A DNA stretch of 64,000 nucleotides from Thermoanaerobaculia bacterium. Lineage in GTDB: Bacteria; Acidobacteriota; Thermoanaerobaculia; Multivoradales; Multivoraceae. The DNA lies in NCBI GenBank assembly GCA_965116445.1, contig OZ220688.1, forward strand, positions 1,349,149 to 1,413,148, read 5' to 3'. Under the pieces are notes generated by a model. It saw nothing but the letters and a program-made list of their open reading frames with translations, did not search any database and was not told the DNA's origin. Positions 1 to 64,000 of this stretch are shown one piece after another. Positions within the stretch are counted from its first letter, which is position 1; the number at the start of each line of letters is the position of its first letter. The translations under genes were made by a program, and so were the position numbers.

Positions 1-219
1 CTTCCCATGTTCAGCGATTTCGTCGCGAGTAACTGGCAAGAGTGCGCTGTGCTGGGACTGTCTGCTCTGGGACGATCGCTCGGCCGGCAAGAGCCTGACG
101 AGGAGTACGTCAACAAGGGCTCCGAACACTTCGGCTACGTGGTGTTGGAGAACGGCGAGCGCTCCTCTGATCTGACGCTGCCGATTCAGACGCTACTCGC
201 AGTTCCCGCGCGAGCGTAG
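1..219 (+). CDS. C-terminal fragment of an ORF that begins upstream of the window (hypothetical protein)
   Basis: Frame 1 is open from nt 1 to the stop at 217-219. GC (about 58 %) is lower than the window average. No recognisable motif. Confidence 0.3.
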   Translation, partial: LPMFSDFVASNWQECAVLGLSALGRSLGRQEPDEEYVNKGSEHFGYVVLENGERSSDLTLPIQTLLAVPARA

Positions 220-238
220 GGCTGCGCAGGAAGGAGCC

Positions 239-1885
239 ATGCAGATCGAGCAGGCTTTCTACGGCGACGCTCGTGGTGCCCACTCCTTGCTCGCGTCTAG
301 CCGAGACGATGAGGTGTCAGCAGAGATAGTGCAGCGCCTTGACTTGCCGGATACGGCACCGCCCCGCGCTGAGTGGTCTCCGTTCCTCCGCGGCTTTCCC
401 CATCGAGACCGGTATGTGCTGGCAAGGACTTTTCGCGATACAGGGGCGTCAAGGGGCGGAATGGTCTTCTCTCACGCCCTTCTCACGCCCTTGGAGGAGA
501 TTGGAGAGACCGCCGATCTGGGCCCGCTCCTAGCTCGACTCGCGACTAGCCACCGGCAGCGGCCGCGGGTAGAGACGGTACCGACGGTCCAGGCCGAGAA
601 GGGAACCCCGGAGGCGGCCGATCTGTTCGACGCAGCAGAAGCTCTTTCGACGAGTCGAGTGTTGCCGGTCGTACGCCTCGGCCATCTGGGATTCGACGAT
701 CTTGTGGTTGCGTTGTGGGCCCGCCTCTTACCCGGGATCCGACGGGGATTCGCTTTCCGTTTGAGTTTCGGCCCTCAGGATCTCGTCGAGGCGCCGCGAC
801 CGACGCTTGTCTGTACGCCGCACGGCATGGAGGCGCGGTGGTCCGGACACCCGATTGTTCGTTCACCCGTTCGTAGCGAAACGGAATCCCTCGCTGCTGC
901 TCTTCTGACCGGCGAGAAGAAGGCGAATCCTCTCTCCGAGTTCATGGAGGAAATAGGCGTCGAGCCCGTTACATTCACTCAGCTGCGCTTGCTCGAGCAG
1001 GCCTATCACCTCGACGCTGGTGAGCCAACCCTGGAACGACGCGTTGGAAGCGTGAGATTGATCGAGAGCTTGTCATCGGAACCGGACGCTGGTCGGGCTG
1101 GGAGGGACCGTCGTGTCCGGCGGCTTTGCGGCCTTCTACGAAGCGCGAGCGCCCAAGAGATTCTGGTGCTCCGCAATCTCAAGCTGTCTGCATTTCCCTC
1201 ATCCAGCCGGCTTTGGAAAGCCCTTGAAGCGTGGGTGGCCGAAAGCAATTATCCCGAAGATCAGGATGTTGCAATGCTCTCCGTTCTTGAGGACGCCACT
1301 ACTGAGAACGCCGCTGTTCAAGAATGGCGAACGGCGGTTCTGGACGGCGTGGCTCTCGCGACAGGCTTGCCCATCTCCCCGTTCGCCACAGCTTTCTGGC
1401 GTTGGCTTCCCGTACGCCCTAGAGTGGTAGCCGCCGTGTTCCAGCATGTTCCTGACCAGGACGCCGTCGAGGAGCGGTTCACGAGTGCAACGCCGAACAG
1501 TCTCGATGAGGTCCCCGCCGCGATAGTCGCGGCGGCCGCGTTGTCTCGCGGGTGGCTTCGGCTTCATGGAGCCCTGTTGTCGGCAAGCTGCTCCGCCCTG
1601 GCGGCTGCTCGGAAGCAACTTGAGGTCGATGTCGATCCCTCCTTCCTGGAGGGCCTGAGGGCGGCTCTCCGACTGGCAGAGCCCCAGGAACTGATCGAGT
1701 GCGCCCTTGAAGTCAACGACCCGCGAGTAACCGGTCTTGCTGGTGAGGCGGTCGCCAGAGCGCCCCGCCTGTTGACCGGCGTCGATCTCACAGCTGCCGA
1801 AGCCCAGGCGATCTGGCGCGAAGCTCTAGCAGCCCGTGGCAGAAGTAGTCGTGCGGTCCGAGCGATGTGGTTGGTTCAGGCTTGA
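239..1885 (+). CDS. Hypothetical 548-aa protein of unknown family; last about 15 codons lie inside the adjacent IS
   Basis: Long ORF with coding-like periodicity. RBS-like GGAAGGAG 8 nt upstream of the ATG at 239. GC about 62 %, lower than the window average. N-terminus MQIEQAFYGDARGAHSLLASS not recognised. Confidence 0.5.
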   Translation: MQIEQAFYGDARGAHSLLASSRDDEVSAEIVQRLDLPDTAPPRAEWSPFLRGFPHRDRYVLARTFRDTGASRGGMVFSHALLTPLEEIGETADLGPLLARLATSHRQRPRVETVPTVQAEKGTPEAADLFDAAEALSTSRVLPVVRLGHLGFDDLVVALWARLLPGIRRGFAFRLSFGPQDLVEAPRPTLVCTPHGMEARWSGHPIVRSPVRSETESLAAALLTGEKKANPLSEFMEEIGVEPVTFTQLRLLEQAYHLDAGEPTLERRVGSVRLIESLSSEPDAGRAGRDRRVRRLCGLLRSASAQEILVLRNLKLSAFPSSSRLWKALEAWVAESNYPEDQDVAMLSVLEDATTENAAVQEWRTAVLDGVALATGLPISPFATAFWRWLPVRPRVVAAVFQHVPDQDAVEERFTSATPNSLDEVPAAIVAAAALSRGWLRLHGALLSASCSALAAARKQLEVDVDPSFLEGLRAALRLAEPQELIECALEVNDPRVTGLAGEAVARAPRLLTGVDLTAAEAQAIWREALAARGRSSRAVRAMWLVQA

Positions 1886-3330
1886 GGTTGGGTAGCGGCG
1901 AGGAAGACGAAGTTGAAGTTGGGGCGGCTGGCAGCGCGGTTTTCCCGCCATCGGGCGAGGAACCGGCGGAAAGCCCGGCCAAGACGCTCCCAAGGCGCCC
2001 CGTGTGGGCCGGCCAGGGCGTCGAGGAACGCCGCAGACCGTCCCTGCAAGGCCCGCGGCGTTCCGACTCCCACGAGCGTACGCATCAGCAGCCCGAGGTT
2101 GAAGCCGCAGGCCTGAAGGTAGACCCGCTTGAGCACGTTGCCGCACTCGCGCAGATGCAGCCGTCGCATGCCGCCGGTCTCGAACTGATGGGCGAAAGGC
2201 CGTTCGAGGCGCTCGCCGCGCTGGCGCTGCATCCGCTTGCCTCGATTCCCCCGGATTCGCCGACGGTTCGCGTACACGATGGCCTGCAGGTCCTTCTTGC
2301 CCTTCCAACGACGACGACCACGGTCCGGCTCCGCAATGTAGCTGCGAAGCTCCAACTCGTCGATGGAGGCGAGAACGGCGTTGCTGTGGTACCCCTTGTC
2401 CGCAACGACTTCCTCGATCACCGACGAGTCGCCGACCGCCGACTCGACCTGATCGAAGGTCTCCTCCAGCGTCGCGAAGAGAGACTCCGTGTCCCCCTTG
2501 GCGCCGCCGTGGATGGTCACGCCCAGGATGGTCCCGCACTCCAGGTCCACCGCCTGCTCCGCCTTGTACGCAAGGTGCGTGCGGCCATCCTTCATCTTCG
2601 TTACCTCTGCATCCGGATCGTGCGGATTCTCCCACTCCTTGTTGGACAACTTCTTCTTCCGCTTGCGGTCGAAGCGCGCCAACTCCGCCTTCGTCGGCGT
2701 CGCCACACCCGAGGCCGCCGCCAAGCCCCGAACGAACTCCTCGTACTCCGCGCCCGTGTCACGACGCACGATGCTTCGCAGCGCCGCGTTCGCCTCCAGA
2801 GTCGTCGCGTCCACCCCCACCGTCTTCCCCGACACCAGACCCGAATCCGCCAGGACGCCAAGAACCCACGAGAACACCTTCGCGTGAGTCTCCACCGCGA
2901 TCAGCCGACGAGTACGCGAAATCGTCGAATGATCCGGGGCCGATTCAGTTACACCCAAGTCCAGAAACCGCCGGATGCTCAGCGAGTCCTGAGCCCGCCA
3001 CGCGATGCCACGCTCAGAGTCCAAACCCTCGAAGTAGCCCAACAGCAACATCCTGAAGTACCGGCCCGGACGCAGACTCGGTCGGCCCATGCGCTCCGCG
3101 TAGAACTCCGAACACTCCGACTCCACGAACTCGTCGAAACCCCTCGACTCCAGCAAGCCGTTCAAACGCTCATAGAACGGGTGACCAGAGCTTCGCGGCA
3201 GATCGCCGCCCGACACCCAGAGAGGCTCCTGGCTCCCACCACGACGCTTTTTGCCCATAGCCATGACGACATTCTACTGCCCTGGCGAAATGGCCGCCAA
3301 GGGCGACTTTCACCACGGGCTGACAGGAGT
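1838..3330 (-). mobile_element. IS5/IS1182-family insertion sequence (about 1.49 kb) with imperfect terminal inverted repeats CAGCCCGTGG...AAGT
   Basis: Transposase ORF flanked by inverted copies of CAGCCCGTGG (1842-1851) and CCACGGGCTG (about 3318-3327). Boundaries are approximate. Confidence 0.55.
1876..3264 (-). CDS. IS5/IS1182-family DDE transposase (462 aa)
   Basis: Translation has the N-terminal transposase domain (PFYERLNGLL, STISRTRRLI) and a DDE-type C-terminal half (VVADKGYHSN ... GFNLGLL) typical of IS1182/IS5-group transposases. Confidence 0.8.
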   Translation of the reverse strand: MAMGKKRRGGSQEPLWVSGGDLPRSSGHPFYERLNGLLESRGFDEFVESECSEFYAERMGRPSLRPGRYFRMLLLGYFEGLDSERGIAWRAQDSLSIRRFLDLGVTESAPDHSTISRTRRLIAVETHAKVFSWVLGVLADSGLVSGKTVGVDATTLEANAALRSIVRRDTGAEYEEFVRGLAAASGVATPTKAELARFDRKRKKKLSNKEWENPHDPDAEVTKMKDGRTHLAYKAEQAVDLECGTILGVTIHGGAKGDTESLFATLEETFDQVESAVGDSSVIEEVVADKGYHSNAVLASIDELELRSYIAEPDRGRRRWKGKKDLQAIVYANRRRIRGNRGKRMQRQRGERLERPFAHQFETGGMRRLHLRECGNVLKRVYLQACGFNLGLLMRTLVGVGTPRALQGRSAAFLDALAGPHGAPWERLGRAFRRFLARWRENRAASRPNFNFVFLAATQPQA

Positions 3331-3347
3331 ACGCACAGCGTTTCCGC

Positions 3348-4130
3348 TTGTCTGACGCCGGCGCGGTCACTTCCGTCACGGTGTGCTTCGGTCGTGAGCC
3401 GGACGACGACAATCCGGACGTGGCGTTCATTCTTACGTTCTATCGCGATTCGGGCGGGAAGCCAGGCAGTCCATTGGCCGCCTACTCGGCGACGGTTCCC
3501 GGTTTGGCCAGAGGCCGGGGCACCTGTGGCCTGATCAACCGTGGCGACGTCACCTCACAGCAGCTCGATGGCGGCGATGTATGGCTGGGCGTTCAGTGGC
3601 CGAACTCGAGTGGCAAGGGTTTCGCCGAGGATCGCAACGGACCGGGCGGCACGAGGAACTTCTGGCGGTCCCGGTCCTCGTCGCAAGGCCCCTGGAGTTC
3701 ATGGAACGCCGAGACCGTAGCTACCGCGTACTTCATGCGCCTGAGCGTGGACCACGAGGCAACCACGCCTCCTCCGCCGGAGGACTGCACGCCGACGACG
3801 ACGCTGCTGCAGTTCGATGGAGGCTACGAGGTCAGCATGTGTTATCGCACCCCGGACGGGCAGGTGGGCCAGGCGAAGAGCGGCATCTGGGCTTCGGGCG
3901 AGTCCGGACTGTTGTGGTTCTTTGACCGCGACAACGCCGAAGTGTTGGTCAAGGTCCTCGATGGCTGCTCACACAACGGTTACCGTTGGGTCTTCGTCGC
4001 GCCCGTCACCACGCTGGAGTTCAACCTCCTGGTCAGGGCCCCGGACGGCACGAGGTGGGCGCATCGCAACGTGCAGGGGGTGACTGCGTCCGCCAGGAGC
4101 GATGATCGGGCGTTCAGGTGCTCGCCGTAG
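3348..4130 (+). CDS. Hypothetical protein (260 aa), start uncertain, directly abuts the IS end
   Basis: Open reading frame with coding periodicity and no recognisable motif. May be the remnant of a gene interrupted by the IS. Confidence 0.3.
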   Translation: MSDAGAVTSVTVCFGREPDDDNPDVAFILTFYRDSGGKPGSPLAAYSATVPGLARGRGTCGLINRGDVTSQQLDGGDVWLGVQWPNSSGKGFAEDRNGPGGTRNFWRSRSSSQGPWSSWNAETVATAYFMRLSVDHEATTPPPPEDCTPTTTLLQFDGGYEVSMCYRTPDGQVGQAKSGIWASGESGLLWFFDRDNAEVLVKVLDGCSHNGYRWVFVAPVTTLEFNLLVRAPDGTRWAHRNVQGVTASARSDDRAFRCSP

Positions 4131-4185
4131 CAGACCGTTTGTCAGCCTGCCAGATGTTTCGTTCAACCAGAAGGTCGAGGTCGTC

Positions 4186-5894
<1,709 letters not shown>

Positions 5895-5919
<25 letters not shown>

Positions 5920-7484
5920 CCCCGCCTCTGCCGCAGCAGCTTCTCGGCCGCGGCGAGTGCGTGAGCGGCCGAGTCCACCCTCACCCCGTTGTCGTAGGCC
6001 TCTGTACGCAACGCTCCCAGGACCCGCTTCTTCTTCGAGATGTAGAAGGTGTCGTGCGGTCCCCGGAACTGCAACTGCCGCAGGGACCGCAGCCCGCGCC
6101 GGATGACGCATTCGTACGCCGCGGTGCGGTGTTCGTCTCCCAGGGAGCGCGCCAGGGCCAGAGCGTCCGCGAGTCCCTCCAGGTACGCGCCGGTGGAAGC
6201 CGCGTGAGGGGGGCCGAACTCGGGATGGCGCGGATCATGGAAGCGTCCGCGCAGGTCGGCGTCCAAACCGTCCCATTGCTGCATCGGCAGCAGCCAGTCG
6301 GAGATCTCGAACACGAAATCGGCGACTTCCCGCCTGCCCGTCTGGGCGAACAGGGAGGCGCCGGCCTGCGCATGCCACGGCACGAAGGCCGGGTTCCGGG
6401 CCCGCCGGTGCCGCTCGCCGCAACGCTCGAAGGTCGCCACACAACGGTCCAGGGTCGGAGCGCCCTCGATTCCCCGCCGAGCCGCCTCGGCCCAGAACAG
6501 CAGCGCCTCTCCGGAGTAGAAGTTCCAGTTCTGACCGTCGCGTTCGGCCGGAAAGAAAAAGGTGCGGAATCCCAACTCCTCGTCCGCGAGCGAGTTCACC
6601 CCCGCCGTCAGCAGAGTCAGCTCGGCATTGAACTCGCGGCGAGCGGGACTCTCCAGAATGCAGAGGGCCGCCAGGGCAGCCGCGCCGAGCTTGGCCCCGG
6701 TCCGCTCGACGATGGCGCCTCGTCCGTCCCCGAGGCTCTGGAAGTAGCGCCGCAGGTTGAAGTGCAGGTTGCGCCGCGCAGCCTCGGCCATTCCGGCGCT
6801 GCCCTGGAGCTTCGCGAGCCGGGCCAGGGCCAGCGTCGCGAGGAACCGGCGAATCGCGTTGTCCGACGGCGCCACCTCACCTCGACTGGGCCAGTACTTG
6901 TACGGCAGCCCGCCTTCCGGCGACAGGTTGTTGAGCATCCATCGGCCAATGCCGTTGGCGAGGTCGGCGACGCGGTCTTCACCGTCCGACGGTTCGGGAG
7001 CGACCAGAGGGGAGCCCCGGTACAGCTCGGTCGCGCCGGCCCAACCGTCGCCGGCAAGCAGGAACTGGCGGGCCGGGAACGCGCCCAGCCGGCGGTGGTC
7101 CTTGAACTCGGCCGCGCTCAGGTTCCTCTCCTGGCGGAACCGCTCCAAGGCTCTCCCGAAGCGGAGGTTCCCGGCGAGCATGCGGGTCGGCGCCAGCCTG
7201 ACCGTCTCGTCGCGATACGCGATCTCCAAGCCGATCACTCCGCGAGCACGGTTACAAAAAACGTGGGACACCCGATCGGGCGGAACCCGGCGAGATCGCT
7301 CCGCGACGCAAACTTCGACCGCGCCGTCCCCGCTGGCCCCGATCCGGGCAGGCAACTCGGGCAGGGCCGGGTAGTCGATCCAGCCGTTTCGCTTCGCGAT
7401 GCCGCGCTGCCGGATGCAGAACCAGACCGCTGGCCGCCCGAAGGTTCCCACTCGTCCGTGCCTCCCTTGCCGAGAACCGCTCAT
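5895..7484 (-). CDS. Alpha/alpha-toroid repeat protein (prenyltransferase / squalene-cyclase-like repeats), function unknown
   Basis: Repeats of the form SPEGGLPYKYWPS...DNAIRRFLATLALARL and DGQNWNFYSGEALLFWA resemble the QxxDGG[FW] repeats of the PFTB/terpene-cyclase fold. Start uncertain; the ORF extends to 7562. The 3' end overlaps the AspH-domain gene by 25 nt. Confidence 0.4.
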
Positions 7485-7530
7485 GCTATGCGGGACGAAG
7501 TAACTGACGCACCCGACGCTGGGGGCTATA

Positions 7531-8667
7531 GTGACTTCAGGGCGCACCATGGTCGCAGGCACAACGTCGACGATCCGACTGGCGGCCGGTCGCGGTCTCG
7601 CAGCCGCGTGCTGGCTCCTGCTCGTGCTGGGCGCAACGGCGGCTCACGCAGCCACGGTCCAGGATGTCCGGTCGAAGATGGGGTCACGCTTCGAGATCAC
7701 CGCCGTACACGATCAGGAGGCTGCGGCCCGCGAGGCGGTCGAGGCGGCGTGGGCCGAGATCGACCGGCTGGAGGCGATGATCTCGAGTTGGCGCGAGGAC
7801 TCCGAGACGTCGGCCGTCAATCGAAGCGCGGGGACCCGTCCGGTGCGGGTCTCGCCGGAGCTGTTCCGGCTGATCCGGCGGGCCGTCAAGGTCTCCGAGC
7901 TGACGGCGGGCGCCTTCGACATCACGTTCGCCGGTGTCGGCGACCTCTGGGACTTCAGGGCGGGCGAGCGCCAACCGGGGGCGCCGGCGTCCCCGCCGGC
8001 TGCGGCCGAAGGCGGCCAACAGAACGCGCCGGCCGCAAGGCCGGCGCCGGCGCTGCCGAGCGAGGAGCAGATCGCCGCCGCGCTCCAGCACGTCGGCTAC
8101 CGAAGGATCGTCCTGGACGAGGAGAAGGGAACCGTGTTCCTGAACGATCCGGGCGCCCGGATCGGGTTCGGGGCGATCGGCAAGGGCTATGCCGCGAACC
8201 GGGCCGTGTTCGTGCTCAAGGAGCACGGCGTCCGTGGCGGGTTGGTCAGCGCCGGCGGCGACCTGGTCGCCTTCGGCCAGCGCGAGGACGGCGAGCCGTG
8301 GAGCATCGGGGTCGCCCATCCCAGGGACCGGGAGCGGGTGCTGGCGCGGATACCGCTGACGGAACAGGCCGTCGTGACGTCAGGTGACTACGAGCAGTAC
8401 TTCATCCACGAGGGCCGGCGCTACTCGCACATCATCGATCCGCGCACCGGCTGGCCGGCCTCGGGGCTGCAGGCGGTCACGGTGATCTGCCCGGACGCGG
8501 AACTGGCAGACGCGCTGGCCACGGCGGCGTTCGTCCTCGGCCCTGAGGAGGGACTCGCGCTGGTCGAGCGCATGGAGCGCGTGGACGCCCTGTTCGTGAT
8601 CGAAACAGGGGAAGTCCGCTCAACGTCCAACATACGCAGGCATCTGAAGCAGGAGGATCGAGGATGA
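7531..8667 (+). CDS. apbE: FAD:protein FMN transferase (ApbE family), secreted or lipoprotein
   Basis: Signal peptide, then ApbE hallmarks: FDITFAGVGDLWDF, GFGAIGKGYAANRAV, VSAGGDL, TSGDYEQYF, HIIDPRTGWPA, PDAELADALATAAFVLG. Confidence 0.85.
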   Translation: MTSGRTMVAGTTSTIRLAAGRGLAAACWLLLVLGATAAHAATVQDVRSKMGSRFEITAVHDQEAAAREAVEAAWAEIDRLEAMISSWREDSETSAVNRSAGTRPVRVSPELFRLIRRAVKVSELTAGAFDITFAGVGDLWDFRAGERQPGAPASPPAAAEGGQQNAPAARPAPALPSEEQIAAALQHVGYRRIVLDEEKGTVFLNDPGARIGFGAIGKGYAANRAVFVLKEHGVRGGLVSAGGDLVAFGQREDGEPWSIGVAHPRDRERVLARIPLTEQAVVTSGDYEQYFIHEGRRYSHIIDPRTGWPASGLQAVTVICPDAELADALATAAFVLGPEEGLALVERMERVDALFVIETGEVRSTSNIRRHLKQEDRG

Positions 8668-8891
8668 ACCGAAGAACCGGATCGCTCGCTGTCGTTGTTT
8701 TCCTGGCCGCCCTGACGATGGGCGGCTGCGCCACGTCGCTCGAACCCTGGGAACGGGGCGATCTGGCCGCCACTCCGATGACCGTCGGCGACGCGGAATC
8801 GCAGCGTCCGGAGCGCAGCATCGAGGTCTACCGCGAGGGCGCGGTGGGCGCGAACGGTGGCAAGTCGGGCGGCGGCTGTGGCTGCACCTGA
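8664..8891 (+). CDS. Small lipoprotein, DUF4266-like (75 aa)
   Basis: ATGA overlap with the apbE stop and RBS AGGAGG. Lipobox LTMGGC. The Gly/Cys-rich C-terminus (GGKSGGGCGCT) is typical of DUF4266 proteins that accompany ApbE/DUF3570. Confidence 0.6.
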   Translation: MNRRTGSLAVVVFLAALTMGGCATSLEPWERGDLAATPMTVGDAESQRPERSIEVYREGAVGANGGKSGGGCGCT

Positions 8892-10347
8892 GTCCGGAGC
8901 ATGCGCGGCAGAGACCGGGTGCGCCGGCCTGCCATCCGTGCGCCCGCCTGACGGGCGCACGGACTGGTTCACGGGTGACGCGAGTCGCGCCACCCGGGTT
9001 CTGGCCGGCATCCGGCGCGAAGCGCCGACTTCTGGACCTTCTGCCGCGCCAAGGGCCGCTTGCCGGCGGCCATCGCTGCTGCTCGCCGCCCTGGTGCTCG
9101 CCAGCGTTGGTGCCGGGGCCGGGGCGCAGCAGGCGCCTCAATCGCCGCGGGAAGCTGCGAGCGACGGCGACGGCCTCGCCGTCACCTTCCTGTTCAACTA
9201 CTACGACCAGGACGGCGACCGCTCGCCGGTGACCGGCGGCATCGGCACGGAGGACCTCCAGGTCGCCGCGCCCACCGTGCTGATCAACTGGCCGGTCAGC
9301 GAGAACTGGCGGTTCAACTTCGAGGTCGGAGCCGACAGCATCACCTCGGCGTCGACCAACAACATGGACGTCGACGGGCTCCAGAGCCCGGTTCTGCGGC
9401 GCGACGACGACGATGACCATGACGACGACTACGAAGACGACGACCACGATGATGGCGAGTACGACGAGTTCGACGGCACCTCCAGCGCGTCCCTGGTCGA
9501 TGTCCGCGGCTACCTGAACGCGACGGCCACGCGGTCCTTCGAGCGTTCCTCGGTTTCGCTCTTCACCGGCTTCTCGGCCGAGTGGGATTACCGCTCCGTG
9601 GCGTTCGGCGGCGCCTGGACCTATGACGTGGAGGAGGGTCTGCGCAGCTTTACCGTCGGCCTGAGGCACTTCTTCGACATCGTCGACCTGTACGAGATCG
9701 ACGGCGTGCAGCGCGGTCAGTCCGACCGGGACACGACGGATCTCTCGCTGTCGTTCACCAGCGTGCTCAGCCGGCGGGCGGTCGGCATAGTGGAGGTGTC
9801 GGCGATCGAGCAGTCGGGCTTCCTGTCGACGCCGTTTCACGAGGTCGTCTTCGCGCCCAGTGTTCCCTTCCCGCGGGGGGAAGTCGTCGCGGAGCGGCTG
9901 CCCGACAGCCGCCGCCGCTACTCCGTCGGCCTGGGGCTCAACCACATGATCTCCCGTGGCGTGGTCCAGCGGCCTCGGCTCCGCTGGTACGAGGACGACT
10001 GGAACCTGGAGGCACAGTCCTTCGACTACGAGGTCCACTTCCGGCTGCCGACCGAGCGCGAGATGTGGGCGTTCCCGATCTTCCGCTACCACACCCAGAG
10101 CGGGACCGACTACTACGGCCGGCCAGGGGACTTTTCCCGGGTCGACGACTTCTACACAGCCGACCCGGACCTGAGCGAGTTCGACCTCCTGAAGTACGGC
10201 TTCGGTATGCGCTTCCAGTTGCCCAGCGTCGTCGGCAGGCGCTTCGAGGACCTGGAAGTGCGACTCAACCGCTACGACCGCGACGACGGCTTCGAGGCGG
10301 TCACGATCTCCTTCGCGGTGGGCACCCGGTTCTGGGGAGACCGGTGA
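8857..10347 (+). CDS. DUF3570-like predicted outer-membrane beta-barrel protein with an acidic Asp/His-rich insertion
   Basis: Signal peptide LLLAALVLASVGAGAGA. Motifs LAVTFLFNYYDQDGDRSPVTGG and beta-strand-like alternating patterns. Insert RRDDDDDHDDDYEDDDHDDGEYDEFDG. The true start is probably downstream of 8857, because a REP-like hairpin lies at about 8920-9040. Confidence 0.6.
   Translation: MASRAAAVAAPESGACAAETGCAGLPSVRPPDGRTDWFTGDASRATRVLAGIRREAPTSGPSAAPRAACRRPSLLLAALVLASVGAGAGAQQAPQSPREAASDGDGLAVTFLFNYYDQDGDRSPVTGGIGTEDLQVAAPTVLINWPVSENWRFNFEVGADSITSASTNNMDVDGLQSPVLRRDDDDDHDDDYEDDDHDDGEYDEFDGTSSASLVDVRGYLNATATRSFERSSVSLFTGFSAEWDYRSVAFGGAWTYDVEEGLRSFTVGLRHFFDIVDLYEIDGVQRGQSDRDTTDLSLSFTSVLSRRAVGIVEVSAIEQSGFLSTPFHEVVFAPSVPFPRGEVVAERLPDSRRRYSVGLGLNHMISRGVVQRPRLRWYEDDWNLEAQSFDYEVHFRLPTEREMWAFPIFRYHTQSGTDYYGRPGDFSRVDDFYTADPDLSEFDLLKYGFGMRFQLPSVVGRRFEDLEVRLNRYDRDDGFEAVTISFAVGTRFWGDR
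8920..9040. repeat. Degenerate REP-like palindromic element (hairpin GTGCGCCCG-CCTGA-CGGGCGCAC)
   Basis: Seen in sequence. Related to the units at 26470-26590. Confidence 0.4.
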
Positions 10348-10814
10348 AGCTGTTCGCGGTCCTGGCGGCGCTGGCTCTAGCCTCTCCGCTGCCGGCCGTC
10401 GGCGCCGACGACGCGCTCGATCTGCTGACCGCGCCGTCCGACACGTACACAGTGCTCGACTTCGCGGCGTCCTGGTGTACCCCGTGCTATCGCGCCCTGC
10501 CCCGGCTCCAGGTACTGGCGCGAGAACTGCCGGACCTGCGCGTCGTCGTCGTCAGCGTCGACGAGACCGAGCGCGGCCGCGACCGCCTGGTGCGCGAACT
10601 CGACCTGGAGCTGGAGGTCGTCTGGGACGGCGATCACGCCCTGATCTCGAAGCTCGCCCCGGAGGCCTTCCCCGCGACCTATGTCCTCGACCCGCGCGGA
10701 GAGGTCGTGTACTCCCACCTGGGCTACGACCCGTTGGTCTTCGACGAGTTCGCGGAGGTCGTTCGCGGTCTCCAGCGCGAGGTGGCGGCCGGGCGGGCTG
10801 CGAACGGCGGCTGA
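10344..10814 (+). CDS. TlpA-like thiol:disulfide oxidoreductase (thioredoxin fold, CxxC = WCTPC)
   Basis: GTGA overlap with the DUF3570 stop. Signal peptide. Motif FAASWCTPC ... VVVVSVDE typical of TlpA/ResA periplasmic thioredoxins. Confidence 0.7.
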   Translation: MKLFAVLAALALASPLPAVGADDALDLLTAPSDTYTVLDFAASWCTPCYRALPRLQVLARELPDLRVVVVSVDETERGRDRLVRELDLELEVVWDGDHALISKLAPEAFPATYVLDPRGEVVYSHLGYDPLVFDEFAEVVRGLQREVAAGRAANGG

Positions 10815-10890
10815 CCTTCGGCGCCTCGGCGCGCAGGCGCCGGATCGTCCCGCTGGAAGCGGGCAGCCCGCGCGGCGGCCCTGACTCCCG

Positions 10891-11259
10891 TCAGCCGGCT
10901 TGAACCGCGGCCACCGCGGCGTCGCGGTCCGCCACGATGTTCACGATCAGGCTGAAGCCGCTGACTTCAAACAGCTCCTTCACCTCATCGTTCAGGCCGC
11001 AGACGGCGAAGCGGCCGCTCCTGGCCTGCATCGCCCTGGCGACGACCAGCACGACGCGAAGGCCGGCGCTGCTCATGTAGCGGGTCCGGCCCAGGTCCAG
11101 CACGACGTCGGCGGCGCCCTCCTCGATGGAGGCCATCATGGACTGCTCCAGCTCCGGCGCACTCGTCGCGTCAACGCGCCCCTCGGGCGCCCAGATCGTC
11201 ACGCTGCCGGATGCCGTGGGTTCGATCGTCGAACTTCCGATTCTCGTGGTCTCGGTCAC
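10891..11259 (-). CDS. STAS-domain anti-sigma-factor antagonist (SpoIIAA-like)
   Basis: 122 aa. Motifs DLGRTRYMSSAGLRVVL and FAVCGLNDEVKELFEVSGF are characteristic of STAS / anti-anti-sigma proteins. Confidence 0.75.
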   Translation of the reverse strand: MTETTRIGSSTIEPTASGSVTIWAPEGRVDATSAPELEQSMMASIEEGAADVVLDLGRTRYMSSAGLRVVLVVARAMQARSGRFAVCGLNDEVKELFEVSGFSLIVNIVADRDAAVAAVQAG

Positions 11260-11298
11260 GCCAAGTGCTCTCCCTGTCCAAGTGGGTGGTCCATGGTC

Positions 11299-11985
11299 CT
11301 AGTAGAAGGGGTGATGGGCCGTCGCCGTTGCGGCGGCAATGTCCTGAACGGACTTCTGGATCGCCCGGCTCATCGCCTGACCGATCAGATCGAAGCCGCG
11401 GACCAGTTCGATCCGAGCCGCCGCGTTCCGCAGTTCCTGGGGGCTCAGGATGACCTGGAAGGCGTTCGAGGCGTCGGCCAGGCAGATCAGCGCCACGTCT
11501 CTCGGCGCCGGAATCCGGTCGCTCAGCAGGACGTCCAGGATCCGGAGCTTGACTTCGCGCTCCTCCCGGTCGTCCACCATCGGGTAGCGGCGGCTGCCGA
11601 ACACCCACAGGAAGTTCCGGTCCTCGACCCGGAGAATCCCCCGCTCCACGAGGCGCTTGAGCGCGGATTCCTGAATGTTCTTGCTCCGGGCCGAGAGTCT
11701 GACGACCCAGGTCCGGGGGTCCGCCTCGTCGTCGGCGCCGGCGATCTCGGCCAGCGGGCCGTCGAGGATCTGCTCGCCGACCGGTGTCGCATCGACGACG
11801 AGCATCTTCTGCAGGTCGCAGTCAAGCCGGCCGCGAAGCGCAAGATCCATCAGGATCGCGCCCGCGACGAGCAACTCCATCACGTTCGGCGCGACGCGCT
11901 TCATCGCGCCCGTGTCGTCGTCGAGAAGGAGCAGCAGAATCTCCTCGACGAACGTGAGATGGGGCTTCTCTGTCACTTCGTTCAA
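11299..11985 (-). CDS. GPP34/GOLPH3-family protein (bacterial homologue)
   Basis: Pattern LTFVEEILLLLLDDDTG ... LVAGAILMDLALRGRL ... ESALKRLVERGIL matches the GPP34 family. Confidence 0.55.
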   Translation of the reverse strand: MNEVTEKPHLTFVEEILLLLLDDDTGAMKRVAPNVMELLVAGAILMDLALRGRLDCDLQKMLVVDATPVGEQILDGPLAEIAGADDEADPRTWVVRLSARSKNIQESALKRLVERGILRVEDRNFLWVFGSRRYPMVDDREEREVKLRILDVLLSDRIPAPRDVALICLADASNAFQVILSPQELRNAAARIELVRGFDLIGQAMSRAIQKSVQDIAAATATAHHPFY

Positions 11986-12055
11986 GCCAGCCTTCCAGTC
12001 GAGTCACAAGCCGAGGAGACGGCTGCCGCGCATCCTACAATGCTCCCGGTTTCCC

Positions 12056-13903
12056 TCAGATTCCCGCCGTATCGACCTGCCCGGTCGGCTCCCGGACGTC
12101 GCTGCTCACGGTGACCGTGAGCACGTCCGTGTCGTGGTACTGCTGATGGTGCACCGAGGACGCATAGTGCCGCAGAAGCCGTAGCGAGAGCTCGTTCTCG
12201 ATGGGCGCCGGCGCTTCGGGCGCCATGAGGACCAGGCGGTCCTCGATGTTGCGCCCGCCCGGCGCGGCGATGAACTCGAGTTCGGCGGCCTGTCGGTCGA
12301 CGCGAGCCAGCAGAAGCAAGCGGCGCTTCGCCCCGGGGCCGCCTTCCTCGTCGCCGGCCAGCAGGCTGAGCAGGGCTTCCTCGCCCGCCGAAGACAGGCG
12401 TTCCGCGGCCTCGCCGCTCCAGCGCGCCCGCGTGGCCTGGGCGCCCAGGAAGCGACCGATCCCGGCGGCGGATGCGGAGTTCACGTCGGTCTCTAGCCGG
12501 CGGCGGCGCGGTCTGGTCGACTCGAGGAACGCGGTCAGCAGGATCGCGGTGAGCCCTCCCGCCGTCATGCCGTTGCTCAGGATGGACGCCGCCCATCCAG
12601 CGAGCTGGTCGCTGAAGATCAGGTCGTTCTCGAAACCGACGCCGATCCAGAACGAAACGCCGATAACCAGGGCCTTGCGGTAATCCAGGCCGCCATGGCC
12701 CGCGATCCGCGCGCCGAGCACGAACAGGACCGCGATCAGCACGAGCATGTAGGCGCCCGCCACCGGCCCGGGAATCGCGAGCACTACACTGAGCGCCTTC
12801 GGCAGGAAGGCCAGACCGATGAAGACGATGCCGATCCACATCCCGACCCGGCGCGACGCCACGCCGGTCAGCTCGGTCACCGAGATGCTGCTCGAGTAGG
12901 TCGTGTTCGGCACCGTTCCGGCGAGCCCCGAGAGCAGGTTGCCCAGGCCGTCCGCGGCGACCGCGCCCTGCACGGCCCGGTAGTCCGGGGCCCGCGGGGT
13001 CCTCCAGGACACCCGCTGGATCCCCACGGAATCGCCGATCGTCTCGATCGCCCCGATCATCGTGACGATCACGAAGCCCGGCAGCAGCGCCCAGAAGGCC
13101 GGGCCGAACGACAGGTCGAAGCCGGGCCAGCCGCTCCGGGGAGCGCCGAACCAGGCAGCGTCCGCAACCTGCCGGAAGTCGTAGAGCCCCAACGCGGCAG
13201 CAACGATCGAACCCGCCACGACGCCCGCCACCGGCGCCCAGAGACGGCCGATGCCCGTAGCCCGCAGTCCGAACGCCAACATGACCAGAATCGCGACGAC
13301 GAACGAGATCGGCCCGGCGGACGGCGCGGCGCCTTCGGGCGCCTGGGTCAGCATGTCGAAGACAATCGGCATCACGGAGACCGAGATCAGCATGATCACC
13401 GTGCCCATGACGGTCGTCGTGAACAGCCGGCGCAGCAGCAGCAGGCGCGACGACAGCAGGAACTGGAACAGTGAAGAGACGACGACGAGCTTCGCGAGAA
13501 GAAGCGGCCCGCCCTCGGCCAGAGCCGCGATGCACACCGCGATGAACGCCCCGGACGTGCCCATCAGCAGGGTGTAGCCGGCGCCGATCCGCCACAGCCG
13601 AACCGCCTGCAGGATCGTCGTCACGCCGCTGACGAAGATCGCAGCGAACACGGCCCATGCCAGGTACTCGTCGCTGCCTCCGGCCGCCCGGACGATGATC
13701 GCCGGCGTCAGCACGATGCCGGCGATGCACAGGGCCGCGTACTGCAGCCCCATCGTCGCCGCGAGCAGGGTCGGCGGCCGCTCGTCCGCCTCGTAGCGAA
13801 CGGCCGCGGACGAACCCGCCGGGCCGGCTGCCGTCACGAAGTCCGACCGTTCGAGGACGGACTCTCGGACTGGCCCTGGTAGAGCGCGGCGTCCGGCCGC
13901 CAC
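12056..13903 (-). CDS. NCS2 (xanthine/uracil/vitamin C permease) family transporter with an about 140-aa hydrophilic C-terminal extension
   Basis: TMGLQYAALCIAGIVLTPAII and IETIGDSVGIQRV ... ADGLGNLLSGLAGTVPNTTYSSSISVTELTGVASRRVG match NCS2 signatures. Multiple TM segments. The start is probably downstream of 13903, since the ORF overlaps the HMGL-like gene by 70 nt. Confidence 0.65.
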   Translation of the reverse strand: MAAGRRALPGPVRESVLERSDFVTAAGPAGSSAAVRYEADERPPTLLAATMGLQYAALCIAGIVLTPAIIVRAAGGSDEYLAWAVFAAIFVSGVTTILQAVRLWRIGAGYTLLMGTSGAFIAVCIAALAEGGPLLLAKLVVVSSLFQFLLSSRLLLLRRLFTTTVMGTVIMLISVSVMPIVFDMLTQAPEGAAPSAGPISFVVAILVMLAFGLRATGIGRLWAPVAGVVAGSIVAAALGLYDFRQVADAAWFGAPRSGWPGFDLSFGPAFWALLPGFVIVTMIGAIETIGDSVGIQRVSWRTPRAPDYRAVQGAVAADGLGNLLSGLAGTVPNTTYSSSISVTELTGVASRRVGMWIGIVFIGLAFLPKALSVVLAIPGPVAGAYMLVLIAVLFVLGARIAGHGGLDYRKALVIGVSFWIGVGFENDLIFSDQLAGWAASILSNGMTAGGLTAILLTAFLESTRPRRRRLETDVNSASAAGIGRFLGAQATRARWSGEAAERLSSAGEEALLSLLAGDEEGGPGAKRRLLLLARVDRQAAELEFIAAPGGRNIEDRLVLMAPEAPAPIENELSLRLLRHYASSVHHQQYHDTDVLTVTVSSDVREPTGQVDTAGI

Positions 13904-14958
13904 GGCGAGCGCTGCCCCTCGTAGACCGGCGACCCGTTGCGAAAGTGGGAAGCCTCCTCAAGCGTCTCGACGAAGGGCATCTGCCGCGGATAGAAGTCGC
14001 CCTCCGCGCGTGGCCGTGGCCCGGCCTTGGAGACGTGGCCCCAGAGCGGATGGCCGACTACCTCCTCGGCGATCCAGGCCGCCTCGATCAGCTTGTCCAG
14101 CCTGTAGCCCGTCTCGATTCCCAGTTCGTGGCAGAAGTCGACGAAGTCCTCCGTCGGCACATGGCCGGCCGCGCGTCCGTTGCCGCAGTAGGGGCATCCC
14201 CCCATGCCGCCAATCGACGTGTCGAACTCGCGCACGCCGAGCTTCAGCGCCTCGTAGTAGCTGGCCATCGAGGCGCCGCGGGTGTTGTGCAGGTGACAGT
14301 GAAAGTCCGTGATCTCCGGCCAGCGCTCCCGGATCGCGAGGATCGTCTCCCGCACGGTATGGGGCATGTTCCAGCCCATCGCCTCGATGATCGAGCAGCG
14401 GGTGACCCGGAAGCCGGCCTGCCGCCAGCGGTCGACCAGGAGCGCCAGCAGGTCCATCCGCTGCTCGAGCGTGAACGCCCCCTCGAAGTTCGAGCCGAAC
14501 GGATTGCCGATCGCCACCGCCCCCGTCTCGACCCCGCGGGCGCGGGCCTGCTCGATGACCGCCGGGATGCGCTCGATCTGCTGGGCCTGGGTCGCGTTGT
14601 AGTTCCGGCGGGCGAAGGTGTCGCAAAGCTCCACGTGAGTGCCGATCCGGCGCTGCCGTACGTCGAGCTTCGGGTACCAGCGGTCCGCGCGCTCGAATCC
14701 GATCCGGTTGAAGATCGCGGCCGTGTAGCGTACGCCCGGCCTGGGCACGAATCGCTCGGCGATCTCGTCGATGCAGGCCATCTGCGGCGTCCACTTCGGG
14801 TGCGCGTAGGACCCGATCGAGATCACCTTGGCACCGGTTTCGCCCAGCGCGTCGAGCAGCCGCAGCTTGTCCTCGACCGGGATGTCGGCGCTCTCGATCT
14901 GAAGCCCCTCCCTCATCGTGTCGTCCGTGATCGTCACGGACTTCGGAAACTGTCCCAT
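13834..14958 (-). CDS. HMG-CoA lyase-like / pyruvate carboxyltransferase (DRE-TIM metallolyase) family protein
   Basis: N-terminal VTITDDTMREGLQ plus FHCHLHNTRGASMASYYEALKLGVREFDTSIGGMGGCPY match HMGL-like TIM-barrel lyases. Confidence 0.75.
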   Translation of the reverse strand: MGQFPKSVTITDDTMREGLQIESADIPVEDKLRLLDALGETGAKVISIGSYAHPKWTPQMACIDEIAERFVPRPGVRYTAAIFNRIGFERADRWYPKLDVRQRRIGTHVELCDTFARRNYNATQAQQIERIPAVIEQARARGVETGAVAIGNPFGSNFEGAFTLEQRMDLLALLVDRWRQAGFRVTRCSIIEAMGWNMPHTVRETILAIRERWPEITDFHCHLHNTRGASMASYYEALKLGVREFDTSIGGMGGCPYCGNGRAAGHVPTEDFVDFCHELGIETGYRLDKLIEAAWIAEEVVGHPLWGHVSKAGPRPRAEGDFYPRQMPFVETLEEASHFRNGSPVYEGQRSPWRPDAALYQGQSESPSSNGRTS

Positions 14959-15122
14959 CGCCTGATTCCTCCGCCTCGTCTTCTGGTTGCCGGCGACCCG
15001 TCGTGCAGGGCAGGTACCTTATCGCCGCGCCATCGCCGCGCCCGGCGCCGGGACGGCGGCCGCGGATCGGTCGCGGATCGGTCGGCGCTCGGTCGGCGAT
15101 TCTCCTGTGGCAGGATCGAGCC

Positions 15123-16862
15123 GTGCGAGGACGCCTGCTCCCCTACCTCGTCCTCGCCGTCGCTGCGGCGGCCGTGCTGCTCCCCGGGATCGGGAGCCGC
15201 GACCTGTGGAATCCGGACGAGCCGCGCTACGCGGAGGTCGCGCGGGAGATGCTGCTCGAGCCGCGGAGCGTCGAACACTTCCTGGTGCCCCGCCTGAACG
15301 GCGAGCGGTACGACCACAAGCCGCCGCTCCACTTCTGGAACATTGCCCTGTTCGGGGCGCTGCGAGGCGGCGTCGACGAAGTGGCGGCCCGGGCGCCTTC
15401 GCTTCTCGCGGGCATCGGGTCGGTGCTCGTCGTGTTCGCGCTTGCCGGGCGGCTGTTCGACCGGAGGACCGCCTGGCTGGCGGCGCCGATCTTCCTGACC
15501 TCGGCGCTCGTCATGTGGAACGGCCGCGTCGGCCAGATCGACATGACGCTCACGTTCCTGGAACTGCTCGCGATCCTGTTCTGGGTCCGGGGCCGGGGCC
15601 GGCCCTGGGGCCCGGCGGCGGGTCAAGCGGCGCGCGCAACCGGCGACGTGCCGGCTTCCCGCACGGCGAATCTCCTGTTCTTCGCCTGTCTGGGCCTCGC
15701 CACCCTGGCCAAGGGGCCGGTCGGGCTGATCGTGCCGCTCCTCGCGGTCATCACGTACCTCGCCTTCGAGCGCGACCGGGCGGGCATCGCGGACCTCCGG
15801 ATGGGCACGGGCCTCCTGCTCTGGGCGGGCATCGTCCTCGCCTGGTTCGGGCCGGCGGTGTGGATGGCCGGCAGCTCCTACTTCGACGCGCTGATCCTCG
15901 ACCAGACCGTCTCGCGCTACGCCGAAGCGACCTACCATCCCCGCCCCTGGCACTACTACTTCCGGACCCTGCAAGGCACCTTCGCTCCCTGGACCCTGCT
16001 GGCCCCGGTCGCCATCTACGCCGCGGTCGCGCGCTTCTGGCGCAGAGCGGGAAGCCGCGAAGCGCAGGCCGTCCGCTTCCTTGTCATCTGGATTGCCAGC
16101 ACGTTCGTCTTCTTCAGCCTGTCCGGCGGCAAGCGAACGGTGTACCTGCTGGCCCTCGCGGCGCCGCTCGCCCTGCTTGTCGCCTGCGGCGTCCGCACGA
16201 TCCGGGAGAGCTGGCCGCGCTACCGCACGGCGTTCCTCGTCTCGGCTGCGACCGTGCCGCTCCTGTTCGGCGTCATCATGGCGGCGGCGCCGGTCGCGGC
16301 GCGAGATCTGCCGGACGGTTCGCTCCCGGAAGGCGCGATCGCGTCGCTCATCACGGTCGCCGCAATCCCCGCTCTCGCCGGCCTGGTCGGCCTGGTCCTC
16401 GCCGCGCGGCGGCGGCCGGACCTGCTGATAGCCTGCCTCGCAATCGGCCTCGGACTCGCCATGTCGGTGACCGCCGTGCGGTTGCTGCCGCTGGGCGACG
16501 CCTTCAAGTCGGCCCGCGGCCTCTCGGGCGACCTCGCCCTCTGGGCAAAGCCCGACGAGCCGTACGCGATCTACCCCGTTCCCGATGCCGCCTTCCTCTT
16601 CTACACCCGTCGCTTCGCGGTCGACCTCCATGGCGGGACCCTGGCCCACGACCAGGGAGACGAGCAGGCGCTCCGGCGCTATCTCGCCCGCACCGACCGC
16701 CCCGTCTGGCTGCTCATCGAACGGGACAACCTGGAAGCCCTCGAGCCTCCGCTCGACCTCGTCGAGGTCGCCCGCGACCACGATCCGCTGCAGGGTCACG
16801 TCCTGCTGACGACTCCCGAAGCGGCGGCCCGCGTCGCGACGTCCTCGAAGCCGAAGCGATGA
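15123..16862 (+). CDS. Glycosyltransferase family 39 / ArnT-PMT-like lipid-linked sugar transferase (multi-pass membrane)
   Basis: DLWNPDEPRYAEVAREML ... YDHKPPLHFW ... motifs of ArnT/PMT_2 family. About 12 TM segments. Start placed at GTG 15123, in frame within the longer track ORF. Confidence 0.7.
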   Translation: MRGRLLPYLVLAVAAAAVLLPGIGSRDLWNPDEPRYAEVAREMLLEPRSVEHFLVPRLNGERYDHKPPLHFWNIALFGALRGGVDEVAARAPSLLAGIGSVLVVFALAGRLFDRRTAWLAAPIFLTSALVMWNGRVGQIDMTLTFLELLAILFWVRGRGRPWGPAAGQAARATGDVPASRTANLLFFACLGLATLAKGPVGLIVPLLAVITYLAFERDRAGIADLRMGTGLLLWAGIVLAWFGPAVWMAGSSYFDALILDQTVSRYAEATYHPRPWHYYFRTLQGTFAPWTLLAPVAIYAAVARFWRRAGSREAQAVRFLVIWIASTFVFFSLSGGKRTVYLLALAAPLALLVACGVRTIRESWPRYRTAFLVSAATVPLLFGVIMAAAPVAARDLPDGSLPEGAIASLITVAAIPALAGLVGLVLAARRRPDLLIACLAIGLGLAMSVTAVRLLPLGDAFKSARGLSGDLALWAKPDEPYAIYPVPDAAFLFYTRRFAVDLHGGTLAHDQGDEQALRRYLARTDRPVWLLIERDNLEALEPPLDLVEVARDHDPLQGHVLLTTPEAAARVATSSKPKR

Positions 16863-17791
16863 CCGACAGGGAAAGCCTGCCTCTGACGCCGAAGCTCGCG
16901 TCGAACGAGGCGGCCCCCGGGCTGGTTTCCGGCCCGGCCGACGAACCGGCTGCGTCCCCGGCGATGTCCACGGCGCGGACCTCCGCGGCGGCCGCGCCCG
17001 GCGCGTCGACGGCCAGCGCCGCGGCCGCCGGGACGCCGCGACGGTTCGGACCCCTGAGCCGGCGACTCGCGGATCAGGGGCTGTTCCTGTTCAGGCATCG
17101 CGGCCTGTTCGTCGTCTTCCTGCTTCCCGCCGCGGTCCTCGCGGTACTCGAGCGCCGGTCGGCGGCGACGCCGGTGGACCCGGGACTCGGCTGGCTCGCC
17201 GTCTGCCTCGTCGTCTCCCTGTCCGGGCTGGCCGTGCGCTGGGCGGCCCTGGGTTCCGCGCCGCCGGGCGCCTCGACCCGGAGCCTGCGGGCGCCGAGCG
17301 CCAGCCGCCTGAACCTGACCGGCATGTACTCGCTGTGCCGGCACCCCGTCTACCTCGGCAACCTCTTCGTTCTGATCGGCTTCGCGCTGGCCGTGAAGTC
17401 CTGGTGGTTCGTCATCGTGGCGGCGCTCGTCTACTGGTTGCTCTACGAGCGGGTCATCGCCGCCGAGGAGCGGTTCCTCGACGAGCGTTTCGGCGTGATC
17501 CACCGCCGCTGGGCGGACCGCACGCCGACCTTCTGGCCACGGCCGGGACTGTGGCTGACCCCGGAGACCCGCTTCAGTTGGCGCACGATCGTCCTCCGGG
17601 AGTACAACTCGCCGCTGTTGATCGCCTCGATGTTCCTGTTCCTGCGAATGATCGACCAGGTCGTCGTCGGCGGGCTCGGGCCGGCCGCGTGGCTGAGGCA
17701 GGACGCCGGCCTCGTCGCTCCGGTTCTGGGACTGACCGTTCTCGTCTCCATCGCGCGGCAGGTGCGAAAGCGAGGCCATTCGGGGCACTAG
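16859..17791 (+). CDS. Isoprenylcysteine carboxyl methyltransferase (ICMT)/phospholipid methyltransferase-family membrane protein
   Basis: ATGA overlap with the GT39 stop. Motif NLTGMYSLCRHPVYLGNLFVLIGFALAV ... ERVIAAEERFLDERFG typical of ICMT/PEMT family. Confidence 0.7.
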   Translation: MTDRESLPLTPKLASNEAAPGLVSGPADEPAASPAMSTARTSAAAAPGASTASAAAAGTPRRFGPLSRRLADQGLFLFRHRGLFVVFLLPAAVLAVLERRSAATPVDPGLGWLAVCLVVSLSGLAVRWAALGSAPPGASTRSLRAPSASRLNLTGMYSLCRHPVYLGNLFVLIGFALAVKSWWFVIVAALVYWLLYERVIAAEERFLDERFGVIHRRWADRTPTFWPRPGLWLTPETRFSWRTIVLREYNSPLLIASMFLFLRMIDQVVVGGLGPAAWLRQDAGLVAPVLGLTVLVSIARQVRKRGHSGH

Positions 17792-17876
17792 AAGCCCGTC
17801 CTGAGGCGAAGAGCGTCAGAGGCGCCGGAATCGGCCCGCGAAGCGATTCGTTGCAGAATCGGAGAACGAGCCGCTG

Positions 17877-20438
17877 ATGAACGCCCGCACCAGGATCGCC
17901 TTCGCCCTCGCCACGTCGCTTCTCGCCGTGACGGCAGGCGGCCTGGCGTTCGCCGAAGAGACCAGGGTCGCCGAAGAGAGCAGGGCCACCGAACAGGGCG
18001 ATCCGGCCGGCGCCCAGGACGCGGGACCTTCGCGGCCGCTCGACGACCGCTTCGTTCGCTGGCTCGAACGCGTCCGACCGCTGATCAGCGACGAGGAACG
18101 GGCGTTCTTTGTGGACCTGCCCGAGGACTACCGGCGCGAGGCGTTCATCCAGGCCTTCTGGAAGGCGCGCGACCCGGACCCGAGGACGCCGCTCAACGAA
18201 CTCCAGGTGCTCTGGGAGGATCGCGTGGACGGCGCGCTCACCCAGTGGGGCACGCTCGAGGACGCGCGGGCCGTCTTCTACCTGCTGAACGGCCCGCCCG
18301 GTCGATTCACTCTGCCCGACGGGCGGACCGCCTCGGCCTGCCTGTCGCGGAACCGCGAACTGGAGATCTGGTTCTACGGCGGCAGCGACCGCACGCCGCG
18401 CCACTTCGTCGTCATCTTCCTCGCGGTCACTCGAAACCGTCCCTACGTGTTCTGGCACGAGGCCGCCGCGCGACGCCCGGCGTCACGGCGCGGCCTGCCC
18501 ACGACGAACATCGCCTTTCTCTGCGCCGAGGAATGGTTGCCGTGGGCGGCCCGGACGCTGCAGAACGACCTGGCCGGCACCTCCGTCATCGAGCACGTCG
18601 CAACGCCGCCCGAGCCGCCGGGAGAGTGGCTCGCCACCTTCGCTTCCTTCACGACCGAGGTTCCGGACACGGCCCCCCGCTTCGACGTCGAGACCCGGTG
18701 GGAGTTCCCGGGGCGCAACCAGACCCGGACCGTGACCCACGGTCTCGTCCTGGTCCCGACCGCGACCGCCGGCCGCAGGAGCTTCCAGGACCGCGAGTAC
18801 CACAGCTTCCAGGTGACCGGCGAGGTGATTCGCGAGGATCAACTGTTCGAGAACTTCCGGTACCGGTTCGAGCTGCCCGCCGACGAAGGCGAGGAAGCGG
18901 CCAACATCCCGCTCGTCTTCACGCGGTATCTGCGGCCGGGCGACGTCCAGGTCCGGCTCAAGATCGAGGACGTGTTCGGCGAGCGGTTCGCGATCGTCGA
19001 CGAGACGATCCCGGTGCCCAACCTGCAGGACGGCGAGTCGCTGCGCAAGAGCATCCTCGAGACCTTCCCCGCCCTGGCGGAAGCGAACGCGGCCGCGGCC
19101 CGCGGCGAGCGGCTGCTGCGCCTCGTGCCGCCGCGGGACGAACGGGTGCGGGTGGGGATGGTCCGCTTCTCGACCCACGCGATCGGAGACTTCGACGCGG
19201 TCGCCTTCTCGCTCGACGGCCGGGAGATCCTGCGCAAGCGCCGTCCCCCGTTCGACGTCGAACTGAACCTGGGATCGCATCCCACGGAGCACCGGGTGCG
19301 CGTCGACGGACTGAAGGACGGCGAGGTCGTCGCCTCGGACGAGATGTCCGTCAACCGCGGCGGCCAGCGCTTCCGCGCCCGGTTCATCGAGCCGCGCTCC
19401 GGCGAGCAGTTCCTCGAGAGCACGCGGGCCGCGATCGAGATCGCCACCCCCGACGGCGAGGAGATCGAGCGCCTGGAACTCTTCCTCGGTGAGGAACGGA
19501 TCGCCACCCTCTACCAGCCGCCGTGGGTGCAGCCGGTCGTCCTCGACGGACCGACCCTGACCTACCTGCGCGCCGCAGCCTTCCTCGCCGACGGCAGCAG
19601 CACCGAGGACGTCGTCTTCATCAACAGCCCGAATCCGATCGAACGGATCAACGTCCAGTACGTCGAGCTCTTCGCCAGCGTGGTGGACGACCGGGGACGG
19701 CCGGTCCCCGATCTGTCTGAGGACCGCTTCCGGATCACGGAAGACGGCGCGGCGCAGACGATCCGCCGCTTCGAGTGGGTGGACGACACGCCGTTCCACG
19801 CGGGTCTCCTGATCGACACGTCCGCTTCGATGGAGGACTCGATCGAGCAGGTCCAGACCGCGGCGCAGCGGTTCGTGGACAAGGCGCTCCAGCCCCAGGA
19901 CCGACTCTCGATCCTCACCTTCGCCAACCGCCCGCAGGTCGAGAGCCGCTTCACGAAGGACACCGGCATCCTCGCGCGGGCGCTGGCGGGTCTCGAAGCG
20001 ACGGGCACGACGGCCCTCTACGACAGCCTCGTCTACTCCCTGAGCTACTTCGACGGGATCAGCGGTCAGAAGGCGCTCCTGCTCCTGTCCGACGGCAAGG
20101 ACGAGAACAGCACGTTCTCCTTCGAGAGCGCGCTCGAGACCGCGCAGCGCTCGGGCGTGACGATCTACGCCATCGGCCTCAAGCGTGCGGCCAGGGACCG
20201 CAACACGCGGCGCGTCCTCGAGCGCATTGCCGAAGAGACCGGCGGGCAGGCCTTCCTGATCGAAGACGTGGATGAACTCGACGCGGTCTACGACCAGATC
20301 GAACGGGAACTCCGGAACCGCTACCTGCTGACCTACCAGTCGACCAGCAACAAGCCGGACAGCGACTTCCGGGTGATCCGGGTCGAGGTGGACCGCCGCG
20401 GCGCCGAAGTGCGAACGATGTCGGGGTACTACCCGTAG
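17877..20438 (+). CDS. GWxTD-domain protein with C-terminal von Willebrand factor A (VWA) domain, secreted
   Basis: Signal peptide. QWGTLEDARAVFYLLNGPP resembles the GWxTD motif. C-terminal LLIDTSASM ... TALYDSLVYSL ... ALLLLSDGKDENS ... TIYAIGL is a VWA/MIDAS domain. Confidence 0.7.
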   Translation: MNARTRIAFALATSLLAVTAGGLAFAEETRVAEESRATEQGDPAGAQDAGPSRPLDDRFVRWLERVRPLISDEERAFFVDLPEDYRREAFIQAFWKARDPDPRTPLNELQVLWEDRVDGALTQWGTLEDARAVFYLLNGPPGRFTLPDGRTASACLSRNRELEIWFYGGSDRTPRHFVVIFLAVTRNRPYVFWHEAAARRPASRRGLPTTNIAFLCAEEWLPWAARTLQNDLAGTSVIEHVATPPEPPGEWLATFASFTTEVPDTAPRFDVETRWEFPGRNQTRTVTHGLVLVPTATAGRRSFQDREYHSFQVTGEVIREDQLFENFRYRFELPADEGEEAANIPLVFTRYLRPGDVQVRLKIEDVFGERFAIVDETIPVPNLQDGESLRKSILETFPALAEANAAAARGERLLRLVPPRDERVRVGMVRFSTHAIGDFDAVAFSLDGREILRKRRPPFDVELNLGSHPTEHRVRVDGLKDGEVVASDEMSVNRGGQRFRARFIEPRSGEQFLESTRAAIEIATPDGEEIERLELFLGEERIATLYQPPWVQPVVLDGPTLTYLRAAAFLADGSSTEDVVFINSPNPIERINVQYVELFASVVDDRGRPVPDLSEDRFRITEDGAAQTIRRFEWVDDTPFHAGLLIDTSASMEDSIEQVQTAAQRFVDKALQPQDRLSILTFANRPQVESRFTKDTGILARALAGLEATGTTALYDSLVYSLSYFDGISGQKALLLLSDGKDENSTFSFESALETAQRSGVTIYAIGLKRAARDRNTRRVLERIAEETGGQAFLIEDVDELDAVYDQIERELRNRYLLTYQSTSNKPDSDFRVIRVEVDRRGAEVRTMSGYYP

Positions 20439-20474
20439 AGCTGGATCGCGCCAACGGCCGCCCGCGGGCGAGGG

Positions 20475-21506
20475 TCAGACGTGCCGTTCGAGGAAGGGCA
20501 ACATCGCTTGGAGGCACTCATCCGGCTTCTCCAGCAGGAGAAAGTGGCTCGTGTCGGGCACGAAGTCGTAGTCCAGGATGAGGATGTGGCTCAGGTTCAC
20601 GCTCGGCAGAAAGGAAAACGGCACCGTCGGATCACTGCCGATCGCCTTGAGTGGGAAGCCCAGATTCCCCAGATCGACCCGGAGCACCCAGTCGACGGAT
20701 TGGTCGATGATCCGGGCCTCGTGCTCGCTGGAGCATCGAGGTTCGTACCCATCGCCGTCGGCGGCCGGGCGGAGCATCTTCTCCGCCAGGAGTTCCGCAA
20801 CGCCGGGTAGCAGAAGCCCGAAGACGGATGCCCGGCCAATGCCCTTGGCAAGTGCTTCGACGGTCTCGAAACGCTGCGGGCGGCGCCTGACCGAAGCGCT
20901 CATGCCGCGCAGTTTCCCCTGCACGTCAGCGACGTCGACCGGATCGCAACCGAGCGGGCAGATCACGGGGTCGAAGAGCACCATGGCCGAGAATCCCTCT
21001 CCGCCGGCTGCGTACAGCGCTGCGGTCAAGGCCGACATCGAGTGGAAGACGCCGACCTTCGGCTTGCAGCCGAAGTGCCGGTCGACAGCCTCGGCAACGC
21101 AGCCATGGTCCTGGACCATGGCCGGCACCGTCTGCAAGTCCAATTCGCTGACCGGGTTCCAGCCGTGGCTCCTCTGGTCCCAAAGGATGAGATCGAACCG
21201 GTCCGCGAGCAAGGACCAGAACGGATAGTAGGCGTCGGCCGCGAATCCGTTGCCGTGACTCAGGACGAGGCGCGGCCCATCGCGATTGCCGTGCCTCCTG
21301 AGAATGATCGGAGTCCCGTCATCGGCGTGGGCCTCGACCACGGCCGACGGTTCGGGCACCTTCCAGATCGCGCCCACGTCAGCAGCGTCGCCTTCCTGGC
21401 TCACCGGCGTTCCGCCCTTCTGCGAGAGCAATCCGGCGGTCAGGCCGCCAGCGCATCCTGGCCGAACCGCTCCATCGCTTCCAGCGTCTCCCGCACGTCG
21501 TCCCAA
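20475..21506 (-). CDS. Alpha/beta-hydrolase fold protein
   Basis: RLVLSHGNGFAAD ... ILWDQRSHGWN ... GVFHSMSALTAAL fits the alpha/beta-hydrolase nucleophile elbow (HSMSA). N-terminal start uncertain; the ORF overlaps the next gene by 66 nt. Confidence 0.6.
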   Translation of the reverse strand: MGRRAGDAGSDGAVRPGCAGGLTAGLLSQKGGTPVSQEGDAADVGAIWKVPEPSAVVEAHADDGTPIILRRHGNRDGPRLVLSHGNGFAADAYYPFWSLLADRFDLILWDQRSHGWNPVSELDLQTVPAMVQDHGCVAEAVDRHFGCKPKVGVFHSMSALTAALYAAGGEGFSAMVLFDPVICPLGCDPVDVADVQGKLRGMSASVRRRPQRFETVEALAKGIGRASVFGLLLPGVAELLAEKMLRPAADGDGYEPRCSSEHEARIIDQSVDWVLRVDLGNLGFPLKAIGSDPTVPFSFLPSVNLSHILILDYDFVPDTSHFLLLEKPDECLQAMLPFLERHV

Positions 21507-22840
21507 CTCGTCGAGTGGTTGATGATGCAGAGACGAAGCGAGAAGGTCCCGTGGAGCGACGTCGACGAAACGAACGCCCGGTCATCCCAGAAGAGACGGG
21601 CCAGGACCTCCCTGTTGACGTCCTCGAGCTCCCGTCCTCCAGGCCGGCGGCCCGCGGGGTTCACCCTGATGCAGACGATGCCAAGCGACGCCGGCGTCAG
21701 CAGTTCCAGGGTCCGACTCTCCTGAACGTACTCCTCGGCTCGCTTCGAGAGTGCCATCCCCTTGGACACGGCCCGCCTGAACGCGGACACCCCGAACGTC
21801 TGAATCGACATCCAGATCTTCAGCGCCCGGAACGAGCGGCTCAACTGCAAGCCGCGATCGTTGATGTTGGGGTGGTTCGCGCCCCAGATCGTGTCCTGGA
21901 GCACCGTCGTGCCGAAGGCGAAGACGTCTTCGAGCTTGCTGGCATCCTTCACCAGCAGGCAGCCCACCTCGTACGGCTGGAAAAGCCACTTGTGCGGGTC
22001 CAGTCCGATCGAGTCGGCGCGTTCGATTCCGCCCAGGAGTTCACTGCCCCTCTCGGTGATCGCGGCGAAACCGCCGTACGCAGCGTCGACATGCAACCAG
22101 ATGTCCTCCGCCTCGCAGAAGTCCGCCATTTCCTGGAGCGGGTCGATCGCTCCGGTGCTGGACGCCCCGGCGTTGGCGCAGATCGCCAAGGGCTGGAACC
22201 CCGCTGCACGATCCTCCGCGACGGCCCGCGCCAGGGCCTCCATGTCCAGACGGTAGTCCCCGTCGGTCGCGACCATGCGGATGCCCTCCCGCCGGACGCC
22301 GACGATCAGCGCGGCACGCGCCTGCGCACTGTGACTCTGGTCGCTCATGTAGACGGACGGGCGCTCCGGATTGCCGGCCGCTTCCCGGGCGGCCACGAAG
22401 GCGTCCACCGTGGCGGCGGAACCACCGCTTGTCAGCAAACCCCCTGCACTCTCCGGGTAGCCGAGCCAGCGCTGGAACCAGTCCAGGACGACGAGTTCGA
22501 CCTGGCTCGGACCGCTCGCGACCAGCCAGGTACAGGCGTTCACGTTCCAGGCGGAAGCCAGGAAGTCCGCGACGACGCCAGGCCAGGTCGGCTCCGATGG
22601 CACGAACCCGAAACAGCGGGGGTGGTCCAGCCGGGTCGTCATCGGGAGGATGTCGTCCACGGCCCGCTGCAGGACTTCCTCCGCCGGGCGGCCATCTTCC
22701 GGCGGATTCTCGAGCAGCAGGCGCTCGAGCCCCTCCTTGAACTCCCCGTCCCAGGCGTTCTCACGGGGCAGGCTCTCGATCCGGGCTACCGCGAGCTCCG
22801 CCGCCTTGCCGGCCAGAGCCAACATGGCTTCAGGCGACAT
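21440..22840 (-). CDS. Group II pyridoxal-phosphate-dependent amino-acid decarboxylase
   Basis: LDHPRCFGFVPSEPTWPGVVADFLASAWNVN ... TSGGSAATVDAF ... SDQSHSAQ ... LDPHKWLFQPYEVGCLLV match group II decarboxylases, with the PLP-lysine in DPHKW. Start chosen at internal ATG; the track ORF extends to 22930. Confidence 0.75.
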   Translation of the reverse strand: MSPEAMLALAGKAAELAVARIESLPRENAWDGEFKEGLERLLLENPPEDGRPAEEVLQRAVDDILPMTTRLDHPRCFGFVPSEPTWPGVVADFLASAWNVNACTWLVASGPSQVELVVLDWFQRWLGYPESAGGLLTSGGSAATVDAFVAAREAAGNPERPSVYMSDQSHSAQARAALIVGVRREGIRMVATDGDYRLDMEALARAVAEDRAAGFQPLAICANAGASSTGAIDPLQEMADFCEAEDIWLHVDAAYGGFAAITERGSELLGGIERADSIGLDPHKWLFQPYEVGCLLVKDASKLEDVFAFGTTVLQDTIWGANHPNINDRGLQLSRSFRALKIWMSIQTFGVSAFRRAVSKGMALSKRAEEYVQESRTLELLTPASLGIVCIRVNPAGRRPGGRELEDVNREVLARLFWDDRAFVSSTSLHGTFSLRLCIINHSTSWDDVRETLEAMERFGQDALAA

Positions 22841-22979
22841 CCGCAGGTCGGAACGGCCTGCTTCCTCATCGGCGGCCCGGGGGTTCTCTCCTCCCCTGCC
22901 GCCCTTTCCACGCGGGGCCATGCAGTTCAACCTTACCGCGTCAGCACAATCACCGAACGGAATCAGTCAGCGCAGCCAC

Positions 22980-23882
22980 TCAGCGGAAGGCCGGCGCGAC
23001 TTCCTCGATGAACCGGTCCAGAACGTCCTTCTGCCGGTCCTTGCCGCCCAGGTTGAAGGCCGGGACGATGAACTCGTCCACTCCCGCGTCCCGATAGGCG
23101 CCGACCGCGTCGGCGATCTGAGACACGCCGCCGAGGTTCGAGGGCATCGCCGTGCCGCGCGCTCGCACCTTGGCCAGGAAGGTCGCGTCGTCGCTCAGGA
23201 ACAGCAGCGCAACCGCCGAGCGTTCGATCTCGGCCGGATCGCGTCCGACGTTCTCGCAGTGAGCGTCGAGCACCGCCATCTTGTGCTTGAGGATGTCCAC
23301 CGTGCCCCACCCGTTCCACTCGTCGGCATGCTGGGCGGTGATCCGCAGGGTCACCTTCTCGCCGCCGCCGCCGACCATCAGCGGCAGCGGGTCCTGGACC
23401 GGCTTGGGCTCCAGCGGTGCCTCGACCAGTTGGTAGGCATCGCCCACGTAGTTCGCGCTTTGCCGGCCATAGAGCGCCTTGATCACCCGGCACGCTTCGT
23501 CCAGACGGCGGAGCCGCTCGCCCAGCGTGTAGAACGGGATGCCGTACGCCAGGTGCTCGTTCTCCTGCCAGCCGGCGCCGAGGCCCAGCACGACCCGGCC
23601 ACCCGAGATGTGATCGATCGTCGCCGCCATCTTCGCCAGCACCGCCGGATGCCGGTACGTGTTGCCCGTGACCAGCGGACCGAGCCGCACGCGAGGCACG
23701 GCCGCCGCCAGAGCCGCGATCGTCGTCCAGCTCTCCGCCCACGGCGCCGACGTGTCCTCGCCGTTCGGCATGAAGTGGTCCGCGTACCAGATGCCGTCCC
23801 AGCCGGTCGCCTCCACGTGCCGGGACATCTCCAGCAGGTCGGGCCAGGGCATCGTCGGAGCGGGCCAGTAACTGAATCGCAT
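22980..23882 (-). CDS. LLM-class (luciferase-like) flavin/F420-dependent oxidoreductase
   Basis: MRFSYWPAPTMPW ... GWDGIWYADHF ... GRVVLGLGAGWQENEH typical of the LLM family. RBS GGAGAC before the ATG at 23882. Confidence 0.75.
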   Translation of the reverse strand: MRFSYWPAPTMPWPDLLEMSRHVEATGWDGIWYADHFMPNGEDTSAPWAESWTTIAALAAAVPRVRLGPLVTGNTYRHPAVLAKMAATIDHISGGRVVLGLGAGWQENEHLAYGIPFYTLGERLRRLDEACRVIKALYGRQSANYVGDAYQLVEAPLEPKPVQDPLPLMVGGGGEKVTLRITAQHADEWNGWGTVDILKHKMAVLDAHCENVGRDPAEIERSAVALLFLSDDATFLAKVRARGTAMPSNLGGVSQIADAVGAYRDAGVDEFIVPAFNLGGKDRQKDVLDRFIEEVAPAFR

Positions 23883-23987
23883 TCGCTGTCTCCGTGTCGT
23901 CGCTGGAACCGTCGCGACCGCCCAGCCGGCCCCGAGCGAAACGCGTAGATTACCTGCGCGACGACCACCACCCAACCGGCGGGGACT

Positions 23988-24374
23988 TCACCACAACCGG
24001 TCCACCGTGTACGCGTCGAAGGCCCGGTCGACCGACACGAGCCGCAGGTCGTGTGCAAGCGCCTGGGCGATCAGCATACGGTCGAACGGGTCGCGGTGCG
24101 GACCGGCAAGCCGGCCCGCGCGTTCGGCATCGGTCACGCTGATCGGGAGTTCCCTGAATCCCTGCGCGGCGATGCAGGCCACAACATCGGCTGCGACACG
24201 CTCGCCACCCGGCAGTTTGCCCAAGCGGTACTTGGTGGCCAACTCCCATGCAGACGCCGCGCTGACGAAGATGTCGTTCGCGTCGTCCGCGATCACGTCG
24301 CGGGCAGCCTCGGAAAGACGCGCACTGTCAGCTACCCACCAGAGAAGCGCATGGGTGTCGATCAGGGCCCGCAC
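23988..24374 (-). CDS. vapC: PIN-domain toxin VapC (type II toxin-antitoxin)
   Basis: 128 aa. LIDTHALLWW ... FVSAASAWELATKY ... PFDRMLIAQA are conserved PIN acidic motifs. Confidence 0.8.
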   Translation of the reverse strand: MRALIDTHALLWWVADSARLSEAARDVIADDANDIFVSAASAWELATKYRLGKLPGGERVAADVVACIAAQGFRELPISVTDAERAGRLAGPHRDPFDRMLIAQALAHDLRLVSVDRAFDAYTVDRLW

Positions 24375-24608
24375 TCAACCGCCTTCCCAGGCGGCGAGTT
24401 CGTCCTCCGGTAGCGGGTCGAAGAAGCTGTCGGGAACCTTGATCTTGCCCTTGAGGACATCCGGCTGACGCCGGGCTACGGGCTTGCAGGGAACGAGCCG
24501 CGCCACCGGCTCACCGTCCCGGGCGATCACTACGTCTTCACCCGCCTCCATCTCCGCCAGCAGCCGCGAGAGATGAGTCTTCGCCTGATGAACGTTGACA
24601 ACCGACAT
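24375..24608 (-). CDS. Phd/YefM-type antitoxin (VapB partner)
   Basis: 77 aa. VNVHQAKTHLSRLL ... VVIARDGEPVARLVP is a classical Phd/YefM N-terminus. Immediately upstream of vapC on the same strand. Confidence 0.8.
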   Translation of the reverse strand: MSVVNVHQAKTHLSRLLAEMEAGEDVVIARDGEPVARLVPCKPVARRQPDVLKGKIKVPDSFFDPLPEDELAAWEGG

Positions 24609-24713
24609 CGTTAGCTAACGCTATGACCAGGCAGATTCGGAGTCAACCTGTCGCCAGCGGCTTGACACCAGGTCCGCGAGTGCGGCGAGGGAGAGCGGCT
24701 GTGAAACGCACGT

Positions 24714-25232
24714 CTAGCGAAGCCGCCAGCCCGCTGCCTGCGCCGCGAGCACGATCCGCGCACAGGCGAGCGCGTCCGAACCGGCGTCATGGTGCTGGAG
24801 AGGAATGTCCAGGCGTCGACAAACGTGCGCCAGGCCGGCCGACGAAACATCCCAGTGGTTCCTGGCCAACTCCACCGTGCAAACGTAGCGCCTGCGGGGC
24901 GGCCGCAGCCGGTACAGAGCGCAACAGGCATTCAGCACCCGCCGGTCGAACTTCGCGTTGTGCGCGGCCACGAACCGCGCGGAGACGAGCCACTCCCGCA
25001 GCATCGGCCAGAGATCCGCGAACGTCGGCGCCTCGCGCACGTCCTCCCAGCTCAGACCGTGGATCCCGGTGAACGTGAACCGCCTGCCCGGCGGCCGGAT
25101 CAGGTAGCTCCGCGACTGCACGACCTGCCCCCCGCTACAAGCCGCGAGGCCCACCGAACAGGCACTGTCGTGCCGGGAGTTCGCGATCTCGAAGTCGATG
25201 GCGACGAAGGGGTCGGTTCGGTTGGCTACCAT
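24714..25232 (-). CDS. DEDDh 3'-5' exonuclease (DnaQ/epsilon-like)
   Basis: VAIDFEIAN (Exo I), FVAAHNAKFDRRVL (Exo II) and HHDAGSDALACARI (Exo III with HxAxxD). Confidence 0.7.
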   Translation of the reverse strand: MVANRTDPFVAIDFEIANSRHDSACSVGLAACSGGQVVQSRSYLIRPPGRRFTFTGIHGLSWEDVREAPTFADLWPMLREWLVSARFVAAHNAKFDRRVLNACCALYRLRPPRRRYVCTVELARNHWDVSSAGLAHVCRRLDIPLQHHDAGSDALACARIVLAAQAAGWRLR

Positions 25233-25333
25233 CCGGCGGTGATGGTAGCGATGAAGCCGCCGACCAGCCACTGCGGCCGCTACGGGCTTCTAGAGGCACA
25301 ACGAAAGGGCGTCGGCACTGCTCTTTAGGACTC

Positions 25334-25579
25334 TTGGGAGAGGCCATGACCGAGAAACGACTACACCGGAGCAAACGCCTAGTGTGGTGCACACTTGCCT
25401 TCGCGCTCATCGGCGCTTCCTGCGCTCCTGCCGGAGTCAAGCTCTACAAGATCAACATGAGCGGCCAGTCGGAGCAGATGGCGCTGATTCACGGATGGGC
25501 CGACGACATGGATGTCTGCCTGGAGATCGCCGACTTCCTGAACGGCAGCGAACCAAACCGCTACAGCTGCGAACTCTGA
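25334..25579 (+). CDS. Small hypothetical lipoprotein (about 77-81 aa), lower GC than neighbours
   Basis: Lipobox LIGASC, 4 Cys, GC about 58 %. Flanked by REP-like elements. Confidence 0.4.
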   Translation: MGEAMTEKRLHRSKRLVWCTLAFALIGASCAPAGVKLYKINMSGQSEQMALIHGWADDMDVCLEIADFLNGSEPNRYSCEL

Positions 25580-25654
25580 TGTAGCGCCCTCCCGTTCGGC
25601 TTCGCCCCTCCCTTTCTGCCAACGTACGTGACACAGCGGTCAATCCGTTGAATG

Positions 25655-25730
25655 GTGGAGCGAGGCTGGCGCCTCGCGCGTTTCTCTCCGGAAAGCCGAC
25701 GGGGACGTCGGCGCACCCAGTCGGGCACGG
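25655..25730. repeat. REP-like element copy (GCGAGGC..GCCTCGCGCG hairpin + GCCGACGGGGACGTCGGCGCACCCAGT)
   Basis: Exact core motifs seen. Intergenic, upstream of the 25798 lipoprotein gene. Confidence 0.75.
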
Positions 25731-25797
25731 CGTGAAGAACCCTCGGCTGCCATACTGCAGCCGATCCGACCCCCAAAGGGCCGGAAGGAGCTTCACG

Positions 25798-26481
25798 ATG
25801 AAGGCGCGCACACTGGCAATCTTCGCCGTCCTCTTCTCGGGTTGCGGCGGCGCGTCACCCGAGGCCACGGTGGTCGAGGGCCCGGGCGCCCTGTCCATCC
25901 GGGGCGAGGTCTGGGCCGATAACTGGTTCGCCTTCTACCTGGACGACCGCCTGATCGTCGAGGACTCGACGCCGATTACGACGGAGCGGTCTTTCAATGC
26001 GGAGGCCTTCGTCTTCCGCGCCGACTATCCCCTGCAACTGAACTTCATCGCGAAGGACTTCAAGCAGGACGATACGGGCCTGGAGTACATCGGCCGCGGC
26101 AACCAGCAGATGGGCGACGGCGGACTCATTGCACAGTTCACGGATACCGCCACGGGCGAGACCGTCGCGGTGACGAACGCCGCCTGGCGATGTCTCGTGA
26201 TCCACGAGGCGCCGCTCGACCGCGCATGCGCGGACGAAGCCGAGCCGGCGCCGGGTGCGGGACCCTGCCAGTTCGAGGCGAAGGCGGCGCCCGAGGGCTG
26301 GCGCGAGCCCGGATTCGACGATTCCGGATGGCCGACGGCCGTAGAGCACAGCGCCGCCGCGGTCAGACCGAAGGGCGGGTACGACGACATCTCGTGGCGG
26401 GGCGGAGCGCGTCTGATCTGGTCGGCGGACCTGGAGACGCAGAACACGCTGCTGTGTCGGATGACGGTGCAGGCACCGTAA
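25798..26481 (+). CDS. Hypothetical lipoprotein (227 aa)
   Basis: RBS GGAAGGAG before ATG 25798. Signal plus lipobox FSGCGG. No recognisable catalytic motif. Confidence 0.5.
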   Translation: MKARTLAIFAVLFSGCGGASPEATVVEGPGALSIRGEVWADNWFAFYLDDRLIVEDSTPITTERSFNAEAFVFRADYPLQLNFIAKDFKQDDTGLEYIGRGNQQMGDGGLIAQFTDTATGETVAVTNAAWRCLVIHEAPLDRACADEAEPAPGAGPCQFEAKAAPEGWREPGFDDSGWPTAVEHSAAAVRPKGGYDDISWRGGARLIWSADLETQNTLLCRMTVQAP

Positions 26482-26590
26482 CGGTAACGGGCGCCGGATG
26501 CCGGCGGGAACCCGTGTGGCGCGGTCCGCGCCACACGCGAACCAGTCCGTGCGCCCGTCGTCGGGCGCACGGATGGCACGCCGGCGTACC
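26470..26590. repeat. Degenerate REP-like cluster (GTGTGGCGCG-GTCC-GCGCCACAC and GTGCGCCCGTCGTCGGGCGCAC hairpins, ...GCCGGCGTACCAGTG)
   Basis: Seen in sequence between convergent genes. Confidence 0.55.
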
Positions 26591-26619
26591 AGTGGCGGAA
26601 TACCGGTGCGCTCAGGGCT

Positions 26620-27606
26620 TCAGGCGTAGCCGTTCTCCTTGAACCAGCGCACGGCGCGCTTGAGTGCGGCTTCGACCGGGCTTTGGGGCAGGCCGAGTTC
26701 CCTGACCGCCTTGCCGGCGTCGAAGAACATCCTGTGACGCGCCATCCTCGCGCTGTCGAACGCGACGCGGGGCTCGCCGCCGAACAGCCGCGCCCAGCCG
26801 GTCGCCACGGCCGCGGCGCCGACAGGCAGCCAGTGCGGCAGCCGCAGTCGGGGCGGTTCGATCCCGGTGATGTCGCCCAGCATCCGCAGCATCCCGGCGA
26901 GGGTCACGTTGCGGCACCCCAGAATGTACTTCTCGCCGACACGCCCACGCTCGGCGGCCAGCAGGTGCCCGCGGGCGACGTCGCGCACGTCGACCAGGTT
27001 GAGCCCGGTATCGACGTACGCCGGCATGCGCCGGGCCAGGAAGTCGACGATGATCCGCCCGGTCGGCGTCGGCTTCACGTCCAGTTCGCCGACCGGCGTG
27101 GACGGATTCACGATGACGACCGGCGCGCCGGCCTCGGCCGCCTCGACGGCAACCCGTTCGGCGAGGTACTTGCTGCGCTTGTAGTGCCCGACGATCGCCT
27201 GGAGGCTGACCGGTGTCGCCTCCGTCGCAGGTTCGCCGCCGGGTTCCAGGCCGAGCGCGCCCACGGAACTCGTGTGGACGATGCGCTCCGCCCCCGCCTC
27301 GGTCGCCGCCGCCAGCAGATCCCGCGTGCCGTCCACGTTCGCGGCGTAGAGGTCACGCGGACGCCGCACGAACAGACGGTAGTCCGCGGCGCAGTGGTAG
27401 ACCTCGCCGCAACTCGCGCAGGCCTCCCGGAGACTCGCTGGATCCCGCAGGTCCCCCTCGACGATCTCCACGTCGAGGCCCTCCAGGTTCGAGCGGTTTC
27501 CACCCGGCCGCGCCAGACAACGGACGCGGTCCCCGCCGCGCTCGAGCAGCGCCCGGACAACGTGCGCGCCGACGAACCCGGTCCCGCCGGTGACGAGAAC
27601 CGTCAC
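26620..27606 (-). CDS. NAD-dependent epimerase/dehydratase (extended SDR) family protein
   Basis: MTVLVTGGTGFVGAHVV Rossmann motif. YHCAADY ... active-site region. HpnA/dihydroflavonol-reductase-like architecture. Confidence 0.75.
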   Translation of the reverse strand: MTVLVTGGTGFVGAHVVRALLERGGDRVRCLARPGGNRSNLEGLDVEIVEGDLRDPASLREACASCGEVYHCAADYRLFVRRPRDLYAANVDGTRDLLAAATEAGAERIVHTSSVGALGLEPGGEPATEATPVSLQAIVGHYKRSKYLAERVAVEAAEAGAPVVIVNPSTPVGELDVKPTPTGRIIVDFLARRMPAYVDTGLNLVDVRDVARGHLLAAERGRVGEKYILGCRNVTLAGMLRMLGDITGIEPPRLRLPHWLPVGAAAVATGWARLFGGEPRVAFDSARMARHRMFFDAGKAVRELGLPQSPVEAALKRAVRWFKENGYA

Positions 27607-27669
27607 CCGTCAGGGCCGTCCCGCAACGGCCGAACCATCGTCCATCACGGCGATCACATCCTCGTCATC

Positions 27670-27730
27670 GGGCCGCGGCCTGCAAGCGGATGCCGACGAG
27701 GACGTCGGCGCACCCGGTGGGTCGGAAGCC
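27670..27730. repeat. REP-like element copy (GCCGACGAGGACGTCGGCGCACCCGGTG)
   Basis: Core motif in the intergenic spacer between two minus-strand genes. Confidence 0.7.
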
Positions 27731-27733
27731 AGG

Positions 27734-28948
27734 TCAGTCGACAAGCGGCGCTTCCGACGGCAGTTCCACTCGCCGGCCTTCCACCGCCGAAAGGTACGCC
27801 GAGTAGAGCACTCGCACGACCTGCAGGCCGAGGTCGCCGTCCGACGCGGCGGCCACGCCGTCCAGCAGGTTGGCCGCGAACGCCTGGCACATGCCGAGCT
27901 GGCCCGAGGTCCAGTCCTCGTCCGGCATCGGGGTCGTCCAGCCGGCGCCGGAGTCGATCTTCTCCATGATGTAGGCGTCGCCGAAGACTCCGCCGTCAGG
28001 CGCATAGGCACGAAGCATGTCGTTCGGGCTCAGGGAGAGCCGCAGGCGGCAGTTGCTGGCGAACAGGTCGAGCGCGCTCTCCATGCCGCCCAGGACGTGG
28101 TCGCCGCCCCAGGCGACGGCGCGTGAGCCGTCGTCGAAGCCGATCACCGCTGTGCCCCAGTTCTCGACCTCGCCCCATTCCCCGGCGCTGCGAAGTTCGT
28201 CTGGCGACAGGCCCGCGACGGCACTGAGATCGGCGGTCTCGGCGCTGACCCAGGCGGGGCGTACCGGCTTGCCCTGGCGGCGCAGGCCCTCGACGCGCTT
28301 CAGGTGCAACATGGCGCCGACCGGGTGAGAGGCAAGCCGGATCAGGGCGCCGCCGCCGGTGTGCCGCCAGACCCGCGAGTAGGGAGAGTGGGACCCGCTG
28401 TGGCACTCGCCGCCCCGCATCTCGAGGAGCACGCCGTCCGCCTCCTCCAGCAACGCCTGCGCGCGACGGAAAGCCGGGGCGTAGATCCAGTTCTCGCCGT
28501 AGAGAAGCTGCACGCCGGCGCGGCTTGCCGCCTCGACCATCGCTCGCGCGTCCGCCTCGGCCACTCGCAGCATCAGAGAGCGGTCACGACCGGCTACTTC
28601 TGCGTCGCTCGCGGCTTCCGGCAAGTCCTGCCCCGTGTAGGCAGTCAGAGGCTTCGTGCAGATCACGTGCTTGCCGGCCGCGGCCGCCGCCTCGGTCATC
28701 CCGCGGTGCAGGCGGTTCGGCACGCAGAGATCGACGACATCGATCGATGAGCTCGCGAGCATCGCGTCGAGATCGTCGAATACGGCCGGCACGTCGAAGC
28801 GACGCGCGTAGTTCTCGGCTTGCTCGCGGCGCCGGGACGCGACGCCGGCGACGCGCGCCGAGACGACCTGCTTCCAGCAGCGGGCCCTGGTGTCGGCGAG
28901 GAACCCGGCGCCGACGATGCCGACGTGCAGTTGCCCTGAATCTCCCAT
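27734..28948 (-). CDS. Gfo/Idh/MocA-family NAD(P)-dependent oxidoreductase
   Basis: LHVGIVGAGFLADTRARCW ... VVDLCVPNRLH ... HVICTKPL are the canonical Gfo/Idh/MocA N-terminal motifs. Confidence 0.75.
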   Translation of the reverse strand: MGDSGQLHVGIVGAGFLADTRARCWKQVVSARVAGVASRRREQAENYARRFDVPAVFDDLDAMLASSSIDVVDLCVPNRLHRGMTEAAAAAGKHVICTKPLTAYTGQDLPEAASDAEVAGRDRSLMLRVAEADARAMVEAASRAGVQLLYGENWIYAPAFRRAQALLEEADGVLLEMRGGECHSGSHSPYSRVWRHTGGGALIRLASHPVGAMLHLKRVEGLRRQGKPVRPAWVSAETADLSAVAGLSPDELRSAGEWGEVENWGTAVIGFDDGSRAVAWGGDHVLGGMESALDLFASNCRLRLSLSPNDMLRAYAPDGGVFGDAYIMEKIDSGAGWTTPMPDEDWTSGQLGMCQAFAANLLDGVAAASDGDLGLQVVRVLYSAYLSAVEGRRVELPSEAPLVD

Positions 28949-28959
28949 CGACTCGCCGG

Positions 28960-29215
28960 GAGCATAGCTGCCAGGTGGCGGCGCCGATGCGGTTCCGGAT
29001 CCGCCTGCGGCGGATGCCGGCGGGACGCAGGCGCACCCAGTGACAATCGCGGCAACCCCACTGGGTGCGCCGACGTCCCCGTCGGCTTTCCGAAAGAGAC
29101 GCGCGAGGCCGCAGGCATCGCCCCACTCTCAGATCATGCTGTGTGGCCTGCGCACCCGTCATCGGACGCACGGATGACACGCAGGCGCACCCAGTGGGCA
29201 GACAGGTACGATTGG
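28960..29215. repeat. Cluster of about 3 REP-like units, including the perfect palindrome GGCGCACCCAGTG-N15-CACTGGGTGCGCC followed by GACGTCCCCGTCGGC
   Basis: Seen directly. Fills the spacer between the Gfo/Idh/MocA gene and the PQQ dehydrogenase gene. Confidence 0.8.
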
Positions 29216-29249
29216 CGACCGCCTTCCCCGCCCATTCAGAGACTGGAAC

Positions 29250-31319
29250 ATGGAGACGATCCGCATCGCCGCAGCAGCCGCCGTCTGTATCGTGCTCCTG
29301 GCCGCCTCCGCGGCCGGCCAGAACGGCGCCCCGGCCGGCGAGTGGCCGAGCTACGGCGGCGACGTGGGATCGACGAAGTACTCGCCGCTCGACCAGATCG
29401 ACGCCTCGAACTTCGGCGAACTCCAGAACGTCTGGCGCTGGCGCTCGGTCGACGGGTTTCTCAGCAAGAACGAAGCGGGCGGCGAGTGGCACGCCAGCCG
29501 CGACGCGATCTTCGATCGGCTGAAGGACGACGATCCCCTGCTGTGGCGCGCGGGCCGGGCGCCCTTCATCCGCAACCTGAAGGCGACGCCGCTGATGCAG
29601 GAGGGGTTGCTGTTCCTGAACACGCCGATCTCGATCGGGGCGGCGGTTCATCCCGGCACCGGCCGGACGGTCTGGGCCTACAACCCGAAGAGCTACGAGA
29701 GCGGCACGACGACGATGACCGTGGTCTGGAACCAGCGCGGCGTGGCCTACTGGACGAACGGCGAGGACGGCGAAGCCGCGGACAGCCGCGTCTACTGGGG
29801 CACCGGCGACGGCTACCTGCTCTCGGTCGACGCCCGCACCGGCCGACCGATCGAGGAGTTCGGGGACCGCGGCCGCGTCGACCTGATGGAAGGTCTGCCG
29901 CGCGCCAACCGCGGCGAGCGGGACTACCTGAACGCCCTTCTCTACTCGATGCAATCTCCGCCGGTCGTGGTGCGCGACGTCGTCGTGACCGGCGCCTCGA
30001 TCGCGGACCGCCGGATCACGAAGGAGTCGATCCCGGGCTGGGTGCGCGGCTGGGACGCGCGCACCGGCGAGCTGCGCTGGGTCTTCCGCACCGTGCCGCA
30101 GGAGGGCGACGAGGGCGTCGAAACCTGGGAAGACGAGTCCTGGCGCTACTCAGGCAACGCGAACGTCTGGACGATGCTCTCCGGCGACAACGAGCACGGG
30201 ATCGTCTACCTGCCCATCGGCACGGCGACGAACGACTTCTACGGCGGCCACCGGCCGGGCGACAACCTCTACTCCGAGAGCCTGGTCGCGGTCGACGTCG
30301 AGACCGGCGACAAGCTCTGGCACTTCCAGGCGGTCCGCCACGGCCTCTGGGACTACGACTTCCCGGCCGCGCCGACGCTGATCGACCTTCCGGGCGGAGA
30401 CGGCGCCGACCCCCGACAGATCGTCGCCCAGGTCAGCAAGCAGGGCTTCCTCTACGTGTTCGACCGGGTCACCGGCGAGCCCGTCTGGGAGATCGAGGAC
30501 CGTCCGGTGCCCCCGGCGACAATGCCCGGCGACACCGCCTCGCCCACCCAGCCGTTCCCGACGAAGCCGGCGCCGTTCGAATACCAGGGAGTGACGGAAG
30601 ACGATCTGGCCGACTTCACGCCGGAAATCAGGCAGATGGCCCTGGATGTGATCGCCAACTACGAGATCGGCCCGCTCTACACGCCTCCGTCCCTGCCGGT
30701 ACGAGGCGGCAAGCAGGGCACGATCTTCCGGCCGTCGGCCGGCGGCGGGGCGAACTGGTACGGCGCCGCGGTCGACCCGGAAACCGGCTGGCTCTACGTA
30801 CCGTCGCGGAACGCCTTCAGCATGGTCACGTTCTACACGCCGGATCCGCTGGAGGGCGGCACGCTGCGCTACACCCACGGCGGCCGCGGCCGGCGGCCCG
30901 AGATGCCGGAAGGTCTGCCCCTGTTCAAACCGCCCTACACGCGGATGACCGCGATCGATCTTGTGACCGGCGAGCACGTGTGGATGAAGCCGCTCGGCAA
31001 CAACGACACCCTGAGGAACCACCCGCGCCTTGCGGACCTCGACCTGCCCCCGCTCGGCGGCGACACGTACACCGGACCGCTGCTCACGAAGACGTTGCTG
31101 ATCCACGGCCAGCACGCCCCCGACGACGACGGCGGCAACCGGCTCGTGGCCCGGGACAAGCGGACCGGCGACGTGATCGCCGAGGCGCCGCTGCCGGCAC
31201 GCGGGCTCGGCACGCCGATGACCTACCTGTGGGAGGGCCGGCAGTACATCGCGCTGACGGTCGCCGGCAGGCGGGAGACGGACGGTGTGCCGGAGTTGAT
31301 CGCGTTCGCGCTGCCTTGA
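29250..31319 (+). CDS. PQQ-dependent dehydrogenase (quinoprotein, 8-bladed propeller), periplasmic
   Basis: Signal peptide. WPSYGGDVGSTKYSPLDQI ... LQNVWRWRS and repeated W-motif propeller blades. DYDF and PQEGDEGV segments typical of quinoprotein alcohol/glucose dehydrogenases. Confidence 0.75.
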   Translation: METIRIAAAAAVCIVLLAASAAGQNGAPAGEWPSYGGDVGSTKYSPLDQIDASNFGELQNVWRWRSVDGFLSKNEAGGEWHASRDAIFDRLKDDDPLLWRAGRAPFIRNLKATPLMQEGLLFLNTPISIGAAVHPGTGRTVWAYNPKSYESGTTTMTVVWNQRGVAYWTNGEDGEAADSRVYWGTGDGYLLSVDARTGRPIEEFGDRGRVDLMEGLPRANRGERDYLNALLYSMQSPPVVVRDVVVTGASIADRRITKESIPGWVRGWDARTGELRWVFRTVPQEGDEGVETWEDESWRYSGNANVWTMLSGDNEHGIVYLPIGTATNDFYGGHRPGDNLYSESLVAVDVETGDKLWHFQAVRHGLWDYDFPAAPTLIDLPGGDGADPRQIVAQVSKQGFLYVFDRVTGEPVWEIEDRPVPPATMPGDTASPTQPFPTKPAPFEYQGVTEDDLADFTPEIRQMALDVIANYEIGPLYTPPSLPVRGGKQGTIFRPSAGGGANWYGAAVDPETGWLYVPSRNAFSMVTFYTPDPLEGGTLRYTHGGRGRRPEMPEGLPLFKPPYTRMTAIDLVTGEHVWMKPLGNNDTLRNHPRLADLDLPPLGGDTYTGPLLTKTLLIHGQHAPDDDGGNRLVARDKRTGDVIAEAPLPARGLGTPMTYLWEGRQYIALTVAGRRETDGVPELIAFALP

Positions 31320-31375
31320 CCCAGTGCCCGGATGCCGGCGGGGACGCCGGCGTACCCAGTGCCGGAGGCCGGCGC
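31320..31375. repeat. REP-like element copy (GCCGGCGGGGACGCCGGCGTACCCAGTG)
   Basis: Core motif between convergent genes. Confidence 0.7.
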
Positions 31376-31381
31376 AGCCGG

Positions 31382-32158
31382 TCAGCGCTTCATGAAGGCC
31401 GCGACGGCTTCCCGGTGGGCGTCGCTCTTGTAGGCCGTCTGGAGCTCTTCGAGTTCGCGGCGGTGGACGTCGTCGAGGTCGTGCGATGAGCCGTTCTTCG
31501 TCAGCAACCGCTTCACGGCGCGCAGCGAACTGTCCGCGTTCTCGCCGATCCGGGCAGCGAGCTTGAGCGCCCGGTCCAGCGTCTCCTCGTGCGGCACGGC
31601 GGCATTGGCAAAGCCCATTGCCTCGAGCTCGGAGGCGTCGTAGAGACTGCCGGTCAGGCACATCTCGCTCGCCTTCGCCCAGCCCACGCGCTGCACCAGG
31701 AAGTGGGATGAACAGAGTTCCGGCACCAGACCCATCCGCACGAAGAACATGCCGACGCGGGCCCGTTCCGAGAGCACGATCACGTCGAAGGGCAAAGCCA
31801 GCGTGATGCCGACGCCCACGGCGACGCCGTTGATCGCGGCAATCATCGGCTTCGAGTCGCGCACCAGCTCCACCCAGGGGCGCGGCGGCCTGCGATCGGC
31901 CTCCGCCCCGGCCTCACCGCCGTCGAGCCGGGCCTTGAACTGGGCGCCGATGTCCGCGCCGGCACAGAATCCGCGTCCCGCACCGGTGACGACGATCGCG
32001 GCCAGCCCCGGGTCCTCGTTGGCCGCTTCGATCGCCTCGACCAACTCGAAGTTCATCTGCCGGGTCCAGGCGTTCAGCTTGTCCGGCCGGTTCAGGGTCA
32101 GGATGCGGGTCTTGCCCCGGTCCTCGACCAGGATCTGTTCGTAGTTCGTTGCGGTCAT
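31382..32158 (-). CDS. Enoyl-CoA hydratase/isomerase (crotonase) family protein
   Basis: LTLNRPDKLNA ... VVTGAGRGFCAGADI ... AAINGVAVGVGITLAL match crotonase signatures. Confidence 0.8.
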   Translation of the reverse strand: MTATNYEQILVEDRGKTRILTLNRPDKLNAWTRQMNFELVEAIEAANEDPGLAAIVVTGAGRGFCAGADIGAQFKARLDGGEAGAEADRRPPRPWVELVRDSKPMIAAINGVAVGVGITLALPFDVIVLSERARVGMFFVRMGLVPELCSSHFLVQRVGWAKASEMCLTGSLYDASELEAMGFANAAVPHEETLDRALKLAARIGENADSSLRAVKRLLTKNGSSHDLDDVHRRELEELQTAYKSDAHREAVAAFMKR

Positions 32159-32260
32159 CGGTGGTCTCCCAAGCCTTCGTCTCCGTCCGCTTCGTCGGCA
32201 GCTCTTAAGAGTTCAGCCCGTGGTGGAAATGCAGGGACGATACGCGGCGGGCGGCTTCAG

Positions 32261-32968
32261 TCAGGCGCTGCCGGTTGCCGGCACGATGCGAGGCGGCGGC
32301 GCGGTCGCTTCGGCCTGGCGACGAGCCAGGGAGATCCGGGCACGGCGCGCCACGAACCAGACGCAGACGAGGAGCAGGGCGATCGCGTTGATCCGCAGCG
32401 GCAGGATCATCGTCGTGTGAACGGTTTCCGGTGAGGACTGCATCTGGTGGATGCTCCGCCACCAGTTCACCGAGTAGTACACGAGGGGCGCGTTGACCGA
32501 AGCGACGATGCTTGCCGCCGCCGTCCACGGCGCCCGCCGGTGCTCCTCGGCGAAGCGCCGGAGCGCCAGCACGCCGAGGAAGGTGAGCCACATGACGAAC
32601 GTGAAGGTCAGCCGCGGATCCCAGGCCCAGTAGACGCCCCAGGTCGGCTTGGCCCAGACGATCCCGGAGAGCAGCCCCGCCGTCTCGAGCACGACCCCGA
32701 CCTCGATGACCCCCACGAGCATGCCGTCGATCCAGGCCTTGCGCTTCCACAGGGAAGCCGCGCCCACGAAACCGGCGCCGAAGAAACAGAGCAGGGCGTT
32801 CCACTGCAAGGGAACATGGACGTAGAGGATGCGGTAGACCTCGCCCATGAACCGCTCCGTCGGCGCGACGAACAGGCCGACGTAGACGCCCGCCACGAGC
32901 AGCGCGAGACCGACGAGGCCGAACCAGTGTTCCCAAGCCCAAGGGCGCTTCGTGCCTGCGTTCGTCAT
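32261..32968 (-). CDS. CcmC-like cytochrome c assembly / heme-handling membrane protein (WWD domain)
   Basis: Trp-rich motif WGVYWAWDPRLT between TM helices, as in the CcmC/CcmF/CcsA family. No other ccm genes in the window. Confidence 0.6.
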   Translation of the reverse strand: MTNAGTKRPWAWEHWFGLVGLALLVAGVYVGLFVAPTERFMGEVYRILYVHVPLQWNALLCFFGAGFVGAASLWKRKAWIDGMLVGVIEVGVVLETAGLLSGIVWAKPTWGVYWAWDPRLTFTFVMWLTFLGVLALRRFAEEHRRAPWTAAASIVASVNAPLVYYSVNWWRSIHQMQSSPETVHTTMILPLRINAIALLLVCVWFVARRARISLARRQAEATAPPPRIVPATGSA

Positions 32969-33069
32969 CGGCCGGGGACGTTAGCACCGGCAGGGCCAGA
33001 GCCGAGCCGGCGCTCCGAGTACTCTTGATACGGTCGGCGGTCGATTCCAGGTGGGAGGGCACTCGGGCG

Positions 33070-33963
33070 ATGACGGATTCCACGAACATTCTCGGCCGGC
33101 TTGGGGTCTGGGCCGGGCTCGACGGCCTCTCGGCGCCCCAGGCGGCAGAGTTCGCGGCCACGATCGAAGCGCAGGGCTACGGAGCGCTGTGGACGCCCGA
33201 GGCGGTCGGCCGCGACCCGTTCGCGCTGATCGCGTATCTCGGCGCCCGCACGAAGCGGATCACGCACGCCACCGGCATCGCGAACATCTACGCCCGCGAC
33301 GCGATGACGACGAAGGCGGTCCACAAGACGCTGTCCGAGATGCTGCCGGGCCGCTTCGTTCTGGGCCTGGGCGTTTCCCATCCGCACCTGGTCACTCACC
33401 TGCGCGGCCACGAGTACAAGCCGCCCGTACCCAAGATGCGCGAGTACCTCGAAGCGGTCGGCAAGGCGTTCTATCGCGGCGCGGAGCCCGAGCAGGAAGC
33501 GCCCATCGTGATCGCCGCCCTGCGACCGTTGATGCTGAAGCTCGCCGCCACGGGTGCAGACGGCGCCCATCCCTATCTCGTGACGCCGGAACACACCCGG
33601 CGGGCGCGCGAGATCATGGGCGACGGGCCGCTCCTGTGTCCCGAGCAGAAGGTGATCCTGACCACGGACGCCGAAGCGGCCCGCAAGATCGGCCGCGCCA
33701 ACCTCTACGTCTATCTGCGCGCGCCGAACTACCAGAACAGCCTGCTCGAGCTCGGCTTCACCGAGGACGACTGGACGGACTTCCAGGCCAGCGACCGGCT
33801 GGTCGACGCCCTGGTCGCCTGGGGCACAGCGGACCAGATCCGCGAACGCATCGAGGCGCACCAGGATGCCGGCGCCGATCACGTCTGCATCCAGGCGTTC
33901 CGGGCCGACGGCAAACCGGGAGCGGATCTCGACGCACTGGCAGCCCTGGCGCCGGGTGCCTGA
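33070..33963 (+). CDS. LLM-class flavin/F420-dependent oxidoreductase
   Basis: LGVWAGLDGLSAPQAAEFAATIEAQGYGALWTPEAVGRDPF ... VLGLGVSHPHLV typical of the LLM family (TIGR03620-like). Confidence 0.7.
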   Translation: MTDSTNILGRLGVWAGLDGLSAPQAAEFAATIEAQGYGALWTPEAVGRDPFALIAYLGARTKRITHATGIANIYARDAMTTKAVHKTLSEMLPGRFVLGLGVSHPHLVTHLRGHEYKPPVPKMREYLEAVGKAFYRGAEPEQEAPIVIAALRPLMLKLAATGADGAHPYLVTPEHTRRAREIMGDGPLLCPEQKVILTTDAEAARKIGRANLYVYLRAPNYQNSLLELGFTEDDWTDFQASDRLVDALVAWGTADQIRERIEAHQDAGADHVCIQAFRADGKPGADLDALAALAPGA

Positions 33964-33992
33964 GAGCCGCAACGAACGAAGGAGAACGACCT

Positions 33993-35204
33993 GTGAAGAG
34001 ACGAATGAAGAACCGCCACTCCGCCCTCGGCATCCTGACCGCCGCCGTTCTCGCCCTCGCCGCATTCGCCTGTGCGCCGGCCGAGGAGGCCCCCGAACCG
34101 GTCGATCTCGAGGCGCCGCTCGCCGACCTCGGGGAAGGCTGGAACACGATTACCCCGGGTGGAAGCACCACCTGCTCGGACGGCTCGCCGTTCCGGTTCT
34201 TCGTCCGCAAGGCGGACCCGACCCGGCTCGTCTTCTACCTCCAGGGTGGCGGCGGCTGCTGGACCGCCCAGACCTGCGACCCTGAGGGTCGACCGACCTA
34301 CACGATGACAGCGGCCGAGGAGATGCGTTCCCCGAGCGGTGCTCTGCCTGAGGAAGGCGCGGCCCACGGCATTGCCGCCTTCAACCACCCCGAGAACCCG
34401 TTTGCCGACCACAGCTTCGTCTTCGTGCCCTACTGCACCGGCGACGTCCACATCGGCGACCGGGACGCGGTGTACGAAGTGCCGGCGAGGGACGAGGAGC
34501 CCGCGCGCGAAGTGACGATCCATCACCGCGGCTACACGAACGGCAGGGCGGCTCTCGACTGGACCTACGAGCACTTCCTCGGTCCCGAGACCGTGTTCAT
34601 CACCGGTTCGAGCGCCGGCTCGATCCCGTCGCCGGTCTACGCCCGTCACTTCGCGGAGCACTATCCCGACGCGCGGGTCACCGCGCTCGGCGACGGCGCC
34701 GGCGGCTACCGGCAAATCGGCGATACGAGGCCGCACGAGGCGTGGGGAACGCTCGCGGCACTCTCCCACTTCGAGAACATGGCGGAGACGAGCACCGAGA
34801 ACTTCTCGTTCGAGACGCTCTACATCCAGGCCGCCAAGGCTCACCCGGAGGCCATGTTCGCGCGCTACGACACCGCCGAGGACGACGTCCAGATCCAGTT
34901 CCTGCAGATCGGTGGAGTGAGCACCGAGGGCGGCCTGCAGCCGCTGCTCGACGCGAACGAGGCCGACATCGACGCGGCGCTCGAAGGCCAGGACAACTAC
35001 CGGAGCTACATCGCGCCAGGCGAACTCCACACGATCATGCTGCGGCCCCAGTTCTACAGCTTCGAGTCCGACGGCGTACGGGTCCGCGACTGGGTCGCCT
35101 CGCTCGCCGCCGGCGAAGCGGTCGACGACGTCCACTGCGGCGACTGCAGCGGCTCGCCGGAGCCGGAAGCCGCGACGGTCGGCGAAGCGACCGGCGGTCC
35201 CTAG
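33993..35204 (+). CDS. Pectin-acetylesterase/Notum-like (PAE family) esterase, lipoprotein
   Basis: RBS GGAGAA before GTG 33993. Lipobox AAFAC. FYLQGGGGCWTAQTC, YCTGDVHIGD and ITGSSAGS match PAE-family motifs (GGGxC ... S-A-G nucleophile). Confidence 0.6.
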   Translation: MKRRMKNRHSALGILTAAVLALAAFACAPAEEAPEPVDLEAPLADLGEGWNTITPGGSTTCSDGSPFRFFVRKADPTRLVFYLQGGGGCWTAQTCDPEGRPTYTMTAAEEMRSPSGALPEEGAAHGIAAFNHPENPFADHSFVFVPYCTGDVHIGDRDAVYEVPARDEEPAREVTIHHRGYTNGRAALDWTYEHFLGPETVFITGSSAGSIPSPVYARHFAEHYPDARVTALGDGAGGYRQIGDTRPHEAWGTLAALSHFENMAETSTENFSFETLYIQAAKAHPEAMFARYDTAEDDVQIQFLQIGGVSTEGGLQPLLDANEADIDAALEGQDNYRSYIAPGELHTIMLRPQFYSFESDGVRVRDWVASLAAGEAVDDVHCGDCSGSPEPEAATVGEATGGP

Positions 35205-35300
35205 ACTCCTTGAACAGGCGCCGTCTCTACAGTTGAGGCGAATTCCGCCCACTGGGTGCGCCGGCGTCCCCGCCGGCATCCGGTCCGACCCGCATGCTCG
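35202..35300. repeat. REP-like element with a conserved 60-nt leader TAGACTCCTTGAACAGGCGCCGTCTCTACAGTTGAGGCGAATTCCGCCCACTGGGTGCGCC; the TAG is the stop codon of the esterase gene
   Basis: Near-identical 60-nt block also at 53657. Followed by GGCGTCCCCGCCGGC. Confidence 0.8.
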
Positions 35301-35327
35301 TCGGTCTGAGGCGGAGCCTCGTCGGCA

Positions 35328-35789
35328 CTAGCCGGGTACACCTGCCTCACAAGGGCGCGCGAAGACGGTCTCGGACCGCCGCAGCGCGACGCGTCCGGGC
35401 GGCGCTCCGCGCGGCTTGCTGACATCACGGCCGCGGGCCAGGCGAACGGCCACCCGCCCGCCGGCCCGGGATTTCGAGTAGCGGGCCGCCAGGGCGGCCG
35501 CGAAGTCCCGCGTCGCCCGCGGCAGGCGGTCGACGCCGGAGTCGTTGAGCACCAGCACGTGAGACCCGGCGCCCGACGCCGCGTGCAGCCAGAAATCCGC
35601 GGGGCGGGCGAGCCGCAGGCTCAGATCGTCGTTGTCGGCGGCGGTCTTGCCGACCAGCACGATGAAGCCGTCCGGGGACTCGAACCGTCGCGCGACCGTC
35701 CGGCCGCGGAACAGCCCCTGGGCGGGCAGCGTCTCCTGTCCCGGCTCGCGCCGGTTCGCCTTTCCCCTGAGGGGCTGGCCGGAACTCAC
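35328..35789 (-). CDS. DUF814 / NFACT-R RNA-binding domain protein
   Basis: GFIVLVGKTAADNDDLSLRLARPADFWLHA matches the DUF814 (NFACT-R_1) core. 4-nt overlap with the upstream amidohydrolase. Confidence 0.55.
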   Translation of the reverse strand: MSSGQPLRGKANRREPGQETLPAQGLFRGRTVARRFESPDGFIVLVGKTAADNDDLSLRLARPADFWLHAASGAGSHVLVLNDSGVDRLPRATRDFAAALAARYSKSRAGGRVAVRLARGRDVSKPRGAPPGRVALRRSETVFARPCEAGVPG

Positions 35790-36916
35790 TCCGGGAACAG
35801 GCTCCGGTCGAGGCCCGGGATGATCTCAAGGGCGTTGCGGAAGTAGATCTTCTCGAGCACCTCATCGGACAGGCCGAGCCCGTACATCTTCCAGTGGGCG
35901 TGGCGCTTCCGGTAGTAGTCGAAGTACTCGTCCCGCGTCTCCAGCACGCGGAAGTAGACGTGGTAGCCCTCGATCGGATCCCAGGAGTCCTTGCCCATCA
36001 GGACGCGGTCCTGGTACTTCTCCATGAAGGCGGCGCCCGTGATCGGCTGCCTGCCGAGTTCGGCGAGGACCGCGCCGAGTTCCGTGTAGACGTTCGGCAG
36101 CTCGTCGAGCAGCTTGCCGAGTCGCGCCAGGTCGTTGCCGAGCCAGCCCAAGTGGGCGTTGATGAAGATCGTGTTCGGATGATTGCGGAACAGGTTGTGC
36201 TGCTCGCCCATCGTCTGCTCGAAGGAGGCAAAGCGCGTGGCGTCGTCGCGACGGCGTCTCGGGAACATCTTGAGTTCGAGCCAACGCTCGTTGTGCTCGT
36301 CCCACGGATCCCAGAACGGCGACGGTTCGCCAACGTGGATCAGGACCGGGATGCCCAACTCGCCCGCCTTCGCCCACACCGGATCGATCCGCGGGTCGTC
36401 GGCCGCCACCCGCTTGCCGTCGCTGTCGGTCTGGAACATGCTGAGGTTCTTGTAGATCTTGAGGCCCTGCGCGCCGGCCTGAACGTCCGCTTCGAGCTGC
36501 GACGCCGCCTTCTTGCCCCAGCCGGGTTGACCGATGCCGGAGAAGTCGACGTTCGCGTAGGCGACGAACCGGCCCGGGTAGCGGCCCTTGGTGGCGGCGA
36601 TGTTCGCCTTGAGGCCCTCGCCGCTGCCGCCGCTCAGGTTGACGAAGGTGGCCATGTTCAGCTCGTCCATCGTCTTGACCATCTGGTCGATCCGCGCCGC
36701 GTCGCCGCCGCGCAGGTGGCCGTGGGCGTCGACGAAGGGGAACTTCGCCCGCGTCACCGGGCCGCCCGGCACCTTGAGCGTCGAACGCGGCTCGTAGGCC
36801 TCGACGGTCATGTCCTGGCCGGCGGCCGGCAGCGGCGCGAGCAGCAGAGCGGCGACCAGGAACCAGCTCGGGTTATCGATGCGGATCGAAGCGTTCGAAC
36901 TATGTGTGACCGGCAT
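35786..36916 (-). CDS. Amidohydrolase-2 (metal-dependent TIM-barrel hydrolase) family protein, secreted
   Basis: Signal peptide. FVDAHGHL metal-binding start and conserved His/Asp positions typical of PF04909-type amidohydrolases. Confidence 0.6.
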   Translation of the reverse strand: MPVTHSSNASIRIDNPSWFLVAALLLAPLPAAGQDMTVEAYEPRSTLKVPGGPVTRAKFPFVDAHGHLRGGDAARIDQMVKTMDELNMATFVNLSGGSGEGLKANIAATKGRYPGRFVAYANVDFSGIGQPGWGKKAASQLEADVQAGAQGLKIYKNLSMFQTDSDGKRVAADDPRIDPVWAKAGELGIPVLIHVGEPSPFWDPWDEHNERWLELKMFPRRRRDDATRFASFEQTMGEQHNLFRNHPNTIFINAHLGWLGNDLARLGKLLDELPNVYTELGAVLAELGRQPITGAAFMEKYQDRVLMGKDSWDPIEGYHVYFRVLETRDEYFDYYRKRHAHWKMYGLGLSDEVLEKIYFRNALEIIPGLDRSLFPE

Positions 36917-36954
36917 GCTTTCTTCCTCAAGTCCCGGGTTGCCTCGTCGAAGGC

Positions 36955-37215
36955 GTCAGAGCGCTCGGAGTCTACGGCAGGACTCTTCAACCAGAGCCGG
37001 GAAAGGCGCCACGGGCTTGTATGGAACTGGCCGAATCACTGGGTGCGCCGACGTCCCCGTCGGCTTTCTGAGAGAAACGCGCGAGGCCGCAGGCCTAGCT
37101 CCTTCGTGCGGAGCCGGCCTGACGGCCGGGGCGTCTCTCCGGCTGCCTTCGGCAGCAGCCGGCGGGGACGCCGGCGCACCCAGTGGGCGGCCAGTTCCCT
37201 GCGCGTCGGCGCAGC
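36955..37215. repeat. Cluster of about 2-3 REP-like units (CACTGGGTGCGCCGACGTCCCCGTCGGCTTTCTGAGAGAAACGCGCGAGGCCGCAGGCC ... GCCGGCGGGGACGCCGGCGCACCCAGTG)
   Basis: Seen directly. Lies upstream of the 37300-44394 gene cluster. Confidence 0.8.
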
Positions 37216-37299
37216 GGAAGGCCGCAACCTGGCTGTTCCAGGCGAGTCAGCGCAGCGCACGCGCTGCTCTGACTGCTCGCCTGCGTATACTTCCACCCG

Positions 37300-37578
37300 A
37301 TGTCCATCGTGCGCGCCGCCGAGGTCGTCGTACTGCTCGGTGCCGTGTACGTCGCATGCGGACTCGTGTTCGCTCCGTTCTTCGTCTGGCGCGGCGTGGG
37401 CCGCGTCGACCCGGCCGCGAGGACAACCGGGCTCGGGTTCCGTCTGATCGTCCTTCCAGGCGTCGCCGCGCTGTGGCCGGTGCTGCTGCGGCGGTGGCTC
37501 GCCGGACGGCAGCCTCCGGCGGAGCGCAACGCGCACCGTGACGCGGCTGCCGGTCGAGGAAGGCGGGTAGACGGGTGA
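37300..37578 (+). CDS. Small 2-TM membrane protein (92 aa), first gene of the coupled operon
   Basis: Two hydrophobic helices. Stop overlaps the next start (GTGA). Confidence 0.45.
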   Translation: MSIVRAAEVVVLLGAVYVACGLVFAPFFVWRGVGRVDPAARTTGLGFRLIVLPGVAALWPVLLRRWLAGRQPPAERNAHRDAAAGRGRRVDG

Positions 37579-37766
37579 TCCGCGGTCTGCGAGGGCGCCA
37601 CCGCCTGATCTGGACCGTGCTGTTCCCGATCCTGGCGGTCCTGCTCGCCGCGGCGCTGCTATGGCGGCCCGCCCCCCCGCTCGCGGACAGCCTTCCGGAA
37701 GCGCGCGAGGTCGACGCTTCCCAAACCGGCGCCGACACCCCGGCACCGCGGGACGAGCCGCAGTGA
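37575..37766 (+). CDS. Small single-TM membrane protein (63 aa)
   Basis: GTG start inside GTGA overlaps on both sides. One TM helix. Confidence 0.4.
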   Translation: MIRGLRGRHRLIWTVLFPILAVLLAAALLWRPAPPLADSLPEAREVDASQTGADTPAPRDEPQ

Positions 37767-38902
37767 GCGCCGAGTACCAGGCCGTTCTTTGGAACCGCAA
37801 CAAGAAGCTCTACGACCTGGCCATCGCCACCGGAGTCGTGGTCTTCCTAGGTCTGTTCGTCGGCATCGGCATCGCAACCCGACCCCAGGCGACGATCGAG
37901 ACCCTGCTGATTCGCGGTTTCGGCGCCGGCGCCCTGCTGCTGCTCCACGTCGTGCTCGCCATCGGGCCGCTGTGCCGGCTGGACCGACGCTTCCTGCCCC
38001 TGCTCTACAACCGGCGCCACCTGGGTGTCTCCATGTTCCTGCTGGCTCTGGCTCACGGCGGATTCGCCGTCGTCCAGTTTCACGGCCTGGGCGTACTGAA
38101 CCCCCTGGTCAGCGTGCTGGCGAGCAACGGGAGATACGACAGCCTGTCGCAGTTCCCGTTTCAGGCGCTCGGCCTGCTGGCGCTCGCGATCCTCTTCCTG
38201 ATGGCGGCGACCTCGCACGACTTCTGGCTCGCGAACCTGACGGCGCCGGTCTGGAAGTCGCTCCACATGCTGGTCTACGCGGCCTACGGACTGATCCTCG
38301 TCCACGTGGCGCTGGGCAGCCTTCAGGCCGCCGAGCGACCGCCGATCCTCGCCGCCCTGCTGGGACTCGGATTCGCGTGCATCGCCTCGCTGCACCTGGT
38401 CGCCGGCTGGCGGGGCCGACTCTCGTCTCCGGAACGCGGCAGAGCGGCCAACGGGGACGATACGGCGAACGCGATGGACGCTGTCGACGTCTGCGCGGTC
38501 ACCGACATCCCGCTCGACCGCGCCCGCATCTTCCTGCTCGCCGGCGAACGCGTCGCCGTCTTCCGCTACCGGACGGACAAAGGCGAGTGGCTCGCCGCCG
38601 TCTCGAACGTCTGCCAGCACCAGAACGGGCCACTCGGCGAAGGCCGGGTCCTCGACGGCTGGATCACCTGCCCCTGGCACGGCTACCAGTACCGGCCCGA
38701 GGACGGCTGCTCGCCCCCGCCTTTCACCGAGAAGATCCCCACGTTCCACGTCCGCGTCGAGAACGGCCGGGTACTGGTCGATCCGCGGCCGAATCCGCCC
38801 GGTACGCGGGCGGAACCGGCGCGGGTCGCCGCTGCCGAAGGCCGGCTGGGTCGGCCTTCCAGCCGGCACTCCGGGGATCGCCGCCTCGGGGGTTCCTCGT
38901 GA
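37763..38902 (+). CDS. Ferric-reductase-like transmembrane (di-heme b) domain fused to a C-terminal Rieske [2Fe-2S] domain
   Basis: 6 TM helices with conserved His pairs (LLLLHVVLAIGP ... LALAHGGFAV ... LHMLVYAAYGLILVHV), then CQHQNGPLGEG ... CPWHGYQY (Rieske CxH...CxxH). GTGA overlaps at both ends. Confidence 0.6.
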   Translation: MSAEYQAVLWNRNKKLYDLAIATGVVVFLGLFVGIGIATRPQATIETLLIRGFGAGALLLLHVVLAIGPLCRLDRRFLPLLYNRRHLGVSMFLLALAHGGFAVVQFHGLGVLNPLVSVLASNGRYDSLSQFPFQALGLLALAILFLMAATSHDFWLANLTAPVWKSLHMLVYAAYGLILVHVALGSLQAAERPPILAALLGLGFACIASLHLVAGWRGRLSSPERGRAANGDDTANAMDAVDVCAVTDIPLDRARIFLLAGERVAVFRYRTDKGEWLAAVSNVCQHQNGPLGEGRVLDGWITCPWHGYQYRPEDGCSPPPFTEKIPTFHVRVENGRVLVDPRPNPPGTRAEPARVAAAEGRLGRPSSRHSGDRRLGGSS

Positions 38903-39897
38903 CCGGCGATCGCCAGGACGAACTGTACGTCGGCTACCTCGACGAGACGCCGCCCAGCGTGGCGCGGTTTGTGCGCCGTATCGCGATCGGCCTCCTGCTG
39001 CTGGCCGTGGTCCTGGGCGCCGGTCTTGCGCTGCTGCTCGAGCCGTTCGACGAAGGAGTGTTCGAGTACGGCACGGTGAGAGACTACGAGGGAGAACTGC
39101 TCGTCGATCCACATCCCCGGCTGCTCACGGCCGATGGACCGGCTCAGGGCTATCTGCTGGTTGGGGTCGGAAAGCACGGACTGGACGTGAATCTGGAGTC
39201 CAACCCGCCCTGGTCGCCCTCGCTCTCCTGGAGTACCGCGCTTTCGGGCTCGCTGATCGAGAACCGGGACGCGGCGATGCTCGAGGTCCACGTGCTCGAG
39301 CCTCCCGAGAGAACCGCCGTGGCTGGGCCCGCCGTCGAATCGGGCGCTCCAGCAAGTCCGGCAACCGACCGGGAGCGGCTCGACACCGAGGGCCCTCACC
39401 CTTCATCCGACGCGATCCCGGGGCCGCCGAACGCAGCAGCCAACGTCGTTCGCCTGCGCGGGCAGACCTTGCTGGGCGAAATCGTCGACACGAAGTGCTA
39501 TCTGGGCGCGATGAAGCCGGGCCGGGGCAAAGCCCACCGGGGCTGCGCCTCGCTCTGCATCAGCGGCGGCATTCCGGCCGCGCTCCTGGTCCGAACGGAA
39601 GACGGCAAGCGGGAACTGGTCCACCTCGTGGACCTCGGCGGCCGGCCATTGGGACGCGAGATCCTCGACTGGGTCGGCCAGCCGGTCGAAGTCACCGGCT
39701 TCCTGCATCGCCAGGACGACCGCCTCTTCCTGGCGACCGCCATATCCGACGGGAGCTCCGCGGCGACGACCATTCGCCCCTACCCCGCGGCCGAGTTCCC
39801 CGGCGCCGAGGCGGTCCTCGATCGACCCGGCCCGCCGAACGAACGCTCGCGCAAGTCCGGCAGCGGCGCCCCCGGACCGGAGGGGCGCCCAGGATGA
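38899..39897 (+). CDS. Membrane-anchored hypothetical protein (N-terminal TM, about 280-aa extracytoplasmic region)
   Basis: GTGA start overlap. Single TM IAIGLLLLAVVLGAGLALLL. C-terminal Cys pair CYLGAMKPGRGKAHRGCASLCISGG. No family recognised. Confidence 0.45.
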   Translation: MTGDRQDELYVGYLDETPPSVARFVRRIAIGLLLLAVVLGAGLALLLEPFDEGVFEYGTVRDYEGELLVDPHPRLLTADGPAQGYLLVGVGKHGLDVNLESNPPWSPSLSWSTALSGSLIENRDAAMLEVHVLEPPERTAVAGPAVESGAPASPATDRERLDTEGPHPSSDAIPGPPNAAANVVRLRGQTLLGEIVDTKCYLGAMKPGRGKAHRGCASLCISGGIPAALLVRTEDGKRELVHLVDLGGRPLGREILDWVGQPVEVTGFLHRQDDRLFLATAISDGSSAATTIRPYPAAEFPGAEAVLDRPGPPNERSRKSGSGAPGPEGRPG

Positions 39898-40745
39898 ACG
39901 CCAGGGTCGTGAACGCAAGTCCCTCAGAGGGCGGCATCGACCGAAGTGGCGGCCCGATTCCCAGCCCCGAACTCCTGCCCGACGGCCAGATCGAGGTCGG
40001 CAGCTATCGGCTCCGGTTTGCACGCACGGCGGCCGACATCGACCGGCTGCTGGCGCTGCGCTTCGAGGTCTTCAACCTGGAACTCGGCGAGGGCCTTACG
40101 GAGTCCTTCGCCACCGGCCGCGACACGGATCGTTTCGACGCGAGCTGCCACCACATGCTGGTCGAGGAAGAGAACGGCCAGCTCATCGGCACCTACCGCA
40201 TGCAGACGGCGGCCATGGCCGCGCGCGGTCATGGCTTCTACTCGGCCGGCGAGTACGAACTGGACGCCATACCCGGAAGCGTCCTCGATCAGTCGGTCGA
40301 GATCGGCCGCGCCTGCATCCACCGCGAACACCGCAAGCGCACGGTGCTGTTCCTGCTCTGGAAGGGCCTGGCCCGGTACCTCGTCCACAACCGCTGCCGC
40401 TACCTGTTCGGCTGCTGCTCCCTGACCAGCCAGGATCAGGCGGCCGGCATCCGGCTCTACCGGCAACTCAATGCGGCCGGCAAGGTGATGACCGACCTCG
40501 ACGTGCCTCCCCTGCCCCACACCCGCTGCGAGGCGACCGACGATCAGGTAGCCGCAATCCCCGACATCAAGGTGCCGCCGCTCTTCGCCACCTATCTCCG
40601 CTACGGCACCCTGGTGTGCAGCCGCCCGGCGATCGACCGGGAGTTCAAGACGATCGACTACCTGGTCCTGATGGACACGGCCGCGTTGAGCCGGCGCACG
40701 CGGTTGATCTTCGGGCTCAACGAAGCGCCGGCGGCGGCGCTCTAG
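39894..40745 (+). CDS. olsB: OlsB/GlsB-family N-acyltransferase (GNAT Acetyltransf_5; lyso-aminolipid / N-acyl amino acid synthase)
   Basis: ATGA overlap with the upstream gene. SYRLRFARTAADIDRLLALRFEVFNLELGEG and GTYRMQT ... RKRTVLFLLWKGLARYL are hallmarks of OlsB-like hemolysin-type N-acyltransferases. Confidence 0.7.
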   Translation: MNARVVNASPSEGGIDRSGGPIPSPELLPDGQIEVGSYRLRFARTAADIDRLLALRFEVFNLELGEGLTESFATGRDTDRFDASCHHMLVEEENGQLIGTYRMQTAAMAARGHGFYSAGEYELDAIPGSVLDQSVEIGRACIHREHRKRTVLFLLWKGLARYLVHNRCRYLFGCCSLTSQDQAAGIRLYRQLNAAGKVMTDLDVPPLPHTRCEATDDQVAAIPDIKVPPLFATYLRYGTLVCSRPAIDREFKTIDYLVLMDTAALSRRTRLIFGLNEAPAAAL

Positions 40746-40794
40746 CTCCGGCACACGACTTGCTTCGCGGCGTTCTTCGGCGCAAGCTCCCGGG

Positions 40795-41661
40795 ATGCAG
40801 CCGAGAACCAGCAACCCCCCGCTGCTTGGGCCCCTCCGGCTCTGGCGGTTGATCTGGCGGGCGCCGGCTCTGCTGGTCGCGGCCCTGACCGCCTGGCTCC
40901 CGCTGCTCGTTCTGCGACCCCTCCTGGCACGACCGGCGCCCCGATCCTGGCGAGCCGTCCTCCGCACCGTGCTCCGGTGCTGGGGACGCACAAGTCTCGC
41001 GATCCTCGGCTGCAGGGTGACCGTACGCGGCAAGGCGCCCAAGAGTCCCTTCCTGCTCATCTCGAACCACATCTCATACCTCGACATTCTTCTGCTTTCG
41101 GCCTTCACGCCCGGCCTCTTCGTGTCCAAGGCGGAGATTCGGAGCTGGCCGGTGGCCGGCGCCATGTGCCGGACGGTAGGCATCATCTTCGTCGACCGCC
41201 GCCGGCGCCGGGACGTGACGCGCGTCGGCGAGCAGATCGCCGCAGCGCTCGCGGACGGCGACTCCGTGATCCTGTTCCCCGAAGGGACGTCGACACCCGG
41301 CCGAGAGGTGACGCCACTCAAGCCGTCCCTGCTGGCGCCGGCCGCCGGGCAGGAGCTCGCCGTGCACTGGGCCGTCATCCGCTACCGGACGCCGCCCGAC
41401 GAGACGCCCGCCTTCCTGAGCGTTGCCTGGTGGGGAGAGATGCCCATGGTGCCCCACGCCCCCGACCTGCTCAGGCTCCGGCGCATCGACGCGGAAATCG
41501 AGTTCGGCGAAGAGCCGGTGCGGTGCGCCGACCGCAAGGAGCTCGCCCGCCTCCTGCGCGAGCGGATGGCGGACCGGTTCCGGCCGATGGTCTCGAGCGA
41601 GGAACTCGCGGCCATCGGCGACCTCCACGGCCCCGTCGGGATTCCCGAACGCCGCGACTGA
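40795..41661 (+). CDS. olsA: OlsA/PlsC-family lysolipid O-acyltransferase (LPLAT)
   Basis: ISNHISYLD (HX4D), FPEGTS motif and N-terminal TM. Immediately downstream of the olsB-like gene, as in olsBA / glsBA pairs. Confidence 0.7.
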   Translation: MQPRTSNPPLLGPLRLWRLIWRAPALLVAALTAWLPLLVLRPLLARPAPRSWRAVLRTVLRCWGRTSLAILGCRVTVRGKAPKSPFLLISNHISYLDILLLSAFTPGLFVSKAEIRSWPVAGAMCRTVGIIFVDRRRRRDVTRVGEQIAAALADGDSVILFPEGTSTPGREVTPLKPSLLAPAAGQELAVHWAVIRYRTPPDETPAFLSVAWWGEMPMVPHAPDLLRLRRIDAEIEFGEEPVRCADRKELARLLRERMADRFRPMVSSEELAAIGDLHGPVGIPERRD

Positions 41662-41721
41662 CGGGGCGCGGATGCGGCAGCCATCGCACGACGAACCGGC
41701 GGTCCGCCGCATGGTCGAACG

Positions 41722-44394
41722 GTGACGAGAGACGATCGACTGCGGCCGCAACGGGCGACCTGGTGGAAGATCGCGACCGCGGTCTACCTCGTCCTGCTGC
41801 TGGGCTCGACGCTGACGCGCATCGTCGCCGAACCGGATCCGCTGCCCCGGGGCCGGGAGACGACGGAAATCGACTCGTCGGCAACCGCTGACCGACCAGT
41901 CCGCATGGCGTGGCGGGAGTGGGGCGAGCCGGTCGCCGCCGACGCCCCGGGCGAAGACGCCCTGCCGCTCGTCCTCCTCCACGGATCGCCAGGCAGCGCC
42001 GACGACTTCCGGCGCCTGGCGCCCCACCTGGCTTCAGGGCGCCGCATCATCGCTCCCGACCTCCCTGGATTCGGCGCCTCCGAGCAGCGGGTGAACGACT
42101 ACTCGATCCGCGCCCATGCCGAGGCGACCCTCGCCCTGCTCGACGAACTCGGCGTGGGGCGTTTCCACGTCCTCGGCTTCAGCATGGGCGGCGGCCCCGC
42201 CCTGCACCTGGCGGACAACGCTTCGGACCGCGTCGCGTCCGTGGTGCTCGTCGCCTCGGTCGGCGTTCAGGAGCTCGAACTGCTCGGCAACTACACGGTG
42301 AACCACGGCCTGCACGGTTTGCAGCTCGGCCTGATCCGGGGCCTGCGCAACCTGGTCCCCCACTTCGGCGCCTTCGATCAGCCGATCGCCCACTCCTACG
42401 CCCGCAACTTCTACGACACGGACCAGCGGCCTCTGCGCGGCATCCTCAAGACCCTGGAAGCGCCGGTCTTCATCGTCCACGGCGAGCAGGATCCGCTCGT
42501 GCCGGCCGCCGCGGCGCTGGAGCACCACCGGATCGTGCCTCACAGCGAGCTGTGGATGCGGCCGGACAGCCACTTCTTCCTGTTTCGCGGCGGCGGGGAC
42601 CTCGCGTCCCGGATCGACGGGTTCCTGGAACGCGTCGAAGCCGGCGAAGCGCCGACCCTGGCCTTTGCCACGCCGGAGCGGCTGCGCCGGGCGGCGATGC
42701 CGTTCGACGACATGGACCTGCCGCCGTTTGCCGGGCCGGCCCTGCTGATCGTCTTCCTGCTCCTCGTGTTCGCCGCGTACCTGAGCGAGGATCTGACCTG
42801 CATCACGGCGGGCCTGCTGATCGCACAAGGGCGCCTCGACTTCCCGGTCGGCGTGGCGGCCTGCTACCTCGGCATCCTGAGCAGCGACCTGGGCCTCGCC
42901 TGGCTGGCGCGCGTTCTGGGCCGGCCCGCGCTCAGGCTGCCGCCCTTCAAGTGGTGGGTCAGCGAAGCGGCCGTCGAGGAGGCTTCGGCATGGCTGCGGC
43001 GCCGGGCGCTCGTCGTCGTCCTGGTCAGCCGCTTCCTGCCCGGCACGCGCCTGCCGACCTGCCTCGCCGCCGGCATCCTGCGCACCAGCCTGCTCCGGTT
43101 CTGCTTCTACTTCGGCGTCGCCGTGGCGATCTGGACGCCCGCCTTCGTCGGTCTGAACGTGCTGCTGGGCCGCGAGGCCGTCGAGCGCTTCGGCGGCCGT
43201 CTGCCCGGCGGCCTGCTGGCGGCAGTGCTGGCGCTGGGGCTCGTGATCCTCAGCGTCCGCACCTTCGTCCTGCCGCTCTTCACTTGGCGCGGGCGTCGGC
43301 TGCTGCGCGGCCGGCTGCTCCGCATCCGGCACTGGGAGTTCTGGCCCATGTGGGTGTTCTACCCGCCGCTCGTGCTCTACATCCTGTGGCTCGGTCTCCG
43401 GCGCGGCAGCCTCGCGGCGTTCACCGCGGTCAATCCGGCGATGCCGCTGGGCGGCCTGCAGGGCGAGTCGAAGAGCGACATTCTGGACGGCCTGGCCGGA
43501 ATCGGCGAGGCGTTACCGGCATGGACGCGCCTGCCGCCGGGGAAGCCTGAGGGTTTGCCGACGAGGAACGCACTGCCTTTACCAACGGAGAACCTGGCGA
43601 CACGGGTCGCGGCCCTGCAGCGGTTCCTGCGGGACGAGGATCTGGACTACCCGGTCGTCCTCAAGCCGGACACCGGCGAGCGGGGACGCGGTATCGCCGT
43701 GGCGCACTCGGAAGCCGAAGCGATCGCGTTCTTCGAGGCGACTCCCGGACCGGCGCTCGTGCAGGAGTACGTGGCAGGCGAAGAGTACGGCGTGTTCTGG
43801 GCCCGCCACCAGGGCCGACGTGACGGGCAGGTCTTCTCGATCACGCACAAGGTGCGGCCGACCGTGACGGGCGACGGCGCCAGCACCCTGGAACGGTTGA
43901 TCCTCGAGGACCGGCGAGCGGTAGCCATCGCGCACCTCTACCGGCGGGAACACCCCCAGGCCGCGAAGCGCGTACCCGAAGCCGGCGAAGTCGTCGAACT
44001 GACCGAGGTCGGCGCGCACTCCCGCGGCACGATCTTCCTGGACGCGAACGATCTCCACACCCCGGAACTGGAACGGGCGATCAACACGATCAGCACTGCC
44101 TACGCAGGCTTCGACTTCGGCCGCTTCGACATACGCGTCCCGACCGCCAAGGCGCTCCAGCGTGGCGAGGGAATCCGGGTGCTCGAAGCGAACGGCGTGA
44201 CCTCGGAAGCGACCCACATGTACGACCGCCGCTACGGCTTCTTCGCCGCCCACGCGATCCTGCGCCGGCAGTGGCGGAAGGCCTTCGACCTCGCCGACGA
44301 GCGCATCCGTGCGGGCGCCCGGCCCGCGAGTGTGAGCGAAGTCCTCCGCGCCATTCGGGCCGAACGACGAGCCAGGAACGAAGGGCCGCACTGA
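41722..44394 (+). CDS. 890-aa tri-domain fusion: alpha/beta-hydrolase + DedA/SNARE-associated membrane domain + ATP-grasp ligase (RimK/Ddl-like)
   Basis: N-terminus: LVLLHGSPGSADDF ... LGFSMGG ... HGEQD ... H (Ser-Asp-His triad). Middle: LTCITAGLLIAQGRLDF ... VSRFLPGTRLPTCLAAGIL (DedA) plus extra TMs. C-terminus: YPVVLKPDTGERGRGIAV ... LVQEYVAGEEYGV ... FGRFDIRV ... RVLEANGVTSEATHMYD (ATP-grasp). Confidence 0.65.
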   Translation: MTRDDRLRPQRATWWKIATAVYLVLLLGSTLTRIVAEPDPLPRGRETTEIDSSATADRPVRMAWREWGEPVAADAPGEDALPLVLLHGSPGSADDFRRLAPHLASGRRIIAPDLPGFGASEQRVNDYSIRAHAEATLALLDELGVGRFHVLGFSMGGGPALHLADNASDRVASVVLVASVGVQELELLGNYTVNHGLHGLQLGLIRGLRNLVPHFGAFDQPIAHSYARNFYDTDQRPLRGILKTLEAPVFIVHGEQDPLVPAAAALEHHRIVPHSELWMRPDSHFFLFRGGGDLASRIDGFLERVEAGEAPTLAFATPERLRRAAMPFDDMDLPPFAGPALLIVFLLLVFAAYLSEDLTCITAGLLIAQGRLDFPVGVAACYLGILSSDLGLAWLARVLGRPALRLPPFKWWVSEAAVEEASAWLRRRALVVVLVSRFLPGTRLPTCLAAGILRTSLLRFCFYFGVAVAIWTPAFVGLNVLLGREAVERFGGRLPGGLLAAVLALGLVILSVRTFVLPLFTWRGRRLLRGRLLRIRHWEFWPMWVFYPPLVLYILWLGLRRGSLAAFTAVNPAMPLGGLQGESKSDILDGLAGIGEALPAWTRLPPGKPEGLPTRNALPLPTENLATRVAALQRFLRDEDLDYPVVLKPDTGERGRGIAVAHSEAEAIAFFEATPGPALVQEYVAGEEYGVFWARHQGRRDGQVFSITHKVRPTVTGDGASTLERLILEDRRAVAIAHLYRREHPQAAKRVPEAGEVVELTEVGAHSRGTIFLDANDLHTPELERAINTISTAYAGFDFGRFDIRVPTAKALQRGEGIRVLEANGVTSEATHMYDRRYGFFAAHAILRRQWRKAFDLADERIRAGARPASVSEVLRAIRAERRARNEGPH

Positions 44395-44402
44395 CCCGAG
44401 CG

Positions 44403-44972
44403 TCAGGTCCTGCGCGCTTCGACTTCTTCCATGACAGAAGGCACCGTCTTCTCGCTCGGACCGCTGTCGATGCCCTCTTGTACGGCAGTTCGAAGGGACT
44501 CCAAGTCGCCCGCTCGCGGCTCCAGTTCTTCCAGCGCCTCGAGCCGGGCTTCGATCGCGCTCAGCTTCTCGACCACCGCGTCCAGGTCCGCTTTGCCGGG
44601 AACGCCGAGCTTCTCGAGCCGGCGCTCCAGGTGTTCGTCGAGTCCCGTCCGCGCCTTGGCCTTGGTCTGCTCGAAGCCGCTCCGCGCCTTCGACTTGGTC
44701 TGCTCGAGCCCTTTCTCGGCCGCGGAACGCACCTGCTTGACCTTGACTTCCGCCTTGTCCCGCCAACCGCTCAGGGACTCCCGGCCCTGGCTCTCGACCT
44801 TCTCGCCGCGCGCAACCAGCCGGTCAAAGACCTTGGATCCGGCGTCGACCGCCTCGCCCGCCACGCCTGCGCCGGCAAGCGCCACCTTGTGGGCCGCTTC
44901 GACGGCCGAGTCGACCACCGACCGCGCCTTCAAATCGCTATCCCTGGTTTCTGCCGCGGATGCTGCTGTCAT
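44403..44972 (-). CDS. Phasin-like / coiled-coil granule-associated protein (189 aa)
   Basis: RBS GGGGAG before the ATG at 44972. Highly helical, Ala/Glu/Lys-rich with repeated KARSGFEQTKAKART segments resembling PHA phasins. The longer track ORF is rejected. Confidence 0.45.
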   Translation of the reverse strand: MTAASAAETRDSDLKARSVVDSAVEAAHKVALAGAGVAGEAVDAGSKVFDRLVARGEKVESQGRESLSGWRDKAEVKVKQVRSAAEKGLEQTKSKARSGFEQTKAKARTGLDEHLERRLEKLGVPGKADLDAVVEKLSAIEARLEALEELEPRAGDLESLRTAVQEGIDSGPSEKTVPSVMEEVEARRT

Positions 44973-45046
44973 CTCGTTTCTCCCCTCTATGTCTGTTGGG
45001 GCTTCCGACACAGCGGACCGCGATTCCTCCAGGAACTGTGGGCCCG

Positions 45047-45826
45047 CTAGGAACTGTGGGCTTCGGCGAGTCGCCGCTTCACTGTCTCGAGGGGGTTGCG
45101 GTAGTCCACCGTGCCAAGACCCTTGTTGGTCAGCTTGTAACCGATCAACTCCTGCAGCTTCTCCGGCATCTCCACGACGACGTCCCACGGCACGCCGACG
45201 TACTGGTTCTCGCGCTGCTTGAGCCACGCCAGGTTGAAGTTGAAGTTGATGGAGCGCCGATAGCCGCTGTCCGTCGAGTTCCCTCCGCCACGGTGCCAGA
45301 CGGCGCCGTCCCAGAGGAACAGGGCCCCGGCCGGCATCTCCACCGTCAACGTGGGCACGTCCGGATCGACCGGATCGGCCGAGCGATGGCTGCCGGGAAC
45401 GATCTCCGTTGCCCCGTTCTCGGCCGTGAACGGATCGAGTGCGATCAGCGTGTTGGCGATCAGGGGGAAGTGCGGGCGCGCAAGCGGGTAGTGGCCGTCG
45501 TCCTGGTGCATCCGCTGGCGACGGTCCCCCGGCCCCGGCCGCATCGCGGCGACGCCGGAGACCTGATAGTCCGGGCCGAGCACCGCCTCGACGAGCCCCA
45601 GCAGACCATCGTCCATCAGCAGTTCGTCGACGGCCCGCGTCTTGGCGAGCAGGTTGTGCGTGTGGATCGTCTGCTGACCGTAGTCGTCCGTCAGCCGGCT
45701 GCCGATTTCCTCGAACACGGGGTCGAGACCCCGCTTCAGCCGTTCCAGCCTCTCCTCGCCGAGGAAATCGGGCACCACCGTGTAGCCGTCTTCGCGAACC
45801 TGCCGTGCTGATCTCTCGATGTCCAT
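45047..45826 (-). CDS. Phytanoyl-CoA dioxygenase (PhyH) family Fe(II)/2-oxoglutarate oxygenase
   Basis: HQDDGHY ... (HxD), GATEIVPGSH, LFLWDGAVWHRGG typical of the PhyH family. Confidence 0.75.
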   Translation of the reverse strand: MDIERSARQVREDGYTVVPDFLGEERLERLKRGLDPVFEEIGSRLTDDYGQQTIHTHNLLAKTRAVDELLMDDGLLGLVEAVLGPDYQVSGVAAMRPGPGDRRQRMHQDDGHYPLARPHFPLIANTLIALDPFTAENGATEIVPGSHRSADPVDPDVPTLTVEMPAGALFLWDGAVWHRGGGNSTDSGYRRSINFNFNLAWLKQRENQYVGVPWDVVVEMPEKLQELIGYKLTNKGLGTVDYRNPLETVKRRLAEAHSS

Positions 45827-45894
45827 AACTTCCCGTGACCAGTGATCGGATTGACGTTTCGCGGGAGCGTACCAAAGGGAGTAGCCTTCACTCC

Positions 45895-46800
45895 ATGAGA
45901 AGAGATACGGCGTATCGCCGACCGATGTTCCGCGCCGTCCTGGCGACGCTGATCGCGTTCGTCGCCTTCACCGGCGTCTACGCGCAAAGTGACGCCTCTA
46001 CCGAGTCCTTCACGGCGAGCGACGGCGCCGTCATTCACTACCTGGTCGAAGGGCGCGGCGACCCCGTCGTGCTCCTCCACGGCATCACCGGCACGGCCGC
46101 CTCGAACTGGGGCGCCGCCGGCATCATCGACCGGCTGGCCGAGGAGTTCCAGGTCATCGCCGTCGACCAGCGCGGCCACGGCAAGAGCGACAAGCCGCAC
46201 GACCCGGACAGCTACGGCGAGCGCATGGCGCTGGATGTCGTCGATCTGCTGGATCACCTGAGGCTGCAGCAGGCGAACGTCGTCGGCTACTCGATGGGCG
46301 GCTTCATCACGATGAAGCTCATCGCCCTCGCGCCCGACCGGCTGCTCTCGGCAGTCGTCGGCGGCGCCGGCTGGTCCAGCCCCGACCTGCGCGACGACGC
46401 CATGTTCGACGCCCTGGCGGTTTCGCTCGAGGCGGGCAAGGGCGGCGGTCCCCTGGTCGAGTTCCTGTGGCCCGGCGAGGAACCGCCTGGCCCCGAGCAG
46501 GTTCAGGCCATCGGCCTGGCGATGGTTGCCTCGAACGACCAGGCGGCCCTGGCAGCCGTCGTCCGCGGCATGCCCGCCCTCGACGTGAGCGCCGAGCTCC
46601 TCCGCATCAACAAGGTGCCGACCCTCAACATCATCGGCAGCAACGATCCCCTGAAGCCCAACGCTGACGCCCTCGTCTCTGTCATGCAGGAGCACCGCCT
46701 CCACGTGATCGAAGGCGCGAACCACATGAACACCCTGAACTCCCCCGAGTTCTACGACACGATCCGCGCCTTCTTCATCGAACTCTGCAACTGCGCCTGA
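45895..46800 (+). CDS. Alpha/beta-hydrolase fold protein, secreted
   Basis: Signal peptide. VVLLHGITGT ... VGYSMGGF (GxSxG) ... AVDQRGHGKSD. Start ambiguous (45835, 45895 or 45925). Confidence 0.65.
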   Translation: MRRDTAYRRPMFRAVLATLIAFVAFTGVYAQSDASTESFTASDGAVIHYLVEGRGDPVVLLHGITGTAASNWGAAGIIDRLAEEFQVIAVDQRGHGKSDKPHDPDSYGERMALDVVDLLDHLRLQQANVVGYSMGGFITMKLIALAPDRLLSAVVGGAGWSSPDLRDDAMFDALAVSLEAGKGGGPLVEFLWPGEEPPGPEQVQAIGLAMVASNDQAALAAVVRGMPALDVSAELLRINKVPTLNIIGSNDPLKPNADALVSVMQEHRLHVIEGANHMNTLNSPEFYDTIRAFFIELCNCA

Positions 46801-46821
46801 CGACGCAGGCAAGTTCGTCGG

Positions 46822-64000: not shown

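Follow-up and report, generated by a model that had tools for sequence, protein, structure and literature searches.

The OlsB/OlsA pathway of Sinorhizobium meliloti produces ornithine lipid, and its variants GluB/OlsA and GlsB/GlsA produce glutamine lipid and glycine lipid, respectively. Further chemistry on such lipids is represented by the taurine transfer that yields cerilipin in Gluconobacter cerinus and by the serine addition in flavolipin, a Ser-Gly lipid; in both, an ATP-dependent amide is formed on the carboxylate of an aminolipid. The transfer of taurine to the carboxylate of ornithine lipid is known biochemically, its gene being unidentified (PMC12971839), and the serine-adding enzyme of flavolipin synthesis is likewise unidentified (PMC12971839; PMC10191378). 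In this report, we analysed a 64,000-nucleotide stretch of DNA (the window) from a Thermoanaerobaculia bacterium, in which seven genes on the same strand, g1 to g7, span 37300-44394 (+). As in the OlsB/OlsA pathway, an Acetyltransf_5 GNAT and a PlsC-type HX4D O-acyltransferase are adjacent, but here the pair is embedded among five further genes with putative translational coupling. None of the described aminolipid pathways includes these five additional genes (2026 review, PMC12971839), in agreement with a preliminary description of the locus, whose author knew of no pathway with this composition. This combination of parts is found again in several phyla, so the product of the cluster is probably a modified amino-acid lipid not described to date. 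It is built of three evolutionary modules: an electron-transfer module (g1-g4), the aminolipid N- and O-acyltransferases (g5-g6), and g7.

The seven-gene co-directional arrangement claimed in the preliminary description was borne out, with opposite-strand genes at both ends (35786-36916 (-) and 44403 onward). Across all seven ORFs GC3 is 0.81-0.89 and GC2 0.46-0.57 in a window of 69% GC, and they are thus typical of real genes. The 4-nt overlaps reported earlier, GTGA at 37575 (g1/g2), 37763 (g2/g3) and 38899 (g3/g4) and ATGA at 39894 (g4/g5), were all confirmed, as were the intergenic gaps of 49 nt (g5-g6) and 60 nt (g6-g7). The g1/g2 overlap of -4 nt is kept in 15/15 loci and that of g2/g3 in 14/15; the corresponding figures for g3/g4 and g4/g5 are 59/95 and 13/32. 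Matching N-termini among homologues support three of the start codons: g2 begins MIRGLRGRHR here and MIRPLRQRHR in distant loci, homologue conservation of g3 starts at residue 5, and the N-terminus of g4 aligns with its homologues. We infer from the sequence that g1-g7 are co-transcribed and translationally coupled. The 383-nt intergenic region that separates g1 from the divergently oriented gene at 35786-36916 (-) (36917..37299, +) is presumed to be the promoter region; it contains a REP-like GC-rich repeat, with a copy at 37164, and neither a sigma-70-like site nor an Rfam match was found in it. None of the seven proteins matched the PADLOC anti-phage defence models.

The first module includes g3 (37763..38902, +), whose sequence joins a ferric-reductase-type (FRD) membrane domain of the haem-b kind to a Rieske [2Fe-2S] domain at its C-terminus, an architecture catalogued in a 2013 survey (PMC3591440). 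The six-helix FRD domain (~nt 37817-38401; six TM segments predicted) matches Ferric_reduct (PF01794) at 48 bits against a cut-off of 28, and the Rieske domain (~nt 38483-38779) matches PF00355 at 53.1 bits against 20.3. The His pairs H86/H98 and H168/H181, spaced by ~12-14 residues within TM3 and TM5, place the protein in the FRD superfamily, and haem binding is predicted. In an alignment of 71 sequences, conservation reaches at least 95% for these four residues, for H107, H152 and H211, and for the Rieske ligand motifs C284-x-H286 and C303-x-x-H306. In passing electrons across the membrane through a six-helix haem-b FRD to an extracytoplasmic partner encoded by a neighbouring gene, g3 would resemble MsrQ (YedZ) of the MsrPQ system, NOX and STEAP. 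In contrast to MsrPQ, however, its cytoplasmic donor would be the fused Rieske domain, and in place of the molybdoenzyme MsrP it has g4 as its partner, whose OB-like barrels include a Cys3-His site. We rejected an MsrPQ identity for g3/g4, given that g3 reaches the MsrQ model at only 35.3 bits (cut-off 130) and that g4 contains neither MsrP nor any Pfam or NCBIfam domain; g3 also matches NirD weakly.

In g4 (38899..39897, +), an N-terminal cytoplasmic FYVGY motif is followed by one TM helix and then by two OB-fold-like beta barrels with a linker of variable sequence between them. Four invariant residues, C200, H213, C216 and C220 (GEIVDxKC...HxxCAxxCIxGGIP), lie in the second of these barrels. 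The fold is OB-like, with nothing enzyme-like recognised in it, and g4 is a new family of such barrels with a Cys3-His site. Two small membrane proteins precede g3. The first, g1 (37300..37578, +), has 92 aa and two hydrophobic helices (TM 9-27 and 45-63), has no Pfam or NCBIfam match and belongs to no known family; it always accompanies g3/g4, and 63 sequences conserve Y17, G21, F24, F28, G32, D37, G46, F47, R48, P53, W59, P60 and R65. The second, g2 (37575..37766, +), is a 63-aa single-pass protein (TM 11-29) with a conserved N-terminal motif, MIRxLRxRHR. It is a truncated form: many loci carry a version of 155-230 aa with an additional extracytoplasmic domain, for which no Pfam match was obtained, and the g1-g3 interval holds an ORF with one strong TM helix in essentially all loci.

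The second module begins with g5 (39894..40745, +). The earlier assignment of this gene to the OlsB-family acyltransferases withstood scrutiny: its Acetyltransf_5 domain (PF13444) scores 101.6 bits against a cut-off of 22.4, its best NCBIfam matches are OlsB models, which align with residues 37-273 of 283, and full-length similarity (28% identity, E 1e-30) links it to an S. meliloti GNAT whose gene sits between a sensor kinase and malic enzyme/mutS and is, to judge from this gene order, probably olsB. By these matches g5 belongs to the OlsB family of N-acyltransferases. Its scores of 124.8 and 124.6 bits fall below the OlsB equivalog cut-offs of 350 and 320, and ornithine specificity therefore cannot be assumed. 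The adjacent g6 (40795..41661, +) is by sequence an OlsA-type O-acyltransferase of the PlsC family; the Acyltransferase model (PF01553) matches at 73.7 bits, and its translation shows an FPEGT block as well as an intact HX4D motif, which reads NHISYLD. It too scores below the OlsA equivalog cut-off (142.7 and 132.3 bits against 300). Compared with the OlsB/OlsA pathway, then, the pair reaches roughly a third of the equivalog cut-offs (125 vs 320-350 and 143 vs 300 bits). The two proteins show 32-37% identity to actinobacterial OlsB/OlsA-like pairs, with g6 being 32% identical to the OlsA-like partner of an OlsB-like gene in Kitasatospora.

The product of g7 is an uncharacterised fusion in which a DedA lipid-transporter domain is placed between an α/β-hydrolase and an ATP-grasp ligase with a membrane anchor. 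The N-terminal part (41722..42726, +; AF2 pLDDT 88.6) comprises a TM helix (residues 17-35) and the hydrolase (residues ~45-306), which matches Abhydrolase_1 (PF00561) at 115 bits and esterases/aryl esterases in Foldseek (E~1e-13). A Ser-Asp-His triad of Ser154 (in the GxSxG-type nucleophile elbow GFSMGG), Asp257 and His284 is invariant in 46 sequences, and the domain is predicted to be catalytically intact. As to the side of the membrane that it occupies, the positive-inside rule disagrees with DedA parity; the homologue in Paracoccus denitrificans is encoded by a separate gene and lacks a signal peptide. A precedent for an α/β-hydrolase acyltransferase in aminolipid synthesis is OlsI of the OlsHI pathway (PMC12971839). 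The middle part (42727..43278, +; residues ~336-519) is a DedA/VTT domain (VTT_dom PF09335, 43.2 bits vs a cut-off of 33.9) with helices in agreement with the AF2 model. An UptA identity was rejected for it (47 bits vs an equivalog cut-off of 250). DedA is a separate gene in Salinivibrio, Paracoccus and three further loci (L136, L137 and L144).

The C-terminal part of g7 (43285..44394, +; residues ~520-890) consists of an arginine-rich helix, a hydrophobic "WEFWP" juxtamembrane helix, an NPxxxxGGxxGESK segment and an ATP-grasp core. No Pfam or NCBIfam model matched this core at its cut-off, the single-sequence RimK score of 20.2 bits lying just below the threshold of 21. A profile built from 28 sequences and searched against the PDB retrieved cyanophycin synthetase 2 (7ta5, E 2.8e-8), followed by cyanophycin synthetase, GshAB, Ddl and RimK. 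With the glutathione synthetase domain of GshAB, the G domain of cyanophycin synthetase and D-Ala-D-Ala ligase, g7 shares the central and C-terminal ATP-grasp core, the ATP-binding Lys and the E-x-N Mg2+ ligands (K648, E822 and N824, invariant in 46 sequences). In those enzymes, the C-terminal carboxylate of a peptide is converted to an acyl phosphate and then linked to an amino acid. The g7-type ligase differs from them in its low identity (~24% over about half of the domain), in its fusion to or position beside a DedA membrane domain, and in the replacement of the N-terminal substrate domain by the three segments listed above. The hydrophobic juxtamembrane segment stands in for the canonical pre-ATP-grasp domain and is retained in standalone forms, which fits a membrane-embedded carboxylate substrate. 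Cyanophycin synthetase function was rejected (43.5 bits vs a cut-off of 850; the N-terminal region and fusion partners differ), as was glutathione synthetase function (24.5% identity to GshAB over 53% of the domain; again, the fusion partners differ). The ligase part is found in 986 representative clusters at E<=1e-30, and its fusion to or adjacency with DedA takes three architectures. The design logic, a headgroup-modifying enzyme fused to a lipid translocator, is that of MprF, a flippase joined to an aminoacyl-phosphatidylglycerol synthase; g7, however, has no sequence relationship to MprF and would draw its energy from ATP rather than from aminoacyl-tRNA. The domain calls made at the outset for g3 and g5-g7 all hold in these HMM and profile searches.

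The full set g1-g7 was recovered from each of 12/12 close relatives (Ca. Multivorans, Acidobacteriota), which substantiates conservation of the cluster as a unit. Among 48 distant loci anchored on g7, g5 is found in 39, g6 in 31 and g3 together with g4 in 19. Loci anchored on g4 contain g3 in 42/42 cases and, where they are long, a g7-type ATP-grasp gene in 11/15, and this co-occurrence persists where the loci differ in fusion state, strand or the order of their genes. Modules are found together in Acidobacteriota, Gemmatimonadota, Myxococcota, Rhodothermia, Planctomycetota and Betaproteobacteria. In other lineages, g7 is split into separate genes, and genes for DinB, NRDE/TANGO2 and DoxX proteins are added. 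These are absent from the window, which holds a reduced version of that larger conserved set. The preliminary description had missed the larger set.

It is quite possible, in our judgement, that g5 and g6 make an acyloxyacyl aminolipid and that g7 ligates an amine to its free carboxylate in an ATP-dependent manner and translocates the product. The seven genes would then form one co-expressed, conserved cluster devoted to the synthesis and handling of a modified amino-acid lipid of the inner membrane. The g5 protein would N-acylate an amino acid at its α-amino group with a 3-hydroxyacyl chain, and g6 would add a second acyl chain by esterification. The ATP-grasp domain of g7, lying against the cytoplasmic face of the membrane, would phosphorylate the free α-carboxylate of the headgroup and couple the activated lipid to an amine, such as a second amino acid or a taurine-like compound, giving a dipeptide-type or amidated aminolipid. 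The DedA domain could shift the (lyso)lipid between leaflets, and the hydrolase could remove or transfer an ester-linked acyl chain. Electrons from the cytoplasmic Rieske centre would pass via the haems to the Cys3-His site of periplasmic g4, where the module may either modify the exported lipid or serve a co-regulated envelope redox/stress defence. Every structural statement of the preliminary description stands, while its order of synthesis, redox step, ligation and translocation of a new aminolipid stays at the level of interpretation. Redox derivatisation of the lipid is the weakest link, since g4 has no enzyme-like fold and g1-g4 also occurs alone, adjoining ECF sigma/anti-sigma genes. 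Further, the ligase may use another substrate, because its unit occurs without an adjacent OlsB gene and 9/48 distant loci lack g5 nearby. The functional reading is also qualified by the distance of g5/g6 from the equivalog cut-offs, and it leaves the DinB, NRDE/TANGO2 and DoxX partners unexplained.

Another possibility, which we consider unlikely, is that the g7-type unit (DedA and ATP-grasp with or without hydrolase, DinB, NRDE/TANGO2 and DoxX) forms an envelope redox/stress system with g1-g4, the OlsB/OlsA-like genes being co-regulated stress partners rather than suppliers of substrate. The ligase would then make or recycle a small peptide-like or thiol compound, or modify a membrane substrate other than an aminolipid, for instance a phospholipid or a polyprenyl-phosphate-linked intermediate. 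A unit of DedA and ATP-grasp, with or without DinB and NRDE, lacks an adjoining OlsB gene in Salinivibrio of the Vibrionaceae (DedA-ATP-grasp-DinB-NRDE), Paracoccus and Azospirillum; glutathione synthetase domains (GshAB) are among the closest characterised ligases; and the recurrent partners come from the DinB, DoxX and NRDE families. DinB and DoxX families are often linked to thiol chemistry. An ECF sigma factor, accompanied in some cases by a zf-HC2 anti-sigma gene, adjoins g1-g4 in ~17 loci, and the Cys3-His site of g4 without an enzyme fold would also suit such a system. Yet the adjacency of OlsB-like gene and ligase, seen in 39/48 distant loci and in the betaproteobacterium Variovorax (directly 3' of a standalone ATP-grasp gene), is too common and widespread for co-regulation alone. 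The retention of a membrane anchor and a DedA partner by the ligase points to a lipid substrate, and g5-g7 are tightly linked in the window even though DinB, NRDE and DoxX are missing from it.

The aminolipid reading must also be weighed against a secreted or surface lipo-amino acid or lipopeptide, such as a surfactant, signal or metal-binding amphiphile, for which g5 would be the N-acyl amino acid synthase, peptide extension would fall to the ATP-grasp domain, the hydrolase would release or remodel the peptide and DedA would export it, with g1-g4 as a ferric/cupric reductase acting on the metal-loaded product. An OlsA-type partner such as g6, which 31/48 loci have, is characteristic of acyloxyacyl lipids that form bilayers and not of secreted N-acyl amino acids, and the cluster contains no transporter, NRPS or TonB-type genes. 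These points make such a product distinctly improbable, despite a match of g5 to the FeeM N-acyl amino acid synthase family (23.5 bits, under the cut-off of 27). The membership of g3 in the ferric-reductase superfamily, the possible metal site of g4, and the proximity of the Variovorax pair to HupE/UreJ, from a metal-transport family, and to an iron enzyme resembling haem oxygenase would be in keeping with it, but the link to metals is conjecture.

Chance juxtaposition, with an ordinary ornithine-lipid olsBA pair lying between unrelated membrane proteins, is already strongly disfavoured and scarcely credible: the modules are separable (g1-g4 alone in L133 and L151; g7 without g1-g4 in 29/48 distant loci) and the genes flanking 37300-44394 are syntenic in close relatives only, but four conserved 4-nt overlaps link g1 to g5 across a module boundary, and co-occurrence spans all the lineages named above despite rearrangement and gene fission/fusion.

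Standalone or DedA-fused versions of the ligase are found in Paracoccus, Azospirillum, Vibrionaceae, Variovorax and Komagataeibacter. Those of Komagataeibacter, an acetic-acid genus related to Gluconobacter, are plasmid-borne standalone homologues and form the sole tie between the g7 family and the organisms that make cerilipin and flavolipin; we regard them as a lead only. The proposed pathway is open to testing in the organisms that carry homologues, namely Paracoccus denitrificans, Variovorax, Azospirillum and Vibrionaceae.

We rate the seven-gene cluster at 37300-44394 as a putative aminolipid gene cluster extended by conserved, uncharacterised partners. The sequences show directly which domains the proteins have, that the catalytic motifs are intact, that the genes are tightly coupled and that their linkage extends across phyla; from these and from genomic context we infer every function proposed for the cluster. 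The seven plus-strand ORFs (g1 to g7), in a window of ~69% GC, are bounded by opposite-strand genes at 35786-36916 upstream and from 44403 onward downstream. Their GC3 of 0.81-0.89, found in all seven, is the strong third-position bias of real genes. Four overlaps join the first five genes (GTGA at 37575, 37763 and 38899, ATGA at 39894), and the last two spacings are 49 nt and then 60 nt. The 4-nt overlap is kept at g1/g2 in 15 of 15 loci, at g2/g3 in 14 of 15, at g3/g4 in 59 of 95 and at g4/g5 in 13 of 32; since the overlaps themselves are kept across loci, the gene arrangement is confirmed and is not due to chance. Homologues also support the start codons of g2 (N-terminus MIRGLRGRHR, similar to MIRPLRQRHR in distant loci), g3 (conserved from residue 5) and g4 (N-terminus aligned with 32 homologues). 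Co-translation and co-transcription of g1-g7 are predicted from this layout. A scan of 36800-44600 for sigma-70 promoters and intrinsic terminators, which is uninformative for this phylum, found none; the absence of internal sites is consistent with a single transcription unit. No Rfam match was obtained in the region upstream of the cluster. The preliminary description had the structure right: arrangement, overlaps and domains are as it stated.

The lipid character of the cluster comes from g5 and g6. The former is a GNAT of the Acetyltransf_5 family whose top NCBIfam matches are two OlsB models, aligned at full length with 125 bits against cut-offs of 320-350. It shares 28% identity (E 1e-30) with the S. 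meliloti GNAT at the olsB position, which we take to be olsB from the gene order there. The product of g6 is a PlsC-type acyltransferase with an HX4D motif that scores highest with OlsA models (143 bits, cut-off 300). Judged by these scores, the two proteins fall within the OlsB and OlsA families, respectively, without being demonstrable equivalogs. No solved relative of g5 turned up in a sequence search of the PDB. If they work as OlsBA does, the two proteins together would make an acyloxyacyl aminolipid, of ornithine or of another amino acid given scores so far under the equivalog cut-offs.

The last gene, g7 (41722-44394), encodes 890 amino acids in a confidently modeled structure (pLDDT 88.6): an N-terminal TM helix, an α/β-hydrolase in which Ser154/Asp257/His284 are invariant, a DedA/VTT domain and an ATP-grasp domain, ahead of which come an Arg-rich helix and a hydrophobic “WEFWP” helix. 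A profile built from 28 sequences of the C-terminal part matches cyanophycin synthetase 2 (7ta5) with an E-value of 2.8e-8, and also cyanophycin synthetase, GshAB, Ddl and RimK. All of these are ligases that convert a carboxylate to an acyl phosphate and then join an amino acid to it. No curated model reached its cut-off on the g7 ATP-grasp domain, which lacks the usual N-terminal substrate domain and has a conserved juxtamembrane segment in its place. On sequence grounds, this ligase is a member of the ATP-grasp superfamily that forms an uncharacterised family of its own. Foldseek with the whole model returned mostly generic esterases and nothing for the remaining domains. The orientation of g7 suggested by charge distribution conflicts with that suggested by the parity of the DedA topology. 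We considered whether the hydrolase domain substitutes for OlsA; this idea was not supported because g6 and the hydrolase domain are often both present or both absent, with no complementary distribution.

The cluster is conserved as a unit in close relatives, and its modules recur together farther afield. In sequence, g7 is nearest (72-83% identity) to proteins of MAGs labelled Candidatus Multivorans/Thermoanaerobaculia (Acidobacteriota), and g1-g7 occur in unchanged order in 12/12 of them. A distant set comprised 48 g7 loci (41-50% identity, each extending at least 6 kb upstream) and was drawn from Acidobacteriota, Gemmatimonadota, Planctomycetota, Myxococcota, Rhodothermia and others. There, g5 lies near g7 in 39/48, g6 in 31/48 and g3 with g4 in 19/48. 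Between g6 and g7, 30 of the 48 carry a DinB_2 protein and 19 an NRDE/TANGO2 protein, and a DoxX protein is often near the g7 loci. The DinB_2 (~180 aa) and NRDE/TANGO2 (~250 aa, starting MC) genes stand between the OlsA-like gene and g7 in most relatives outside Multivorans, as in comparison loci L013 (8716-9255 and 9243-9962), L062 (8692-9962), L167 (8177-9414) and ~40 further loci; tblastn found no DinB, NRDE or DoxX homologue in the entire 64-kb window. A metagenome scan anchored on g4, independent of the g7-anchored loci, found g3 upstream in 42/42 loci with enough sequence, usually with g1 also there, and a g7-type ATP-grasp gene within 9 kb in 11 of 15 long loci. In these loci g7 is split, either into separate DoxX-DinB-DedA-NRDE-ATP-grasp genes or with a DedA::ATP-grasp fusion, and g5 is often on the opposite strand. 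That the linkage is kept despite fission, fusion and rearrangement is strong evidence of functional association. Locus L102 has a minus-strand ORF of 148 aa (3894-4340), ~4.7 kb upstream of its g1-g4 module (g4 at 9001); its similarity to the g7 hydrolase domain is confined to the C-terminal half of that domain, and it is probably a gene fragment or pseudogene.

The ATP-grasp family, including the membrane helix, comprises 986 representative clusters (50% identity) at E<=1e-30, in three length classes of about 350-430, 520-600 and 850-900 aa. Soil Acidobacteriota, Gemmatimonadota and Planctomycetota carry this family in abundance, and clusters of standalone ligases are named only “hypothetical” or “DedA”. 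Cultured bacteria also have it. On plasmid 1 of Paracoccus denitrificans PD1222, a genetically tractable model bacterium, ATP-grasp (PDEN_RS24485, annotated hypothetical), α/β-hydrolase (PDEN_RS25810, 30% identity to the g7 N-domain) and VTT/DedA (PDEN_RS24475) are neighbouring genes (L164, 7920-10611). The lack of a signal peptide in the Paracoccus hydrolase is a hint that it is cytoplasmic. Azospirillum has a DedA::ATP-grasp fusion, and the order in Salinivibrio is DedA-ATP-grasp-DinB-NRDE. Proteobacterial DedA/ATP-grasp loci without an adjacent OlsB gene support the main rival to an aminolipid role, namely that the DedA/ATP-grasp/DinB/NRDE unit acts on a non-aminolipid substrate. An OlsB-like GNAT directly follows the standalone ATP-grasp gene in Variovorax sp. 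PDNC026 (NZ_CP070344.1; L165, 3803-8908), a locus in which HupE/UreJ_2 and then a PF14518 gene for a haem-oxygenase-like “iron-containing redox enzyme” precede the ligase gene. Another redox partner here adjoins the same ligase/acyltransferase pair. On plasmid pGX5 of Komagataeibacter xylinus E25, a standalone g7-type ATP-grasp gene (L166, 6926-8011) is annotated as D-alanine--D-alanine ligase. The Komagataeibacter gene is found on conjugative plasmids of acetic acid bacteria, beside transposases and an ABC transporter; the relationship of this genus to Gluconobacter, a cerilipin producer, is a lead only.

The first four genes look like a transmembrane electron conduit. The small membrane proteins g1 (92 aa) and g2 (63 aa) are both conserved and match no known family in Pfam or NCBIfam; g1 has a clear set of conserved motifs, and g2 is a shortened version of a single-pass protein that has 155-230 aa in many loci. 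The g3 product is a fusion of a six-helix ferric-reductase-type domain, whose His pairs H86/H98 and H168/H181 are conserved, and a Rieske domain in which the CxH/CxxH ligands are intact. By sequence it belongs to the FRD superfamily and not to MsrQ; membership in an MsrPQ system was rejected, there being no MsrP and an MsrQ score far under the cut-off. A survey of 2013 recorded an FRD+Rieske architecture but gave it no function (PMC3591440). Electrons would pass from the cytoplasmic Rieske center through haems b to g4 (38899-39897), a periplasmic Cys3-His protein. A Tat signal-anchor in g4, with RR ahead of the TM helix, was considered and set aside, since distant homologues do not keep the RR. 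The g1-g4 genes are also found without lipid genes, adjoining an ECF sigma/zf-HC2 anti-sigma pair: this pair lies at 9789-10831 in L133 and at 2395-3824 in L129, two loci from which the lipid and ligase genes are absent. An ECF sigma gene neighbors g1-g4 in ~17 loci, among them L068, L106, L111, L113, L147, L132, L149, L155 and L158, and is often divergent from g1. This adjacency points to control by envelope or oxidative stress and suggests that g1-g4 are under stress-responsive regulation. Our analysis defines g1-g4 as a new four-gene module, of predicted transmembrane electron transfer, that is widespread in soil metagenomes.

If the cluster does make an aminolipid, the ATP-grasp domain would take a membrane-embedded carboxylate, most plausibly the α-carboxylate left free on the aminolipid headgroup, and couple an amine to it; the DedA domain would translocate the lipid, with remodelling of an ester-linked chain falling to the hydrolase domain. 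The preliminary description had proposed the synthesis, derivatisation by redox and ligation, and translocation of a novel aminolipid, an idea that appears reasonable, with the redox step as its weakest link. A defence-system reading was rejected, there being no PADLOC matches. We consider it unlikely that the membrane-anchored ATP-grasp protein, fused or adjacent to a DedA transporter, is the first member of a large, phylum-spanning class of lipid-headgroup peptide ligases that extend OlsB-type aminolipids at the free carboxylate, with g1-g4 as a dedicated Rieske-haem-b electron conduit that redox-modifies the exported headgroup on the periplasmic side or keeps it reduced there. Were this so, the ligase products would be dipeptide, amidated or taurine-type aminolipids, the long-standing enzyme gap for cerilipin and flavolipin-like lipids would be filled, and the cluster would be a lipid-anchored redox-active headgroup system.

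When phosphate is limiting or cells are stressed, amino-acid lipids stand in for phospholipids, and host immune receptors sense some of them. Two steps that extend their headgroups have been without genes for decades: the ATP-dependent attachment of taurine to ornithine lipid and the attachment of serine in flavolipin synthesis. According to a 2026 review, ornithine lipids are made by three pathways (OlsBA, OlsF, OlsHI) and modified in five ways, and an ATP-grasp, DedA or ferric-reductase-domain protein takes part in none of these (PMC12971839). The review also states that no enzyme has yet been identified for ATP-dependent taurine transfer (PMC12971839), and the same holds for the serine-adding step of flavolipin synthesis (PMC10191378). 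No description of the cluster turned up in targeted literature searches that combined OlsB with ATP-grasp and DedA, TANGO2 with DinB and ATP-grasp, and the like. The cluster nominates a concrete candidate enzyme family for ATP-dependent headgroup extension, one tied physically and evolutionarily to OlsB/OlsA-type genes and a DedA lipid transporter. Homologues in tractable bacteria (P. denitrificans PD1222, Azospirillum, Variovorax, Vibrionaceae) make the idea testable.

The flanking PAE-like, amidohydrolase, phasin-like, PhyH, α/β-hydrolase and M20 genes were rejected as members because they are syntenic in close relatives only; for the neighbours at 44403-48003, these are the Ca. Multivorans relatives. 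Named from their translations, those neighbours are a phasin-like gene (44403 onward, minus strand), a PhyH-type dioxygenase (45047-45826, minus), a secreted-looking α/β-hydrolase (45835-46800, plus) and an M20 amidohydrolase (46822-48003, minus). The ORF listing also has a plus-strand ORF at 46909-48957, in the C-terminal part of which (48100-48957) a Glu/Arg/Lys-rich, highly repetitive stretch, ERKRKAEERKRKAEE..., precedes a possibly nuclease-like domain. Finally, a 25-nt GC-rich dispersed repeat, GGGGACGCCGGCGCACCCAGTGGGC, occurs in 6 copies at <=3 mismatches (0 expected), at 7970(-), 25701(+), 29056(-), 35247(-), 37164(+) and 55250(-), with a partial inverted copy near 37037-37060. Two exact copies flank the divergent genes immediately upstream of the cluster, and the repeat looks like a REP-like intergenic palindromic element.

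Follow-up and report, generated by a model that had tools for sequence, protein, structure and literature searches.

ORF-C, a gene located in a 64-kb window (the entire stretch of DNA analysed, 64,000 nucleotides) of a Thermoanaerobaculia genome, encodes a ferric-reductase-type membrane domain (FRD) fused to a Rieske [2Fe-2S] domain, and belongs to a family of over 8000 proteins from more than 10 phyla. This protein probably carries electrons from its Rieske domain, predicted to face the cytoplasm, to a periplasmic partner, the product of the adjacent ORF-D, and would act as an MsrQ-like wire linked to a lipid or envelope condition. The constant partners of ORF-C are ORF-A and, above all, ORF-D, both of which were missed by the first-pass annotation; its linkage to OlsB/OlsA-like lipid genes is real but facultative.

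Results

The FRD-Rieske gene and its family

The first-pass annotation had described a transmembrane electron-transfer module, a ferric-reductase-like domain fused to a Rieske domain, at 37763-38902 of the forward strand. This interval coincides exactly with an open reading frame, and the general idea of such a module was judged correct. Both Pfam matches exceed their curated cut-offs, Ferric_reduct (PF01794) with 47.8 bits against 28 (E 1.9e-12) and Rieske (PF00355) with 52.9 bits against 20.3 (E 3.4e-14), and the two Rieske motifs that had been quoted, CQHQ and CPWH, were found at the positions listed in Table 1. The GTG start codon of ORF-C overlaps the stop of the small upstream ORF-B (GTGA) and was preferred to an upstream ATG at 37661 because homologues share this start residue, within the pattern MS..YQAV.WNR.KKLYD; the stop codon in turn overlaps the GTG start of ORF-D. 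Start/stop overlaps of 4 nt link A-B-C-D-E, that between ORF-A and ORF-B being GTGA and that between ORF-D and ORF-E being ATGA, at 39894-39897.

The closest relatives, 80-91% identical, are found in 'Candidatus Multivorans' / Thermoanaerobaculia MAGs. Conservation was assessed in 79 orthologues (more than 10 phyla) and in 88 representatives of 50%-identity clusters. On closer alignment the four Rieske ligands, the absence of which had been named beforehand as grounds for abandoning the fusion, are all present: C284, H286, C303 and H306, as well as H86, H98, H107, H152, H168 and H181, are 100% conserved in the 79 orthologues and are kept in 74-86 of the 88 cluster representatives. The gene, its domains, their conservation and the operon exclude a chance match.

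Table 1. Features of the ORF-C region, in positions of the window.
Feature	Position	Strand	Description
TATACT, conserved	37286..37291	+	8 nt upstream of the ORF-A ATG
ORF-A	37300..37578	+	92 aa; small membrane protein with two predicted helices; opens the module
ORF-B	37575..37766	+	63 aa; N-terminal membrane anchor; GTGA overlaps on both sides
ORF-C (FRD-Rieske)	37763..38902	+	379 aa; MsrQ/YedZ-type ferric-reductase domain and C-terminal Rieske domain
Six-helix FRD membrane domain (residues 12-221)	37796..38425	+	predicted from AF2 helices and MsrQ alignment
R84, R85, H86 of ORF-C	38012-38020	+	
H98 of ORF-C	38054-38056	+	proposed haem ligand
H168 of ORF-C	38264-38266	+	flavin-site equivalent, together with S151 and W164
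H181 of ORF-C	38303-38305	+	proposed haem ligand
Rieske [2Fe-2S] domain (residues 241-340)	38483..38782	+	ligands C284, H286, C303, H306; Pfam and NCBIfam matches
C284-Q-H286-Q	38612-38623	+	Rieske motif
C303-P-W-H306	38669-38680	+	Rieske motif
ORF-D	38899..39897	+	332 aa; short cytoplasmic N-terminus (FYVGY motif), one TM helix, two periplasmic OB-like beta-barrels (predicted)
ORF-D signature motif (residues 193-224)	39475..39570	+	GEIVDTKC200YLGAM205KPGRGKAH213RGC216ASLC220ISGG
ORF-E	39894..40745	+	OlsB-like N-acyltransferase (GNAT, Acetyltransf_5); Pfam E 1.3e-28
ORF-F	40795..41661	+	OlsA/PlsC-like O-acyltransferase; Pfam PF01553, E 1.6e-20
ORF-G	41722..44394	+	890 aa; alpha/beta hydrolase, VTT/DedA membrane domain and RimK/cyanophycin-synthetase-like ATP-grasp

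Topology and type of the Rieske domain

A profile score over the threshold and six TM helices place the membrane domain of ORF-C in the FRD superfamily. In the AF2 model, which is of moderate confidence (pLDDT 76), the helices are predicted at residues 12-39, 45-73, 84-108, 134-151, 161-188 and 194-221. The topology prediction that had been suggested as a means of placing the Rieske domain was run. Mean K+R counts are 3.3, 4.3, 1.3 and 3.6 in the segments assigned to the cytoplasm and 0.5, 0.9 and 0.3 in the periplasmic loops, with a strong bias to the N-terminus, loop 2-3 and the segment following TM6. Because of this positive-inside bias the C-terminus is predicted to be cytoplasmic and, with six helices, the Rieske domain is placed on the same side. 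The fusions of ORF-C with ORF-D found in other genomes have one more TM helix beyond the Rieske domain. Export of the Rieske domain to the periplasm by Tat was also considered and rejected, in view of the six helices, the sequence QAAERPP before TM6, the lack of a twin-arginine motif and the positive-inside bias; ORF-C differs in this from the dual Sec/Tat-inserted membrane Rieske proteins (Tooke et al. 2017), which have an odd TM count, a twin-arginine motif before the last helix and a periplasmic Rieske domain.

The segment CQHQNGPL...CPWHGY contains no extra Cys, the disulfide cysteines of high-potential Rieske proteins being absent. The best PDB matches to the domain are the ferredoxins BphF, CarAc and naphthalene dioxygenase ferredoxin, both by sequence (E 5e-5) and by Foldseek with the modelled domain (probability 1.00, TM-score ~0.7 on target). 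The lack of flanking disulfide cysteines and the matches to oxygenase ferredoxins suggest that the ORF-C Rieske domain resembles the low-potential Rieske ferredoxins. With these proteins and with NirD, all of them one-electron shuttles, it shares the predicted fold, the CxH...CxxH ligands and the lack of a high-potential disulfide; it differs from them in being tethered to a membrane cytochrome, with neither an oxygenase nor a nitrite reductase as a partner. The 2-His-1-carboxylate catalytic domain of a Rieske oxygenase alpha subunit is absent from ORF-C, which continues past the Rieske domain for only about 40 low-complexity residues, and matches to oxygenases are restricted to the Rieske part.

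Putative cofactor sites of the membrane domain

Foldseek with the ORF-C model returned Rieske-domain matches alone, the membrane domain being absent from the top 50; the membrane domain was compared to MsrQ by sequence and profile alignment. MsrQ (YedZ) is the haem b/FMN membrane subunit of E. coli MsrPQ, a periplasmic methionine sulfoxide reductase; its FMN-binding residues are R77, R78, S135, W147 and H151, the listing of its flavin pocket also includes L131, and it has a single haem pair, H91/H164 (PMC12525009). The register between ORF-C and E. coli MsrQ is R84=R77, R85=R78, H98=H91, M147=L131, S151=S135, W164=W147, H168=H151 and H181=H164. Because R84, R85, S151, W164 and H168 match the FMN site of MsrQ and H98/H181 its haem pair, ORF-C more likely carries one haem and a flavin. 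The putative haem ligands, one in TM3 and one in TM5 as in an outer-haem pair, are kept in 83 (H98) and 86 (H181) of the 88 representatives, and R84 (in 82), R85, S151 and W164 are kept in 82-85; together with H168 and M147 (or L), the latter four would line a conserved flavin pocket.

The first-pass annotation had called the domain di-haem, naming the absence of the four conserved haem-ligating histidines as evidence to the contrary. In NOX2 these are H101 and H115 in TM3 and H209 and H222 in TM5 (PMC3591440). In ORF-C, the first of them, the canonical inner TM3 His, is replaced by R84, whereas H98, H168 and H181 are invariant. Such a replacement by Arg is the YedZ/STEAP signature (Zhang 2013, PMC3591440) and assigns ORF-C to the YedZ/MsrQ-STEAP clade rather than to NOX/FRE, the C-terminal FAD/NAD(P)H dehydrogenase domain of which is also missing; past TM6, ORF-C has the Rieske domain alone. 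Given this Arg and the full match to the FMN-site residues of MsrQ, the term di-haem is probably wrong.

A true di-haem cytochrome of the NOX/FRE type, in which H86/H168 would hold an inner haem and H98/H181 an outer one, and in which the Rieske domain would feed the inner haem directly with no flavin, nevertheless has points in its favour: all four of these histidines are invariant, H168 is situated where NOX/DUOX has an inner-haem ligand (PMC12525009), and a fused one-electron donor such as the Rieske domain dispenses with a two-electron-to-one-electron converter like flavin. We consider it doubtful, with Arg84 at the canonical ligand position. H86, which has no counterpart in MsrQ, is two residues past R84, out of the canonical register and ~200 degrees round the helix, and the spacer between H86 and H98 is of 11 residues, compared to 13 between H101 and H115 of NOX2 (PMC3591440); furthermore, a pure haem site would not need the conserved residues of the MsrQ FMN pocket. 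Since H86 is invariant, a second haem keeps some room; one haem and a flavin is nevertheless the preferred reading.

The module partners ORF-A, ORF-B and ORF-D

In 80 loci, which are the best-scoring matches and phylogenetically non-independent samples, ORF-A precedes the FRD-Rieske gene in 78 and ORF-D directly follows it in 79; among the 53 well-flanked loci, the respective numbers were 52 and 53 (adjacent). In scans of Pfam and NCBIfam, ORF-A, ORF-B and ORF-D of the window had no match. The 395 homologues of ORF-A are all named 'hypothetical', and no fusion of ORF-A to ORF-C was seen among the cluster representatives; a single B-C read-through was observed. The TATACT sequence upstream of ORF-A is identical in the window and in 9 close relatives, the other intergenic sequence having diverged; if it serves as a -10 element, as is possible, the transcript of the operon would be nearly leaderless. 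ORF-B is a truncated form of a ~170-aa anchored periplasmic protein of other lineages, the long form of which was found in 40 of the 80 loci, and its N-terminus (RGLRGRHR followed by a TM helix) matches a 42-member cluster (c8).

ORF-D is fused to the C-terminus of the Rieske protein in 45 of the best 150 cluster representatives. Its signature motif, with the consensus C..G.M.P.....H..CA..C, falls, in the AF2 model (pLDDT 76.7), within a helix-loop-helix inserted into the second barrel. Six of its residues are invariant (K199, C200, G203, M205, P207 and K211), the conservation of H213, C216 and C220 is 90% or higher, and the pattern C..G.M.{7}H..C is kept in 43 of the 45 fused C-D representatives. 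A Pfam/NCBIfam scan of 33 ORF-D homologues yielded a weak DUF5818 match in four of them and nothing else, and a profile search against PDB sequences yielded one chance-level match, to a superoxide reductase (E 1.1). Foldseek against the PDB recovered weak OB-fold matches alone (SSB, RPA and the lysyl-tRNA synthetase anticodon domain; best E 0.1), which indicate the type of barrel and no functional relative. A redox role for ORF-D is proposed on the basis of its adjacency to ORF-C, its fusion to it and its Cys/His/Met motif.

Linkage to lipid genes

The placement of ORF-C inside a lipid-synthesis operon, as originally claimed, was borne out: it is translationally coupled, in a single string of genes, to the OlsB-like ORF-E, after which comes the OlsA/PlsC-like ORF-F. 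ORF-E scored 125 bits with the NCBIfam OlsB models, compared to cut-offs of 320-350, and ORF-F scored 132-143 bits with the OlsA models, compared to a cut-off of 300. Both fall short of equivalog status while belonging to the same Pfam families, and are therefore named OlsB-like and OlsA-like. OlsB and OlsA perform N-acylation and then O-acylation in ornithine-lipid synthesis (PMC11631085); ORF-E and ORF-F belong to these two families and keep their order, but score at approximately a third to half of the equivalog cut-offs. The described ols loci also lack the larger module (DinB-like, TANGO2/NRDE, ABH-DedA-ATP-grasp) seen around the E/F-type pair in related genomes; in other genomes, the DinB-like and TANGO2/NRDE genes precede ORF-G.

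Near ORF-C, ORF-E was found in 48, ORF-G in 43 and ORF-F in 27 of the 80 loci. The co-occurrence analysis that had been called for upheld the link in part. A lipid-module gene was present within ~10 kb in 41 of the 53 well-flanked ORF-C loci (77%); the link is facultative, as ORF-C was present in just 9 of 27 loci (33%) selected by the lipid-module gene G, and in about a quarter of the ORF-C loci the surrounding 6-10 kb contain no lipid gene. The linkage is found in different phyla, also in rearranged gene orders, and extends to distant fused members: in one locus (L165) DinB-TANGO2 is encoded downstream, and another (L164) has genes for KASIII, an acyl-AMP ligase and PlsC. Rieske-TPP and Rieske-GltS-like genes adjoin the module in 10 of the 80 loci and in three additional ones (L162, L170 and L171); no homologue of either, and no ferredoxin reductase, was found within the 64-kb window.

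Discussion

In the mechanism that we propose, the Rieske cluster of ORF-C would be reduced by a cytoplasmic reductase, candidates for which in some lineages are the neighbouring Rieske-fused TPP enzyme or GltS-like flavoenzyme. From the cluster the electron would enter the helix bundle at its cytoplasmic end, through a cofactor that is most likely a flavin bound by R84, R85, S151, W164 and H168, and would continue to a single haem b close to the periplasmic face, with H98 and H181 as its ligands. The final acceptor would be ORF-D, a membrane-anchored periplasmic double beta-barrel with a Cys/Met/His/Cys(/Cys) site that probably holds a metal, possibly copper, or works through redox-active thiols. 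Accessory membrane subunits would be ORF-A and, in most lineages, ORF-B. That electrons flow in this direction is assumed from the precedents of MsrQ, STEAP and NOX. The reducing power would probably be spent on a periplasmic reaction tied to the aminolipid, or to the envelope condition in which it is synthesised, a use proposed from the translational coupling to the OlsB/OlsA-like operon. A tentative extension of this mechanism, which we regard as conceivable but not probable, is that A-B-C-D constitutes an undescribed and widespread envelope redox machine: ORF-C, as a self-contained Rieske-flavin/haem wire across the membrane, would drive ORF-D, a new class of periplasmic Cys/Met/His-centre protein, and ORF-D would act at the outer face of the inner membrane, reducing there a metal, a lipid-linked thiol or the head group of an aminolipid.

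In an alternative scenario, C-D would work like STEAP as a metal reductase, for assimilation or detoxification, acting on periplasmic Fe(III) or Cu(II); the Cys/Met/His site of ORF-D would capture the reduced metal, and the lipid genes would only be co-regulated. The membrane domain of ORF-C belongs to the YedZ/STEAP clade, sharing with STEAP1-4 a predicted single outer haem, an inner flavin site and the Arg-for-His signature and with STEAP2-4 a cytoplasmic electron-input domain fused to the membrane domain (PMC3591440; PMC12525009). In STEAP proteins, however, the input domain is an N-terminal NADPH-binding dehydrogenase rather than a C-terminal Rieske domain, and free metal chelates are reduced with no dedicated partner protein. 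The ORF-D motif is built of soft-metal ligands, and its CxxxC and His arrangement is, we presume, similar to that of the Sco copper proteins. Secreted YHS-domain proteins are encoded nearby in 16 of the 80 loci, a heavy-metal P-type ATPase gene is located ~6 kb away in one distant locus (L168), and an RND adaptor gene ~1 kb downstream in another (L172). No metal transporter is consistently adjacent, however, the consistent neighbours being the lipid, DinB, TANGO2 and ATP-grasp genes, and Foldseek recovered no metallochaperone for ORF-D; a metal reductase is thus unlikely.

The first-pass annotation had favoured a redox step on the lipid itself, with ORF-C supplying electrons for the O2-dependent hydroxylation or desaturation of the aminolipid made downstream. 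Such a role would accord with the translational coupling to the OlsB-like gene, with the asymmetric linkage (77% as against 33%), which is to be expected of an accessory tailoring function, and with the usual service of Rieske ferredoxins to oxygenases. It is made quite improbable by the lack of an oxygen-activating catalytic domain (di-iron, 2-His-1-carboxylate, His-box or P450) in A, B, C, D or any conserved neighbour, and by the predicted export of electrons toward the periplasm, away from the acyl-chain chemistry of cytoplasmic desaturases. Furthermore, the ornithine-lipid hydroxylases OlsC, OlsD and OlsE are unrelated enzymes which work without an FRD-Rieske-type module. The other role suggested, that of a redox sensor, finds neither an output domain nor a constant regulator.

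The reading of ORF-C as a plain MsrQ orthologue, serving an MsrP encoded elsewhere in a meaningless local context, is close to refuted: MsrQ is its best characterised relative, but ORF-C scores 35.3 bits with the NCBIfam MsrQ equivalog NF003831 (cut-off 130), tblastn of E. coli MsrP gave no match in the 80 loci, the operon has no msrP gene, ORF-D is constant and frequently fused, and MsrQ lacks a Rieske domain. The two proteins nevertheless appear to share the six-helix FRD fold, the register of the Arg-Arg, Ser, Trp and three His residues, the predicted orientation and the principle of handing electrons from the cytoplasm to a periplasmic protein of their own, the gene of which is adjacent. 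They differ in that their identity is ~33% over 120 residues, in that MsrQ receives its electrons via the soluble flavin reductase Fre rather than from a fused Rieske domain, in the additional invariant H86, H107 and H152 of ORF-C, and in the partner, a molybdoenzyme for MsrQ and ORF-D, along with the small subunits A and B, for ORF-C.

The FRD-Rieske fusion has already been catalogued, since architecture 'M4' of Zhang et al. 2013, one of the six listed there in which a bacterial FRD is extended by further modules, contains the same two domains; the figure legend assigns to it both FMN and Rieske (PMC3591440). The likeness is to a catalogue description, which was given without a function, partners, cofactor analysis or genomic context. 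This is the sole mention of FRD-Rieske found in the literature, and no functional study of such a protein, or of the A-B-C-D gene cluster, was found in the open-access literature.

To our knowledge, MsrPQ is the only bacterial YedZ-type system of characterised function. The ORF-C family would represent a reuse of the same membrane wire, with a built-in Rieske electron entry and a wholly different, unannotated periplasmic partner; ORF-D is a candidate for a new type of fold, for redox chemistry or metal binding. Hard-to-culture soil and sediment phyla (Acidobacteriota, Gemmatimonadota, Planctomycetota, Myxococcota and others) are rich in members of the ORF-C family, and the core proteins display 55-65% identity across phyla, a sign of strong selection. 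Genes of this type should not be annotated as di-haem ferric reductases, MsrQ or oxygenase components, and the analysis supplies a defined set of residues for mutation. The recurrent link to the aminolipid module (OlsB-like, OlsA-like, DinB-like, TANGO2/NRDE and ABH-DedA-ATP-grasp) ties together two uncharacterised systems in a testable manner. If the envelope redox machine tentatively outlined above is true, the lipid biochemistry of Acidobacteriota, Gemmatimonadota, Planctomycetota and others would include an extracytoplasmic, electron-dependent step without known precedent.

Gene call, domains and family of ORF-C

ORF-C (379 aa) joins a ferric-reductase domain (FRD) membrane part to a C-terminal Rieske domain. 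Its best-supported start is the GTG at 37763, with a stop at 38902; because this codon overlaps the stop of the small upstream ORF (GTGA), and homologues in other genomes start at the equivalent residue, the coordinates proposed by the first-pass annotation proved exact. The fusion that it reported was recovered with Pfam as matches to PF01794 (ferric-reductase transmembrane domain, E 1.9e-12) and PF00355 (Rieske, E 3.4e-14), both above the curated cut-offs; Rieske_2 was also matched, and the NCBIfam hits, all below threshold, were to NirD, Rieske ferredoxins, MsrQ and the FRD portion of MamZ. The quoted Rieske motifs are present as C284-Q-H286-Q and C303-P-W-H306. The residues on which that annotation had made its reading depend, the haem-ligating histidines and the Rieske ligands, are conserved: all four Rieske ligands and the membrane histidines H86, H98, H107, H152, H168 and H181 are kept in 100% of 79 orthologues (from 80 genomic loci), and in 74-86 of 88 representatives of clusters at 50% identity.

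A word-indexed search returned at least 8000 homologous proteins, with both domains in all of the best 120, and HMMER, run exhaustively against 1.84 billion cluster representatives, yielded 250 at E <= 1e-30. ORF-C loci were found in Acidobacteriota (Thermoanaerobaculia/'Ca. Multivorans', Blastocatellia, Terriglobia, Bryobacteraceae), Gemmatimonadota, Planctomycetota, Myxococcota, Kiritimatiellae, Calditrichia, KSB1, Verrucomicrobiota, Acidimicrobiia, Rhodothermia, Krumholzibacteriota and one gammaproteobacterium. Homologues of the genomic loci share 55-87% identity with the query, the nearest relatives of the window being 'Ca. Multivorans'/Holophagales-type MAGs (80-91%). The bare two-domain architecture is not new: a bacterial FRD model with a Rieske domain, 'M4', was catalogued in 2013 without a function (Zhang et al. 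2013, PMC3591440); its figure legend assigns both FMN and Rieske, and its likeness to ORF-C is by listed domains.

Predicted haem and flavin sites of the membrane domain

The YedZ/STEAP clade is defined by a conserved arginine that replaces the first canonical haem histidine (Zhang et al., PMC3591440). E. coli MsrQ holds a single b haem, with H91 and H164 as its ligands, and an FMN on the cytoplasmic side, whose binding is abolished by R77A and R78A and destabilised by H151A; L131, S135 and W147 also surround the flavin in its AlphaFold model (PMC12525009). Alignment of ORF-C with the E. coli msrQ product by BLASTP, hhalign and MAFFT gave an unambiguous register (R84=R77, R85=R78, H98=H91, M147=L131, S151=S135, W164=W147, H168=H151, H181=H164), and all eight ORF-C residues are conserved across the family. 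Since the arginine pair, the haem pair and the flavin-site residues are aligned and conserved, the membrane domain is, as judged from sequence, of the MsrQ/STEAP type, and one outer haem b plus an inner flavin is the best inference. The di-haem centre proposed in the first-pass annotation was not borne out, as Arg84 occupies the place of the first canonical histidine and the flavin site of MsrQ is matched. H86 is invariant in the family, at the place of Leu79 in MsrQ; it lies two residues past R84, out of register for the canonical inner haem ligand, and candidates for its contact are a second haem, the flavin or the Rieske domain. A true di-haem protein is possible but unlikely.

Orientation of the Rieske domain

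In the AF2 model of ORF-C (pLDDT 76), a beta-rich Rieske fold comes after six long helices. Family-wide, mean K+R counts in the cytoplasmic segments are 3.3 at the N-terminus, 4.3 in loop 2-3, 1.3 in loop 4-5 and 3.6 after TM6, against 0.5, 0.9 and 0.3 in the remaining three loops, and loop 2-3 holds the Arg pair whose MsrQ counterpart belongs to the cytoplasmic FMN site. Dual Sec/Tat Rieske proteins carry a twin-arginine motif before the last helix, whereas none is found before TM6 of ORF-C. On these grounds the Rieske domain is cytoplasmic. In sequence and fold it is nearest to soluble low-potential ferredoxins (BphF, CarAc and the naphthalene dioxygenase ferredoxin); unlike bc1/b6f Rieske proteins it lacks the disulfide cysteines, and no oxygenase-like catalytic domain follows it.

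Partner genes of ORF-C

Window genes were compared with 80 loci picked by similarity to ORF-C, in which conserved ORFs were clustered and neighbours counted; 53 of these loci are well flanked, having at least 6 kb to each side.

Features of the window and gene occurrence at loci selected by ORF-C
Feature	Position (strand)	Description	All loci	Well-flanked loci
PQQ-dependent dehydrogenase-like ORF	29250-31319 (+)	assigned by eye		
CcmC-like ORF	32261-32968 (-)	haem exporter/cytochrome c assembly protein, assigned by eye		
Inverted repeat	37037-37185	29-nt arms 37037-37065 and 37157-37185, 93% complementary, 91 nt apart		
TATACT	37286-37291	8 nt before ORF-A ATG		
ORF-A	37300-37578 (+)	92 aa, two helices	78/80	52/53
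ORF-B	37575-37766 (+)	63 aa, membrane anchor only; counts for long form	40/80	25/53
ORF-C	37763-38902 (+)	FRD-Rieske fusion		
ORF-D	38899-39897 (+)	TM helix and periplasmic part	79/80	53/53
E	39894-40745 (+)	OlsB-like	48/80	
F	40795-41661 (+)	OlsA/PlsC-like	27/80	
G	41722-44394 (+)	alpha/beta hydrolase + VTT/DedA + ATP-grasp	43/80	
DinB-like gene			33/80	
TANGO2/NRDE gene			26/80	
PhyH-like ORF	45047-45826 (-)	putative phytanoyl-CoA dioxygenase-type Fe(II)/2-oxoglutarate oxygenase, by appearance		

ORF-A and ORF-D match no family in Pfam or NCBIfam, and all their homologues are named 'hypothetical protein'. Most other lineages have an anchored periplasmic protein of ~170 aa in the ORF-B position; the periplasmic domain seems dispensable, since the window lineage retains a truncated, anchor-only form. 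ORF-D consists of a short N-terminal segment in the cytoplasm bearing the conserved FYVGY motif, a single TM helix and two periplasmic beta-barrels (with weak OB-fold similarity by Foldseek), plus a helix-loop-helix insert reading G-E-I-V-D-x-K-C-x-x-G-x-M-x-P-x5-H-x-x-C-A-x-x-C-I-x-G-G.

About half of the full-length ORF-C representatives from the exhaustive search are ~600 aa long, and inspection identified these as C-D fusions (FRD, Rieske, FYVGY linker, TM helix, D). A D-like region was present in 45 of the 150 top representatives, 43 of which keep the motif C..G.M.{7}H..C. The fusions, the decisive finding for this partnership, indicate that C and D work together, and they fit the topology: Rieske inside, one further helix, D outside. 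That C-D is a STEAP-like metal reductase with ORF-D as the metal acceptor appears unlikely.

The lipid-gene context

Start and stop codons overlap by 4 nt at each junction of the window genes from A through to E, and F and G come next, set off by gaps of 49 and 60 nt; this upholds the earlier placing of ORF-C in a lipid-synthesis operon. The scores of E and F fall well short of the equivalog cut-offs for OlsB and OlsA in NCBIfam, and both are best described as putative aminolipid-type acyltransferases with unassigned head group; the ATP-grasp domain of G suggests addition of a further amino acid or amine to the lipid head group. Terriglobales and Bryobacteraceae carry G in split form or without its hydrolase domain.

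Co-occurrence with an OlsB-like gene, a check proposed at first pass, was observed (E at 48 of 80 loci), and the association is not merely inherited synteny, since lipid-gene order and orientation vary among loci. At least one of E, G, DinB, F and TANGO2/NRDE lies in 41 of the 53 well-flanked loci (77%), whereas in the reverse test, on 80 metagenomic loci picked with a profile of G, ORF-C occurs in just 9 of the 27 with at least 6 kb upstream of G, and E, F and DinB are still in most of the 27; both sets being best-scoring matches and not phylogenetically independent, the percentages serve only as a guide. The lipid module therefore stands on its own, with A-B-C-D as a common but facultative partner, an asymmetry that an accessory function would show. 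The conserved module (39894-44394; also in the G-selected loci) comprises OlsB-like, OlsA-like, DinB-like, TANGO2/NRDE and ABH-DedA-ATP-grasp genes, and many metagenomic loci have it without the FRD-Rieske system. Two distant fused members repeat the lipid theme: L165 (C-D followed by DinB, TANGO2 and a gene of 374 aa, and preceded by a DoxX-like gene) and L164 (KAS-III, hydrolase, acyl-AMP ligase and reductase upstream, a PlsC-type acyltransferase downstream). In L168, C-D instead lies among PstS-like, ABC and PhoU genes. A supply of electrons for hydroxylation or desaturation of the lipid, as first suggested, is improbable, no oxygenase domain being present in ORF-C, A, B, D or any conserved neighbour.

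Other neighbours and the upstream region

The PhyH-like ORF just downstream of G is the sole candidate oxygenase near the lipid genes and is kept in close relatives only (7 loci). The CcmC-like and PQQ-dehydrogenase-like ORFs, 5-8 kb upstream, are likewise kept with the module only in close relatives. The inverted repeat lies within a stretch of ~260 nt that is inserted into the promoter region before ORF-A and is missing from 9 close relatives. Further copies occur at 25700, 27697, 29059, 31339, 35250 and 55253, the 23-nt arm CACTGGGTGCGCCGACGTCCCCG is found 8 times in the window (0 expected), and the repeat looks like a REP- or MITE-like intergenic family. TATACT is unchanged between the window and 9 related genomes although its surroundings diverge, and it may be the -10 box for an operon mRNA with almost no leader. 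Further upstream, close to the divergent amidohydrolase gene, is another conserved block, GGAGTCTACGGCA.

Proposed electron path and significance

The window encodes no reductase for the Rieske domain. Two soluble enzymes with N-terminal Rieske domains, one TPP-dependent (pyruvate-oxidase/acetolactate-synthase type) and one a GltS-like (glutamate-synthase-like) FMN enzyme, adjoin the A-C-D module in 10 of the 80 loci (including L032, L040, L043, L070 and L076). The former also lies next to the distant member L162/L163 (L162:10330-12270) and the latter next to L170 (5764-7374) and L171 (694-2343). Both are absent from the window; by adjacency they may be cytoplasmic redox partners of the Rieske domain.

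The best-supported reading is that ORF-C would be a transmembrane electron conduit of the MsrQ kind, fitted with its own Rieske entry point and handing electrons to the periplasmic Cys/Met/His centre of ORF-D with assistance from the small subunits A and B. We place high confidence in the conduit and its topology, moderate confidence in ORF-D as the putative acceptor (from adjacency, fusion and the ligand-like motif), and low confidence in any chemical reaction of A-B-C-D and its relation to the aminolipid. That ORF-C is a plain MsrQ is extremely improbable, an MsrP homologue being absent from all 80 loci.

In the open-access literature we found no functional study of an FRD-Rieske protein after 2013, nor any text that describes the membrane domain as MsrQ-type (Arg-Arg, flavin-site), reports A and D as constant partners, notes the fusion of C to D or the signature motif of ORF-D, or quantifies the asymmetric link to the extended aminolipid module. 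A-B-C-D is a variant of the YedZ/MsrQ-type electron conduit that is widespread, strongly conserved, wholly uncharacterised and now open to experiment, and is of moderate to high interest.

Follow-up and report, generated by a model that had tools for sequence, protein, structure and literature searches.

An alpha/beta-hydrolase–DedA–ATP-grasp fusion protein linked to OlsB/OlsA-like genes is a candidate amino-lipid head-group ligase

MprF is an aminoacyl-phosphatidylglycerol synthase and flippase, partnered by periplasmic hydrolases of the AcvB/VirJ or PA0919 type. The stretch of Thermoanaerobaculia DNA analysed here (the window, 64,000 nucleotides) raises the question of whether similar work could be done by unrelated parts. 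It contains a gene (41722..44394, forward strand like all features below, GTG start codon) for a protein of 890 amino acids with an N-terminal anchor, an alpha/beta-hydrolase domain, a DedA domain, a monotopic helix and an ATP-grasp domain. The preliminary description proposed that this protein amidates the carboxylate of an amino-lipid such as ornithine lipid, moves the product across the membrane and can reverse the modification. The three domains, their fusion and the link to OlsB/OlsA-like genes stand, and the MprF-like layout fits the predicted topology. Ornithine lipid as the substrate, amidation of the carboxylate and reversal of that bond by the hydrolase are no more than proposals, and reversibility is not intrinsic to the system.

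A prior matter is whether the gene is real. Nothing was found in favour of a frameshift or assembly error or of three genes joined by chance, though the OlsA-like gene upstream and the tri-domain open reading frame happen to be in the same frame, with one stop codon and 60 nt between them. GC3 is 0.80–1.00 in a single frame over most of the open reading frame and is uniform along it. Relatives are encoded at at least 231 genome loci, and full-length orthologues with 38–83% identity occur in at least 231 genomes of at least eight phyla. Hundreds of these are collinear, some of them on complete chromosomes. The linkers between the domains are conserved in the orthologue alignment, and AlphaFold2 models the whole chain confidently (mean pLDDT 90.1, pTM 0.75). 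The uniform codon bias and the full-length orthologues show that the frameshift, which the preliminary description had named as a way it could fail, did not occur, and conservation of the whole architecture leaves an artefact or chance fusion with a negligible probability.

Pfam, structure prediction and fold search agree that hydrolase, DedA and ATP-grasp domains are carried on one polypeptide, and mapping by HMM and by the model recovers all three. The search for the same architecture suggested in the preliminary description returned more than 120 homologues of 850–950 amino acids spanning the full length, among the matches listed. The family comprises about 1,000 clusters at 50% identity (E ≤ 1e-30), chiefly in soil and sediment phyla that have been little studied, with a few cultured carriers (Arenicella xantha, Fodinibius salsisoli). 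Elsewhere the ATP-grasp module occurs alone (~350–400 amino acids) or fused to DedA only (~520–600 amino acids), and the hydrolase domain is absent in about half of the family. At the core of the system is the ATP-grasp module, and since the hydrolase is so often missing, the reversibility included in the original proposal is not intrinsic to the system. The invariant columns and charge averages given below are drawn from 82 orthologue sequences.

The protein begins with a predicted transmembrane signal anchor (residues 7–35; 41740..41826), a helix of 29 residues in the model, placed with its N-terminus in the cytoplasm; the N-tail has a mean net charge of +2.9 over the 82 orthologues. The alpha/beta-hydrolase domain follows (residues 46–306; 41857..42639). 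Abhydrolase_1 (PF00561) matches residues 82–179 with 115.4 bits against a cut-off of 25.8, and an Abhydrolase_6 match reaches residue 288. Together with the threshold passed, the G-x-S-x-G elbow, the acid and the histidine place the domain in the alpha/beta-hydrolase superfamily. S154 (in GFSMGG), D257 and H284 are invariant and stand in canonical order in the model, following strands 148–153, 249–254 and 276–280, respectively. An oxyanion HG pair is at residues 87–88, and the cap has conserved acidic and basic residues (E184, E186, D232, D234 and R239). Foldseek matches the domain to esterases at TM 0.7–0.78, and it resembles generic lipases, the membrane-bound 6i8w among them. It is not assignable to the AcvB/VirJ aminoacyl-phosphatidylglycerol hydrolases, as the Pfam scan gave no VirJ match and only generic alpha/beta-hydrolase families. 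The full-length model in Foldseek and the profile search against PDB returned generic esterases only, with the hydrolase domain dominating, so the ligase was modelled separately.

The DedA/VTT domain (residues 338–519; 42733..43278) matches PF09335 over residues 362–477 with 43.2 bits against a gathering threshold of 33.9. In the model it has three spanning helices, as in other COG0586-type DedA proteins (YqjA/YghB, UptA), and two re-entrant helices whose conserved charged tips agree with the literature description of the family. The first is a helix-break-helix at 338–368 with its tip at S355-E356-D357, and the second has the tip R437...R443, with R437-x5-R443 preceding helix 443–452. E356, D357, R437 and R443 are invariant, and the two pairs (the arginines with a spacing of 6) parallel E39/D51 and R130/R136 of the DedA family. 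The best named match is UptA, but it is partial, and at 47.3 and 51.2 bits it falls far under the equivalog cut-off of 250 (NF052604). A survey of about 16,000 DedA proteins gives fusions to rhodanese, PAP2 and oxidoreductase domains only; fusion to a hydrolase or an ATP-grasp is absent from that list. Unlike in other COG0586-type proteins, the cargo here is likely an amino-lipid. For DedA this would mean a specific genomic partner and, probably, a lipid cargo that contains no phosphate.

Between DedA and the ligase lie an Arg-rich helix, predicted to be cytoplasmic (residues 520–542), and a hydrophobic 'WEFWP...YPP' helix (543–560; together 43279..43401). The Arg-rich segment has a net charge of +5.8, and E539, W541 and Y547 are invariant. 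The stand-alone relatives start with just a short K/R-rich tail and the hydrophobic helix and continue directly into the ATP-grasp. We infer that the hydrophobic helix is a non-spanning membrane anchor of the ligase. The ATP-grasp ligase itself (residues 561–890; 43402..44391) has a much reduced N-domain, while structure prediction and fold search recover the ATP-grasp fold in the central and C-terminal domains. Its invariant residues are E582, K584, K648, R654, Q681, E688, K710, G717/G719, R801, D803, E822 and N824, and D718 is conserved at 90% or more. They include the Lys, Arg-x-Asp and Glu-x-Asn motifs (K648, R801-x-D803 and E822-x-N824), which correspond to the ATP-binding Lys, the catalytic Arg and the Mg2+-binding acidic and Glu-x-Asn residues of ATP-grasp enzymes. 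With roles set by motif position, the enzyme appears catalytically intact. The Pfam RimK and ATP-grasp_3 matches, which begin at residue 615, are weak in the full protein; RimK scores 20.2 bits there and 22.1 bits with the isolated module, against a cut-off of 21.

By fold, the ligase is a peptide-type carboxylate-amine ligase that is a member of none of the nearest families. These are the cyanophycin synthetase (CphA1) G domain, GshAB, LysX/ArgX, RimK and Ddl, at 15–23% identity, and the ligase scores under every NCBIfam cut-off. By sequence, NCBIfam and PDB both point to the CphA1 G domain and GshAB, and the TGDG lid motif is shared with CphA1; the fold matches also include Ddl/VanA and RiPP macrocyclases. 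CphA1 itself is rejected, as 43.5 bits against 850 (TIGR02068) come from the G-domain region 223–443 of the model only and the N-G-M arrangement is not present. Ddl is rejected likewise, as there is no Dala_Dala_lig_N/C match, identity is 11–17% in Foldseek and the neighbouring genes are lipid acyltransferases. The ligase thus groups neither with Ddl nor with any other family that uses soluble substrates, an outcome that the preliminary description had allowed might sink its proposal. The catalytic motifs are common to CphA1 G, GshAB, RimK and LysX/ArgX, all of which add an amino acid to an anchored substrate at its carboxylate. The ligase differs from them in its low identity, in the exchange of the reduced N-domain for a membrane-embedded helix, in its fusion to DedA and hydrolase domains and in its linkage to lipid acyltransferases. 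It offers an example of an ATP-grasp with a membrane anchor in place of the substrate-binding N-domain.

Judged from homology and charge, the hydrolase would be periplasmic and the ligase cytoplasmic. In the SCAM map of YqjA, the N side of the first hairpin faces the periplasm, and the C-terminus is cytoplasmic. The charge distribution over the 82 orthologues obeys the positive-inside rule, and in two-domain relatives lipoprotein signal peptides are found right before hairpin 1. The bare K/R-rich tail and helix of the stand-alone ligases point the same way. The hydrolase domain is probably periplasmic, and the predicted order of cytoplasmic synthase, flippase-like domain and periplasmic hydrolase fits the MprF-like spatial logic first suggested for this protein. 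As in MprF, a cytoplasmic head-group synthase would be fused to a lipid-translocating domain, with an enzyme of the alpha/beta-hydrolase type outside. There is no homology, however: ATP would be used through an ATP-grasp rather than aminoacyl-tRNA, the translocator is a DedA domain, the partner genes make amino-lipids and not phosphatidylglycerol, and the hydrolase is fused rather than separate. The protein is not a member of the MprF family, the Pfam scan at E ≤ 0.01 finding neither LPG_synthase_TM nor LPG_synthase_C (DUF2156).

The partner genes lie immediately upstream. The cluster is headed by a small conserved membrane protein of about 92 amino acids (37300..37578), with homologues in the same relative position at more than 20 loci. 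Next come a ferric-reductase-like (MsrQ-type) transmembrane domain fused to a Rieske [2Fe-2S] domain (37661..38902; PF01794 and PF00355), present at 30 of 80 loci and also at loci L085 and L088, and a conserved membrane-anchored protein of 332 amino acids with the Cys motif CYLGAMKPGRGKAHRGCASLC (38899..39897). The latter has homologues at about 30 of the 80 loci and probable counterparts in the unannotated 261-amino-acid genes that, in the same position, follow the ferric-reductase–Rieske gene in L085 and L088; neither it nor the 92-residue protein has a Pfam or NCBIfam match. The OlsB-like N-acyl amino acid synthase (283 amino acids; 39894..40745) matches Acetyltransf_5 with 101.7 bits, and its mapped start is an ATG overlapping the upstream stop (ATGA), with GGAGG upstream. 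The OlsA-like lyso-lipid O-acyltransferase (288 amino acids; 40795..41661) matches Pfam Acyltransferase with 73.7 bits. At 38899/38902 and at 39894/39897 the start of one gene overlaps the stop of the gene before it, the tri-domain gene follows the OlsA-like gene on the same strand after 60 nt, and a promoter and terminator scan of 36800–45200 found no site, that gap included. The placement of the tri-domain gene directly after olsBA-like genes was correctly described, and it closes a translationally coupled operon that includes them. Further downstream, a phasin, a PhyH protein, a second alpha/beta-hydrolase and an M20 peptidase are conserved in the closest relatives only and are not counted in the system.

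Both acyltransferases pass the Pfam family thresholds (Acetyltransf_5/FeeM; Acyltransferase) and share the gene order of the OlsB/OlsA pathway, but their NCBIfam equivalog scores are 124.9 and 124.6 bits against 350 and 320 for OlsB, and 142.7 and 132.3 bits against 300 for OlsA. They are therefore named only OlsB-like and OlsA-like, and the assignment of ornithine lipid as the substrate is not borne out.

The linkage itself is sustained. An OlsB-like gene lies within 8 kb at 62 of 80 loci and an OlsA-like gene at 53, so that the tie seen in the preliminary description is conserved; the usual order is olsB-olsA-(DinB-TANGO2)-tri. DinB-like and TANGO2-like genes accompany the ligase in many other lineages, and a search of the 64-kb window found none. 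The tie persists when the hydrolase or the fusion is lacking: an OlsB-like gene is nearby in four of the seven stand-alone or DedA-only contexts examined, and OlsB/OlsA linkage is seen with the ATP-grasp alone (L081, L082 and L087, the last from Arenicella xantha) and with an ATP-grasp–DedA fusion (L086). In L088, a separate DedA gene lies one gene (EthD) upstream of a stand-alone ligase. The ligase lacks OlsB/OlsA neighbours in L083, L085, L026, L038, L048, L061 and the Opitutales loci L056 and L064–L066. The ATP-grasp is thus linked to OlsB/OlsA-like genes across phyla and in three architectures, and this steady pairing makes the tri-domain protein the first candidate for a ligase that would act on amino-lipid head groups in an ATP-dependent way.

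The reading we favour, at even chances, is that the adjacent OlsB-like and OlsA-like acyltransferases make an acyloxyacyl amino-lipid, which the protein modifies and moves across the inner membrane. The ATP-grasp, held at the cytoplasmic face by the non-spanning helix in place of a substrate-binding N-domain, would use ATP to phosphorylate the head group at its free alpha-carboxylate and couple this carboxylate to an amine, which may be an amino acid, taurine or ammonia. The chemistry would be akin to the extension of C-terminal carboxylates by RimK, LysX, GshB and the cyanophycin synthetase G domain. DedA would carry the product to the outer leaflet, where the periplasmic hydrolase might cleave or transfer a lipid ester or amide in trimming, recycling or deacylation. 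ATP-grasp chemistry equally permits the opposite polarity, in which a free amino acid or small acid is activated and joined to a lipid nucleophile, such as the delta- or epsilon-amine of an ornithine or lysine lipid or a hydroxyl, so that the head group is N-aminoacylated or esterified before DedA flips it and the hydrolase removes the addition. Amines and hydroxyls on lipid-like molecules or polymers also serve ATP-grasps as nucleophiles, and Ddl/VanA and RiPP macrocyclases are among the fold matches; the invariant acidic cap (E184, E186, D232, D234) would suit a cationic head group, and an ester would be a natural substrate of a Ser-Asp-His esterase. We nevertheless consider it unlikely, as in the nearest relatives the carboxylate that is activated belongs to the larger, anchored substrate, and replacement of the N-domain that normally holds this substrate by a membrane helix suggests that the membrane-borne partner is the carboxylate.

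The identity of the lipid can be questioned in the same way. The ligase may act on some other envelope lipid and be merely co-regulated with amino-lipid genes in membrane remodelling, for example in a tRNA-independent aminoacylation of phosphatidylglycerol, functionally analogous to MprF, or on an undecaprenyl-phosphate-linked intermediate. UptA as the best named DedA match, an Arg pair conserved as in undecaprenyl-phosphate flippases, the likeness of the hydrolase to generic lipases and the loci without OlsB/OlsA genes within 8 kb all point that way. The low UptA scores do not, nor does an OlsB/OlsA linkage that recurs across phyla, gene orders and three architectures with genes often overlapping or adjacent, and peptidoglycan or phospholipid synthesis genes are not conserved nearby; we regard this as very unlikely. 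What the hydrolase does is a separate matter. A synthase and a hydrolase of one bond, fused, would run a futile cycle, so its bond is probably another one. It could instead be a periplasmic acyl- or peptidyl-transferase, using the bond made by the ATP-grasp to power the lipid's transfer, without further ATP, onto an external acceptor, much as Ddl and then flipping precede a serine transpeptidase. The predicted order of compartments fits, and OlsI, an acyltransferase with the alpha/beta-hydrolase fold, acts in amino-lipid synthesis. On the other hand, the argument is one of logic, no acceptor is indicated, and because the hydrolase is absent in about half of the family, periplasmic transfer cannot be the core function; we think it rather improbable.

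Spelled out as a relay, which we likewise rate as a long shot, the ATP-grasp would add a C-terminal leaving group, DedA would flip the lipid, and the periplasmic serine enzyme would spend that bond, already paid for, to attach the lipid covalently to an envelope acceptor in an ATP-free step. If so, the scheme would parallel, for a lipid, the D-Ala-D-Ala ligase, flippase and transpeptidase sequence by which the cell wall is made. The wider conserved cluster, with its DinB-like protein, TANGO2-like Cys-Ntn hydrolase, haem-b/Rieske protein and Cys-rich membrane protein, would then build an undescribed class of modified amino-lipids in Acidobacteriota, Gemmatimonadota, Planctomycetota, Verrucomicrobiota, Rhodothermota/Balneolota and some Proteobacteria.

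Amino-lipids, ornithine lipids among them, rank as major membrane lipids free of phosphorus, and head groups extended at the carboxylate (taurine-ornithine lipid, Ser-Gly and Orn-Ser-Gly lipids) have been known for decades. A literature search found no description of the tri-domain protein or its gene cluster. The statement in the preliminary description that some known amidated ornithine lipids are made by unassigned enzymes holds for taurine transfer to the ornithine-lipid carboxyl, which is ATP-dependent and has no assigned gene (PMC12971839); in Gluconobacter cerinus, this taurine:ornithine-lipid transferase activity serves cerilipin synthesis. The ligation of Ser onto the glycine lipids of Bacteroidota likewise had no assigned gene as of 2025–2026, and in Bacteroides dorei the authors found no suitable ATP-grasp (PMC12746155). 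Our favoured reading predicts the same reaction as in both cases, an ATP-dependent amide formed on the carboxylate of an acyloxyacyl amino-lipid, and it offers a concrete and testable candidate for such head-group extension where the gene is missing (PMC12971839; PMC12746155). Homologue searches named none from Acetobacteraceae or Bacteroidia among the matches listed; the two seeded with stand-alone ligases gave no Acetobacteraceae among 120 listed matches each, most of them nameless. The enzymes of those organisms may therefore be unrelated to the present one. Closer to the family, two unidentified amino-lipids have been reported from Fodinibius alkaliphilus, a congener of the carrier F. salsisoli.

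The gene at 41722-44394 (+) closes a same-strand cluster in the window. Upstream of it, all on the plus strand, are genes for a small membrane protein without a family match (37300-37578), an MsrQ-like (ferric-reductase) haem-b membrane domain fused to a Rieske domain (37661-38902; Pfam PF01794 and PF00355), a membrane-anchored Cys-rich protein of no Pfam or NCBIfam family (38899-39897), an OlsB-like acyltransferase (39894-40745; Acetyltransf_5, 101.7 bits) and an OlsA-like acyltransferase (40795-41661; Acyltransferase, 73.7 bits). The OlsB-like protein scores 125 bits against NCBIfam cut-offs of 320-350, and the OlsA-like protein 143 bits against a cut-off of 300. The Cys-rich protein carries the conserved Cys motif CYLGAMKPGRGKAHRGCASLC, and its gene is translationally coupled to the haem-b/Rieske gene. 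Start and stop codons overlap at two junctions of the cluster, and a promoter/terminator scan of 36800-45200 found no terminator-like site. The downstream genes encode a phasin (44403-~44900, -), a PhyH-type 2OG oxygenase (45047-45826, -), a second alpha/beta-hydrolase (45835-46800, +) and an M20 peptidase (46822-48003, -). Conservation of these four does not reach beyond the closest Thermoanaerobaculia relatives, and they are therefore left out of the system. In some distant orthologues of the tri-domain protein, the hydrolase domain is 33-41% identical to this second hydrolase over ~100 residues. Unrelated to the tri-domain finding is a fusion of a NERD nuclease-related domain with a UvrD-like helicase (49142-50764, -), which adjoins leucyl-tRNA synthetase (51005-53659).

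The preliminary description read the last gene of the cluster as a fusion of an alpha/beta-hydrolase, a DedA domain and an ATP-grasp ligase, and Pfam, NCBIfam and structural models bear this out. The gene is one ORF of 890 codons with a GTG start, and third-position GC stays at 0.80-1.00 in a single frame across most of it. Pfam places the hydrolase at residues 82-179 (PF00561, 115 bits; PF12697 reaches to 288) and DedA/VTT at 362-477 (PF09335, 43.2 bits), with weak ATP-grasp matches from residue 615. NCBIfam adds two matches far under cut-off, one of the DedA part to the undecaprenyl-phosphate transporter UptA (partial) and one of residues 615-824 to the G-domain region of cyanophycin synthetase. 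The matches listed include more than 120 full-length homologues (850-950 aa, 45-83% identity), conservation extends over all domains and linkers in alignments of 15 and 82 sequences, and the AlphaFold2 model of the whole chain is confident (mean pLDDT 90.1, pTM 0.75). The single ORF, uniform third-position GC, full-length homologues, conserved linkers and confident model together show that the fusion is genuine. The OlsA-like gene happens to share the frame of the tri-domain gene: a single TGA and 60 nt free of further stops lie between the two. This looks coincidental, since homologue N-termini support the GTG start at 41722.

The AlphaFold2 model and the invariant columns of the 82-sequence alignment give the anatomy of the protein. 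An N-terminal anchor of one 29-residue helix (residues 7-35) is followed by the hydrolase (46-306), which has its catalytic residues in canonical order (elbow GFSMGG with S154, then D257 and H284), an HG oxyanion motif and a strongly conserved cap (GVQELELLG; YARNFYDTDQRPLR). The DedA core (338-519) has two hairpins. The first has S355-E356-D357 at its tip, and the second carries R437 and R443 with the spacing of R130 and R136 in YqjA/YghB. The linker is an Arg-rich helix (520-542) and then a conserved hydrophobic helix (543-560, WEFWP...YPP). In the ATP-grasp domain E582, K584, K648, R654, Q681, E688, K710, G717 and G719 of a TGDG motif, R801-x-D803 and E822-x-N824 are invariant, and D718 of the TGDG motif is shared by at least 90% of sequences. 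Of the usual Rossmann-like N-domain, the predicted structure of the module keeps only one strand and a few short helices.

Modelled alone, the ATP-grasp module reaches pLDDT 93.8 and pTM 0.91. Its best Foldseek match in the PDB is the cyanophycin synthetase G domain (7wae, E 2e-10, 19% identity), followed by GshAB, CphA2 and then Ddl/VanA (E ~1e-7). A phmmer search of the PDB finds CphA1 at E 2e-5, with a "VTGDGxST" stretch common to both. The module is therefore a divergent ligase of the peptide-type carboxylate-amine class and belongs to none of the CphA1, CphA2, GshAB, Ddl or VanA families. Confident clustering with Ddl or another soluble-substrate family would have told against the preliminary description, and neither search shows it (11-17% identity to Ddl/VanA in Foldseek).

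At the heart of the system is the ligase module. Residues 521-890, used as query in an exhaustive HMMER search, matched 2,682 cluster representatives, and 995 of these matches reach E <= 1e-30. When the best 149 representatives, the query's own cluster left out, were compared by BLAST with the three domains, 66 had hydrolase, DedA and ligase, 56 had DedA and ligase, 20 had the ligase alone, and 7 had hydrolase and ligase with a DedA too divergent to score. Among seven ligase-alone or DedA-ligase loci (L081-L083 and L085-L088), the ligase precedes OlsB-like and OlsA-like genes in L081 (MAG GCA_964496065.1). The order is TANGO2, ligase, OlsB-like, OlsA-like in L087 (the cultured Arenicella xantha), and the same four follow DinB in L082 (MAG GCA_964351295.1), with an Asp_Arg_Hydrox (OlsC/LpxO-family) hydroxylase 2 kb downstream. 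The stand-alone ligase of A. xantha is 324 aa long, and A. chitinivorans is a further cultured carrier. L086 (sequencing run SRR23274240) reads OlsB-like, OlsA-like, DinB, TANGO2, DedA-ligase. In L088 (a Terriglobales MAG) a haem-b/Rieske gene, an unannotated gene and OlsB-like are followed by a separate 206-aa DedA gene, EthD and a stand-alone ligase. The DedA-ligase pairing therefore exists both fused and split, and the ligase-acyltransferase pairing holds across architectures. L085 (a Phycisphaeraceae MAG) has haem-b/Rieske, an unannotated gene, DinB, TANGO2 and ligase with no OlsBA nearby. A small YHS-domain protein lies by the OlsB/OlsA-like genes in the stand-alone-ligase loci L082 (10819-11265), L087 (9634-10083) and L088 (3613-4065). 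MMPL/RND-type transporters stand beside the ligase genes of L083 (MAG GCA_977880255.1; 8449-13490), together with a DUF1329/TP_0789-like (LolA-like) protein, and of L086 (1123-3285), which hints that the lipid product is exported beyond the inner membrane.

With one genome taken per species, at least 231 loci with a relative were found, and 80 of them (38-82% identity) were kept. The closest are from Thermoanaerobaculia/"Ca. Multivorans"; others come from Blastocatellia, Bryobacterales, Gemmatimonadota, Planctomycetota, Verrucomicrobiota, Krumholzibacteriota, Chloroflexota, Desulfobacterales and Rhodothermia/Balneolaceae, including the cultured Fodinibius salsisoli. Its congener F. alkaliphilus is reported to show two unidentified amino-lipid spots, AL1 and AL2. 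Within 8 kb, 62 of the 80 have an OlsB-like and 53 an OlsA-like gene, mostly upstream on the same strand; the exceptions are mostly short contigs or Verrucomicrobiota. In about 30 of the 80, the haem-b/Rieske gene, the family-less Cys-motif gene and the small membrane protein recur as a trio upstream of the amino-lipid genes, and a haem-b/Rieske gene, then an unannotated 261-aa gene in matching position, also adjoins the stand-alone ligases of L085 and L088. This recurrence suggests that the amino-lipid pathway includes a redox or hydroxylation step. A DinB-family gene (44/80 loci) and a TANGO2-like gene with N-terminal Met-Cys (28/80) lie between the olsA-like and tri-domain genes in many phyla; neither was found in the 64-kb window. 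They directly precede the ligase in L011 (1965-2558), L012 (6763-7842), L046 (7189-7953), L082 (6658-7986), L086 (5552-6960) and L085 (5671-7004), and may have a part in providing or processing the amine partner. TANGO2 has a Cys-Ntn hydrolase fold (PMC13044924), and we speculate that the TANGO2-like protein could supply ammonia or work as an amidase.

From a homologue, charge, signal peptides and the stand-alone ligases, we infer an N-terminus inside, the hydrolase outside, then the DedA core, and the ligase inside. In YqjA, cysteine accessibility assigns the two ends of the first hairpin to the periplasm, and the C-terminus and the loop preceding the second hairpin to the cytoplasm. In 82 orthologues strong positive charge falls on the N-tail (+2.9), the loop 400-456 (+6.5) and helix 520-542 (+5.8), and the segments proposed to be periplasmic are close to neutral. 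Two two-domain relatives, P0151 and P0256, have lipoprotein-type signal peptides (LVSC, LVGC) directly before hairpin 1. A stand-alone ligase is made up of a short K/R-rich tail, then the WEFWP helix, then the ATP-grasp domain, so that helix cannot span the membrane if the ATP-using domain lies in the cytoplasm.

We rate the protein as a candidate lipid head-group synthase/translocase built on an ATP-grasp. The ligase would act at the cytoplasmic membrane surface on the OlsB/OlsA-like product; a rival reading gives it another lipid as substrate. Its nearest relatives suggest, as the likeliest chemistry, phosphorylation of the free alpha-carboxylate and its coupling to an amine; in the reverse assignment the lipid is the nucleophile. 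After coupling to an amine, the DedA domain would translocate the lipid, and the periplasmic Ser-Asp-His domain would hydrolyse or transfer an ester or amide of it, unless that domain is a transferase proper. The arrangement works like that of MprF and its hydrolase, but the defining domains of MprF are all missing from the tri-domain protein by Pfam. The MprF-like aminolipid role first proposed is partly supported: its amino-lipid link and spatial logic have good support, and its specific chemistry is putative.

A 2026 review counts five known ornithine-lipid modifications, with the gene for an ATP-dependent taurine transferase still unknown, and notes Ser-Gly and Orn-Ser-Gly lipids (PMC12971839); the Ser-ligating gene is unidentified according to a 2025 study (PMC12746155). 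Homologue searches seeded with stand-alone ligases gave no Gluconobacter link among the matches listed. The hydrolase-DedA-ligase architecture is missing from a survey of DedA fusions, and full-text literature searches found no published description of it. Full-length homologues, where named at all, are called "alpha/beta fold hydrolase", and a JGI label covers two domains only ([quoted passage not shown]). The smaller architectures are named "VTT domain-containing protein", "carboxylate--amine ligase" or "hypothetical protein".
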